Source: Octopus sinensis (lineage: Eukaryota). Taken from it: 64,000 nucleotides of DNA. The translations under genes and the position numbers were made by a program. Positions 1-64,000 of the stretch are shown in pieces. The DNA is taken from the NCBI RefSeq assembly GCF_006345805.1, contig NC_043000.1:57350001-57414000 (forward strand), read 5' to 3'. Under the pieces are notes generated by a model, which made no database searches, had not been told where the DNA came from, and was given only the letters and a program-made list of their open reading frames with translations. Numbering within the stretch: the stretch's first letter is position 1; every line of letters begins with the position of its first letter.

Positions 1-123
1 GCAACTGACAAGCAAATCTGTGGTGTTGAGCACATACTTCTGCATTAGCATCTCAGCTCTGAATGGAAAATAGGCAGGTCAGTTTCAAAATATTAATGTC
101 CAGGTCACAAAAGCAGAGTTTAA

Positions 124-343
124 CCCTTTCGTTACCAACCCAGCTGAAACCGGCTCTGGCTCTGAGTACAAATGTCTTGTTTTCATAAGTTGTGAATTAA
201 AATCTTTCACCAAACCTTAGTCACAATTTATGTTCCTAACACTAGCTGAATGATAACTAAGTTATTATACTAAATTCTTTGTTATATTTAAAGTAATTGA
301 AAGAAACATAGAGCATCTCAAAATAAATACAGTAACAAAAGGG
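124..343. mobile_element. piggyBac-type MITE
   Basis: TIRs CCCTTTCGTTAC (124-135) and GTAACAAAAGGG (332-343); TTAA on both sides (120-123, 344-347); no ORF. Confidence 0.85.
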
Positions 344-491
344 TTAAAGGGAATAGGAGTCATTTTCATTGATTTCTAAATAAGATTAAAGACAAAATAC
401 AATAAAAAATTTTGCTACACTCTCATTGACTACAGTGTGTATCTGTGCTGAAATTGGTTTCAAACCCAATACAATGAGTATAAGTAATAAT

Positions 492-700
492 TGTTTCTAA
501 TTTAGGCTCAAGGCCAGCAATTTTGAGAGGCATGTGATGGGGCTAGTTGATAACAACAACCCAAGTGGCTGACTCTATTTTATCAACCCTGAAAGATTGA
601 AAGGATAAGCTGACCTTGGCAGGATTTGAACTCTGAATGTAAAGAGCCAGTACAAATGCTAAGGTATTTTGTCTGATGCTCTAATGATTCTGCCAATCTA
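492..700 (-). mobile_element. tRNA-derived SINE (family B), decayed
   Basis: Reverse complement resembles the better-preserved copy at 34985-35190 (B-box-like GAGTTCAAAT, GCCTTTC(A/G)TCCTTTC body). Confidence 0.7.
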
Positions 701-1250
701 CTGGTCTCAGTATCACTAATGATATGACAAGAGGGACTGAACATTATAACAAAGAAAACTTGAGTGAAATTTTATCCATTTTTATGTTTATGAAACAACA
801 AGGGAGCTTCTAATGTGTAATTTATCAACCTGCTAGAAATAGCAGGCAGATTTCTCTCAAGTTACACTCAATCAATCAGCTGCCAATGCTGATAACAGTG
901 CCATTGCCCATCACCATGTTTTCAGAGCATTTCTAAATAGAGCAGAATAAACATAGAACTAAAGAAATAGCACACCTTGATTATATTTCGTCATTGTCAT
1001 GCAATATTCACTTTTCTAGGCATGGGCCAGACAGAATTTGTTGAAGCAGATTTTCTACAGTCAGATGCCCTTCCTATCACCAACCCTCACCAGTCTCCAA
1101 GCAAAGTAATATTTCTCTATAGCCAGACATGTTTTTTATAGAAGACTAGAAACAAACAACCATAATTGTATGATAATGATGCTCATTTGCAACCAGCACA
1201 TGATTAAACATACACATATATATGAATATATATATATATATATATATATA

Positions 1251-2293
1251 AATCAAAATAGATGAACATCAATGGAATCTGTATCTTTGTGGTACCAGTG
1301 CCGGTGGCACACAAGAGAACCATCCGAACGTGGCCGTAGCCAGTTCCGCATCGACCGGCCTCCGTGCTGTGGGCACGTAACAAACACCATCCGATCATGG
1401 CCGTTCGCCAGCCTCATCTGGCACCTGTGTCGGTGGCACATAAAAACACCTTCCGAAGACCCAGCAAGACTAGTCAGTCCACCTGTGCATACCTTCCTTC
1501 TTGTGACACTTGTGAAGACCGGTTGAGGCAAGTGAAAATCAAATCAAATCAAAATAGACAAAATAGATGAACATCAATGGAATTTGTATCTTGTGGTACC
1601 AGTGCCTGTGGCACACAAGAAATCCATCAGTGCCGTAGTCAGTGCGGTGGGCACATGACAAACACCATCCGATCATGGCCATTCGCCAGCCTCATCTAGC
1701 GCCTGTGTCGGTGGCACATAAAAACACCATCCGAAGACCCAGCAAGACTAGTCAGGCCATAACCCATGGCCCCTACCTGGGACGTAGTCAGTCCACCTGT
1801 GCATACCTTCCTTCTTGTGACACTTGTGAAGACCTGTTGAGACCAGTGAAAATCAAAACAAATCAAAATAGATGAACAGCAATGGAATTTGTATCTTTGT
1901 GGTACCAGTGCCGGTGGCACGTGGCACATAAGAAAACCATCCGAACGTGGCCGTAGCCAGTACCGCATCGACTGGCCTCCGTGCTGTGGGCACGTAACAA
2001 GCACCATCCGATCGTGGCCGTTTGCCAGCCTCATCTGGCACCTGTGTCGGTGGCACATAAAAACACCATCCGAGCGTGGCCGTCTGCCAGCCTCGTCTGG
2101 CACCTGTGTCGGTGGCACATAAAATCACCCACTACACTCTCGGAGTGGTTGGCGTTAGGAAGGGCATCCAGCTGTAGAAACACTGCCAGATCTGACTGGA
2201 CTGGTGCAGCTTTCGGGCTCCCCAGACCCCAGTTGAACCGTCCAACCCATGCTAGCATGGAAAGCGGACGTTAAATGATGATGATGATGATGA

Positions 2294-2297
<4 letters not shown>
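1251..2297 (+). mobile_element. RTE-tail-type retroposon with three tandem ~305-bp 5' units and a (GAT)n tail
   Basis: AAATAGATGAACA(T/G)CAATGGAAT recurs near 1256, 1561 and 1866; the 3' module GTTAGGAAGGGCATCCAGCTGTAGAAAC...CCATGCTAGCATGGAAAGCGGACGTTAAA(TGA)n is shared with many copies in the window. The RTE link is inferred. Confidence 0.7.
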
Positions 2298-2334
<37 letters not shown>

Positions 2335-2335
2335 T

Positions 2336-2366
<31 letters not shown>

Positions 2367-2370
2367 TATG

Positions 2371-2730
2371 TGGAGGTGCAATGGCCCAGTGGTTAGGGCA
2401 GCAGACTCGCGGTTGTGGGATCGCGGTTTTGATTCCCAGACCGGGCCTTGTGAGTGTTTATTGAGCAAAAATATCTAAAGCTCCACAAAGTGGAGAACCC
2501 TGCTGTACTATTTCACCACAACGTTCTCTCACTTTTTCTTCCTGTTTCTGTTGTACCTGTATTTCAAAGAGCCAGCCTTGTCACACACTGTCACGCTGAA
2601 TCTCCCTGAGAACTACGTTAAGGGTACATGTGTCTGTGGAGTGCTCAGCCACTTACACATTAATTTCACGAGCAGGCTGTTCTGTTGATTGGATCAACTG
2701 GAACCCTCATCATTGTAACCGACGGAGTGC
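2371..2730 (+). mobile_element. tRNA-derived SINE (family C)
   Basis: A-box-like TGGCCCAGTGGTTAGG and B-box-like GGTTTTGATTCCC head, then a unique body; related head at 20372. Confidence 0.8.
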
Positions 2731-2769
2731 CAAGACGCACACACATATAAATATATATATATGAATATA

Positions 2770-4051
2770 TCAGGTCATCCCATAAGTTCTGTCCAAATTT
2801 TGAATAAAGAAAACAAGTGATTAAATGTTATATTTAATTGAAATTTAATCATCAATGTACTTTCCCTGATTATCTATGACTTCCTTCCATCTATTTACAA
2901 GCTTTTTAATCCCATCAATGTAAAACTCTTTTGGTTTCAAAACAAAGAACTCTGAAATGTCAGTTTTCCACCTCCTCCTGGCTTGCAAAAGTTATGTCCC
3001 CCAAATGATTCTGTAAACTATGAAACAAATGGTAGTCTGAAGGAGCAAGGTCAGGAGAATAAGGTGGATGAGGGATTTTTTTCCCAACCAAGCTCTTTGA
3101 TCTTCAGTGATGTGATTTTTGCAGTGTGGGGTCACGCATTGTTCTGATGAAACATCACTCCTTTTCGATTCAATAAAGTAGGTCTTTTTTCCTTCAAAGT
3201 TTGGTTCAAACACTCTAATTGCTGCAGTAGACTTGAGCATTGATTGTTGCATTAGGTGGTAACAATTCAAAGTGAATTACTCCTTTGAAATCCCACCAGA
3301 TAGAGAGAAGAACTTTTTTCTCATTAAGTTCCCTTCTCGGTTGTGGTTGAGCTTTTTCCCTTTTACCAAGCCACTGTTTACGACATTTAACATTTTGATA
3401 GAAGATCCATTTTTTGTCACCAGCCACAAGTCTATCTAAAAAGGGTGAAATGAGTTCGTGAGAATGGAGAGAAGAGCAGATGTCAACTCAGGGTTTGTGG
3501 TTGCTTTCAGACAATTCACGAGGCACACATTTTCCAAATTTAGGAACCTTTCCAAGTTGTTGAAGATGACGATGAACAGTTGTATGGTTTGAACTAAGCT
3601 TTATTGCCAGTTCTTCAACTGGTAATGCAAGATTTTTTTTTAATGCCTCAAAGAGCTTATCATCAAACTCAACTGGACGTCCTCTTCGATCTTCATTTTC
3701 AAGGCTGAAATCTTCACTTCTGGATTTTGCAAACCATCTTCTGCAAGTTCTTTCATTCAAACATTCTTTCCCATAAACTGAGTGTATGTCTCGAGTCGCT
3801 TCAGCTGCAGAGTTTCCTTTTTTGTACTCATAAAGCATTATGTGCCTGAAATGCTCTTTGGATACTTCCATGTTAGATAGGATTTTAATCAAATAAATTT
3901 TAATTCTACTATCCTGTAAAATAATATTTAATTAGTTTAAATGTACACAAATGCATAAAAATAATTCTTAATTCCATTAGACATTCTAAAATACTATTAA
4001 ATTTCATTCAATTTAAAAAAAGTTAAAATCAGACAGAACTTATGGGATGAC

Positions 4052-4055
<4 letters not shown>
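2770..4055 (-). mobile_element. Full-length mariner with disrupted transposase
   Basis: TIR TCAGGTCATCCCATAAGTTCTGTC and its reverse complement; TA target duplication; 1286 bp; ORF 3488-3892 encodes a mariner HTH region (HFRHIMLYEYKKG..RRWF..DRRGRP), continuing in frameshifted pieces (GDKKW, SIWWDFKGVIHFELL). Confidence 0.95.
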
Positions 4056-4125
<70 letters not shown>

Positions 4126-4336
4126 TATATATGACTCAGGCAGATGTTAAATAATGATGATGATGATGATGATGATATATATATACATACATACATACAC
4201 ATATATAGAGAGAGAGCAATAAGAAAATAGAGGGGATCAATAGGTGGTATTCATCAACTTTTAGACATTATATTATGTCGATTTATTTATTTATTTACTA
4301 AAAGGAAAATTATAACAATATATATGTATATATAGT

Positions 4337-4545
4337 TAATCCAAACAAGAAAGCACAAAAAAACACAACAACGCGAGGACGTGGAACACATATAGTATTA
4401 TTGGACGCTCAGGAGAGAAGGAAAGAAGGAGGGTTTAACGTTTCGAGCGGAGCTCTTCGTCGGAAACATAGGAGAAGGAAAGATCCAGAGAAGGGAAGAC
4501 AGAGGAAAAAAAATCGCCAACGGTACACATGAGGTCACAATTTCC
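4337..4545 (-). mobile_element. Short Penelope-like (pLTR-type) repeat carrying a minimal hammerhead motif
   Basis: Purine-rich repeat; similarly organised copies at 8161-8310 and 21040-21160; contains the motif at 4433-4467. Confidence 0.55.
4433..4467 (-). ncRNA. Minimal type I hammerhead-like motif (U4C, extra A after A9, loopless stem III)
   Basis: Minus strand reads GUUU-CCGACGA-A-GAGC-UCC-GCUC-GAAAC-GUU-AAAC: P1 4 bp, P2 4 bp, palindromic AACGUU stem III. Confidence 0.55.
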
Positions 4546-4736
4546 AAAAATGATTTCAAAGGGATATGTAATCCTAGTTTTATGTCAGCTAACCAAGCAA
4601 ATATTGGTGATACCAGAGTTAGCAATAAGTTAACTCTGGTAATTTTTCTCGCTTGGTAAGTAACAGTACTAATGATCAGGAGAAAAGATTTTCCACATCT
4701 GTAATTTTATTAAACAGTTATTTACAGCATTCTTTG

Positions 4737-4824
4737 TGGACCTACAGACGTTTCAACTGCCTTAACTGCACATTGCTACATGTGCATCCTGGTGTTATTG
4801 TCAGTAACATTTCATCAGGGTCCA
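4737..4824 (-). ncRNA. Type I hammerhead ribozyme, canonical core (left arm of the fold-back)
   Basis: Minus strand: UGGACC-CUGAUGA-AAU...GUU-GAAAC-GUCU-GUA/GGUCCA; 6-bp P1; predicted cut between 4743 and 4742. Confidence 0.75.
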
Positions 4825-5085
4825 TTATTTTTCAGCCAATTGAAGCTAAGCTGAAGAAACCAGGAAGTTGAATGAATAAATTTTTTTTAGAGGTGTTGGT
4901 GTTACTATAAATAGTTGTAGTTTCATTAACCCACGGTTCACTGCAGCTCAGTTTGATATGTGAAGTGAGGTATAATGAATCAATGAAACTACATCTATTT
5001 ATAATTACACCAACACCTCTTAAAAACAATTTATTCATTCAACTTCCTGGTTTCTTCAGCTTAACTTCAAACAGCTGAAAAATAA

Positions 5086-5173
5086 TGGACCCTGATGAAA
5101 CGTTACTGACAATAACACCAGGATGCACATCTAGAAATGTGCAGCCGATGCAGTTGAAACGTCTGTAGGTCCA
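5086..5173 (+). ncRNA. Type I hammerhead ribozyme, canonical core (right arm of the fold-back)
   Basis: UGGACC(5086-91)-CUGAUGA(5092-98)-AAC...GUU-GAAAC(5156-60)-GUCU-GUA(5165-67)/GGUCCA(5168-73); the P2 insert holds hairpins GUUA/UAAC and UGCACAU/AUGUGCA. Confidence 0.78.
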
Positions 5174-5309
5174 CAAAGATTGCTGTAAATAACTGTTTAA
5201 TAAAATTACAGATGTGGAAAATCTCTGTTCTCCTGACCATTATTAATATCTATCTATCTACCAATATATATCTATATATATATAAAACTGAGAATGTGTA
5301 TGTGTATGT

Positions 5310-5315
<6 letters not shown>

Positions 5316-5397
<82 letters not shown>
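5316..5397. repeat. (TG)n microsatellite, one of dozens of (TA)n, (TG)n, (TATG)n, (TATC)n and (GAT)n tracts
   Basis: Directly visible; such tracts explain most YI/VC/CM-rich ORFs in the track. Confidence 0.98.
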
Positions 5398-5398
<1 letters not shown>

Positions 5399-6202
5399 CC
5401 CAACCACATGGTTTTGGGTTCAGTCCCACTGTGTTGCACCTTTGGCTAACTCTATATCCACATACTCATATATATATATGTGAGTGTGTAAAATATAATA
5501 TAATATAATATAATATAATATAATATAATATATTATTGCAAGCTATTGTCACTTTGTTTCACTGCAAGGAAGGGAATTGTCTTGCCAGAAATCATTCTTT
5601 TATACTAGTTAATCTTGGTGAAGTAAATTTACTTTTATTTTTTTCATCTTTCTTCCTGTATTTTTCTTTTTAGATTTTTTTTTTTTATTTCTGTGTGTAC
5701 TTATTATTTTATATAAGGAGAGTATTATATACCTTTCTCAGTCTATTATAGTTTATTAGCATTAAACTACTCAGACATTTAAATTGATCAAATAAGAGAG
5801 AGGGAAGAGAGAGCTAGAAGAAAGAGAGAGAAGAGGGGGCAGAAGAGAGAGAAAGAGGGGGAAGAGAGGTGGGGGAGAGAGAGAAAGAAGTAAAAGAAGG
5901 AAAGGAGATTTACAACTAAAAATTTTGTTTACAACAAAAACTGCTTTTGTAGCTTTTCACACTGCTACCAAAAATTTCCCTTCACCTGTACTATTAACTT
6001 ACTTCCTCATTCTTCTTCATTCTGTTTATAATTACCTTTACCAAATTCTCCTGTTTATTACTTTCTCTCAGTATTTATAAATGCCCTTTCACTTTTTTGT
6101 CTCTTACTTTCCTTCTGTGTCTAATTATAATTCTTTTTAAAACTTTTGTAGAGTTACTATCATTCTTCTATCACTGACACTCCAGACACAAAGTCATTTC
6201 AA

Positions 6203-6592
6203 TCTATATATATAAAGCTGAAGTAGTCTGTTTGTGGCAGGTTTGGTACCCTTCAACTAACACTATCTCCTCCGAGACCCTGTGGCGCAAGTTGACCAAA
6301 ATTGAGAGTATGATAGAAGAAGGCTTGCTCTTTATTCTGTAGAAGATAAAATTCAAATCGGACCATGTAAAGATGAAAAATTATTTACATCAAAAAGGTG
6401 CTTTTTTTCTATGAAAATCCCTATTTTTTATGATTTTTTTACTGCTGTGTCGCCATTTTTCGGTGAATTTCAACCAGAAAAATGTTCACTTAAAGAGAAT
6501 AACAAGCTACATAATGCAAAATTTTTACTTTTCAAAAATTCCAGTTCTAAAGGGTCAAAACAAACCCGAGCAACGCCAGGCAATACTGCTAG
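6203..6592 (+). mobile_element. Non-autonomous Helitron
   Basis: Inserted between A and T; starts TCTATATATATAAA, ends CTAG; subterminal hairpin-like CCCGAGCAACGCCAGG; no target duplication. Confidence 0.85.
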
Positions 6593-6992
6593 TTTTATAT
6601 TAAATCTATTTATCCTTTATTTAGAAAACTTGTGTGTACAGACATATAAATCCCATCAATTGAACTAATAGTTCATTCCATTTGAAAAGTTTGTATTGAG
6701 TAAAACAAATAACCACTGGTAGGGAATCACATTTATTTTAGTGTAATACACAATAATTATCATCATCATCATCATCATTTTATGTCCTTTTTTATGATGG
6801 CATAAGGTGGGTAGATCAGTATAATTGAAATCAGTTTTTAACAGGAATAAAAATGTTATTACTGCCTTCTATTAGTATAATGAAGAGAAATCATTAATTT
6901 AGCAATAAGATTAAGTATGAATTTAACAATGATGAAAGGGTGCAAAGAAAAATAAGAGTAATCTGTTGTTTTCAAATCATCAATGTTTCTGC

Positions 6993-7085
6993 AGGACACT
7001 GATGAGGTGTAGTGCATGATTACATAATATCTCTACAACTGATATGTAGTTATTTCGGCATTTTGTTGAAATGCATATAAATCCT
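6993..7085 (+). ncRNA. Decayed type I hammerhead-like motif
   Basis: AGGACA-CUGAUGA(6999-7005)...GAAAU(7068-72)-GCAU-AUA-AAUCCU; P1 has two mismatches next to the core and P2 is weak. Confidence 0.4.
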
Positions 7086-7133
7086 ATAAAGCATTGAATA
7101 CCATACCTGTTTTCTACTTATTTTATATATATC

Positions 7134-7308
7134 TAAGAATTTTTTGCGTAATAAGATAAAAAACCAAGGCTGTATAGATATTAGAGCATTTATAGATAGA
7201 AGGTCTTACAGCTGTTTCTAGGATAACAGCTGCAAGACCTTCTATCTATAAATGCTCTAATATCTATACAGCCTTGGTTTTTTTATCTTATTACTCAAAA
7301 AATTCTTA
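7134..7308. repeat. Near-perfect palindrome (arms ~83 bp, 8-nt spacer) at the 5' end of a Penelope-like repeat continuing to ~7430
   Basis: 7134-7216 is the reverse complement of 7225-7308; 7225-7430 is homologous to 22165-22395. Confidence 0.9.
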
Positions 7309-7538
7309 TATACACAATGTTGAACCCTTTATTTGCAATATTACCGAATCTGGAACTTAACTATGGTCTGTCTATATCACTTATTCAGCCTTACCTGACA
7401 CCTTTGGGTCTCAATGACACCATTATCTCATATATATATAAATATATATATTTGCCTCGACTTCGTAATTGTATATATTTATATTCAGTGAAGTTTATTC
7501 ACTGAGGCAAATATCACCAGCTGACCGGTGTCTGCTAC

Positions 7539-7584
7539 TCTAGGCCGATGAAGGACAACGATCCTGAAACATGGTGTCCCTAGA
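7539..7584 (+). ncRNA. Type I hammerhead ribozyme, U4C variant, with extendable stem I
   Basis: UCUAGG-CCGAUGA(7545-51)-AGGA-CAACGA-UCCU-GAAAC(7566-70)-AUGGU-GUC(7576-78)/CCUAGA; P1 extends through CUGC/GCAG, CCGG/CCGG and GCUG/CAGC. Confidence 0.72.
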
Positions 7585-7899
7585 TGCAGTTCCGGCAGCC
7601 GGGGGTGTTTGTCTCCCCTTCGTATATGTATATAAGGACACAGGGAAAAAATGTGTCAAAGCTATCAGGAGGCGTTCGATGCTTCCTAGGGCTATACAGC
7701 GGTGGTGTAACCCCTACTGTCACGTTCTTGTTAGATTAACAATATACAACCATTCTATCGCCCCACCACCGCACATGTCTCTACGAGAGTTTTGGAAATT
7801 CAATATTTCTTATAAAAGATCTTGACATCCTTTTTATTTTACATATAATATTCTTTACATTCTACTGTTGTTTTTTTGCCATTAACTCTGATAAATCAA

Positions 7900-8012
7900 G
7901 ACTGGAGCCTGGTGCAGCCATCTGGTTCGCCAGACCTCAGTCAAAATCGTCCAACCCATGCTAGCATGGAAAGCGGACGTTAAACGATGATGATGATGAT
8001 GATGATGATGAT
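7900..8012 (+). mobile_element. 3' fragment of RTE-tail-type retroposon
   Basis: GACTGGAGCCTGGTGCAGCCATCTGG...GGACGTTAAACGATGATG, as at 2180-2297. Confidence 0.8.
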
Positions 8013-9011
8013 TTATGAGTATTATAAATTTTACGGGTAAAATTTTTTTGGGAAACGAATTACAATTTATAACGTTGCTTCTATGGGAAATTATTGCTCT
8101 ACTTTATGAGTTTTTGCTTTATGAGCAGTTTTTGCTTTATGATAGTTGAAATTTATAGAAAAACAAAAGACAAAGACAGGTGTATGAATAACAAGAAGGT
8201 GTATTAGTTTGATGCTTGGGAAAGTGAGAAAGTCTTTTACATTTCAAGTCTATGCTCTTCAGCAGAAAGGAATAAAAGAAAATAAACAGAAAGAGAATAA
8301 AAAAACCTTGTGGATTTAGCGGTCATATAATATATATATATATATGTATACAGACATGCACACTCTCCATACCTTCTCATTCTTCCTTAACCCACTCCCA
8401 GCCTTTCCAATATACATCATCATCACTTGCTATAATCATGTCTTCCCATATCTCTAAAAATATCCCCTCACACTCTAATGGAACATCCCACTCTATCCCT
8501 TCTGTACTACTTATACCCACCCCTGTTCACTATGGGTAGGCCTCGATACATTTCCAACACCATCTATTTCTCCCACTCACTCACTCTGAATGTCTATCTA
8601 TTTTTCTCTCTGATTTTCTCCCACCTTCCTTCTTCCTTGTCCTACAAGAGAAGCCGAGTATATTCTCTATAGTAAGACAACTATCTCTGTTCCTCTAGCA
8701 TACTCTAACCTTACATATGGCACACAGCCACTTCCCACAGTTCTACTCCCCCTCTCAACTAAGAGGTCTTTGCCTTGCAAGTTACTTGGTGACTCTGCTG
8801 GTGCTGGTGCCACATAGCAAAAAACACCCAGTACTCTGTAAAGTAGTTGATGTTAGGAAGGGCATCCAGCCATAGAAACCATGCCAAGACAAACAACTGG
8901 AACCTGGTGCAACTCTCCAGCTGCCAGCTCCTGTCAAACCATCCATCCCATGCCAGCGTGTAAAACAGATGTTAAATGATGATGATGACAATGATGATGA
9001 TATATATATAT

Positions 9012-9068
<57 letters not shown>

Positions 9069-9595
9069 TGCATACATATACACAGACACAGGCACACACG
9101 TTTATATGTAAAGCTACAGTTCAATAACTGACAATAGTAAGAGAATACGCATGCATGTGTGTGCTTGTCTATATGTATATATATCACCACTATCATCACA
9201 ATCATCATTTTATGTTTGTTTCTCCATGCTGGAATGGGCTATGCAGGTCTCACATTTCTCTGTCACCACCTGTTATAGTCTTTCATCATCTGTCACATGC
9301 AAGTACTAGAGAAAAACTAGCCAACCCTGCTGATGCATATCTTATTACTTTGGTATGGTTTGCATGGTTACACTCTGCCTATCACCAACCACTCTATAAC
9401 ATGAACTGGTTATATTGTTCATGCACCAGCAACAGCATGGTTTTCCTCAACAAAGCTACCGTATTCTGCATTTGTTCATACCTTCTTTTTTTGTTGTAGT
9501 GCGGTATAAGCTTTATTTCCTTGTACAGGACAACCAACTATGACCATCCAGTACATATGTATGTATGCATGTATGTATGTATGTATGTATGTATG

Positions 9596-9663
<68 letters not shown>

Positions 9664-9680
9664 ATGTATGTATGTATATA

Positions 9681-9729
<49 letters not shown>

Positions 9730-9902
9730 CAGATAAATTCTACCTAATATTACATTATTTAATTTCTTTAGAGATGTAGCATGTAATTCTATAGAAATTT
9801 AGGTGCTACTTCAAGCAGGTTGAGTGACTACATAAACTCCTTTTTTGGTTCAGTCCCATTTATATACATATATGTATATGTGTATGTGTGTGTGTGTGTA
9901 CA

Positions 9903-11046
9903 CAGGGGTTGGACAAAATAATGGAAACACCTATCATCATAGCATCAGAATTTTGAAACATCTATAAAACTGTCAAAAGCTTGTTTATTTTTGTTTTTTG
10001 ATTTATTATTATTGTTGTTTAATATGTTTTGCTAAAATTGCTGTTTCTTTTCAGATATCATCAGAAAATGGTAATTAAACTTCATTAAAAGGACAGATCT
10101 ATTGGACTTTCAAAGAGGTCAAATTGTTGGTGCTTGTATGGCAGGCACTAGCATAACGAAAGCAGCCAAAATGTTTGGTGTATCAAGAAGTATTGTCTTG
10201 AAAGTAATGACAGCCTTTGAGAAAGATGGAAAAACCTCCTTGTTGAAACAAAACTCCAGAAAAAACCAAAACTTTCGGATAGGGACCATCAGACTCTTGC
10301 GCAAATTGTTAGACAGGATCTTAAAAGTACAGCTCCTGCAATCAGAAAACCACTACTTTCAAAAACAAACGTTGCAAAGTATTTAGAGAAGAGTAAAAAC
10401 CTAAAGAATTGGTCCCTATAGCAGTGGAAGAATGTTATTTTCTTGGACAAGTCATCCTTTACCTTATTTCCGACCACCAGCCGAGTATACGTGTGGAGAC
10501 AGCTAAAAGAAGCATTTGACACAGACTGCCTTCTTCCAACTGTTATACATGGAGGAGGATCTGTGATGATTTGGAGGGGGGTGCTATATCTTGGAAATCT
10601 GCTGGCTCAATGGTTTCCCTTCATGGCATAATTAATAGTCAAGACTATTAAAGCATTTTTGTCTGATCAAATCCATCTTATGGATGTGGAACTGCTTCTG
10701 GAGGGAAACGCAATCTTTCAGGATGATAATGCATCAATTCACACAGTTAAAGTTGTCACTGAATGGCACAAAGAACATTCTAGTGAAGTTGAACAACTTA
10801 TCTGGCCACCACAGTCACCAGATCTCAATATTATTGAATATTTACAGTGCGTTTTAGAAAAACAAGTAATGGGTAGATATCCTCCACCATCATCAATACA
10901 ATTTCCTTTGGAAACAATTCAAACTTTGTATGAGTCCATACCTCATAGAATTCAAGCTGTAATTACTGCCAAAGTCGGTCTTACCCCATATTAAAATAAA
11001 TTTGTTTGAAATTTTAAGGGGTTTTCATTATTTTGTCCAACCCCTG
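9903..11046 (+). mobile_element. Tc1-family transposon, internally deleted and frameshifted
   Basis: TIRs CAGGGGTTGGACAAAATAATG and CATTATTTTGTCCAACCCCTG; fragments DFQRGQIVGA, DKSSFTLF, HGGGSVMIW, IFQDDNASIH, WPPQSPDLNIIE. Confidence 0.95.
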
Positions 11047-11369
11047 TATATAATTATTTTCAGGATCCAATAGAATTGAGTTATTTTAATAACAAAGACA
11101 CTAAGGTAGAGTCGAGGATAGTATAGCCATGTCTCAACAGTGTATGTGGACATCTATATACTTACTAAAGCATGTACGGATTTGTCCTTTCAGTTATGCA
11201 TACATCCACAAGTATAAACCAAATACACACAATGTATAGGTAAAATCACACAAGAGCATACTCTGGCATGCAGTTCACAGTTCACTGTAGGCTCAAGATC
11301 CAATTCAGGGAAGGTTCCAGGTGTGCTGTAGTATAAATGATAATAGTGAACCTCAGCCCATTTGTGTTT

Positions 11370-11447
<78 letters not shown>

Positions 11448-11541
11448 ATAATATTAGGGAGTATAACTCCAAACTTACAGTGAAAAATTCAATTTAGTAT
11501 TAAATCAAATTTCACAATATAAATCTAAATATATATAAGTA

Positions 11542-12177
11542 CTAGCAGTATCGCCCGGCGTTGCTCGGGTTTGTAAGGGAAATAACTATATAAGCATTTT
11601 TAGAGAGTTATAGCCAAAATATAGCAAAAAATGCATTAAAATGGAAAAATATGATGGTAAATTTTTTTTTAAATCGTTGACGCATCGTAGACATTTTTAG
11701 AGAGTTACTTCCCTTATATAATAGCGAAAAAATGCATTAAAATGGAAAAAAAAACGATGGTAAATTTTTTTTTAAATCGTAGACTCATGTAGACGCTTTC
11801 TTAGCCATTTCTGTTTTGGTGTCTTCAAGCCATGAAGTCGTTGTTCTAAAAGAACACTGGTCTCCTTGACAACGCATTACGACGTTGATTTCCTTACACT
11901 CCCTTCCCCACAGGTGCAGGTGTGAGCGTGGACGCCAACTCCGCCGCCATCGACACACGAAAAATTATGCATTAAAATGGAATAAAAAATGATGTTAAAT
12001 TATTTTTAAAATCGTAGACTCATCGTAGACGCGTGCTAATATTCAGACGGGCTCGATATGAATCACGACTATAAGCTACCCGAATTTGGTTAAACTGTAC
12101 CGCAAAATGTGGGAGTAGTTAGGAATCTAAATCGAAGGGGACAGACACTCACACAACTACAGTTTTATATATATAGA
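11542..12177 (-). mobile_element. Non-autonomous Helitron with internal triplicated block
   Basis: Minus strand starts A|TCTATATATATAAAACTG and ends CCCGAGCAACGCCGGGCGATACTGCTAG|T; the AAATGCATTAAAATGG...AAATCGT block occurs three times. Confidence 0.85.
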
Positions 12178-12242
12178 TATACATAGCGCAGTAGTGGTGA
12201 GATATGACAGCAAAGAAAAGCATACATTCACTCTCTGCATGC

Positions 12243-12552
12243 AATTAGACTCGGAAAGTTTGTGAGGAACCCATTGACCCAATTTGCTGACTTTTCCGAT
12301 AGCACACAGGTGTCAATGAATGGTTGAATGACCAAATCCAAGCTTCTCTGCTAGTTCCTCAACAGTTACGGTGATATTTTGTTCCACCAGGGTTTTCAGG
12401 ATGTCCTTGTCGAGTTCTACAGATCTTTCAGGATGAGGCTCGTCTTGTAGGCTGTAGTTTATGGCTCGGGATTTCTGGAACCACCATTGACACTGCCTTA
12501 CGCTTATTGTCCAATCCCCATATACTGCATTAATATTTCTTGTACTTTGCAC
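12243..12552 (-). mobile_element. Mariner transposase fragment, same family as 13363-14601, opposite orientation
   Basis: ORF 12313-12735 ends NINAVYGDWTISVRQCQWWFQKSR...VEELAEKLGFGHSTIH, matching 13502-13830. Confidence 0.9.
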
Positions 12553-12745
12553 ACATTTATATTCTGTTATTCTTTTATATGTTTCAGCCTTGAGGTTGTG
12601 GCCATGCTGGATCATGTGTGTGTGTGTGTGTGTGTGTGTGTCTATCTGTCTGTCTGTATGTATATATGTATATGTATGTGTGTGAACAATAATATTTTCA
12701 ACAGATGTGTTGCAAATGTATCTGATTGTTCTCAAGCTTCAATAC

Positions 12746-12776
<31 letters not shown>

Positions 12777-12857
12777 ATGTATGTATGTATGTATATGTAT
12801 GTATGTATGTATGTGTGTATGTATGTATGTGTGTGTGTGTATGTATGTGTGTGTGTA

Positions 12858-12888
<31 letters not shown>

Positions 12889-13362
12889 ATGTATGTATGT
12901 ATGTATGTATGTATGTATGTATGTATGTATGTATGTATGAGTGTATGTTTACTTTATTACTAATTACTCTCTTCCAAGAACATTTTCACTCACTTAGCTC
13001 TTAGCTTCCCATACATTTTACTCATGTATCTATCAGCGTCATAGACAGAATACTTTCACTTTAGTCTTCCTCAAATCACTCTGTCGCTATTTACTTTCAT
13101 TTTATTCGTTGCCCACTGTGTGTGTGCGTTTGCGTGTGGTGTAAACCAGACTAAGAAAAGCATTTGACACACACACCAGAATGTGAGTTTTCTGTAAATT
13201 TTGCTTAATTGGAGTTTAAATTTTAAAACCTGGACCTGGCATGACGCGATGCATTGTACTCTTAAAAATGCCAGGTAAATTGTAATTGAAGAAATCCTAT
13301 ATTGCAGATTTGTATAACTCCCAAAGGGAGGCAGATAAAATCTGCCTTTTATAATAAGAGAT

Positions 13363-14601
13363 TCATCCCATAAATAATGTGTTTTTTTTCAATTGCATGA
13401 ACTAAAAGTTGGAGAGGATAGGATAAACTACCTGCATAAGCTTGCTATAAAAGCAGGTAGTAATTTTACCATGTCCTTATTCTTAGTGCAGGTTTTGAAG
13501 AATGCAGTTCAATTTTAACAGTTATTGTTTCAAAGCTATAATGGAAGTGACAAAGAAGCATATTCAGCATATTTTGTTTTATGAGTTCAATAAAGGCAAC
13601 AATTCAACAGAAAGTGCAAAGAATATTAATGCAGTACGTGGGGATTGGACAATAAACATAAGGCAGTGTCAACGGTGGTTCCAGAAATTCTGAACTGGAA
13701 ACTATAGCCTAGAAGATGAGCCTCATCCTGGAAGGTCTGCAAAGGACGTCCTGTAAATCCAGGCAGAACAAAATCCCATTGTAACAGTTGAGAAACTAAC
13801 AGAGAAGCTTGGATTTGGTCACTCAACCATTCATTGACACTTGCGTGCCATCAGAAAAGTCAGCAAATTGGGTCAATGGGTTCCTCACAAACTTTCTGAG
13901 TCTAATCACGTGCAGAGAGTGAATGTGTGCTCTTCTTTGTTGCCATGTCTCACAAACGAACCTTTTTTGGACCGAATAGTGGCTGGTGACAAGAAATGGG
14001 TTCTCTATAAAAATGTCAAGTGCTGAAGACAGTGGGTAGGGAAAGGAAAAACATTGGCACCCCAGGCTAAAGAAGGTCTTCACCCACATAAGTTGTTATC
14101 TGTTTGGTGGGATATGAAAGGTTTAGTCCGCTTTGAACTTTTAAACTCAAACCAAATGATAACAAAAGAGATCTACTGTGAGCAGCTTGAACAGCTTAAG
14201 TTAACACGAGAAGGAAAATGACCATCTTTGGTTTGAAGATGAAAAGTGTACATCCATCAGGATAATGCTTGGCTACATACAGCAACTATGATGTACCAAA
14301 GGCTGGAGCATATTTGCTGGACATTGCCCCATCTGATTATCATTTATCCCACAGTCTTCAAAATCATTTGGACAGAAAAAATATGAAATCTGTAAACGAG
14401 GTCAGAACAGTACTGGAGGAGTATTTTTCATCACGGACAAGTGAATTTTGGAAGAGGCCTAGCATGCCTACCAGATAGATGGAAGAGCATTGTAGAAAAT
14501 GAAGAAGAGTTTATTTTAGATTAAAAAAGAACTTTGTTTGTTTTAATTTTAAAAAATAAAAGAAGTATAAAAAAAAACGCATTATTTATGGGATGACCCA
14601 A
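13363..14601 (+). mobile_element. Mariner transposon, disrupted
   Basis: TCATCCCATAAATAATG (left TIR, clipped) and CATTATTTATGGGATGACCCAA|TA; fragments HILFYEFNKGN, GQWVPHKL, IVAGDKKWV, DIAPSDYHL. Confidence 0.93.
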
Positions 14602-14613
14602 TATATATACATA

Positions 14614-14830
14614 CAAGGGGTGCTGGAAAGTTCCTGGCTTTAAGGGTATCTTGAAAGGTCTTGTTGGACGCCCAGTCTTCTGAATTCTTTTATAGAGCTT
14701 CAAAAAACTGAAGGGCCACTGCAAAAAGTGTGTAAATCTGAGAGGGGAATATTTAGAAAAAAAATCATAATTAACTGGTACTCCTGTATTTTCTTTTACC
14801 TGAATCCCAAAACTTTTCAGCGCTCCATCA
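14614..14830 (+). mobile_element. Internally deleted mariner derivative (MITE-like)
   Basis: TA|CAAGGGGTGCTGGAAAGTT...AACTTTTCAGCGCTCCATCA|TA degenerate TIR pair. Confidence 0.6.
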
Positions 14831-14840
14831 TACATATTAT

Positions 14841-15218
14841 AACACAGGTGCAGGTTTGGCTGTATAATAAAAAGCTATCTTCCCAACTACATTGTTCCAG
14901 GTTCAGTCCCATTGCATGGCACCTTGGGCAAGTGTCTTTTTGTAAGTGGATTTGGTAGATGGAAACTGAAAGAAGCCTGTCATGTGTGTGTGTGTGTGTG
15001 TGTCTTTGTGCCTGTTTGTCCCCCACCACCACTTGACAACTAGTGCTGGTGTGTTTACATCTCCATAGCTTAGCAGTTCTGCAAAAGAGACTGATAAAAT
15101 AAGAACCAGGCTCTAAAAAAGTAAGTACTGGGGTCGATTCATTTGGTTAAAAAAAATCCTCTAAGGTAGTGTCCCAGCATGGCTGCTGCCTAATGACTGA
15201 AGCAAGTAAAAGATAAAA
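14841..15218 (+). mobile_element. tRNA-derived SINE (family A)
   Basis: CCAGGTTCAGTCCCA B-box-like head, internal (TG)n, CCCAGCATGGC...AAGTAAAAGATAAAAG tail. Confidence 0.8.
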
Positions 15219-16907
15219 GATGTATATATATACACTGGCACGCACATATATACATGTAGATAAAATTAAAAAGGGATGACATCTATATGATTGATTTTCA
15301 TTAGATGGATATGTATAGATAAACTCAAAATAAAATTCAATAGAAAAAAATGAAATTGAAATTGATTAAAAGAAATTTCAGAGTTCTCTGTTGAATTTCA
15401 ATGCAATTGTGACTTTTAATTTTGGTTCCCCCACATCCCAGACCACTCCACCTCCCCTTTCAGTTTAGAAAATGATCTCAGTTTTATCAATTTGAAATTT
15501 CATCTTGAAAAAAACAGAAGTGTGTGTGCATGCAGATGTGAGTGCATTTGTGTATATGTGTAATTGTATATGTATCTATGTATGTATGTTATGTACGTAT
15601 GTGTGTTTATATGTATGTATAACTTCAAATAAAAAAAAATTTTGTTGCTGAAAATACAATTCTAAAATAGGTATGAAGATGCTAATGGAATATATTGATT
15701 GATTAACCAGAACAGCTTCAAGAGTCAATGTGGCTGATAGAATCATTATTAGTTTTATGGCTCTGCCCTGCCATTATTATCTACCATATGTTGAAACAAA
15801 ATGTCTGATTGGACAATCAACGACAATGGTCTTGAGTTAAAGAAAAATCTATTGCAGGAATTCTCATTAAATATTTGGACAGCTACACATAATTAAACCT
15901 ACTGAGCTGGCAGGAATAGACACCAGTTTGCAATATGAGGAAGACAAACAGACAGGTGAAAAATTTCCCTCTTATATAACTAAAGCTATGAAACCAAGGT
16001 TTATTAAACATAAGTCCTTAAGAACCTCTAGGCTTTTACACTTATCTGCCATAGAAGCCTTTGACATTGATACTTGTAAATGAGTATCATTGTCATAGAA
16101 GCAGTGTAGTTTATGTCCAGTCTTCTATATTTAGTGAAGAGGGAAATATTTTCTTGCTTGGAAACAAGTGAGGGTTGGCAGCAGGAAGGGCATTATTGCC
16201 ATAAGATATTCGTCTCAACAAATTCTGTCTGTGTAAACAAAGTGGACATTAAAATGTTGATGACAAAGACAATAATGATGACAGCAATGACAATGAATGT
16301 AAGTGATATATGTATATATGTAAGTTTAATATCAGGATAATATCAGGATATATAAGGATCATATAAGGTTAATATAAGAATGATATAGGGATATATATAT
16401 ATAAGGCTTCTTAACGGATGAAATAAGGATAATATATGAATAATATAAGGATATTATAACACTGATCTATGAACTAGTGTATATTCTTTTCTACTCTAGG
16501 CACAAGGCCTGAAATTTTGGGGAGGGGGCCAGTCGATTAGATTGACCCCAGTATGTAACTGGTACTTAATTTATTGACCCCAAAAAGATGAAAGGCAAAG
16601 ACGACCTTGGTGGAATTTCATAAACTAGTGTATATTGAGCTATTTTTTTACTGTTTGTTATAAGATATAGCAATCACAGGGTAATCAACATTATTAGGTG
16701 TTATTTCAGAGACTGAACAAATTGGAATTATGGTATCTATAGATTTTCTAGGGATTTAAAGAAGCTAGAAAATGGAAACTGAATCTGGGTTACAAATTCA
16801 TTTCTCTCTCTTGCATATTACCAACACTATAGTGCTCACCATCAGAGATAGGCCAGGCTAACAGAGAAGAAATATAAAATGAGAGATGGTCTTGAAAGCA
16901 AACAAAC

Positions 16908-17150
16908 CTCTTCATAGATCGATGGGTCTTTGAATGATGGTGATTCATAAAAATAATGCAGATATGACTTCACTCCAATATAGTCCCGACTGAGATCATT
17001 GCTATCCTGTTTACCAACTGTTTTGAACAGTAGGCGTTTGGTTGACGCCAGTGAGCTGTTTCGGTGTCCTTCTTCAGCTTCACTATTCAAAGCTTCAAGA
17101 TCTTCTTCGAAGCTGCCAGCTGTCGCTTCTGTTGAAGTGACGTTCTCCAT
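16908..17150 (-). CDS. NRSN1: First coding exon of a neurensin-family (vesicular membrane protein) gene, 81 codons, partial gene
   Basis: MENVTS...DYIGVKSYLHYFYESPSFKDPSIYEE matches the neurensin N-terminal motif YGVRSYLHQFYE (recalled from human NRSN1; NRSN1 versus NRSN2 orthology unresolved). Acceptor TTCTTGCAG| ends at 17165, exon starts 17164; phase-0 donor GAG|GTTTGT at 16907. Confidence 0.72.
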
Positions 17151-18167
17151 TTTGGTTCATAAACCTGCAAGAAAGACAAGTCAAAAAGATAGAAATCAAT
17201 ATATGTATTTGTAAATGTTTGTGCATGTGTGTGTGTGTGTTTGTGCATGTGGATGTGTGTCTAAAAGTATCAAGAATTAGGTAAATCAAAAACAATATAT
17301 TAAACAAAAAATAAAATTCCAAATCAATATGCGTAGGTGTTTATGGAGCAGGCTTACGTACTATGTATACATATCTATGTATATCTAATATGTGTGCATG
17401 TGAGTGCATGTTTGTGTGTATACATTCACATATGTACACACATGTATGCATGCATATAGCATTATAAAAGACTATTAATTTAAGTATTACAGCTTTTTAG
17501 AGTGTTATAAGCTCATCTCTAAAAAATGTGATCTTATGAGTGTGATGTTTCACTAATTGAAAGTCTAATTCTCATATGCTAAATTCATTAAATTTGTAAA
17601 CTATTGATTTTTGATACTTATATCTTGTGTGCATGTGCATATGTTTTGATTACAGATCTAAGAAGCCAAAGAAACTATAAAAAAAAATTGACAAATACAT
17701 CATGCTGCTGCCATTGCTAATATGTGAAAAACCTACCTAATACATCGCCATATTGTCATTTGTAATAAACACAAGAAAATATTCACAAAACAGCACCATA
17801 TCATTATAGCTAACAATAGAAAAAAAACTCACACAATTCTGTATGATAATGTCTTAGCTGACATCAGAAAATTTTTTTTATAAACAACTTCACACTGTTA
17901 TGGCTAACACCAGGAAAACTACTAAAATATACTATCATTTATAAACCTTGAAAAAGTTAAAAACACAGCACTAGTCATGTCATGCCTATAGTAGAAAAAT
18001 CTTTTAAAAGGCTGTGTGGTTAAGAAGCTCACTTTGCAATCATGCAGTTTCAGGTTCAATTCCACTGTGCAGTGCATTTGGCAGTGTCTTCTACTTTATT
18101 TCTGGGTCAGTCAATACCTGTAAGTGAATTATTGAATTCGGTAGACAGAAACTGCATGAAAGACTAT

Positions 18168-18219
<52 letters not shown>

Positions 18220-18228
18220 AATTTAAAT

Positions 18229-18359
18229 AAAAATGGGGAAGTCCAGTTTATGGGAATACCTTAGGTTTAAGAGGTCATGGGTCAACAGGTTTTTGGGATC
18301 TGACAATATGCCATAAAGCTAAACCTAAGGTAATCCTATAAACTGGCCTTCCCATTTTT
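18229..18359. mobile_element. Small inverted-repeat element (MITE-like)
   Basis: Arms 18229-18269 and 18320-18359 are reverse complementary with a few mismatches; the internal part resembles 30560-30620 in reverse. Confidence 0.6.
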
Positions 18360-18408
18360 AATTAATAATATGTACTGCTGTTTCTTCTTTTGAATCTATG
18401 CCTTTTAC

Positions 18409-18454
<46 letters not shown>

Positions 18455-18455
<1 letters not shown>

Positions 18456-18874
18456 TACTCTTTTACTCTTTTACTTGATTCAGTCATTTGACTGCGGCCA
18501 TGCTGGAGCACCGCCTTTTTTTAGTCGAGCAAATCGACCCCGGGACTTATTCTTTGTAAGCCCAGTACTTATTCTATCGGTCTCTTTTGCCAAACCGCTA
18601 AGTGACGGGGATGTAAACACACCAGCATCTGTTGTCAAGCAATGCTAGGGGGACAAACACAGACAGACAAACACACACACACATACATATATATATATAC
18701 ATACATATATACGACAGGCTTCTTTCAGTTTCCGTCTACCAAATCCACTCACAAGGCATTGGTCGGCCCGGGGCTATTGCAGAAGACACTTGCCCAAGAT
18801 GCCACGCAGTGGGACTGAACCCGGAACCATGTGGCTGGTTAGCAAGCTACTAACCACACAGCCACTCCTGCGCC
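18455..18874 (-). mobile_element. tRNA-derived SINE (family A), near-intact
   Basis: Minus strand starts GGCGCAGGAGTGGCTGTGTGG, has CCGGGTTCAGTCCC and ends in (AGTAAAAG)n. Confidence 0.9.
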
Positions 18875-20371
18875 TATATGGTATATATATATATATATAA
18901 GTGTGCATATGTGTGTGGTGTATGTATGTGTGCATGCACATATGTGTGTGTGTGTGTTTGTCCCCAGCACTACTTAACAACTGGTGTGAGTTTGCTTACG
19001 TCCTTGTAACTTAGCAGTTCAGCAAAAGTTACTGATAGAATAAGTACCAGACTCAAAAAATGTAAGTATCAAGGTCCCTGATTAAATCCTATAAGGTGAT
19101 GCCCCATCATGGCCACAGTCTAATGACTAAAGCAAGTAAGAAAATAAAATATAATAGAATGCAGTTATAGCTAACATGAAAATAAATCTTTAAAATTCTG
19201 CTCGTGGCTGTGTGGTAAGAAGCTTGCTCCCAACTACATGGTTCCAGGTTCAGTCCCACAGCATGGCACCTTGGGCAAGTGACTATTATTATAGCCTTGT
19301 GGATGGATTTAGTAGATGGAGGCTGAAAAAAGCTCATCATATGTGTTTGTATCTGTGTGTGTATTTCTTTGTCTCTGTATTTGTCCCCAACTCTTGCTTG
19401 ACAACTGGTGCAGGTTTGTTTACATCCCCATCACTTAATGGTTCACTAAAGAGGTCAATAGAATAAGTACCACGCTTAACAAAAAGTATTGTGGTTGATT
19501 TGTTCAACTAAAAACTCTTCAGGGTGATGCCCTAGTATGGCTGCTGTCTAATGATTGAAACAAGTAGATAGAAAAATAGATAGAAAAAAATAAGATAAAG
19601 ATATATTGTCAATACTTGTACTAGAAATATCTTAAAAATTCTGCATCAAACTCATGTGGATATGTTACTTTCACTGTGCTATATATGTTATTTCAACCAA
19701 TCAGAAAATTTGGCTTAGAGAGTAATAGCCTGCTAATCCGTTTTGGAGTTATATTAAGCAGGTTAAAAATCTTATTGTTTTCTTGAGCTATTTGCTCAGC
19801 ATCAGACAAGTTTCTTTTCCACACCAATAGGTACAATTAAGGTATCTTATTCTCTCTCTCTCCCCCACCCCTTCTCCCACTCGCTCTTGTTAAGATTAAG
19901 AAAACTTTTGAATTCTACACTATGTCATCATTGTTAACACAAGGAAAATATTTAAAATGCAGTGCTATATTTAACACTAATAAAACCAATAGAATACAGG
20001 GTATTATACTGCCATGACTGACACTAGAAATCCCTTAACAGAAAACCCACAAAGTTCTGCATCATTCTGTCATAGCTAACATGAGAAAAATATTCACATT
20101 GCAGAAATGTGATTATTGTATGTCAGAACCTGTTCACTGTATAATTTACAATTATAAATGACTGGATCAATAAGGTATTGAGCTATAGGTGATAGGATTG
20201 ATGGCTTGTATTTTCAACAGTGTTACGTCAATGGTGATAACACTTAACTCTTGCTGACTCTGTTTACCTAGCTGTAAAGAGTGGGAACATTGAATTATTA
20301 AGCAGTGTTCCATTAGCTTGCTGTTGCAGTGAAAAGCTGTTGAAGTATTCATCCTTAGTTCACGGTCTCCA

Positions 20372-20680
20372 CCTGTGGAGGCACATGGCCTAGTGGTTAG
20401 AGCAGCAGACTTGCGGTCGACGGATTGCGGGTTTGAATCTTAGACCAGGGCAATGTATGTGTTTATGAGCGAAACACCTAAGCTTCATGCGGCTCCAGCA
20501 GAAGCTAATGTCAAACCTCTGCTGACTTTCGCCACAACTTTCTGTCACTCTTTCCTCCTGCATCTTGCAGTTCACCTGCGATGGACCGGTGTCCCATCCA
20601 GGTGGGGAACCTATACACCAAGGAAACTTGGAAACCAGCACTTATGAGCCAGGTGTGGCTCAAGAAGGAACAAACAACAG
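20372..20680 (+). mobile_element. tRNA-derived SINE (family C-related head)
   Basis: TGGAGGCACATGGCCTAGTGGTTAGAGCAGCAGAC...GGGTTTGAATCTT head as at 2371, with a different 3' body. Confidence 0.7.
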
Positions 20681-21899
20681 TCTCCACCTGTCTCTGTCAG
20701 ATCAGGTTTTATTCTCTGCTTCTCATTCAAACTTGCTTATAGATTCAGACCCCAATTCTAATTCTGGGTGCATATGACAGAGGTGCATATGTGAAGGCAC
20801 ATGGCTCAGTGGTTAAGGTGTTGGACTCACAATCATAAGATTGTGGTTTTGATCCCTGGACCGGGTGATCCATTGTATTATTGAGCAAAACCCTTCATTT
20901 TATGGTGCTCCAGTCCACTCAGCTGTAGAACTGAGTTTAGCCTGGAGAGGGATGGGCCCTGCCAGGTTTTCTCACCCTAAATATACTACATGGCTTCAGC
21001 AACCCAACAACCCCTAAGTAGTTAAAGGACTTGTCAACTGTAAACAACAAACAGGTGTATTAGTTTAATGCTTGGGAAGGTGAGAAAGTCTTTTATGTTT
21101 CGAGCCTACACACTTCAACAGAAAGGAGCACAAGAAAATAAACAGAGAGAGAATAAAAAAAAGCTTTAGTGGCTAGCGATACAATGGGCTTCTTTCAGTT
21201 TCTGTCTGCCAAATCCACTCACAAGGCTTTGGCTGGTCTGAGGCTATAGTAGAAGACACTTGCCCAAGGTGCCACACAGTGGGACTGAACTCAGAACCAT
21301 GTGGTTGAGAAGTAAGCTTCTTACCACGCAGCCTATGAATGTATGTGTGTGTGTGTATATATATATATATACATATATAAATATATATATGTATATGTAT
21401 TTATGTATCTATGTGTATATATATATATATATAATAATAAAATAAATGCGCACTTTTAAAGCCTAGCCAGGCTCATGGGCCTGGTTTCCAGGTTTCAATG
21501 GCATGTGTTCCCCAGCTGGACGGGACGCCAGTCCATCACAGTGTTACTCATTTTTGCCAGCTGAGTGGACTGGAGCAACGTGAAATGAAGTGTTTTGCTC
21601 AAGAACACAACATGTCGCCCGGTCCAGGAATCGAAACCACAATCTTACGCTAATGATGCTGACACCCTAACCACTAAGCCACACGCCTCCACAATATATA
21701 TATATATATAGCTAAGCAATTAAGGGTTTAGCAACGAATTGCCTCACCACACACCGAATTTAGAAATAGCAGTCAAAGAGTTATAGCTATTCCTTTCTAC
21801 TAAAAGGGAGATCTCAGTAAAAACACAGCACTTGAAAGGCAAACACAGACAGGTAAGAGAGAATGAAATGACGGCAATCTATCATACAATTTTAAGTCA

Positions 21900-21990
21900 C
21901 CTACGGACGTACGTTTCGAAATTAAGTTTTAGGAAAGCATAAGAATTAGATAATTATATCTTACCCAACTTCTTTTCTCATCAGCGTAGG
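21900..21990 (-). ncRNA. Type I hammerhead ribozyme, fully canonical core, long stem II
   Basis: Minus strand: CCUACG-CUGAUGA-GAAA-(52 nt)-UUUC-GAAAC-GUAC-GUC/CGUAGG; P1 6 bp, P2 base 4 bp, palindromic ACGUACGU stem III; predicted cut between 21906 and 21905. Confidence 0.85.
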
Positions 21991-22159
21991 ACACTACAAT
22001 TATGAATAATTGTATATTAAATTTCGAGATACTAGAAGGCATCATCTCAACTCATCGATTTTTCACCCTCATTTATAATAATTATATATATATATATAAT
22101 TTCTGGAATTATTACATTCCCTAGGTATTAATAAAATATATATATATATATAGAATATC

Positions 22160-22395
22160 CCGGAAGCAGCTGTAAGACCTTCTTAATATAAATGTTCTAA
22201 AATCTTTCACACCCTTTGATTTTTATCTCATTCTAAAAATTTTTTTTATATACACACATGCTGATATATGGCCTACATTGGACTCCTCATTCGCATAATC
22301 TCGGACCCTAGAGCTTAACTATAGTCTGTCCATAGCACTTACTCAGCATTAACTGACACATTTGGGTCTTATTGAAACCATTAGCTCTCATAACT
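22160..22395 (+). mobile_element. Penelope-like repeat homologous to 7225-7430, starting in a decayed HHR 3' half
   Basis: GAAGC-AGCU-GUA-AGACC at 22163-22179, then CTTAACTAT(A/G)GTCTGTC and CTGACAC..TTTGGGTCT blocks shared with 7225-7430. Confidence 0.6.
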
Positions 22396-22441
22396 GATAT
22401 ATATACATATTTATCTATCTATCCATCTATCTATCTATCTA

Positions 22442-22495
<54 letters not shown>

Positions 22496-23309
22496 AACAT
22501 GTCTTCAAATCTTACCTCTTTTATATTAATTGCACAATAAAATAAGACATAGAGTTTATTCTCAAAATGCTACAAACTTATGTGTGTACATCTTGTCTAT
22601 ATGCTGAAGTATTGATTGTATGTTTGTGTGACTTGATATTTATTTGTCTTGCTTGTTTGTGCCATACATTCATTTTTAGATGTATTTATTCCATATTAAG
22701 TGTCCTGTGAATGTGTTTATGTATTGTACCTGTTTTCATGCTTTGTTTGTGTTTCTTTGTGTGTGGGTTCACTATATGATGTGCATATATATATCTGTGG
22801 GTTTGATTCATACGTGTCATATCTAAATATCTATAAGTCATGTCTTTGTATGTGTGTATGCATTTTTGATACATGTGTGTCTTATCTACATATCTTAATC
22901 TTATGCCTTTTATGTATGTGTGTGCTTGTCTGCTTTCATATGTATGTCTGTACTTTTGTATGTGCCCACGCATAACACTCTAATGTCTTTCTTTCATGAA
23001 TGATAGGAAGTTATTTTTCCATGTTGATAAAATAAGAAAAGATATTCTTCTCTTTTGAAGTTTTAAGGCATGGAAATGTAACAGAAGTGATTTTAGACAA
23101 AAGACAATGTATTTAAGAGTACATTTATAGATACATCTTAGCAATTCAACTGATTATTTTTTGCTAATTTCACAGCACACTCAAACAAACACAGATTCTG
23201 AATTTTACCAGTATTTATGCTTGTATGTACATACATACATACATACATACATACATACATACATACATACATACTTACATACATACATACATACATACAT
23301 ACATGCATG

Positions 23310-23341
<32 letters not shown>

Positions 23342-23384
23342 CATACATATGTATATACATACATATGTACATACATACATTGCC

Positions 23385-23595
23385 AGTACTGCCTGACTGC
23401 CCCTTGTGCTGGTGGCACATAAAAGCACCCACTACACTCTCAAAGTGGTTGGTGTTAGGAAGGGCATCCAGCTGTAGAAACTCTACCAGATCAGATTGGA
23501 GTCTGGTGCAGCCATCTGGTTCGCCAGACCTCAGTCAAATCGTCCAACCCATGCTAGCATGAAAAGTGGACGTTAAACAATGATGATGATGATGA
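23385..23595 (+). mobile_element. RTE-tail-type retroposon
   Basis: Same GTTAGGAAGGGCATCCAGCTGTAGAAAC module and (GAT)n tail; further copies at 8800-8995, 30290-30440, 43965-44400, 45240-45570 and 55760-55990 (+), and 26830-27110 and 56190-56390 (-). Confidence 0.8.
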
Positions 23596-23759
23596 TTCAC
23601 ACACACATACATACATACATACATACATACATACATACATACATACATACATACATACATACATACATACATACATGGATTGAAGACATGGCTATATTCT
23701 GGTTGTAGTTCTTTTATGAAGGGTTTTTTTCTTTAAATATTTTCTTTTGAGTCTCTCAT

Positions 23760-24820
23760 TGTTCACTTGGAATAATAAGGCTCCCAAATTCATCATTACA
23801 CTTTTTCACATGTCAGAAAGTAAAGATGCATCACCATGTCAAGGCACCACTGGTACCTTTGTCGCATGGGATGCACATATATGTCCAATCTTGTGGGACC
23901 ATGTGCTCCTCTCCACAGACACAGTTATTTGCTTACCTGTATTGATAGGTACACCATGTGGATCAATGTCATTCCACTAACCAACATCACAACCTGAGAT
24001 TGTCATCAAAGCATTTACACAGTAGTGGATTTCTAGGTCTACTGCTCTATCTACCATCACAATTGATGAGAGACAGCAGTTTGAGTCCAAGTTATTCACA
24101 AAGCTAACACAATTACCTGTTTGCAATCAAAACTGAACTACCACTTACCATTCAACAGCTAACAGTACAGAATATTTCCCTTACCGACTTGGCTCAAGTC
24201 AGCACTGGAAGTTCAGGCAATGATATGGTTACCTTCCTTTTGTGCTACAAGGTATTTTTTTGACAATGAAAGATGAAAGTGGGTGTACTACTGCTGAATT
24301 CTGGCATGGAAATATCAACAAATTACAAAACAGAGAATAACACCCTGTCAGCCCACCACAATGTGAGACTCATTAAACTATACTCACAGACTGCATGAAT
24401 ACCTGACCTGTACTCTACCTATTATCACTTGGTCACAGCAGACCAAAGTAGGGGTCCCTGCAAGACCTCTCCAAATGTTTACATGATTTGTTTGCTGTAA
24501 TGCAATCAAGAAACCACTTCAGACAGCAAGATTGTTCTGTTGCATTGAAATGATGCACAGAATTCCCAAGTATTTAACCCTAATATACATGACAAATTGG
24601 AGATTTTGGCACCAGCTATCTGAAGCCACCACATCTGGATAGCAATCTAACCACAGAATCTCAATCAGCAACAACTATAGCATTACCATCAACCATCCTT
24701 ACACCAGTAACTCAACCTACTGTCTATGCCTCTGTTACCAGTTCCAACAATCTTTTTACCCAGTAAACAAGGAAGACTAAGACAAGACAACACATCAACT
24801 AGCCAATCCATTTTGTAAAA
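23760..24820 (+). mobile_element. Ty3/gypsy integrase relic
   Basis: Frameshifted translation gives CQKVKMHHHVKAP, VGP, YLLTCIDRYTMW, WISR..TITID..QFESKLF, TTTYHSTAN, GCTTAE, typical of gypsy rve integrase. Confidence 0.8.
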
Positions 24821-25461
24821 ATATTTCATTTCTCATTAGCAAGTTTTGCATCATTTTTCATTTTTCCTACCGTTTATCAATTGCTACTTCCCCAGTCATC
24901 AAGAAAGTGGATTGATATAGTGACTACAGTAATAATGGCTTCATAGTTTTGTTATATGCTATTTTAGCCTACAAGAAATATTAATCTATGAAAGGCTAGT
25001 AGTCTGAGAGCCTTATTTTGTTACAATTTAAAAGATCAACTACCTTCGAGCCACTCAACACCAGATATGTCAATCAGCTGACCTTCCAACATGTTTTTAT
25101 ACAAACATCAGAAAGCAACAATGAACCAACAAAATGGAATCATCTTTCTTTCAGCTATCCAAATCATGGTACATATTGACAAGAATAAAGAATCTCTTTC
25201 TACCAGTTAAAAAACATGTTATCTATTTTTACAGCTATCAGTTATCTGTTTGATAATTGTTTTACAAACATGAACAATCTCTATGTACATTTTTATAACA
25301 TTTTCTACAACACATTTCAACTGACATTGTAAAACAAGATATACATGTACATTTCCATCACACATTATTCAATTAACTTTCTAAAAACTAAAAATATGTA
25401 TGTTTATTTCTAAACATACTTATATTTGATCTTGTAAATTGTATTCCTGAATTTTGTTCTA

Positions 25462-26027
25462 TTGGGTTGTCCAGAAAGTTCGTGCCGATTTATAGTAGCT
25501 TACCTTTTGACTTATTTTAGAACATGGTTGAGTCCATAAAATAGGATTTGACTACACCTCCATTTAGAGCACAGTTTAAGCTATCTTTTTGTGGAAGAAG
25601 GTTTATGTTCCTATAACCTGTGTTAATTTTGTAACCCTTTAAAATGGAAGATAAGAAAGTTCCTTTTCAGCACTTGATGCTTTGGGAACCAGACAAAAAT
25701 TGCTGCAGCTCGGCTGGGATGTGTTACCCCACCCACCATATTTACCAGATATTGTTCCTTCGGATTTCCACTTATTCAGGTCTCTGTAGAATAGTCTTAA
25801 TGGTAAAAATTTCAATTCCTTGGATGACGTAAAAAGATACCTTGATGAATTCTTTGCCATGAATCCACCTCAAATCCGGGAAGAGGGTATTTTCAAGTTA
25901 AAGGAATGATGGAGACGCATTATGTAACAAAATGGTTCATAAGTGGTTGATTAAAAATGTAATGGCAAGTATTTATTGACCTTTTTCTTTCCTTTAAAAA
26001 TCGGCACAAACTTTCCGGACAACCCAA
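25462..26027 (+). mobile_element. Internally deleted mariner
   Basis: TA|TTGGGTTGTCCAGAAAGTTCGTGCCGATTT and AAATCGGCACAAACTTTCCGGACAACCCAA|TA; C-terminal GWDVLPHPPYLPDIVPSDFHLFRSL. Confidence 0.93.
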
Positions 26028-26214
26028 TATTTAACTTATATTCACAAATCATGTACTATGTGCCAATTGAATTATTCTGTCAACAAGATCGAAAGATGTC
26101 TAATTTTGTTGATATGAAGAAAATAAAAATAAAAATGATATATGTTTCATTCTTGCTTTAAGTTCTCTACAATTATCTTTAATGCTTCAGAGTTGTGTGT
26201 GCGTGTGTGCACGC

Positions 26215-26245
<31 letters not shown>

Positions 26246-27719
26246 TGTATGTATGTATGTATGTATGTATGTACGTACGTACGTATGTATGTATGTATGT
26301 ATGTACACTAACAAATACATCCACTCTTTTTTGTCTTGTCGGATCCAAGAACCTTCCAAACCAACCAGAATGTTGTTTTTGATCAGGTTTGCCTTCCTAA
26401 CTGTAATGTATTTATCTATCATAGAGAATCTCTATGTGCTGATAACTAGAAATAAAATCAATAGAAAAGTGTCACTTTTTGTTTGGATACTCTAAAATAA
26501 GAGTTAAAGCCTTTAAATAAATGATATTTTAAATCACTTATTAATTTGACAATATATGACTATATAATTTATATAATTGTATCACTAAATAAGTTCCAGC
26601 CAGAGTAAACATCTTTGCAAATCTGGAGCCAGTAGGATTTTCTGAGTGCTGGGAAGGTGCCTGATAGATTCACTCTGTACCCTTGGGCTAGAGATAGAAG
26701 TTTTTTTTTTTTTTTTATGGGATGATACCATTAGTGTTTTATTTGCTCCATTACATCCTTAATGTTGCAATGGAGAAGAGAGTGACTACTTCCATAACTG
26801 AATGAACTAAGGCATCAAAGTATTTTAATCATCATCATCATTTAACATCTGCCTTCCATACTAGCATGGGTTGGACAGTTTAACAGGAGCTGGCTAGATA
26901 GAAGACTACACCAGCTTCAGTGTCTGTTTTAGTGGTTTTCCTAACACCAATCACCCTGCAGAGTGGACTGAGTGCTTTTTATGTGGCACCAGCACAGGTG
27001 ATGTCAGTTTTTACATGGTTTTTACATCTGGATGCCTTTTCAAATGCCAACCACTTCACAATGTGGACTAGATGCTTTTTACATGGCACCAGCACCAGCA
27101 GGGTCACCAAGTAACTTGCAAGACATCAGTAAATTATATTTTTCAGCCTGTGGCTTTTGGGATGGTGGTGGGTGTTAGACTGCAGACAAGTAAGTTTTTG
27201 ACTTTATTAGCATCCTGCCTTACCGATATTTGAGATTAGTCATGGGCAAACTGCTACTTTTGGGATTTTCTGAATGGCACACCTAACAAAAGATTACTTT
27301 GAATTCTTTTTCAGTAGTGCAACCTGCCTAATAATGATCCATATCTTGTGAGGTGTGCTTCTTGAAAAAGATTACCCATGCCTGTTTTTGATGATACTTG
27401 GGAGGCTGCCTGGCTGTACAGACCTCAGCCTCACAATCACCTTCAGTAATGCCTTGAGTTTGGAGTGTCTCAAAAATTTTAGAGAGGAGCACCAATTTCC
27501 TCTAGCATGTTGTATAAGGGAATGGATTGTGCATGCCTCTATTTTGATTATTTATTTACTGATTTCCTTTTTCACTTTGTTTTCTTTTTTCTTTTTCTTA
27601 TGGCTTACTTTTGTAGACTTATAAACCATAAAGGGTAGTATTTATACAATGGTTCTACACATATATGAAAAAAAAAACTTTTTATTCAATAGTCAAATAT
27701 CTAGAAAACAATAGTAGTT

Positions 27720-28110
27720 TAAAATTTTGGCACAAGGCCAGCAATTTTAGGGGAGAAGGTAAGTCAACTGCATTAACTTTGCTGTTCAACTGGTAATTAT
27801 TTTATCAACTCTGTAAGGATGAAAAGCAAAGTTATCCTTGGCAGAATTTGAACTCAGAATGTAATGAGCCAGGAGAAATGCTGCAAAACATTTTGTCCAT
27901 CTCACTAATGATTCTATCAGCTTGCTGTCACGGATAAAATAATACTTTCTACTATATGCACAAAGCCTGAAATTTTTTGGCAGGGGTCAGTCAATTACAT
28001 CAACTCAAGTGCTCACCTAGTAATTAATTTATTGACCTCAAAAGGACAAAAGGCAAATCAACCTTGACAGAATTTGAACTCAGGACATGAAGCATTTTGT
28101 CTATTCTACT
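27720..28110 (-). mobile_element. Two tandem family-B SINEs; a similar pair lies at 29510-29910
   Basis: Repeated GGCACAAGGCCAGCAATTTT...GAATTTGAACTCAGAA modules. Confidence 0.7.
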
Positions 28111-28132
28111 TCTCATCACTTAGCCTTAGATG

Positions 28133-29340
28133 TAAGGGTGGGCAGAAAAGTTCACAGGCTGACTATGAAAGAGTGATGCTAATACTGTGAAATCTTGCAT
28201 GCATTAATTTCAACTCTTCTTATTAATATCTGCATTATTTCTTTTTGTGTAAACTGACATCTGACTCTTCAAAAAAGACATCAAAAACTAACTAGTAGCT
28301 ACTTCCCTTGAAAATAGACAAAATTTGGTATCATGGTGATATCAAGTACCCGAAGGAAAAGAGTTTATCCCCCAGGGACATTTATGCTGACATGGTTGCT
28401 ACATTAGGGGATGATGCTCCAGGTTTATCAACAATGCAAAAGTGGGTAACTGAATTTAGGAGAGGAAGGAAGAGTCTTGAAGATAACCCAAGTTCTGGGC
28501 ATCCTGTAACTGCAACCACAGAGGAAATCATTGATTGTGTTTGCCACATACTGTTGGATAACAAAGATTGACTATAAATCAAATAGCCAATGCTATTAAC
28601 ATATCCCATGAAAGAGTTAAGAATGTTCTGCACAATGAACTTGGCATGGCAAAGGTTTCTGCTCGGTGGGTGCCACATCTTCTGACATCTGATCAAAAGC
28701 ACAGCAGGTTGATTATGTCACAGGGAAATCTAACATTGCTTCAGGCAGATCCAACTGGTTTTCTTGAAATTTCCCAACCCAGGATGAGTGTTGGCTTCAT
28801 CAATTTGAGTCAAAGACAAAGAGACAATTGATGCAGTGGAAACACACCTCCTCACCTGCTCCAAAGAAGGTCATGGCCATTTTATCTGCAGGGAACGTGA
28901 CAGCCTCAGTTTTTTTGGAATGCAAAAGACATGTTTATTGACTGTCTTCAAAAGGACCACACTATCAATGCAAAGCACTATGCCAACTTGCTGAAGCAGT
29001 TATGAAAGCTAACAAGACCAAACACCCAAGAAAACTGATGAAAGAGGTCTTGTTTCATCAGGACAGTGTTCCAGCACGCAAGCCCTTGGTTTCAATGGCT
29101 GCTGTGCATGACTGTGGTTTTAAACTGGTTGATCAGCCTTCCTAATCTCCTGATTTATCCCCATCTACCATCTGTTCCCCAATATGGAAAAATGCTTCAC
29201 TAGGAGCCAGTATCACAGTGATGAGGACATTATATCTGCTGCTGATGACTTTTTTGACCGACAGATTGAAAGCTCCCTCACCAATGGGATCCAAGCACTG
29301 CAATACCAATGGAAGAGGTTTGTGGACTGCAAAGGGGAAG
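28133..29340 (+). mobile_element. Mariner transposon, 3'-truncated, disrupted
   Basis: Left TIR-like AGGGTGGGCAGAAAAGTTCACAGGCTGAC; QKWVTEFRRGRKSLEDNPSSGHP, SARWVPHLLT, FHQDSVP, SPDLSPS motifs. Confidence 0.9.
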
Positions 29341-31062
29341 TTTTCCAGTAACTTTCTTTGCTGAACTCATTGAACTCAGAATCCTGGAACTAGCACCTTA
29401 ATTTGTGAACTTGCCAACAATGTTGTTGTAAGCACTCACTTTTATCTTTATCTTCTGGATATTGATTTGAGACAACGATAAAGAATTTCACCTAAATACA
29501 ATGAATATTGATTTCAAATTCTGGCATAAGACCAGCAAGTTCTGGGTAGGTAAATCGAATACATTGACCCCAGTATGCAACTGGTACTTATTTTATTGAT
29601 CTTCAAAGGATGAAAGACAAAGTTGACCTCAGTGGAATTTGAACTCAGAACGTAAAGACGGATGAAATGTCACTAAACATTTTCCCTAGCATGCTAACAA
29701 TTCTGCCAACTTGCTACCTATAGTTTCAAACTTTGGCACAAGGCCAGCAATTTCGGGGTAGAGGGTAAATTGATTATATTGATCCCAATGCTCAATTGGA
29801 ACTTATTTTATCAACCCCAAAAGGGATGAAAGGCAAAGTCAGCCTCAGGCAATTTGAACTCAGAATGTAAAGACGAATGAAATACTGCTAAGTATTTCAC
29901 CCAGTGTGATTATGGCTATGCTATTTCAACTATATAATGATTTACTCTGATGTCGAATTTTATAATGTAACCTTTTCCTGTTCTTTGTATTTCGTAATCA
30001 TTTTTGTTACAATTATGAAGAAAGTATCCATTATTGAATATATATGAAATCGAATATTCTTCTATTGTTTTATTTGTTTCAGTTATTGAACTGTGGACAT
30101 GCTCATGCACGGTCTTGAAAAGTATAGATTTAGGTGTTCAAGTTGACCTCAGGACCTAAATCTTTCAAGTCTAGTACTTATTCCATCAGTCTGCTTTTAT
30201 GAACTGCTATGGTTACAGGGACATAAAGAGACCAACAATGGTTGTTGGGTAGTGTGGGAGCACACACACACACACACATTTGCAAATGCATATATATGGC
30301 GTTAGGAAGGGCATCCAGCCGTAGAAACACTGCCAAATCTGACTGGGCCTGATGAAGCCTTCCGGCTTCACAGACCCCAGTTAAACTGTCCAACCCATGC
30401 TAGCATGGAAAACGGACGCCAAATGATGATGATGATGATGATATATACAGTTTCTTTTAGAAAAACATAAATTCGGAGGAGTACAGTCTAAGAAGTAGAG
30501 CAGTCTATATTAATTACTGGTGAAGGCTGGTTTATAAGGTTACACTGGGTTTCTCACCATAAAGGTCCCCTTTATGGCATATCTTCAGACCCTAAAACCT
30601 GATGGCCTATGGCACCTTTAAAATATTTAACATATATATGAAAGCCTCTCTATCTCTCTCTGACCATGTTGACAGCTTTAAGGCAATCAATAAGAGACAG
30701 TCAACATCTTTCACAGATATTTTATGGTGACTGAAGAAGGATAAAATGAAGTACAGCATTAATTGGTCCATAGTAAGGTATGCAAAATCATACAATATAA
30801 TTTCCAGGAGATGCCATCTCTACTCCAAGGAATCCCTGTCTATTTGTGGACTAACGAGAAGATAATTAATAGAATTTCTGAACGACTCTCGAGATGCCTA
30901 CATGCATATAAATGCAGTGAGAATAAATTTTGAGTAACCATTAATTTAATTTAATTTAATTTCAGGTATGGATGACTTAAGTTTACTTTAAACCTCCTCA
31001 TTCTTATAAACACCAAGTAAATAACTAACTCTCTTTGTGATCATGAGTGCACCAAACCTTAC

Positions 31063-31270
31063 GTGTGCGTATGCTCACATTTTCGCGGATGCGTGTATGA
31101 GCGAATGTACTCGTCCCATGCTTGCCTGAGGGCGTTTATACATCCATATCTCTTAACGATTATTTTTAATACTCTTCTCACTGGATTGCATGTTCGTTTC
31201 TCTTTTTGTCCTCTGTGATTTTATTTTTGATCTTCTGTATAAATGAAGATATTTCCTCCGTCTGGTTGTT
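31063..31270 (-). other. Candidate non-coding 5' exon
   Basis: Unique CpG-containing sequence ending in a minus-strand donor CAC|GTAAGG at 31062; same orientation as the neurensin exon. The 5' limit is a guess. Confidence 0.3.
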
Positions 31271-31513
31271 TTTCTCTCTACAAAACGGAAAGTTATATTG
31301 CAGAACAGTGATTTTAACAAGTTGTATTTATTTATTTAACACCTGACGAGATACATCTGTACCACCGGATGTTCCTGAACCAGTTGTTTAGTGTCCCACC
31401 CAAGAGGAATCGATGCTAGATGTGTTGAAACAATTGTTGTGATTAATAATAAATTCTCGTATATTCCATCTTCTGTCTTTAATTTGTTACATGTGTGTGT
31501 GCGTGTGTGTGTG

Positions 31514-31563
<50 letters not shown>

Positions 31564-31795
31564 CTGTTGTGTTTGGGGAGAGTCATTCTCTTCTGGTGCC
31601 TTATAATTTAACACACTCACCGGTTAAATTTCTACTTATTTCTTTTTCATTTTTCTGAAATTTTCGTTGCGTCTTGCAACTGGTGAGTGTGTTAAATTAT
31701 AAGGCACTAAAAGAGAATGACTCTCTCCAGACACAACAGAATATGCTTCAACACACGAACTCACATAAAGAATCTTGCAAACCAAATTCAAAAAC
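31564..31795. mobile_element. Fold-back Penelope-like repeat (62-bp arms, 52-nt spacer, extra ~55-bp tail)
   Basis: 31564-31625 is the reverse complement of 31678-31739; same family as 51749-51980. Confidence 0.8.
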
Positions 31796-33989
31796 GATAC
31801 ACACACAAACACACACAGTCTCCGTCTCGTAAATTCACTTACAAGGAATTGATCGGCTCTGAACGGCTACAATAGAAGATACTTGCCCAAGGTGCCGTAC
31901 AGTGGGACTGAACCCGTAACCAAGTGGTTGAGAAACAAACTTCTTAACCATGCAGCTATATCAAAGCCAATACAATAACTTTCCTCTTATTTATTTATTT
32001 ATTAGTCGTTCTCCCAGAAGAAATTCAACACCGAAAACCCATTTTGATGTTTGATTGTAGGAGAACGTGTTAAAAATGAATTTACAACTAGTTTTCAGCT
32101 CCATTTCTAAACTTGGTGCTATTAAGACAAGAATTATCTCCCTTAGACTTGTTCCACTAAACTGAAACTCGTACGCTTAGTTGTTTTGCAGGGCGATTGT
32201 GAGATGAGTAGTGACTAGTAATTTGAACTGTATGACAGTTTGGATGTTTCACTTATATAAGCGACTGGAAGCTATTGAAATAAAGAAGCCTTCCAGTAAA
32301 GACTGGCGACAACGAAATCTGGCGTCACGATTCTATTTCGGATGTTTATTTGGTTGTGAAACACCCAAGTTTAAACTAATGGTATCTGATTTAAGCACAA
32401 GGCCAGTCATTTTTTTTTTTAATAGGAGGGGTTAGTCGATGACAGTCGATATAAAGGTGAAAGTAAACTGCACTGAAAAATGCCATGATTTCGTTATCAC
32501 AGGCCTTAATTATAGAGTATCTTCTAGTGATAGCATGAGCCTTTCTGAAATAGCAGCTGAAGTACATGAATACCAAATAATGAACACCAGTGAAAAGCAA
32601 CAGGGACTTATTTGATGTGTGTGTGTGCGTGCGGGCGCGCTGGTGGTGGTGGTGCCGCGCGTGCGAAGTTGTGGAACCATTCTTTAAATTTTGATAATCC
32701 AACGATGAGAGCACCCATACACGGCCTATCGAGGAGCGACAGCTACTTGTCAAGAAGGAACTTGGGAAACAATGGAACGAGTGATTAACATCATATCTGT
32801 ATTAGCGTGAGGCGATAGCGATATAAGTTCAAATTATGTGTACATTCTTATGCATCGTTTTCATGTTAAATAATTATAATTCAATTCTGATGTTCTTCCC
32901 AGTTTCTATCATAACTTTGGTTAACGGTATAACTTTTTTTTTAGAAAATTACGATTTGAATTTAATAATTACATATATATCACGTATGTATATGATACAA
33001 ATACAATACAAAACTGTATTAAAAATAAATAAAAAAAAACGAAGAAAATACACAAACATGAGCAAGGAAAGAAAAAAAATGAAAACTTCAATTTACTTCC
33101 ATATTTTTAAGACGCTAAACTGCATGTTAACCTTTTGATCCTAAAGGGAGGAAACACCTAATTGGCCTCGACGAGATTTGAACTCAGAACGTAAGGAGTC
33201 TCAAGAACCACTGCAAGGCGTTTAACGATTCTTCCAACCCATCACTTTTTTTCCTTAAAAGGTTCGAACAGTGTCTTTCTAATTTTGCGATAATCGAAAA
33301 GAATATTTTATATTCCTACTGGATTGCTGTAACTTCAAATAAAATGAAAAAGCGCGTTACAAAGAAAGGGTTACTAAAAGTGGAGTAAATATTTCACTAA
33401 TTATTTCGTTTTCCTGAGATAACTAATACTCTCGAGTCAGTGAAGGAACTTCTACATGATCGTAAAGCCAGTAAAATATAGAAGCTATCTGTCCCTCAAA
33501 ACACACTATCATTTATTTAAAATGGAATCATTATATAATGAGATTCAGGATACATTATTTCTGAAATTATGACAAGACGGTCACAGCTTGAATACTTTTG
33601 ATATCAGAGGTGTGTTCAATCAGGGCTGGCTTGAAGCTAAACAACAGCAACAAACGTACTGTAGAAGGGCATGAATGATTCATATAAATCTAGAATTTTA
33701 TAGCTTTATAAGAAATATATAATACGCGTTGTTTTAGGGGTCAAATGCTACTGAGATTGACTCCTTTTCATTTCTCGCAAAATCTCCCTTACAACCCCAA
33801 TTACTGACCTAGCTTTCGAGTCCATCTTTAGATCCAAAATGGCTAACCTTGAACAACTTCTGAAAAACATTGAAGTAATTGAACTCCACCAAGGTTTTTT
33901 TTTTTATACCTAGGAATTACAAATCAATTCCTAAGCTATTGTATTTTCTGAGAGTTAGTCCCTCTTATAGATTCCTGTCGTCCCTCCAA

Positions 33990-34980
33990 TACTTTGACGA
34001 CCTAATCTTCAGGAAACTCTCCCGCGACTAAGCGGTTTGGGGGTCTAGGTCTGCGCAACTGCTCGTCATTATCTCTTCCCTGTTTTTTCCCTCCATCCAC
34101 GCTTGCTCCCCTTTGGTAGGCAACATCTTCTCCTCTCCAACATGGACTGATTCAAACAGGAAGATGGATGAAGCTCTGTCACAGTGGAGAGAGCTGGGTT
34201 TGTCAGTTCCGGTTACAGTGGAGGATAGACGGAAACAGAGAGTATGGAACAATCTGCGTTCAGGTGCCACTTTCAACTCTCTCCTTGATCAATCTGATTA
34301 ATTTTCAAGGTATCGTCTACTTTCAGCTAGTGCAAAATTCTCGGGCGACTGGATTGATGCCCTGCCTATGACCAACATTGAGGGTCTACTCGGTCTAGAT
34401 GAACTCCGCATCTCCATCGCACACAGAGTGGGAGTTGACGTCTGTAGGGACTGAGATACCACTGTGGTAGGCCCCCTCGACCACACAGGCCTTCACGGTC
34501 TGTCTTGCCGCCTAAATTTTGGTTGCTTCACTTGCCACACCAAGCTAAACCTAATCATTAAGCGGGCCCTGGCTCGGATTAATATCCCCTCATTGCTGGA
34601 GCCGTCGGGGTTATCCAAAAGCGATGAAAGAGACCAGATGGTCTTCTCTTCTGTTCTGGATCAGAGGTAGGTATCTCATTTGGGACACCACAGTCTGTGA
34701 CTCCTTTGCTCCCTCCCACATGCTGCAGTTAATGAGAGTGTCACTGCTTCCGTAGACGAACGGAAGAAAACTCTGAATTATCAGGACCTGACAGTGAACT
34801 ATCTATTCCAGCGTGTGGCGTTTGAGACGTTTGGAAGGACAGGGCCACTAAACACGAAGTTCTTGTCAACGTTCTCAGCTCACCTTACCGAGGTGACATC
34901 TGATGCCCGTGAGGGCGATTGGTAAAGCTGTGGTAATGCTGCGAGTGTGCTGGTTTGCTGAATGGATAATATTAATTAAA
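33990..34980 (+). mobile_element. CRE-like non-LTR retrotransposon 3' fragment with restriction-like endonuclease, disrupted
   Basis: RFGGLGLR (RT C-terminal), SGDWIDALP, GLHGLSC..H..LN..IKRAL (zinc knuckle), KRPDG, YLIWDTTVCDS, ERKK..Y, VAFETFG across frames. Confidence 0.82.
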
Positions 34981-34984
34981 TTTA

Positions 34985-35190
34985 GGGCGGCGAGCTGGCA
35001 GAATCGTTAGCACGCCGGGCAAAATGTTCTGAGTTCAAATTCCGCCGAGGTCGACTTTGCCTTTCGTCCTTTCGGGGTCGATTAAATAAGTACCAGTTAC
35101 GCAATAGAGTCGATGTAATCGACTTAATCCCTTTGCATGTCCTTATTTGTCCCCTCTATGTTAAGACCCCTGTGTGCAATAAAGAAATAA
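34985..35190 (+). mobile_element. tRNA-derived SINE (family B), young with an internal deletion
   Basis: GGCGGCGAGCTGGCAGAATCGTTAGCACGCCGGGC...GAGTTCAAATTCCGCCGAGG; other copies at 40915-41115 and 42530-42665 (-), and 48870-49080, 55430-55550 and 56895-57100 (+). Confidence 0.9.
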
Positions 35191-36641
35191 ATATTTAATT
35201 TGATCTGGGCAAGTACCGGTGAAAAAGCTGGACATTTTTCGAATAATTTGTCACAGTCATTATGAACATTTTTGATATCCACACGTGTACATTATTGTGC
35301 ACCAATATAGTATAGTCATTGTCTTTTTAATTTGGCAAATACGGGAGAGGCTAAGCTTTGCTGAAGAAGTTTAATAAGGCCAAAATATGGCTGGAATTGT
35401 CACCTGTACACGTTAAGATCGATATGTGTCAATGTAATGGATAGCTTGAAGTATGGGTGTATTTTTATGCATAAACACATTCACTCTTTCTATTCTGTCA
35501 GATCCAAACATCACAATTCACTCACCAGAATTTCGTTTTCAGGGAGATTATTTATTAATTATATCCCCCCCCCCCACTACATCAAATACAGTGGCCATAA
35601 TTGGTTTATTGCAACTCTTGGTGGCGTCATATTTGCTACTTTAAATAAATTGCACGCACACTTTCATTGTTTCATCGCTTTGCTTAACTATCAATTGTTG
35701 ATGCTATTTAACCCTTCGTCAAGCTTATCAAAGGTATTTCAGCTGTCCCCAAACACATCCGGGACTATATTGTTCAATATGTCGGGTCTTTTCCTTACTT
35801 TCTGACGTGGTGTGATTCAGTTGTTATTTCTAGCAATTAAAGCCACCACGTATATGCTTCTGCGTAAACACAAATATTATCAAGCTTCGGACGAGACCAT
35901 ATTAACAATTCTTCAATTCTTATTTCACATGTACTTCCGATTTCTTGAAAAATCGGCTTTTGTGGAATTGAAATCACACATGTCCACCACGAACCAAAGA
36001 AGGAGCCTCTACGTTGTAGTTCCATCCGCTAAACATAAGAGCTACATCAATCACACCATACCGTTGAAAAAAGAAATAGGGAGGTAACGTAATCCTAGAT
36101 TCACTACATGAAATATAGACAGCTGGAATACTTTTGATCATAGGTCTGCTTACATTGCGTTCACCTGGGGATAAACAAGATATATCCATGCACATACATA
36201 AAACGGTGATTAAAAAAGATAACTAAAAACAAAGCCAGTTTATGCAAAAGAGGAAGGACAAAGATATCACTGATAACTATTTTATCAACCACCAAAGTGA
36301 AATGAAATATAATGCATGTTGAGTCCAGAGCTCCACTATTTCCCCCACGGTTCAGTATTCCCTAAACACTTTATGTTATTATTGTTTAGTTTCAGGTGTC
36401 AATATTTCCTCTTCACACACGACACAGGCGCTTATATAATCATGCACACTACATACTCATAATCTAACGCGCGCACACGCACGTGCATAACAACATTATC
36501 TTCGCGTGTACACACGTTAATTCACGTAAGTGGACAATCTCTGCTTGATTTAACATGCGGAAACTGTGGCACAGACAGACATAACACAACACTTTATCAA
36601 CATTTTATCACCGAGACATGGATCTGACTAGGAAAAAAATT

Positions 36642-36655
36642 GTTTCCATGACAAC
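36642..36655. promoter_or_regulatory. RFX X-box consensus match
   Basis: GTTTCCATGACAAC fits GTNNYY-AT-RRNAAC and lies in unique CpG-retaining sequence. Confidence 0.45.
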
Positions 36656-36788
36656 CAGCAATTTCTTTGCTGTGCGACTCACAGTTAGTCAAGTTGATAT
36701 TTGAACGTTGTTCCTTGAACTATAAAATCTGCTACTCCATCTTCGAATACAATAATGTAATTCATGCATTTACACACACACGCATGTT

Positions 36789-36844
<56 letters not shown>

Positions 36845-37210
36845 AATACCTTTATAGAATCAAACTACATGCAAACACCTTTATATTTTCTGATCAGTTA
36901 CCAACCAGCGAAGAAGGTTCTGTACGGGCGTTTCTAATATTGACTCGTTAGAAATAGCAGCCAAATTCGTCTACGACCGTACAAAAGGAAACATACATGA
37001 AACAACGCATTTAGTCATAGCTCTACCCAGTCCGAACTGATTTGGGATCTTTTCTGTTTGGTTACCAGCGTCAATTTTTGTTCGAATTGATTCCATATTC
37101 AATGTAATGATACACTTTTATAGGCTAATTAATGACGGGAAAGTAATTTTCGCTATAAATCAATAAATAAAGAGTTATTAGTAATTAAAGTTTGAAGATT
37201 TTGGAAATTT

Positions 37211-37325
37211 TAGCCAATCGTAAGCCATAGACACATTCATGTCTGTTTCGATGGTAACAAGCTGAAACATGAGAACTTTTTTGCCTGTTGCCATAGTCTT
37301 TGAAAAGTCTGCGAGGAAGCACGTG
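37211..37325. promoter_or_regulatory. Promoter-like motif cluster
   Basis: CCAAT (37214-18), X-box-like GTTTCGATGGTAAC (37245-58), half X-box GTTGCCATAG (37287-96), E-box CACGTG (37320-25). Confidence 0.4.
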
Positions 37326-37902
37326 TTGTTAGCAGCACTAATTTCTTTTTGTCATTGAGCATTGAGGTGGTTGTGAGGAGTGCTAAAAATAACAGCTAAA
37401 TAAGATTTTTTTCAACAAATCTTTTAAATTAAAGTTTATTTGTCAACATCTCGCTGAGAGATAACTGTTTTTTTTTCTCTTTTAAATTAACATAAACATT
37501 TATTTACATGAAAGAAAATTACCATAACAGGTGTTGTTTACAAATATTGGCAACACATGCTATTTTTCAGGATATTGACGACAAAATGTTCAGTCACACA
37601 CAAACTGACAGCTTCCAAATCCTGTTTCCTGATTGGGTGAAAATGATCAAACTATAAAACCTCTATAACTTTTTAAAAATATTTTTCTGGAAAAAATGAA
37701 ATAATTCCAACAATTCAGTTTGGGCAAGTGTATTATTCTGCTAAATTTTAAAATTTTTGGTAGTAAACTTTAATTTTTGGAGCCACTGGTAACCAAACAG
37801 AAAATATCTCTGATTTGGAATCTAAACAACAACAAAAGCAATAAGGACCAACAATTCGAATGGAACATGTCTGTCTGTCTATCTATTTGTCTGTCTGTCT
37901 AG

Positions 37903-39569
<1,667 letters not shown>

Positions 39570-39593
39570 TCTATCTGTCTGTCTATCTATCTG

Positions 39594-39683
<90 letters not shown>

Positions 39684-39954
39684 GTAAGCCTATAATAAAT
39701 ATATGTATATGGCTGAGTAGTAAGAAGTTTGCTTCCCAACCACGTGGTTCTAGTTTTAGTCCCACTGTGTGGAACCTTGGACAATTGTTTTCTACTATAA
39801 CCTTCGGCTGACCAAAGCCCTGTGAATGGATTTGGTAGACAGAAACTAAAAGAAGCCTGTCATATATATATATGTGTGTGTGTGTGTGCATCATTATCAT
39901 TATCATCATCATCGTTTAACATCCGTTTTCCATGCTAGCATGGGTTGGACCATG

Positions 39955-40098
<144 letters not shown>

Positions 40099-40250
40099 AA
40101 CAGACAGAGACTGATAGCATAAGTACCAGACTTTAAAAAATGTATTGGGGCTGATTTGTTCAACTAAAATTCTTCATGGCAGTGCGCCAGCATGGCCACA
40201 GCCTAAGACTGAAACGAGTAAAAGATAATGGCTAACCTATTATTTCTGTC

Positions 40251-40284
<34 letters not shown>

Positions 40285-40700
40285 TCTTTTAATTGTTTCT
40301 GTCATTTGACTACAGCCATGCTGGAAGATCGCCTTTAGCAGAACATATTGTCTGAAAGCCTAGTGCTTACTGTACCGGACTCTTTTACGTAATACATATG
40401 TATTACGTAAGTGGTAACAATGAAACCGAGTTTGTGACTAATCTTTACATTTTATATCTTTTTTTATCTTGCTCACTTATGTTCTGGCATTTGCTGAATT
40501 TTCTTGAGAACTATCTTTTCTTAGTGGTCAGACCATATGGGGTCTACATCTAGCATATTGGATATCCACTTAGTGGTCAGCCCTCTTATATGTATGTAAT
40601 ATAATTTTTCTGAATCTTCAGATATTTTCAATATGCTAGACCACTGGTTTTAAATTGCTATCAATCAAATTAATATTCAATTTTTCACCCATATTATATA

Positions 40701-40731
<31 letters not shown>

Positions 40732-42157
40732 CAAGATAAGGGCAGAAGAAAAATTCTAATGCCAAATATGCCGAAACAAAAAATTGTCGATAACCATTAA
40801 TACTTTATGCATCTCGAAATAAACCGATAGAAATCTCTAAAAAATTTGTTATCCTATATATATATATATATATATAAATATATATCAGGTTTCTTTCAGT
40901 TTCTTATTTCTTTATTGCCCACAAGGGGACAAACAAAGACAGACGAACGGATTAAGTCGATTATATCGACCCCAGTGCGTAACTGGTACTTAATTTATCG
41001 ACCCCGAAAGGATGAAAGGCAAAGTCGACCTCGTCGGAATTTGAACTCAGAACGTAACGGCAGACGAAATACAGCTACGCATTTCGCCTGGCGTGCTAAC
41101 GGTTCTACCAGCTCGCTGGTTTCTTTCAGTTTCTGCCAATCAAATCCACTCACAAGGCTTTGGTTGGCCTGAAGCTATAGTAGGAGAAAATTGCCTTAGG
41201 TGTGCCACACAGTGAGACTGAACACAGAACCATGTGGTTGAGAAGCAAACTTCTTAACCATACAACCATATCTACACAGACCCCTAAAATAATTGATGAA
41301 AACATAATATACGCTACCAGGTCATCTTTGATGGTAACTAATGTCTACATGTAACAGAAGTTATATCAAATGTACAAAACTCTACTGTATGTGTATTTAA
41401 CCCTTTGGCATTTAAACTTGCTATATCCAGCCAAAATATTCTACGTGTTTTATGTTCAAACTGGCCAAATCTGACCTCTCGCACCAACCCTACAATGTCA
41501 TTCTAAAAATTTACAGTCACCTCATCAAAAACCTCAAAGCTAGAAAATAAGGCAAGATTCATTCAAAACAATGTGAATAAATAAGCATTACTTTAGAGAG
41601 AATAATGTGAATGCCAAAAGCTCGTCTGGGGCATTTTTCCTTCAATACAACTGCTGATATCCATAATCAGCATCACCACTTTCTCTTCATTTCTAGGAGC
41701 TGAATATTCTTACCAAGAAGGTATGACAAGAAGAAAACATATCCCTTGCTTTCAACATCATTTTAACGACTAGCTGAATTAGCAACAAATTTGACTATTT
41801 TTCCAAAAATTGGAATAAACATTTGGAGTTATCTCCCTTGTTTGGAGGGATTTTTTCTTTCTTGGGTTTGAAAGAACCCAAAGAGTTTTGACTTCTAATT
41901 TTTAGAATAAATCACAGTTAATGAAAGTTTTTCAGCTCACTATATTACACATGTAAAACTCTAATATGTATATCTGTGCACACCTATCTATCTATCTGTC
42001 TGTCTATGTGACTGTCCATATATCTATATCTATATATGTATGTACACATACATACATATATCTATAAACACAACATACATGCATGGATCCATCCATCCAT
42101 ATATGCATGCATACATACATGCACACGCGCACACACACACACACACTCACTCACACA

Positions 42158-42195
<38 letters not shown>

Positions 42196-42685
42196 CAACA
42201 CTTCAAATTTTGTGACTCTGAGTTTCAACTCAAATATTTTAGAACAAAATATGAACATTAAACAGGTAACCATTAATAAAAATATTCAGATATCAAAAGA
42301 AAAAGGAAGCATTTCTGCAAATGTATGTGTAACAATAAATAAGAGATATTTGATTGTTTACATATGCAAAAACAAGATTAACTAAATATGAAATTAGAAA
42401 AAAAAAATAACAGAAAACTCATATTTTACCTGCAGGTGTTTTGGCCATTCACAAAATATTATTCATACTGCCATTCACAAAACATTATTCATACTGAAGT
42501 ACCACAAAATACCAAACTACTTTAATATTGATTTCACATTTTGACAGAAGGCTAGCAGTTTCAAGGGAGGGCGCAAATTGATTACATCAACCCCAGTGTT
42601 CGGCTGGTACTTATTCTATCAACCCTGAAAGGATGAAAGGCAAAGCTGGCCTTGACGAAATTTCAGCAAATTACTTTAATATTAA

Positions 42686-42896
42686 CCCTTAAACCAGCCA
42701 TATCTAGCCTAAATATTCTACATATTTTATATTCAAACTAGTACAATCTGGCCTCTCACATCTACCTTACAATGTCATTGTGAAAATAAACAATTACATC
42801 ATTGAAATCTTAATGTTATGAGATGAAGCATGATTAATTCAAAACAATTTGAGTAAGTATTATTACATTTAACTGAGTAATCTGAACACTAAAGGG
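42686..42896. mobile_element. piggyBac-type MITE (second family)
   Basis: TTAA|CCCTT...AAAGGG|TTAA; other copies at 41401-41620, 60862-61066 and 61751-61970. Confidence 0.8.
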
Positions 42897-44914
42897 TTAA
42901 AGTGAGAAAGCTAGTAATAGATTAATTATAGCGATAAAAAAATTACGTTTCAAAATGCTATCAGATCTTCCTTTTCATTTATAAATCATAATAAATAGTT
43001 TACAATATGATGCAGAAAAGAAAGATATGTAACAATATGGAAATAAAAACAAAAAAGTATGATAGTGTCAGAAAATTTTCATTGAAAATTTTCTATAGCA
43101 GATCCGTTTTTTGAAAAATAACAAAGGCAAATATATCTCTTTATGCAAACAATTGCAAATAATATCAATTCTTGAACTCAAGATGTCCATTCTGTGATAA
43201 TATTAATCACTCTTTGGTTGAGCAAAGATGACAACTCAGAGGTTATTTCTTCTGTTACTATGTTAGTTAGCAGGTGCAAGAATGGATTGAATTATATGAA
43301 AGTTACTAACACAAATTTCTTTTAATGTCAAAATATATATAAAAAGGCAAGTTACAATTTTCCCTCTTTTGATTGATTAATGAATGTCTATGGAAGTAGT
43401 GTCTTATTTTAAATCTATTTCCTGACACTTTCATAAAGGATTTTGATTGAAAGCCACCAATCAACATTGTCCTGACACTAAAGAACTGCTTAGTGAACAG
43501 TTACAAAAATTCAAAGAATTACAACTGTGCTTCATGCTGGCATTGTATTCATGGAATTGACAGAGTAAGAAAAATTTTGGCAATTAGAGTAAAAACCTTT
43601 AATAAAATTTCTATTTGGGATTCTATAGGATCTACAATCTCATGCAAAATAAAGTGAGACTGTCAAAACTCAACTTTATTCATACAAGCATTTAAACTAT
43701 AAATTAGATTAAACCAGAGAATTTTTTTTTTCTGTTTCTATATTTGAAAACAATAGGCATGGGTATATATTTTGTACTATCCAAAAATCCATTACAATTA
43801 AATGCTTTGTTACAAAATTGCGCAAGAAGCTATATCTGAAGATAAAAATTACACTTATCCACTTACTTTGGGTATCAACAACTGCACAGCTAACATACAT
43901 GTAGAAACATACACTCACACAAATATATATTAATAAGATAAAAGAAATCCATACATGTTAAATCGGAATCGAAATCAAATTCGATGACTGGCATCCATGC
44001 TAGTGGAGCACTAAGAGCACCATCTGAACGTGTTCATTGCCAGAGCGGCTAACTGGCGTTCGTGCCAGTGGCATGTAAAAAGCACCTTTCGAGCGTGATC
44101 GTTACCAGCGTCACCTTACTGGCACAAGTGCCAGTATGCAGGTGACATGTAAAAAAAAAACACGATTTTCCGTGACTGTTGCCAGTACTGACTGACTGGC
44201 CCTCGTGCTGGTGGCACGTAAAAGCACCCACTACACTCTTGGAGTGGTTGGTGTTAGGAAGGGCATCCAGTTGTAGAAACTCTGCCAAATCAAGATTGGA
44301 ACCTGGTGCAGCCATCTGGTTTGCCAGTCCTCAGTCAAATCATCCAACACATGCTAGCATGGAAAGTGGACGTTAAACGATGATGATGATGATGATGATT
44401 CATAAATACAAGCATATAAACACCATAAAGCATGTGCTAAGTACACACATATACACACACCTATATACCAACTACTCTTCATACTTCCTCCTTCCTTGTC
44501 ATTTAAGTCACGGAAGATAACACAAACACACACACATATACTAGTCAACAAGACAATCCTAAAGCTCCTATAAAACACACACATACCAACACACATATGC
44601 ACACATTTATGCATTAACAACACATACATTTATATATTCATTAGTCAAGAATACAATCCCATAGCCCCTAATCAACATACATAAATCATCACACATACAC
44701 ATTAATACAATACAGTATCCAAATATACCCTGAAATTCACTCCAAAGCGCATTACAATCATAAATCATATACACTCACACAATATATACATATAATGAGA
44801 ATCTCAGAGGACATACGCCACAATTGGCACTGATTGCAGATCGAATGACACACATTATCCAAATCCCCAAACACACATCTTATCAACATTTATAAACACA
44901 CAAACACTCATATG

Positions 44915-44948
<34 letters not shown>

Positions 44949-45789
44949 AGCAGATACAGAGACATACATACACACAGTAAAATAATCCAGCATGTTCATT
45001 GATATAAATGTCTTTAATAATTTACAATAAACAGGAGCAATGCAAATGTGTGGTACCAACAAGGCTCAGCTATCCACTGCAACTGAAATATATTCACATG
45101 CATACATTATATGCCCTTGACATGACTACCATTGATGATGTACAACCATAGCTATTCTAGGATTGCTGACATGGATTGAGCTCATCCATAAGGCTGATTA
45201 CTAATACATACATACATACATACATACATGCATACAAGATACCCGTGCCGGTGGCACGGTAAAAGCACCGTCCGAATGTGGCAGATGCCAGCGCCACCTG
45301 ACTGACGTCCGTGTCGGTGACATGTAAAAGTACCAACCAATCATGGCTGTTTTCCAGCTTCCTCTGGCCCCTGTGCCGGTGGCATGTAAAAAGCATCCAC
45401 TACACTCACAGAGTGGTTGGCGTTAGGAAGGGCATCCAGCTGTAGAAACACTGCCAGATCAGACTGGAGCCTGGTGCAGCCTCCTAGATTCCCAAACCCC
45501 GGTCGAACCGTCCAACCCATGCTAGCATGGAAAACGGACGTTAAACAATGATGATAATGATAATGACGATACATACATACATATAACAAACATACTGTAA
45601 CATACATGTATATATGTATATACATCTGTATGTATATACTGTTATATTATGCTAATTGTCCTCTACAGGACAATACATACATACATACATACATACATAC
45701 ATACATACATACATACATACATACATACATACATACATACATGTATATATGTAAATACATTTGTATGTATACACTGTTATATTATGCTA

Positions 45790-46030
45790 ATTGTTCTCTA
45801 CAGGGCAGAAGTTTGGCTAATGTACAGAATAATAGAAAAGAGGATAAATGCCTTTGAGATGTGGATCTTTCACAGTTTAGGTACAATAAAATGGAAAGTT
45901 AGGGTGACGAATGTTGCAGTACTATAAAAGCTGAAAGTCCAAATACACCTATTGTCAAGAATCAAGTCCACAAAGCTATCCTGTTGTGGACATACAATGT
46001 GCCATGTGTCATTGGCCAATGAGGATTGAC
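45790..46030 (+). mobile_element. RTE LINE RT C-terminal fragment
   Basis: AEVW..EKRINAFEMWIF...W..RVTN..VL...KLSCCGH, typical of the RTE post-RT region. Confidence 0.75.
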
Positions 46031-46203
46031 TAAACACCAACAACAATACAGTTAAGAAGGAGAATATAAATACCAACAACATCTCCATCACTACCACTAC
46101 CAACCCACCAACTTTTGAGTAATCAACCAGCAACAACAATAATAGCATCAGCATGATAACAGTATTTGTAGGTACATATATTGCATGTCAGCATGTCAAC
46201 ACA

Positions 46204-46248
<45 letters not shown>

Positions 46249-46529
46249 GACAGTGGGGAAGAGAGAGTGGAATATAGAGTTTTTATGACTCAGGTAAGAG
46301 GTGCAAGTGGCAAAGTGCCCACGAACCTGGTAATCCTTCAACTAGCTTTAATTATACAGTACATCCTCTTACCTCACTCCTTCACAAGTTTGTTTTTTCA
46401 TTTCTATTCTTACAGCCATAGGAACAAGACAAGAGATTTTTTGCTTTTGCCAAAGAATTCTTCCTTGTGCTATTTTGTTACTACATATTTGTTGTGAATA
46501 ACTACTATTGGATAGACCTACCATCCAAG

Positions 46530-48010
46530 ATGTCTGAAAACAAGTCAAGAGCAACTGAAAGCAGTGGTGTAAAAGGGAACTGCAAAGAGATCACACTGGT
46601 TATTAAACTTGGATGTTCAAAAGGCTTAATATGGGAATAAAAACCAGCCACATCACAAAAGCATTAAATCTTGCAATAGAGATAAAAATTAAGGCAGTTG
46701 CTCAAGAAGTTACTCTGTTAATTATTCAGATCTTATTGTCTCATAGACCTAATGTGGTGCTTATAATGGAACTGCTCTTGAATGTATGGATCTTGGATCA
46801 GACTCAAAGTAATGCAATGATAAGCTTGATGGTAATTATATATTTAAAAAAAAACCCCAATAGATGATTTACAGACAATGGTACATGAAACTTCTAATGA
46901 AAATCCTTTACTGGCTAGTAAAGGTTGGTTTTAAAGTGACTGCTGAAGCTGCCAGTACTGGATACAGAGGCAGTTACAAACTAATTATCCTGAGCAGGTG
47001 AAAAACTGATTGTTAAGTGGGATTACACACTAGAGCAAGTATACAATATTGATAAAACTGCACTTTCATAAATGCTCTTACCTATTAAAACTTTTATTTC
47101 TTAAGAAGAAATATTAACAGGATTTGAAGCTTTCTAAAACTCATCTGATGCTTCTTCTGGGGGGAAACATCATTAGAGATATGAAATTGAAATCGTTACT
47201 CATGCATCACTCTGAAAATCTAAGGGCTTTTAAGAATTATACAAAGTTTAATTTGCGTCTGATTTGGTGTTCAAATAAGAAGGTATAGATGATGAAGAGC
47301 ATTTTTCAAAGAGTGGTTTACAAACATTGTGTTGTTCTGCTGTAGCAAGGCAAAGTACCAGACATAATATCTCCAACAAAGCATCACTCATTTTAGACAA
47401 TGCAACAAACCACCTGATAAAGGTAAATGTGAGTCAAATATCTCCTCAAGAGTATAACTTCTTTGCTCAAACCCATGGATCAAGGTGTGATGGCTAATTT
47501 CAAGGTATATTATCTGAGAAAAACTTACAAACAACTTATAAAAGCAATTGACAGGATGGATAAACCTACAGTTAGAGCCTTCAGGAAGAATTTCAACATA
47601 ATGGATGCTGTGGATAATATAGCTGAGTCATGTGATGAAAGTGAAACCCTCATTTTTGAATAGTGCTTGGAAAAGCATGTAACCAGACGCTGTCCATGAC
47701 TTTACAAGTTTTCCACAAACAAAGTACCTACAACAAATTCAAAAAGATGTGACACTTGCAAATGATATAGATGATGTGATTGAGTTGCTAGTGTTCCATA
47801 GAGAAAGTTTATCTAACAAGGAGCTGAAGCTGTTAGAACAAGAACAAGCTGTTAATACAGATGAGAATACAAAAATTCCCCTGACACCACTTAAATCGAT
47901 TGCAAAGAATATTACTAAATGGTTAGTACTTATAGAGGAAGATCTGCAGATTTTTGCTGCTAACAACCAAAATAATGAATGTAACATAAAAATTACAATA
48001 GGAGTTTATG
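46530..48010 (+). mobile_element. pogo/Tigger-like transposase relic
   Basis: ASKGWF, MLLLGGN, HHSENLRA, WCSNKK, DNA..H, KPMDQGVMANFKVYYLRK motifs of the DDE_1 family; many stops. Confidence 0.85.
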
Positions 48011-49256
48011 ATGGGCTCAGTTCCTACACTCATTATCATCATTTAACATCCGTGCTTCATGGGTTGGATGCACTATACACGGCAAACAATTTTAGATGTT
48101 CTTCATCCCTCAAGTTCCGGTCGATGATGTTGAACAACAAGAAAGAAGTATCCCTCATCCTCCAAGTAACTAACATTCCACCACCATCCCTCACACAGTA
48201 ATCAATGTCTTTTGTGCTAAGAATGTAACCTATTATGATATTACATTTCTTATCTATTCCCTAACATACTTCTCTTCAAATGTCTTTATATGTACATATT
48301 CTACTATTGATGCTTAGACATTGTTATTTTCATGCATAAAAGTGGTTGTGTTGTATTTTTTTTTAATTGTTATAGTTTTTGTCATTTCCAAAATATTCAG
48401 CTGGAAAGTATTCTCACTTCATAATGAGAAAGTCAATGGAAAAAATTATTTTGTGTCATGAGATTTCAAATTACAAGATTTTCAGGAATGAATTATTCCT
48501 GTGACACAGGGGATTCCTGTTCATTCATTCATTCATACATACATGCATACATACATATATACATACACACACATACATATACTCAAATACATGTATATAT
48601 ATATATATTTATATATACATACACACATACATATATACTTATATACATACCTACACACACACACTCACACAGCACATACACACACATACTCACATACATA
48701 TCTACACACATACACACACAGTTGCATGTATATTCATATATAATGTATATATGAATTTTTATATCTAGGTATAATTTTTTATATCAAGGCATATATCATC
48801 ATTGTTATTATTTTATGTTTGCTTTCCATACTGGCGTGGGGTAAACAACTTGGCAGGATCCAACAGGTTAGTATATTGGCAGAAATGTTAGCATGCCAGA
48901 CAAAACGCTTAGTGGTATTTCGTCTGTCTTTACATTCTGAGTTCAAATTCTGCCAAGGTCAACTTTTCCTTTCATCCTTTTGGGGTCGATAAATTAAGTA
49001 CCAGTTGTGTACTGGGGGTCAATCTAATTGACTGGCACACTCCCCCAACATTTCAGGCCTTGCACCTAGAGTAGAAAAGAATATCTCACTTTTGGAGTTG
49101 TTTCAATGGTTAGATGCCCTTCATAATGTAAAGTATTTTGTAGAGTGTACTGGGTGCTTTTTACATGGCACCAGCACTGGGTAGGTTGCCTTGTAACTTG
49201 TAAGACTGTAGAATCTCTATGTTAGAGAGGAAGATTTGGAGTCAGCATGGTGACCA

Positions 49257-49613
49257 TTTTTTTCAAACTCCACCTGTCTAACACCCGTGGACATGTTTAC
49301 AAAGTCAGAAAACAGCACAGCTCCCGTGACTTTCGGAAACATTTTTTCACGCTAAGAGTTGCTGAAGTAAGGAACAAACTGTCGGCATCAGTTGTTAGTT
49401 GTTGGAGCACTGCATCCTTCAAAACTTCCATGCTTCCTGAGATTCGCCAACACTACACCTGATTTTCTCCCCTCCATACACACGCAAGCATGTATCTGAC
49501 TCATACACTGTTCACTTTCCAGACATTTGTACATTACTGCATTTGCTTTATACGCACTTTTGACAAGTTGTGGTGTACCTGAGCACTGTATACAATAATT
49601 TCATTATTATTAT
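49257..49613 (+). mobile_element. CR1-type LINE 3' end, heavily 5'-truncated
   Basis: Nearly identical to 58377-58728; NTRGHVYKVRK..RKHFFTLRV; (ATT)n tail. Confidence 0.9.
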
Positions 49614-49639
49614 AATTCAGGCAAGCTCCTAAAAAGCTA

Positions 49640-50640
49640 AAGTATGAGGGGAGAAGCAGGTTTTATTGTTGATAGTGGTTGTTGGTAGAGGCTGTTAGTG
49701 GAGAATGCAGTTTAATCTCTTGCATATTACATCTGATTCCTCTTATGCCTTGTTTGCATCAGATATAGTGTACATTTCTTCCCAGTTTTCTCTAGTCCTC
49801 TGCATTCAGTATCCATGTCCCACTACCATATAGCATCAAATTTCGTATGCAAATATCATCATTTAGTCAACTGTTTATCCTGAGAGAGAAAACTTTTGTT
49901 ACCAGCTGAGGTAAAAGCTCTCTGAACTTCTTCTAGACTGTTCTTTCTCTGGATACTTTCAGAACATCCTTCTCCATGCTCATTTGGTCACCTAGATGAC
50001 AAAAGCCATTAATTACTTACATGTGGTTTTGGTGCTCACTGCTCTGGTACATCTGCCACATATAAAATCTACATTGTTAGTTAACCTTCCAGTGATTCCA
50101 CTGCACCACTTGTGTATCTGTAATTATCACTGAGTGCATCATATGGAATTCCTGCTAACACCTTTCCCACATGTCAAGCAAGGCCATTTCCTTGATGGAA
50201 ATAGAATCCCATCTATCTTCTTATAAATATTTTAGTCTTGCTAAGTTAACTTTGAGCTACTACAATTCTAGATTTTGCTTCCATACCTGGAATTTATTCA
50301 CTAATCTTGTAAGAGTATGGTTATCTTGTAAGAGTATGGTTATCCACGTGGATCTGGCCTTGAACTGCTCTGTTATGACCTGTTATGAGTATCATTAATA
50401 AAAGGAGGATGACAACAGAGGCCTAGTGGATCCTTACCTGCACATTGAAATTATTGCTATATTCATTGCTCTCATTTTGCTGACCATACTTCTGTAAGTG
50501 TCTTATATGGGTCTTGCAAGCCATTTGTCTCCTAATTTTCTCAGCAACCACCAGATCAGAACAAGGGACTCTGTTGAAGGCTTTCACCAGGTTTCTCCAG
50601 GTACAGCAGCTAACGTCTTGCTTACTGCAGTGGTTTCACT
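49640..50640 (-). mobile_element. RTE LINE reverse transcriptase relic
   Basis: Minus strand: LVKAFNRVP, NEYSNNFNVQV, WKQNLE, KVNLAKTK, KWPCLTCGKGV, CSGITGRLT..F.CGRCT. Confidence 0.85.
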
Positions 50641-50783
50641 AGAAAAATGGCATCAATAGTACTTCTTCACAACGCAAAACTTGATAACATTCTTTGGGGC
50701 TAACCTGCTTATGACCTGGTTCAACAACTTGATACTTGTGCAACTACGTGTGCGTGCGTGCGCGCGCGCGCGTGTGCGTGGGT

Positions 50784-50826
<43 letters not shown>

Positions 50827-51748
50827 GGCGCCAAGATACAGATATACAGAGAAGCCCTCTGCTCCAATCACAGTGTGATGTATACATACACACAAATTTA
50901 TGACGATTGCCTAATCTTGTCACATGATAACCGTCTCATGTTCAGCCTGCTTGTTTTGATTTACTTTCATCCTTGCATTTGTGCAGATTTTTTTTATCAA
51001 GCATCCCTCGCCTGTAGGACTTCATAAAATACAAAACGGATCAAGAAATGAAATGATGGTGAGACATCTGTACGTCATTAAATTTAAGTGACAAAAGCCT
51101 GTACAACACTTTTGCTATTCTCGGTTGCCATAGTAGGTTCCAGTGACATGCATTGCAAGATGACTGGTACTATTTTGACTGCACGTTATCTTTCTCCCAG
51201 AAGATCTGCTTTTCCCACGGCTTTGTCAAAAACAACGGTTGCCTCCTCTACTCCTGGGAAACGTATTTAACCCATAGATGGGACCCTGATAGATACTACC
51301 GCTCCAGGTCAGAACGGACCTGGGAGTAATGGTAATTTAGGGGTGATCCATATCCCTAACAAATTCAGAACCCCCGAACTGGAGCCTCACTAGATATACA
51401 CACACGTATATATATAAACGTACATATATACATAGGTATATTGAATCTGAATTTGGAGCCAAATTCCCATCAAATCCAATGTTAAAACAGTGGATTTGTG
51501 TGAAAAGAGAAGAGTATATTGGATAATTCAGATTCGGGCACACGATCCTTGAATAATAAGAAAATTAAAAAAAAAACGTGATCAAGGTTTGAGCGCTTTC
51601 AATCATCGGTCTAATAGGAATACGACTTAAAAAAACAACTTAATACGTCTCTTCTTTTAGCTTTCTTCTTTCTTTATCTTTCCACCCTTTTGAATTTTAA
51701 GTTCGTGTTTATTTTGCATTCATTACAAATTCTGGAATTATATATATA

Positions 51749-51980
51749 CTGTTGTGTCTGGGCAGAGTCATTTTCTTTTTGTGTCTTATAATGTAACACA
51801 CTCACCGGTAAAATTTCCACTTATTTCTTATTTTAAAAAATAAGAAATAAGTGGAAATTTTACCGGTGAGTGTGTTGCATTATAAGGCACAAAAAAAAAA
51901 AATGACTCTCCCCAGACACGACAGAATATGCTTCAACACACGAACTCATATAAAGAATCTTGCAAACCAAATCCCAAAAC
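51749..51980. mobile_element. Fold-back Penelope-like repeat (86-88-bp arms, 2-nt spacer, extra tail)
   Basis: 51749-51834 is the reverse complement of 51837-51924; the tail AATATGCTTCAACACACGAACTC...GCAAACCAAAT is shared with 31740-31790. Confidence 0.85.
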
Positions 51981-52346
51981 GAAATATATATATATATATA
52001 TATATGTATTACAGTTTCTTCGCTTCTTCTATAATAAAATATAATAAAATATAATACATTTGTTGTCGTTTTTATGGTTAAACATTAGATATTCCTTAAA
52101 CACAACTCGATGACCATACAAACCATGCGCATACTCAAGCGATCACACGCATACAAACACGCATTGACATGAAGTCATACGTACTATTACTACATAAATT
52201 AGATGAGTATGCGAGCTTGAAGGTTATTTCTCTTACTTCCATAACAACAAACTTTATATTCTGAAAAATGATCCTTCAGGTAATAATTACTTGGGGGACA
52301 GACAGACCATGGTTATAATATATATGTATATATATATATATAATAT

Positions 52347-52402
<56 letters not shown>

Positions 52403-52663
52403 ATATGTATACACACATATATACATATGCATGTATACATGTATGTATGTATGTATGCATGTATGTACGTCCCCGTAACTTAGCGGTTCGGCAAAAAAAA
52501 ACGATAGAATAAGTATAAGAACCCGGCTTTAAAAAATATAAGTACTGGGGTCGATTCATTTAACTAAAAATTCAAGGCGATGCTCCAGCATGGCCACAAT
52601 CAAATGACTGAAACGTGAAAAAAATAAAAGATATGCATGCATGTTTGCATACATACATACATT

Positions 52664-52750
<87 letters not shown>

Positions 52751-54397
52751 TGCATACACACATGTATATACAGATGCATACACACATATATACATATATA
52801 TATACATGCATACACACATACATATATACATGCATACACTTGCACGCGCGCGATTAGAATGTGACGAGAAACTCGGAGTAATGATTTATGAAGAGTGAGA
52901 TAAAAAGACATTTAGAAAAGGGATTTTGCATTCAACAAGTTATATTAATCTTTTTCAGTCTTGAATCTCTCTCTCTCTCTCTCTCCACTCCCTCTCTCTT
53001 TCTACATACATACATACATACATACATACATACATACATACATACATACATACATACATACATACATACATACATGCACACATACATACATATATACATA
53101 CTTACATACATAAAATATGCTTTTGCGTTATCATGAGTGATGAAAAGTACGTTTATCACATAGTGCAACTTCTTTATTAAAACTGAGTTATCAACACTGT
53201 TGCTACTTGGGGTTTCGCGTCATACCATTGCTGTTGTTTACGAGTCCTACGGAATTTTATAAAACGAATTAAATGTACTTTATTATCTGGTATGTATATG
53301 TATTTATGCATAAATATAAATAATTGGCATCAAAAAGCTGAGTAGCTGGTGTCCCCAGCATCACTGAATGTCATTCTATTCATTTGCGTTAAGTGCCAAT
53401 ATCTGGTTGATCGTTCTCGCACTAGAACGTGTGAGATCGGCGGATATTTCGACTTAAATAGGTGCGTAGGTTGATTGTGATTCCGAGCTTTGAAGGTAAT
53501 TAAATAGGATAGAAGAAAGCGTTATTGACTAGGAGAGAAGAAGAGAGACGAGAGAGATAACAGAGAGTGGGGGAGAGAGAAAATAATAAATAAATCGATA
53601 GATCGATTACGTAAGGGATTGATTAACTAATTCTCTTGTTACCTAACTATAATCTTGTTTACGTTTATCCTTTAAATAATATAAAAAGAAAGACAATACG
53701 ACTCAACGAAAAACCGACTGCGTGGTCAGTGGCGCGACTGTTATAAATACAAGCATACAAAAAAAAAGTGAAATGGCCATGCCTAGAACGCCTTCAGTCG
53801 AAGCTGACCTTGGAACAAACAAATAAAAATATGAGAATTTTCTCTTCAAATGTTCTGTATCTTGTGACACGGGGCTCCACAGTTAACATGGAATAATATG
53901 TACCCCGTCCATTCCTATCTACTATACACAACGAAAAACAACAGCAACAAATTGAAACAATTTCGCAAGTTTAAGAAACACGCTCAGCATTAGCCAACCC
54001 CAAATCTCACGTTATCATCATAATCGTCATTGTCAAACTATAGCAGTTATCATCATCAGCTTTTTTTTTCCAGTCGTATCGATGACACAAATTATTGTAG
54101 GATAAGAACCACGACGACAACGATGATGATATTCATGATGATGGTGGTGGTGGTGGTGGTGATACCGAGAGTACCAATAACGGGCAACATCGACAATGAA
54201 ATCAACATGAAATAACTAATAATAAGAAAACTAAACATTAAAAAAAACTACATTAATAGCGATGAAGATAATAACAGTAATAACAACAACGCCCGCAACA
54301 TCAACAGTTTAATTATATATTAACACTGATAAAATGAATGTAAAAGAAACTTGTTAAAAGATGACAAGAAAGCCTATGCATGCAAAACATACCTTAC

Positions 54398-54464
54398 GCG
54401 TGTGTCTATGTGTCTGTGTGTATGTGTATGCGTGTGCGCGCGCGCTGATAAATAGATAGATAGT

Positions 54465-54524
<60 letters not shown>

Positions 54525-54990
54525 TATACTGTACAGATATGCATACATGCAAAATAAAGATATGCAAACATAAATAAATATGTAGAAATATTAATAAGAA
54601 TGTTGAACTTACTCTTTCTTTCTTTCGTCGCTTATGTTCGATACGTGTTTTCTTTTTTTTTTCCCTCCCTTCCTCACTCATATGCAAACTCTCCCTCCCT
54701 CTCCCTCTCTCAAACACACTTTTTCGCCCCTCGCGCTCTCTCTCTCTTTTTTTCTTGCTGTCTCTCTCTCGCTTTATCTCTTTAACGACAACTGATCAAC
54801 ATTTATCCCTTCACAAACGGGGTTCTTAGCTAGGTCTGTGTACAGCCCGTCAGTCGTGATGTGCTTTTCACGTGTTCTGGACGTGCGACACACTAATTCC
54901 AACAGTAATTGAGAACTAGAAATGGAAAGAAGCAAGCAGTTCCTTGCTCTCCAAATCACGGCCATTCAGCACGGAAAAAACGTAGGCGTA
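54398..54990 (-). other. Candidate first non-coding exon
   Basis: CpG-retaining unique sequence with purine-rich tracts on the minus strand and donor CGC|GTAAGG at 54397. The 5' limit is a guess. Confidence 0.3.
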
Positions 54991-55092
54991 TTTTACTGCC
55001 TCGCTAAATAATTCATATACGTTCTCTCTCTGCTACCCTCTCTTTATCTATCAATACCTCATCTTTCATAACTTCTCACAATCTTTGGTTTC

Positions 55093-55137
<45 letters not shown>

Positions 55138-55273
55138 TCTCTCTCTTAAATCCCATCTCATCAATTGTTTTCCCGATTCTATACTATTTTCTTCTTTCAT
55201 CTGTTTCTATTTTCTGTTTTCTTTCTCTCTCATCTCCAAATCGTTCTATTACTAGGATTCCCTCCAAAAGGAA

Positions 55274-55350
55274 TACGTCATCCACGTTAACCAGTCCAGA
55301 TTGGTTGCCAATGAAAAGAAAATAGATACAGCACACAGCCCCTCCCCGCC
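55274..55350 (-). promoter_or_regulatory. Candidate proximal promoter
   Basis: CRE-like TACGTCA (55274-80), ATTGG (55300-04), CCAAT (55308-12) and GC box CCCCTCCCCGCC (55339-50) within 77 bp. Confidence 0.4.
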
Positions 55351-56189
55351 AAAAAGGAAAAAGTCAATCAAATACTAGTCTACAAAAATATCAATATTTT
55401 CAGTTCCTATTATTTGATTGACTGAAGAGGTGAACTTGGCAGAATCATTAGAGTAGAGTGTAGAATGCTTTGCAATATCCATTCTGGTTCTTTGAGCACT
55501 GAGTTCAAATCTTGCCAAGGTCAACTTTGCCTTTCATCCTTTTGAGATTGATTGCTTTCTCATATTGTGTGAGCCTAAGAATTATGTAACATGGAAGGTT
55601 TCTTTCTATGTTAGAACATAATTCATTTGTTACATTATTAAGAAAGGTATTCGTGCAATACAATTAATGGAAATACTTGGATGAAATAGCATATGACACG
55701 TACAGATGTCTTTGTTAGAAATTCAAAATTTTAGCTAATTTTTATATATCAAATACATATTTGATGCTGATGCTGGTGTTACATAACTGGCACCTATGCC
55801 GGTGGCATGTAAATAGCACCTACGACACTCTTGGAATGGTTGGAGTTAGGAAAGGCATCTAGCCATAAAAACCATGCCAAATCAGATTGGAACCTGTTGC
55901 AGCTCCCTAGCTTACCAGTTTTCAATCAAACTGTCCAACCCTGCCAGCATAGAAAATGGACATTAAATGATGATAATGATGTTGATGATGATGATATTCA
56001 AGTTCCATGGAGTCTTCCTCTTGGCTCAGTCCAGGTTGAATATGCAGCTATGAAGACAGTTATTAGGAGAGTGTACGTCAACTTAACCCAAGACACTCTG
56101 AATATGGCGAAAGTGGAGAACATCATGGTGACTCAAACTTCTGTGACATTCTGTGAAATTGGTAGAAAATTTGATTGTATTTGTAAGCT

Positions 56190-56231
<42 letters not shown>

Positions 56232-57720
56232 GTTTAACATCCGCTTTCCATGCTAGCATGGGTCGGACGATTTTGACTGAGGGCTGGCGAACCAGATGGC
56301 TGCACCAGGTTCCAATCTTGATCTGACAGAGTTTCTACAGCTGGATGCCCTTCCTAACGCCAACCACTCTGAGAGTGTAGTGGGTGCTTGGAAAATCTAG
56401 ATGAGCCACTGAACTGTTACATGAATAACAGCCATTCATTGGATAACAATTGGGTTCGCAAATGATTGAGATATGATTTCTATAGAGCAGAAAGAGGGAC
56501 TGAATCCAGTACTATAATTACATTAAGGGTGCATATGCCTGTGGAATACTCAGCCACTTAATAGTTAATTTTATGAGTAGGAATTCAGTTAATCATACAG
56601 CCAAATGTTCATTGTTGAGACTAATTGAGAACCCCTCCCTCAACTTCACTTGTTTTTATTCTTATTTTAGACTAGGGGAAGGGGATTTAACCTTGTCCTT
56701 CACAAGCCCACCCAAACTGGTGAAATTTTTACTGTCAATAGTCTTAATCAACTATATGTCAACAATTGCTGCAGGATAAAGAAAACAGAAAGGAATAGAG
56801 AGGGATTCAGAATTGATTCTGTGAAAAAAGGATTAGACATAGATGTTAATTCAGGACTTGAAAGAAGAGGAAGCGATATGAGTGAGGTGGAAGGTGGCTA
56901 GCTGGCAGAATTGTGAGCATGCTGAGCAAAATATTAACTGTATTTTGTTCATCTTTACATTCTGAATTCAAATTCTGCTGAGGTCAACTTTACCTTTCAT
57001 CTTTTTAGGGTCTTTTAGTTGAGCACTTTTTAATTGAGCACTGGAGTCAATGTAATTGTCTTACCCACTCGCTCAAACTTGCTGGCCTTGTGCCAAAATT
57101 TACAACCAATATGAATGAGGTGGATTTGAGTGGCAGTAGCATGGAGCCAACCATTTTGGAAGAGTAGAGGAGACTTACTCCAACCTTTAACCCACAGAGG
57201 TTGGAGTATGTTAGTTCTTTTCCTTCTTAACATGTCTACAGAGTAGAAGTAAAGGATCTTTGTGGTTTATGTCACTGTTTACAATTTTGTTCCAAATGTT
57301 TTCAAATTTGGTATATGGATAAAGTTTGTATACTAATTATGAAAATGAAATTCATTTTCCCTATAAATCCATAATTAAAAAGTTATTAGCGTTTAAATTT
57401 TCCAAAATTTGGGTATTTTAGCCAATCAGAAGTGAGTATTTTACACATCACTGTGGTGAAAAATGCTGTTTCCATAGTAATCAAAGATACTGTGCATGCA
57501 TACAAGGAGGAGGAGATACAAGAAAGATAATCTTCTACTGTGTGAACATATGTATGTGTGTACATGTACAAGGGAAGTATGTGAATGTGTGTGAACATTG
57601 ACAAGTATATTAATTTGACTTACTATCCATACTTATATATAAAATATTACAATTAGTTGTCATTTTTGACAGTATGAGGCCAGCTAGTTTATTTAATAAA
57701 ATCCTAGAGTGTATTGCAAA

Positions 57721-58728
57721 CTTGCATATGTTAATGACATAGATGCCAACTTAAAGAATGCCACAGTGCTGAAATATGCAGATGATATCAAGCTGTACCT
57801 CGAAATAAAGAGGACAGATCCTGTACACTATAGATCTTTATTGCAATCAGACTTGGACACAATGCAGTAATGGATCATGGACTGGCAACTTAAGCTGGCT
57901 GTGGCCAAATGTACTACCATGCATTTTGAGAGGAAAAACCCAGCATCTACTTACTCCCTCCACAACACTAGTCTCAAAAAGTCTTCTTGTGAATGTGACC
58001 TGGGCATTATTGTCGACAGTGATTTGCGTTGGATAAAACACATTGCTAAAATTGCCAAGAAGGCTGAGGGTGTCTTGGCATCACTTACCAAGTCCTTTGC
58101 GAGCTGCTCTCCAGATATCTATCTGAGGCTTTATATAGCTATGGTGCAGCCTCACCTGGAATTTGCATCACCGGTCTGGAACCTCTATCTTGCCCAGGAT
58201 ATCAGTCATCCGGAAATCATTCAGCAACGTGCAACCAAGAGAATACCCTCCATCAGGCATTTGCCATATTCTGAATGCCTTACTTCCCTGGGTATGGATA
58301 CATTGAAACTCCAACGTCTGGCAGCTGACTTGGCAGACACCCATAAAATTATTAACCATCTTACTAACAATAACTCTTTTCAAACTCCACCTGTCTAACA
58401 CCCGCGGACATGTTTACAAAGTCAGAAAACAGCACAGCTCCCGTGACTTTCGGAAACATTTTTTCACGCTAAGAGTTGATGAAGTATGGAACTAACTGCC
58501 GGCATCAGTTATTAGTTGTCGGAGCAATGCATCCTTCAAAACTTCCATGCTTCCTGAGATTCGCCAACACTACACCTGATTTTCTCCCCTCCATACACAC
58601 GCAAGCATGCATCTGACTCATACACTGTTCACTTTCCAGACATTTGTACATTACTGCATATGCTTTATATGCACTTTTGACAAGTTGTGGTGTACCTGAG
58701 CACTGTATACAATAATTTCATTATTATT
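57721..58728 (+). mobile_element. 5'-truncated CR1-type LINE
   Basis: YVND..KYADDIKLY, LQSDL, DLGIIVD, PHLEFASPVW, QQRATK, TRGH; one in-frame stop near 57868; ATT tail. Confidence 0.93.
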
Positions 58729-61700
58729 TGTTCTTGAATATTTTTAACTAATGAATATCTGTTTTAAACAATGTTTTGACTGTTATTTCTAGCAACTCAT
58801 GTTGGTTTGTTTGTTTATGGCTTTTAAATATTTGCTCAAAAATGTTTTAATGTTAACTTCATTCGTGTATATTTTAATGTTTTGACTGTTATTTATCGCA
58901 ATGTTTTGACATGCCGATGCCCCCCCTCCCATCCCCCGGTTCCAATGATGTAAGAGACAGCTAATGTGCTGTTTTTTGATTTGCCAAAAATTAAGAAAAT
59001 TATCAAACTTTGAACACCTGTAACATTTTTGCAAAATTTTTCTGGAATAAATGAATAACAAATTTGGATTCAGTGTCAAAAATTACATCTATATGATACA
59101 TTAAAAATTTGTTTTAAAGATAATTGTAAACAATGACGAAAACCACAAAGATTGAACCAGATTGAACATTCCTTTCTTGATCATTCAAAGTAACCAATTT
59201 TGCAAGAGAGGATATATGGCTAAAAGTACTTAACCCTTTGCCTATCCAAAGCATTTTCATAAGTTTATCCTCAATGTCCATGCTTGTTTTCAGACTTTTA
59301 GTTAGCCCTTGTTTCATATGTTCTGTGTAATATAAAGTTTTGCTTTCATACATCCCAAGTTACTCTGATGGTTGAAACCAACTGAGAATGTGTATCATAT
59401 ATGATGCATGAATGCCAGGGAGATATGTCCTGTATATTACATGATACATAAGACAGACCAAAAGTTAATTAGTACCTTATTTTTTTTTATCTTACTTGTT
59501 TCAACCATTGGACTGTGGCCATGCTGGAGCACCACTTTGAAGGGTTTAGTCAAACATATCAATATCAGAACTTATTTTTAGGTCCAGCACTTATTCTATC
59601 AGTCTGTTTTGATGAACTCCTAGGTTACAGGGATGTAAACCAACTCTGTTGTCAAGTAGTGGCTGGAGACACACACACATACACACATACATGTATATAT
59701 ACATGGCAGGCTTCCATGCATTTAGAGAGAGAGAGAGATATTAAGTGTGACTGTGTTAAATACAGTGTTTAGGTACACTACAGCTCCCTAGAAAAAGGCA
59801 AGGAAGTGGACAGAAAGTGGCAGTATATTAAGTAAAGAAAGACAGCAATGAAAGCCATAAGTTCATACACAGTACACAGACTGAAATACATATAGACAGA
59901 AAAGAGAAATAGCAAAGGAGCCATAAAGAGGAAAGGGTGCCTAGGCATGTCAGGAGTAGTGCTGGTGGATTTGGAGAAACATGTAGCTATTGAAAGCAGT
60001 AGAGTCAATCAAATAGGATAGATTATTCCATGCTCTGATAATTCTGAGCAGGGAAAAAATGTTTCTGTTAATCATGGGTGTTGTGTTGTTTGTTAATTTG
60101 ATAAGCATGTCCACAAACAGTGGAGATATTGAATTTCAAAAGGTGGTTGGGTATCCTATTGGCATAGCCATCCATCTGTTGTCTTTACATATGACACACT
60201 TAATAAGGAGGCAACTAAAAAATTGTTCAACCTGCCAGAAATAGCAGGCAAATTTCCATTTGTTCAACCTGGACTTATCTTGGTATATGAGACTTTCCAA
60301 AAATTAAACTTGAATTATTGTTGTTTAAGAGGCTAGGTGCTGCACAGCCAGACAACCTACTGATAGTAATTCATTATTTGTCAATAACACAGCATTATGT
60401 ATGTAGCCAAAATACTTTACTCTCAACAATTGATTCTGCTTATCAATAGTTTGGACCCTGTCAACACTATAAATTTACAAAGGACATGCTATGTGTAATG
60501 ATCAGATCAATGAAAAAGTTTCTTCATAAATATTTTATATTGATAATATGAAAAATACTCTAACTTCATCAGACAGCCTTGCATTCTGTTGACATAATAT
60601 ATATTATCATACACCATGGTTACTAAACACAGGATTGCAAGCGTTATAGCCTCTAGTCACACCTGTAGAAATTTCATGTTTTATAAATGTTTTTATTTCT
60701 ATTTTGATACATAAATTTATAGATTTTCTTAATATTGTTTCATTATGTTAAAATTTTTTATTATGACTTGGACTTGTTTCCATAGCTGAGGTCATTTAAA
60801 GTATAATAATAAAGCTTGATTTTAATTTCAGCATTGATCTTTGTTCCTTAACAAAATACAAACTGGCCGTATCCAGCCCAAATATTCTACCTATTTTATG
60901 TTTAAACTGGCCAGACCTCGCCTCCTATACCTACTCTATAATGTCATTCTAAAAATTTACATTTACATCATCAAAATCACAGTGCTACAATATAATACAC
61001 GCTTAATACAAAACAATGTGAATAGATAGGCAGTACATTTGACAAAGTAATCTGAATGCTAAAGGGTTAATGATAAGCATATCACTTGAATACATGCCAT
61101 GACAAATAATGATACCATGGATATAAAATGGAAGATTGTATTTAAAAAATGGTTAAATTACAATATTTGTGTTGATAAAAAGTGAAGAGTTTGCAAAATA
61201 TATTGAAATAGAACAAGATTGTACTTGTAAAATACACACTGAATACTTATTCTTAAACTTTAAGAAAACTACATCATGATAAAATCAAGAAAAATATTAC
61301 CAATTTAAGCAGGTTTAACAATACATCAAACATTAATACATAGAATTATAAATATCTAGGTCATGTTGAAAGAATTCAGTACACTTTGAATCAACGAAAA
61401 AAGATTCAACACAAAGAACTAGAAGGTTGGGGAAATAGGTATATCACAACTTTATAAAAAAGTAAGATCAGAAACAACAATTTTTATCACTTATATTTGA
61501 ATTCCTGTATTTCTTTTGAAGTGAAGATGATATGACTACAAATATAAAAATCTGAAAACAGTAAAGTGTCCTAGGAAATTTTAACTCAAATGAATATTTA
61601 AAAATCGAACCTTAAATTTGTACCAACACTATATGATGTCTAAATTTGTAATATTACAACACCATCACTTGTTAACATAGGTAATGAAGGTTAGATAAAA

Positions 61701-63447
61701 CTGAAATAAATGTCTTTTCAAGCAATGTTGGCAACATTTATATGGTTTAATTCTTTAGCATTCAGAATACTCTGTCAAATGCAGTGCTTATTTATTCACT
61801 TTGTTTTGAATTAATCTTTCAATATCTTGTAGCTTCTAGATGTTGATGATGTGGTTGTTTATTTTTAAAATGACATTATAGGGTAAGTGTGAGAGGCTGG
61901 ATCGAGTCAGTCTGAACATAAATCAGGTAGAATATTTGAACCAGATATGGATGGTTTAAATGTTAAAGGATTAAGCAAACAATAGCAGGCTAGACTCACA
62001 AACTAGGAACTGCTATTATGTATGACTTGAAGAGCCATTTTAAGAACAGTAACACATTTTTTCAAATGTTTATAATACACATTTTCCTTTATTTTACTTA
62101 CTAAACAGTCTCTGAATTTTGTTTAGGATAGATAACTGGCTCTGCATTGGTTACAACAACAAGGGTTCCAGTTGATCTGACCAATGAAACAGCCAGCTCA
62201 TGAAATTAACATGCAAGTGGTTGAGCACTCCACAGACACATGTACTCTTCATGTAGTTCTGAGGGAGATTCAGTATGACACAGAATGTGACAATGCCGGC
62301 CCTTTGAATTATACATACACCTCATTTTGCCAGCTGAGTGAACTGGAGCAACATAAAATAAAGTGTCTTGCTCAAGGACACAATGTGATGCCAGGAATCA
62401 AACACGTGATCTTACGATCATGAGCTGAATACCTTAAACACTAAGCCATGTGCCTTCACCTAGGATATTTGAGAATAAAGCATTATATACACATTGAACA
62501 GTGAGAATATTTGTTCTTAATACATTCCATTAGATTCAAATGAGAATATGTTAATCACTGTTGTGCTTCATCACAGGAGAAAAATTCTCCAATACAACAA
62601 ATGGATGTTTATAGCATACTTGCACAAGGGACTTCATTTGCACAAAGGACTTTGTAGTGAATCTTGCAAGCATGAAGTGGATTCGATCCACCATAGCCAA
62701 ATCTAAATTAACACTTCAACAGAACTTTTCACAGTAAAACAATAGTTTTTTTGTGACAGCAGTTTTACATTTGCCAGATTGCCTTAGCTAGGCCAAAATA
62801 ATGTCTTCACCACTTGAACCTTTCTAACCTCTTCAATTTCACCAAAAGCCAGAATAGAGATATCACAGTAACACCAACGAAGAACCAGTCTTTACAAACA
62901 GATTACATTCCATCCTACGGTGTACCGACTATTGGCTTCCCATATTATTGTTTACTAATTAATATCATCCATTACAGTTGGTGACCCTGTGGAAAAAGAA
63001 TCGCTGCTTTCTGAAGCTACATTACCAACAAATTGGTAACCCCGTGTAAAGAGAATTGCTACCTTCTGATGTTACATGCCGCTGCATTTTTGCTGACTTC
63101 AAACTAAAGAACTACAGTCTTCATATATTATTTATATTATTATATGATCGAACGCCACGCATCCTTTTTGAAGTAAGTTTTATCTATATAGATATAGATA
63201 TATAAATGTATATATATATATATATTTATATATACTAGCTGGACCCATGAAAAATTCATGAAAAGCATAAAAAATGTAAGCATATCTAAATAGTGTACTG
63301 GTGCCATGAGAAATGTTTGTATATTATGACCGTCTGTCACCAAATAAATATTTCCTTAAAACTTCATGTATTGTTCATCTTTCACATCTTACAACATGCT
63401 GTTACACTAATTAATATCACCCATTACAGCTTCATTAGCATAGGGGA

Positions 63448-63494
63448 CTCTGGGACACTCGTGTTTTGATATTATTGTGTCTCATCAGCCAGAG
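63448..63494 (-). ncRNA. Type I hammerhead motif with G12A substitution, probably inactive
   Basis: Minus strand: CUCUGG-CUGAUGA-GACACAAUAAUAUC-AAAAC-ACGAGU-GUC/CCAGAG; perfect 6-bp P1, ACAC/GUGU stem III, weak P2. Confidence 0.6.
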
Positions 63495-63661
63495 ACAGCC
63501 TGGACAAATAAATCTAAACAGTAAAAGTTCTTGAGTATAATTTCAACAAAAAAACTGTTTCCTTGTCCATGCTGTATTTACCAACTGATAATAAGTTTTC
63601 ATTGAGATATTTCAGAGATGTGTTTAAATTTGCATCAGCATTAAAGCTATGAAATGTTTAT

Positions 63662-64000
63662 AGACACAGACGTTGCTGTGTGTTATGAAGCTTTAGCTGC
63701 AGGCATGGCTATCTGGTGAGTAGCTTGCTTCCCAGCTAGACGGTTCCTGATTGAGTACCACTTCATGCACTTTGGACAAGTGTTTTCTTATATAATCTCA
63801 GGCCAAACAAAGCCTCATAAGTGGATTTCGTAGACAGAAACTGAAAGAAGCCCATCATTTATATTTGATATCTGTGTGTGTCTTTGTGTCTGTGTTTGTC
63901 CAACATACTGGTGTTGGTGTGTGTATGTCTCCATAACTTAGCAGTTTGGCAAAAGAGACTGACAGAATAAGCACCAGGCTTCAAAAAAGAAATAAGTACC
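63662..64000 (+). mobile_element. tRNA-derived SINE (family A), running off the window end
   Basis: GGATTTCGTAGACAGAAACTGAAAGAAGCCC and TAACTTAGCAGTTTGGCAAAAGAGAC blocks. Confidence 0.75.

What the first reader, a model, noticed from the sequence alone, without database searches (positions are those of the whole stretch)
21900..21990. Canonical hammerhead in the sense orientation of the probable neurensin intron
Seen: every core nucleotide is intact, with a 6-bp P1 followed by a 2x2 internal loop and further pairing (AGU/ACU), and a long structured P2 (AAGUU/AACUU, UAAGA/UCUUA, GAUA/UAUC). It lies on the same strand as the neurensin exon, 4.7 kb upstream of its acceptor. Inference: if transcription starts at the 31-55 kb candidates, this HHR sits in the pre-mRNA and could cut it co-transcriptionally. 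Established: intronic hammerheads are known in other animals.
Basis: partly seen in the sequence, partly recalled or inferred. Interest (0 to 1): 0.72.

Follow-up and report, generated by a model that had tools for sequence, protein, structure and literature searches.

The report
Transposon-borne hammerhead ribozyme in octopus intron
A complete self-cleaving hammerhead ribozyme motif lies, in the sense direction, in the first intron of the Octopus sinensis neurensin gene, but it sits in a 372-bp insertion that the sister species O. vulgaris lacks, so it looks like an ordinary mobile-element ribozyme, not a conserved gene regulator.

Summary
Window 21900-21990 (minus strand) holds a type I hammerhead with every core nucleotide, a 6-bp helix I, a GUC cleavage site (cut after C21906) and a 60-nt helix II domain. 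A strict descriptor finds one in 1 of 300 shuffled windows. Rfam Hammerhead_1 scores it 23.6 bits, below the 34-bit cut-off.

A spliced octopus transcript contig and an O. vulgaris gene model both join an exon at window ~54.6 kb to the acceptor at 17164. The ribozyme therefore lies, in sense, in a 37.4-kb first intron.

It is not conserved. The window is O. sinensis. At the orthologous O. vulgaris site the 372 bp carrying the ribozyme are missing, leaving one (TA)n tract where O. sinensis has (TA)8 on both sides. O. bimaculoides, Argonauta and cuttlefish loci hold no counterpart.

Helix III is one C-G pair beyond the core A-U, capped by palindromic GUAC. This is the weak, dimer-dependent design of newt, retrozyme and Penelope-like-element hammerheads.

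Best reading: a solo copy of a hammerhead-bearing retroelement inserted into a TA microsatellite, with little or no effect on neurensin. It is a new member of a known kind, of low to moderate interest.

The parts
21900..21990 (-). Type I hammerhead ribozyme motif. Helix I 21990-21985 / 21905-21900; CUGAUGA 21984-21978; helix II domain 21977-21918; GAAA 21917-21914; helix III C21913, GUAC loop, G21908, U21907; cleavage after C21906.
   Evidence: Sequence; Rfam Hammerhead_1 at 23.6 bits over the full model; descriptor versus 300 shuffles.
21895..21995 (-). Extended helix I: a 2x2 internal loop (GU/UG), then AGU 21995-21993 paired with ACU 21897-21895.
   Evidence: Sequence. These pairs appear in both the MFE and the constrained folds.
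21918..21977 (-). Unusually long (60-nt) A/U-rich helix II domain: 4 bp (GAAA/UUUC), a 2x2 internal loop, a further 4-5 bp, then an ambiguous distal part.
   Evidence: Folded alone at -8.7 kcal/mol. It appears as a 56-nt insertion relative to the Rfam model.
21711..22082 (-). 372-bp non-coding insertion (GC 34.4%) that carries the hammerhead. Present in O. sinensis, absent at the orthologous site of O. vulgaris. No poly(A) tail and no ORF longer than 51 codons.
   Evidence: Collinear BLAST blocks; three-way alignment of filled and empty sites; composition; ORF pieces.
22083..22098 (.). (TA)8 tract on the upstream (minus-strand) side of the insertion. One half of the apparent target-site duplication or microsatellite target.
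   Evidence: the repeat finder D1/I1; O. vulgaris has a single (TA)7-8 tract here.
21694..21710 (.). (TA)8 tract on the downstream side of the insertion, directly abutting a SINE-like repeat (about 21450-21693).
17165..54612 (-). Intron 1 of the neurensin-1-like gene (37,448 nt). Donor GT at 54612-54611 (AGA|GTAAGT); acceptor AG at 17166-17165 (..cuuucuugcag|G). It contains the hammerhead in sense, 32.7 kb from the donor and 4.74 kb from the acceptor.
   Evidence: Spliced transcript contig L011, nt 8-30 = window 54633-54611 and nt 29-286 = window 17164-16907; O. vulgaris model P0005 and its gene range; splice signals.
54613..54681 (-). 3' part of exon 1, the 5'-UTR exon of the main mRNA. The O. 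vulgaris model P0005 reads it as MSEEGREK..KKER starting at ATG 54681. The 5' end (start site) is not defined here.
16908..17164 (-). Exon 2 of neurensin-1-like, with the start codon at 17150-17148. It encodes MENVTS...SIYEE, identical to residues 1-81 of P0002 (247 aa, Pfam Neurensin PF14927).

Best explanation
The motif is a genuine type I hammerhead carried by a short (372-bp), A/T-rich, non-coding mobile element. Its hallmarks are those of non-LTR retrozymes and Penelope-like-element (PLE) pseudo-LTRs.

One copy of this element inserted into a (TA)n microsatellite inside the 37.4-kb first intron of neurensin-1-like. This happened on the O. sinensis lineage after its split from O. vulgaris. 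It landed in the sense orientation, so it is transcribed as part of the pre-mRNA.

In its home element such a ribozyme cuts multimeric element transcripts into unit-length RNAs. With a helix III of only C-G beyond the core A-U, capped by GUAC, it does so mainly by pairing two copies through the self-complementary ACGUACGU segment. Here there is only one copy. Self-cleavage of the neurensin pre-mRNA is therefore expected to be slow or absent, and the ribozyme is most likely a passenger without a role in neurensin expression.

Shown: the motif, its strand, the intron, the presence/absence difference and the (TA)n flanks. Inferred: the polarity of the indel (insertion rather than deletion), the element class, and low activity as a monomer.
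For: - Motif and significance.
- The window is O. sinensis CM016862.1 (100% identity to L002).
- Empty site in O. vulgaris: window 21373-21708 and 22084-29337 are collinear with adjacent L001 segments, and 21709-22083 is missing. The alignment shows one (TA)n tract in O. vulgaris against (TA)8 - 372 bp - (TA)8 in O. sinensis.
- The element has no poly(A) tail and no coding capacity, and its GC content is 34%.
- No counterpart in 76 kb of O. vulgaris, 34 kb of O. bimaculoides, 33 kb of Argonauta or 39 kb of cuttlefish neurensin loci.
- Literature match on architecture: metazoan type I hammerheads typically have a 6-bp helix I, a 4-bp helix II and a 1-2-bp helix III capped by a small palindromic loop. 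They act as dimers. Most occur as single motifs, probably from truncated PLEs (PMC4209133).
- Literature match on element type: non-LTR retrozyme units have low GC and target-site duplications longer than 4 bp. Units are 350-390 bp in a mollusc, the mussel (PMC7229834).
- Literature match on target: PLEs show an insertion bias for microsatellites, with (TA)n preferred for some clades, and carry hammerheads in their pseudo-LTRs near the 3' end (PMC8557442).
- Retrozymes are reported to be PLE derivatives, and about 43% of Xenopus copies overlap introns (bioRxiv 10.64898/2026.07.22.740005).
- 235 Hammerhead_1 hits were reported in the giant squid genome (PMC6962438).
- Energetics: the hammerhead-compatible fold is -16.7 kcal/mol against an MFE of -20.3, and the ACGUACGU self-duplex is -9.8 kcal/mol.
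- The same window holds two further hammerhead-bearing repeats of other families, so such elements are frequent in this genome.
Against: - No second copy of this 372-bp element could be found with the tools available, because no octopus genome search exists here. Its repetitive, mobile nature is therefore inferred, not shown.
- No reverse-transcriptase or GIY-YIG domain occurs in 142 ORF pieces of the window, so the PLE link rests on analogy.
- The element is solo rather than tandem, and its predicted fold is not unusually stable (circular z = -1.0, linear z = -1.3). Retrozyme circRNAs are described as highly self-paired.
- The polarity of the indel is unresolved. The orthologous interval of O. 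bimaculoides is not alignable, and a deletion between the two (TA)8 tracts would leave the same empty site.
- A 60-nt helix II domain is atypical for this class.
- Invertebrate retrozyme hammerheads can cleave efficiently as monomers (PMC7229834), so low activity is not certain.
Confidence: 0.65

Rival explanations
1. One reading: an intronic hammerhead that cleaves the neurensin pre-mRNA co-transcriptionally and so modulates neurensin expression. On this view a young, species-specific regulatory element was co-opted from a transposon.
For: All core nucleotides, the GUC site and G10.1-C11.1 are intact. The motif lies in sense inside a transcript-supported 37.4-kb intron. Helix I (6 bp, then an internal loop) and helix II (4 bp, then an internal loop) have the spacing at which loop-loop contacts form in canonical type I hammerheads (PMC4209133). 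Some invertebrate retrozyme hammerheads cleave well as monomers (PMC7229834). Conserved intronic hammerheads exist in amniotes (cited in PMC7229834; Rfam HH9/HH10).
Against: The element is absent from the sister species at the same site and from the other cephalopod loci examined, so there is no evidence of selection. Helix III is minimal and palindromic, the dimer-dependent design. No partner copy lies in the window. The nearest-neighbour model places the active-compatible fold 3.6 kcal/mol above the MFE. In Xenopus, retrozymes are depleted from introns relative to intergenic DNA, which suggests such insertions are neutral or mildly harmful rather than recruited (bioRxiv 10.64898/2026.07.22.740005).
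Confidence: 0.1
2. The 372-bp segment is older and was lost in O. vulgaris by recombination or replication slippage between the two flanking (TA)8 tracts. On this view it is not a recent insertion in O. sinensis, although it could still be an old transposon remnant.
For: Identical (TA)8 tracts flank the segment, and the O. vulgaris site retains exactly one such tract. A deletion between direct repeats would produce this. The outgroup O. bimaculoides cannot decide, because the interval is not alignable there.
Against: The surrounding 1.5 kb (SINE-like repeats and microsatellites) is itself absent or unalignable in O. bimaculoides, so the whole neighbourhood is young. The hammerhead core and all helices are unmutated, as expected for a recent copy. 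Insertion into (TA)n with duplication of the target is the documented behaviour of PLE-type elements (PMC8557442). Another species-specific transposon insertion (a 1.27-kb mariner in O. vulgaris) lies 330 bp away, so insertion differences are common here.
Confidence: 0.15
3. Chance resemblance: an A/T-rich sequence that happens to contain CUGAUGA, GAAA and complementary flanks.
For: The Rfam score is below the gathering threshold and the match is not listed in whole-window scans. The MFE fold is not the hammerhead fold, and the fold z-score is only -1.44.
Against: The strict descriptor occurs in 1 of 300 shuffles (mean 0.003 per window). Every one of the conserved core positions, the GUC triplet, G10.1-C11.1 and the palindromic ACGUACGU helix III typical of metazoan type I hammerheads are present together.
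Confidence: 0.02

Closest known systems
Non-LTR retrozymes of metazoans (Cervera & de la Pena 2020, PMC7229834), including the 350-390-bp units of the mussel Mytilus galloprovincialis
   Same: Type I hammerhead. The carrier is non-coding and low in GC (34%). The unit size (372 bp) falls within the mollusc range. The flanking duplication is longer than 4 bp. There are no LTR, PBS, PPT or poly(A) features.
   Different: This is a solo copy, not a tandem array. The predicted fold is not notably self-paired (z about -1). Helix II is 60 nt rather than a short stem-loop. Expression as circRNA is unknown.
Hammerheads in the pseudo-LTRs of Penelope-like elements (Cervera & de la Pena 2014, PMC4209133; Craig et al. 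2021, PMC8557442)
   Same: Type I topology with a very weak helix III, implying action as a dimer. Such motifs occur mostly as single dispersed copies from truncated elements. The insertion lies in a (TA)n microsatellite. Inverted 5'-truncated pairs also occur, and the window has one at 4686-5235.
   Different: No RT/GIY-YIG ORF lies nearby. PLE 'min-HHRs' usually lack helix III altogether and have a shorter helix I, whereas this one has the 'canonical' 6-bp helix I and a 1-bp stem plus tetraloop. Homology to an octopus PLE could not be tested.
Newt satellite 2 and axolotl HHR_Amex1 hammerheads (dimer-dependent type I)
   Same: Helix III has a single base pair beyond A15.1-U16.1, capped by a palindromic tetraloop (GUAC here). 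These ribozymes are weak as monomers and efficient as dimers (PMC7229834).
   Different: Those sit in large tandem arrays that supply the partner copy. Here there is no partner. The loop 1 / loop 2 tertiary-contact nucleotides are not recognisable.
Conserved intronic hammerheads of amniotes (Rfam Hammerhead_HH9 RF02275 and HH10 RF02277)
   Same: A type I hammerhead in the sense strand of an intron of a protein-coding gene.
   Different: HH9 and HH10 are conserved at orthologous sites across amniotes. This one is missing even from the sister species. The Rfam HH9 model does not report this site.
Rfam Hammerhead_1 (RF00163)
   Same: Full-length match to the model with a perfect core (CUGAUGAG...CGAAACGUACGUC).
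   Different: The score is 23.6 bits against a 34-bit gathering threshold, because of the 56-nt insertion in helix II.

Membership tests
Hammerhead ribozyme, type I | Conserved core: C3 U4 G5 A6 N7 G8 A9, G12 A13 A14, A15.1-U16.1, H17 | tested here: met
   CUGAUGA 21984-21978, GAAA 21917-21914, U21907, C21906.
Hammerhead ribozyme, type I | Three helices around the core, with helix I open (type I topology) and helix II closed by G10.1-C11.1 | tested here: met
   Helix I has 6 bp plus 3 more after an internal loop. Helix II is closed by G21977-C21918 followed by three A-U pairs. Helix III is A-U and C-G with a GUAC loop.
Hammerhead ribozyme, type I | Score at or above Rfam's curated gathering threshold for RF00163 | tested here: not met
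   23.6 bits against 34, and no hit in the gathering scan. The deficit comes from the long helix II, not from the core.
Hammerhead ribozyme, type I | Site-specific self-cleavage giving 2',3'-cyclic phosphate and 5'-OH ends | not testable with these tools
   Needs an in vitro transcription and cleavage assay or RNA end mapping.
Non-LTR retrozyme | Short (about 170-400 bp), low-GC, non-coding unit containing a type I hammerhead | tested here: met
   372 bp, GC 34.4%, no ORF longer than 51 codons.
Non-LTR retrozyme | Tandem arrangement (at least 2 units, each with a hammerhead) | tested here: not met
   A single unit with no internal or adjacent repeat. It would count only as a 'solo monomer' derivative.
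Non-LTR retrozyme | Multi-copy family in the genome; expression as linear and circular RNA | not testable with these tools
   No octopus genome or transcriptome DNA search is available. Indirect attempts found nothing.
Non-LTR retrozyme | Highly self-paired (rod-like) unit RNA | tested here: inconclusive
   60% of bases are paired, and the MFE z-score is -1.0 (circular) or -1.3 (linear) against 200 shuffles.
Penelope-like element (pseudo-LTR fragment) | Hammerhead within a terminal repeat next to an RT + GIY-YIG ORF, or sequence homology to such a repeat | tested here: not met
   No RVT or GIY-YIG Pfam hit in 142 ORF pieces of the window. Homology to octopus PLE termini could not be tested.
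Penelope-like element (pseudo-LTR fragment) | Insertion bias for microsatellites, (TA)n in several clades | tested here: met
   (TA)8 on both sides, with a single (TA)n tract at the empty O. vulgaris site. The feature is as described in PMC8557442.
Conserved intronic hammerheads (HH9/HH10-like gene-associated ribozymes) | Location in the sense strand of an intron | tested here: met
   Intron 1 is defined by spliced contig L011 and model P0005.
Conserved intronic hammerheads (HH9/HH10-like gene-associated ribozymes) | Conservation at the orthologous site in related species | tested here: not met
   Absent in O. vulgaris. No counterpart in the O. bimaculoides, Argonauta or cuttlefish loci.

The most novel reading that the evidence does not exclude
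The insertion is a very young, species-specific, catalytically competent hammerhead. Its extended helix II would use an internal loop in place of loop 2 for the tertiary contact, making it active as a monomer. It would then cut the 37-kb first intron of neurensin co-transcriptionally in O. sinensis but not in O. vulgaris. That would make a natural presence/absence experiment on what a sense intronic ribozyme does to a neuronal gene's output.
Probability: 0.07. Interest if true: 0.55.

Novelty: new member of a known kind. Interest (0 to 1): 0.22.

Why it matters
If the main reading is right, this is one more dispersed copy of a hammerhead-bearing retroelement. That class is already documented across metazoans, and Rfam hits have been reported in a cephalopod genome. 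Its value is mainly as annotation. It should not be presented as a conserved regulatory ribozyme of neurensin.

Two modest points of interest remain. First, the filled site in O. sinensis and the empty site in O. vulgaris give a clean pair for asking whether a sense-strand hammerhead in a long intron has any effect on a host gene. Second, four hammerhead-like motifs of three unrelated sequence families lie in 64 kb. Two of the families have 57-60-nt helix II domains that Rfam thresholds miss. This suggests that octopus genomes hold many more such elements than covariance-model annotation reports.

Tried and rejected
- Rfam at gathering thresholds over the window gave no hit. The hammerhead appears only with permissive thresholds on a short stretch.
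- A search for further copies of the element in the window and in all fetched loci found none.
- The metagenome scan with CTGATGAG-N40-70-CGAAACGTACGTC gave 4 hits, none with a helix I, so they are chance matches.
- A 20-mer from helix II gave 1 hit in prokaryotic genomes, in a Pirellula MAG. About 1 is expected by chance in 596 Gb. It gave none in viral contigs.
- Using spurious ORFs across the element as protein probes to reach octopus read assemblies found no candidates and no record.
- Harvesting more octopus DNA through a LINE reverse-transcriptase fragment returned only two short metagenome contigs. My X-padding was miscounted, so the scored region lost the last 8 residues; this does not change the outcome.
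- No PLE protein domains (RVT, GIY-YIG) appeared among 142 ORF pieces of the window. Only mariner/Tc1 remnants were found.
- The supplement of PMC8557442, which might hold octopus PLE consensus sequences, is not held as text.
- O. bimaculoides as an outgroup to polarise the indel failed, because the interval is not alignable.
- Homology between this element and the palindromic hammerhead pair at 4.7-5.2 kb was tested and rejected. Only the ribozyme core is shared.
- The retrozyme-like rod structure of the insert is not significant.
- ARAGORN on the adjacent SINE-like repeat found no tRNA.
- A sub-threshold 'let-7' hit at 7186-7255 was rejected. It is a long perfect hairpin that matches many miRNA models on both strands.

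Full report
**What is at the coordinates.** Read on the minus strand, window 21990-21900 is CCUACG-CUGAUGA-G...C-GAAA-C-GUAC-G-U-C|CGUAGG. Every conserved hammerhead position is present:
- C3-A9 at 21984-21978.
- G12-A14 and A15.1 at 21917-21914.
- U16.1 at 21907 and C17 at 21906.
- G10.1-C11.1 as G21977-C21918.

Helix I is 6 bp (21990-21985 with 21905-21900). Cleavage would leave a 5'-OH at 21905. The topology is type I. The helix II domain is 60 nt. Folded alone it forms a closed, A/U-rich irregular hairpin of -8.7 kcal/mol, with 4 bp, a 2x2 loop and a further 4-5 bp at its base.

**Is it more than chance?** Rfam's Hammerhead_1 model aligns end to end with a perfect core. It scores 23.6 bits against a gathering score of 34, because 56 nt sit where about 10 are expected. 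The match is not reported in whole-window scans. I therefore wrote an explicit descriptor: CUGANGA, GAAA, UH, helix I of at least 6 contiguous pairs, helix II base of at least 3 pairs, and a helix III span of at most 8 nt. It is met in 1 of 300 dinucleotide-preserving shuffles of the window (mean 0.003) and three times in the real window.

**Where the window comes from and what the gene looks like.** The exon at 17164-16908 encodes residues 1-81 of a 247-aa neurensin (Pfam PF14927). The protein is identical in O. sinensis and O. vulgaris. The fetched O. sinensis locus (CM016862.1) is 100% identical to the window.

Two independent lines define the upstream intron:
- The O. vulgaris annotation contains an isoform (P0005) whose first 23 codons lie at window 54681-54613. 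They are followed by GTAAGT and are joined to the acceptor at 17164.
- A 1089-nt contig assembled from sequencing run SRR16213284 (L011) carries the uninterrupted 247-aa CDS and is closest to O. bimaculoides. Its nt 8-30 align to window 54633-54611, which covers the end of that upstream exon. Nt 29-286 align to window 17164-16907, and nt 284-1089 to the last exon outside the window.

Intron 1 therefore runs from 54612 to 17165 (37.4 kb). The hammerhead lies in it in the sense orientation, 4.74 kb from the acceptor.

**The ribozyme is not conserved.** The window aligns collinearly to the O. vulgaris locus at 95-99% identity, with one clean exception at the site of interest. Window 21373-21708 and 22084-29337 map to adjoining O. 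vulgaris segments, and 21709-22083 has no partner.

The three-way alignment shows the structure. O. vulgaris reads ...AAAUU(AU)n|UGUGGAGGCG... with a single (TA)7-8 tract. O. sinensis has (TA)8, then 372 bp containing the hammerhead, then (TA)8 again.

The segment has no similarity to anything else in:
- 76 kb of O. vulgaris,
- 34 kb of O. bimaculoides,
- 33 kb of Argonauta hians, or
- 39 kb of cuttlefish sequence around neurensin.

O. bimaculoides cannot polarise the event, because the whole 1.5-kb neighbourhood (window 21044-22570) is unalignable there.

**What the segment is.**
- It is 372 bp long with 34% GC.
- It has no ORF above 51 codons.
- It has no poly(A) tail and no terminal redundancy.
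- It is flanked by a duplicated TA microsatellite.

These are the published hallmarks of hammerhead-bearing retroelements of animals:
- Most metazoan type I hammerheads have a 6-bp helix I, a 4-bp helix II and a 1-2-bp helix III capped by a small palindromic loop. Most are dispersed single copies thought to derive from truncated Penelope-like elements (PMC4209133).
- Non-LTR retrozymes are low-GC units of about 170-400 bp, 350-390 bp in a mussel, with target-site duplications longer than 4 bp (PMC7229834).
- Penelope-like elements insert preferentially into microsatellites, (TA)n for some clades. They carry the ribozyme in their pseudo-LTRs and often form inverted 5'-truncated pairs (PMC8557442).
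- A recent preprint derives retrozymes from these pseudo-LTRs. It finds about 43% of Xenopus copies in introns, although depleted relative to intergenic DNA (10.64898/2026.07.22.740005).
- Hammerhead_1 hits have already been counted in a cephalopod genome, 235 in the giant squid (PMC6962438).

I could not show that the element is multi-copy or homologous to an octopus Penelope-like element. No tool here searches octopus DNA, and every indirect route failed. The predicted fold of the unit is not unusually stable. The class assignment is therefore an inference from anatomy, at roughly 0.6-0.75 confidence.

**How it most likely works.** Beyond the core A15.1-U16.1 pair, helix III is a single C-G pair closed by GUAC. 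The 8-nt stretch ACGUACGU is self-complementary, with a predicted duplex of -9.8 kcal/mol. This is the architecture of the newt and axolotl Amex1 ribozymes, which cleave poorly alone and efficiently when two copies pair (PMC4209133, PMC7229834).

In a multimeric element transcript, two such ribozymes would form the extended helix III and excise unit-length RNA. Here only one copy is present on the pre-mRNA. The nearest-neighbour model puts the hammerhead-compatible fold at -16.7 kcal/mol, against -20.3 for a competing fold that pairs part of the core.

I therefore expect slow or no self-cleavage in the intron and no role in neurensin expression. This step is inferred. Some invertebrate retrozyme ribozymes do cleave well as monomers (PMC7229834), and the 6-bp/4-bp spacing of the internal loops in helices I and II could in principle support a tertiary contact.

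**Verdict.** This is a new member of a known kind. Interest is low to moderate. Its main interest is as a natural presence/absence pair between sister species, and as a sign that long-helix-II hammerheads are under-annotated in octopus genomes.

Noticed in passing
window 4686-5235 (hammerheads at 4737-4824 minus strand and 5086-5173 plus strand): A ~550-bp palindrome made of two head-to-head arms. Each arm carries a second, unrelated type I hammerhead family: UGGACC-CUGAUGA-[57-nt helix II closed by A-U]-GAAA-CGUCUG-UA|GGUCCA. It lies in neurensin intron 2, with one arm in sense. It is conserved in O. vulgaris (97.8%) and O. bimaculoides (90.9%) but not in Argonauta. Across 6 copies, all substitutions but one (helix I, in one O. 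bimaculoides arm) fall inside helix II. The arrangement resembles the inverted 5'-truncated pairs described for Penelope-like elements.
   Followed up: partly
window 63434-63503 (minus strand): A third hammerhead family with a short helix II and a 3-bp helix III. Rfam Hammerhead_HH9 scores it 30.3 bits (gathering 52). It has A in place of the essential G12 (CAAAAC instead of CGAAAC), so it is probably dead. It is identical in O. vulgaris and lies upstream of neurensin exon 1.
   Followed up: partly
L001 42996-44271 (O. vulgaris), corresponding to window ~21375: O. vulgaris carries a 1.27-kb mariner-type insertion, with Mos1-like transposase ORF pieces, that O. sinensis lacks. It lies only ~330 bp from the hammerhead insertion site. 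This intron has gained different transposons in the two sister species.
   Followed up: partly
window 17141-17056 (minus strand) and 54681-54613: O. vulgaris protein model P0005 begins in the 5'-UTR exon (MSEEGREK...). It needs an 86-nt GT-AG 'mini-intron' inside exon 2 to reach the neurensin frame. The spliced transcript contig L011 keeps this segment, so P0005's N-terminus looks like an annotation artefact.
   Followed up: partly
window 7149-7292 and 51770-51900: Long, nearly perfect hairpins (MITE-like) that hit dozens of unrelated miRNA models on both strands, including a sub-threshold let-7 match (41.8 bits, gathering 53.5). The matches are nonspecific and this is not a let-7 gene. The arm sequence (AAGAAGGUCUUACAGCUG) recurs at 22150-22190, next to the hammerhead insertion.
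   Followed up: partly
window 21450-21693 (minus strand), also about 20830-20950 and 21180-21340: SINE-like repeats with tRNA-like A and B boxes by eye (GGCTTAGTGG ... GGTTTCGATTCC). One directly abuts the downstream (TA)8. ARAGORN calls no tRNA there.
   Followed up: partly
window 2995-3931 (minus), 10075-10991 (plus), 12316-12738 (minus): Decayed mariner/Tc1 DNA-transposon remnants (Pfam HTH_48, Transposase_1, DDE_3, DDE_1) in neurensin intron 2.
   Followed up: partly
L009 8883-9001 and 30678-30795 (cuttlefish Acanthosepion pharaonis): Two 5S-rRNA matches above the Rfam gathering score flank the cuttlefish neurensin gene. They may be 5S-derived SINEs or dispersed 5S genes.
   Followed up: no
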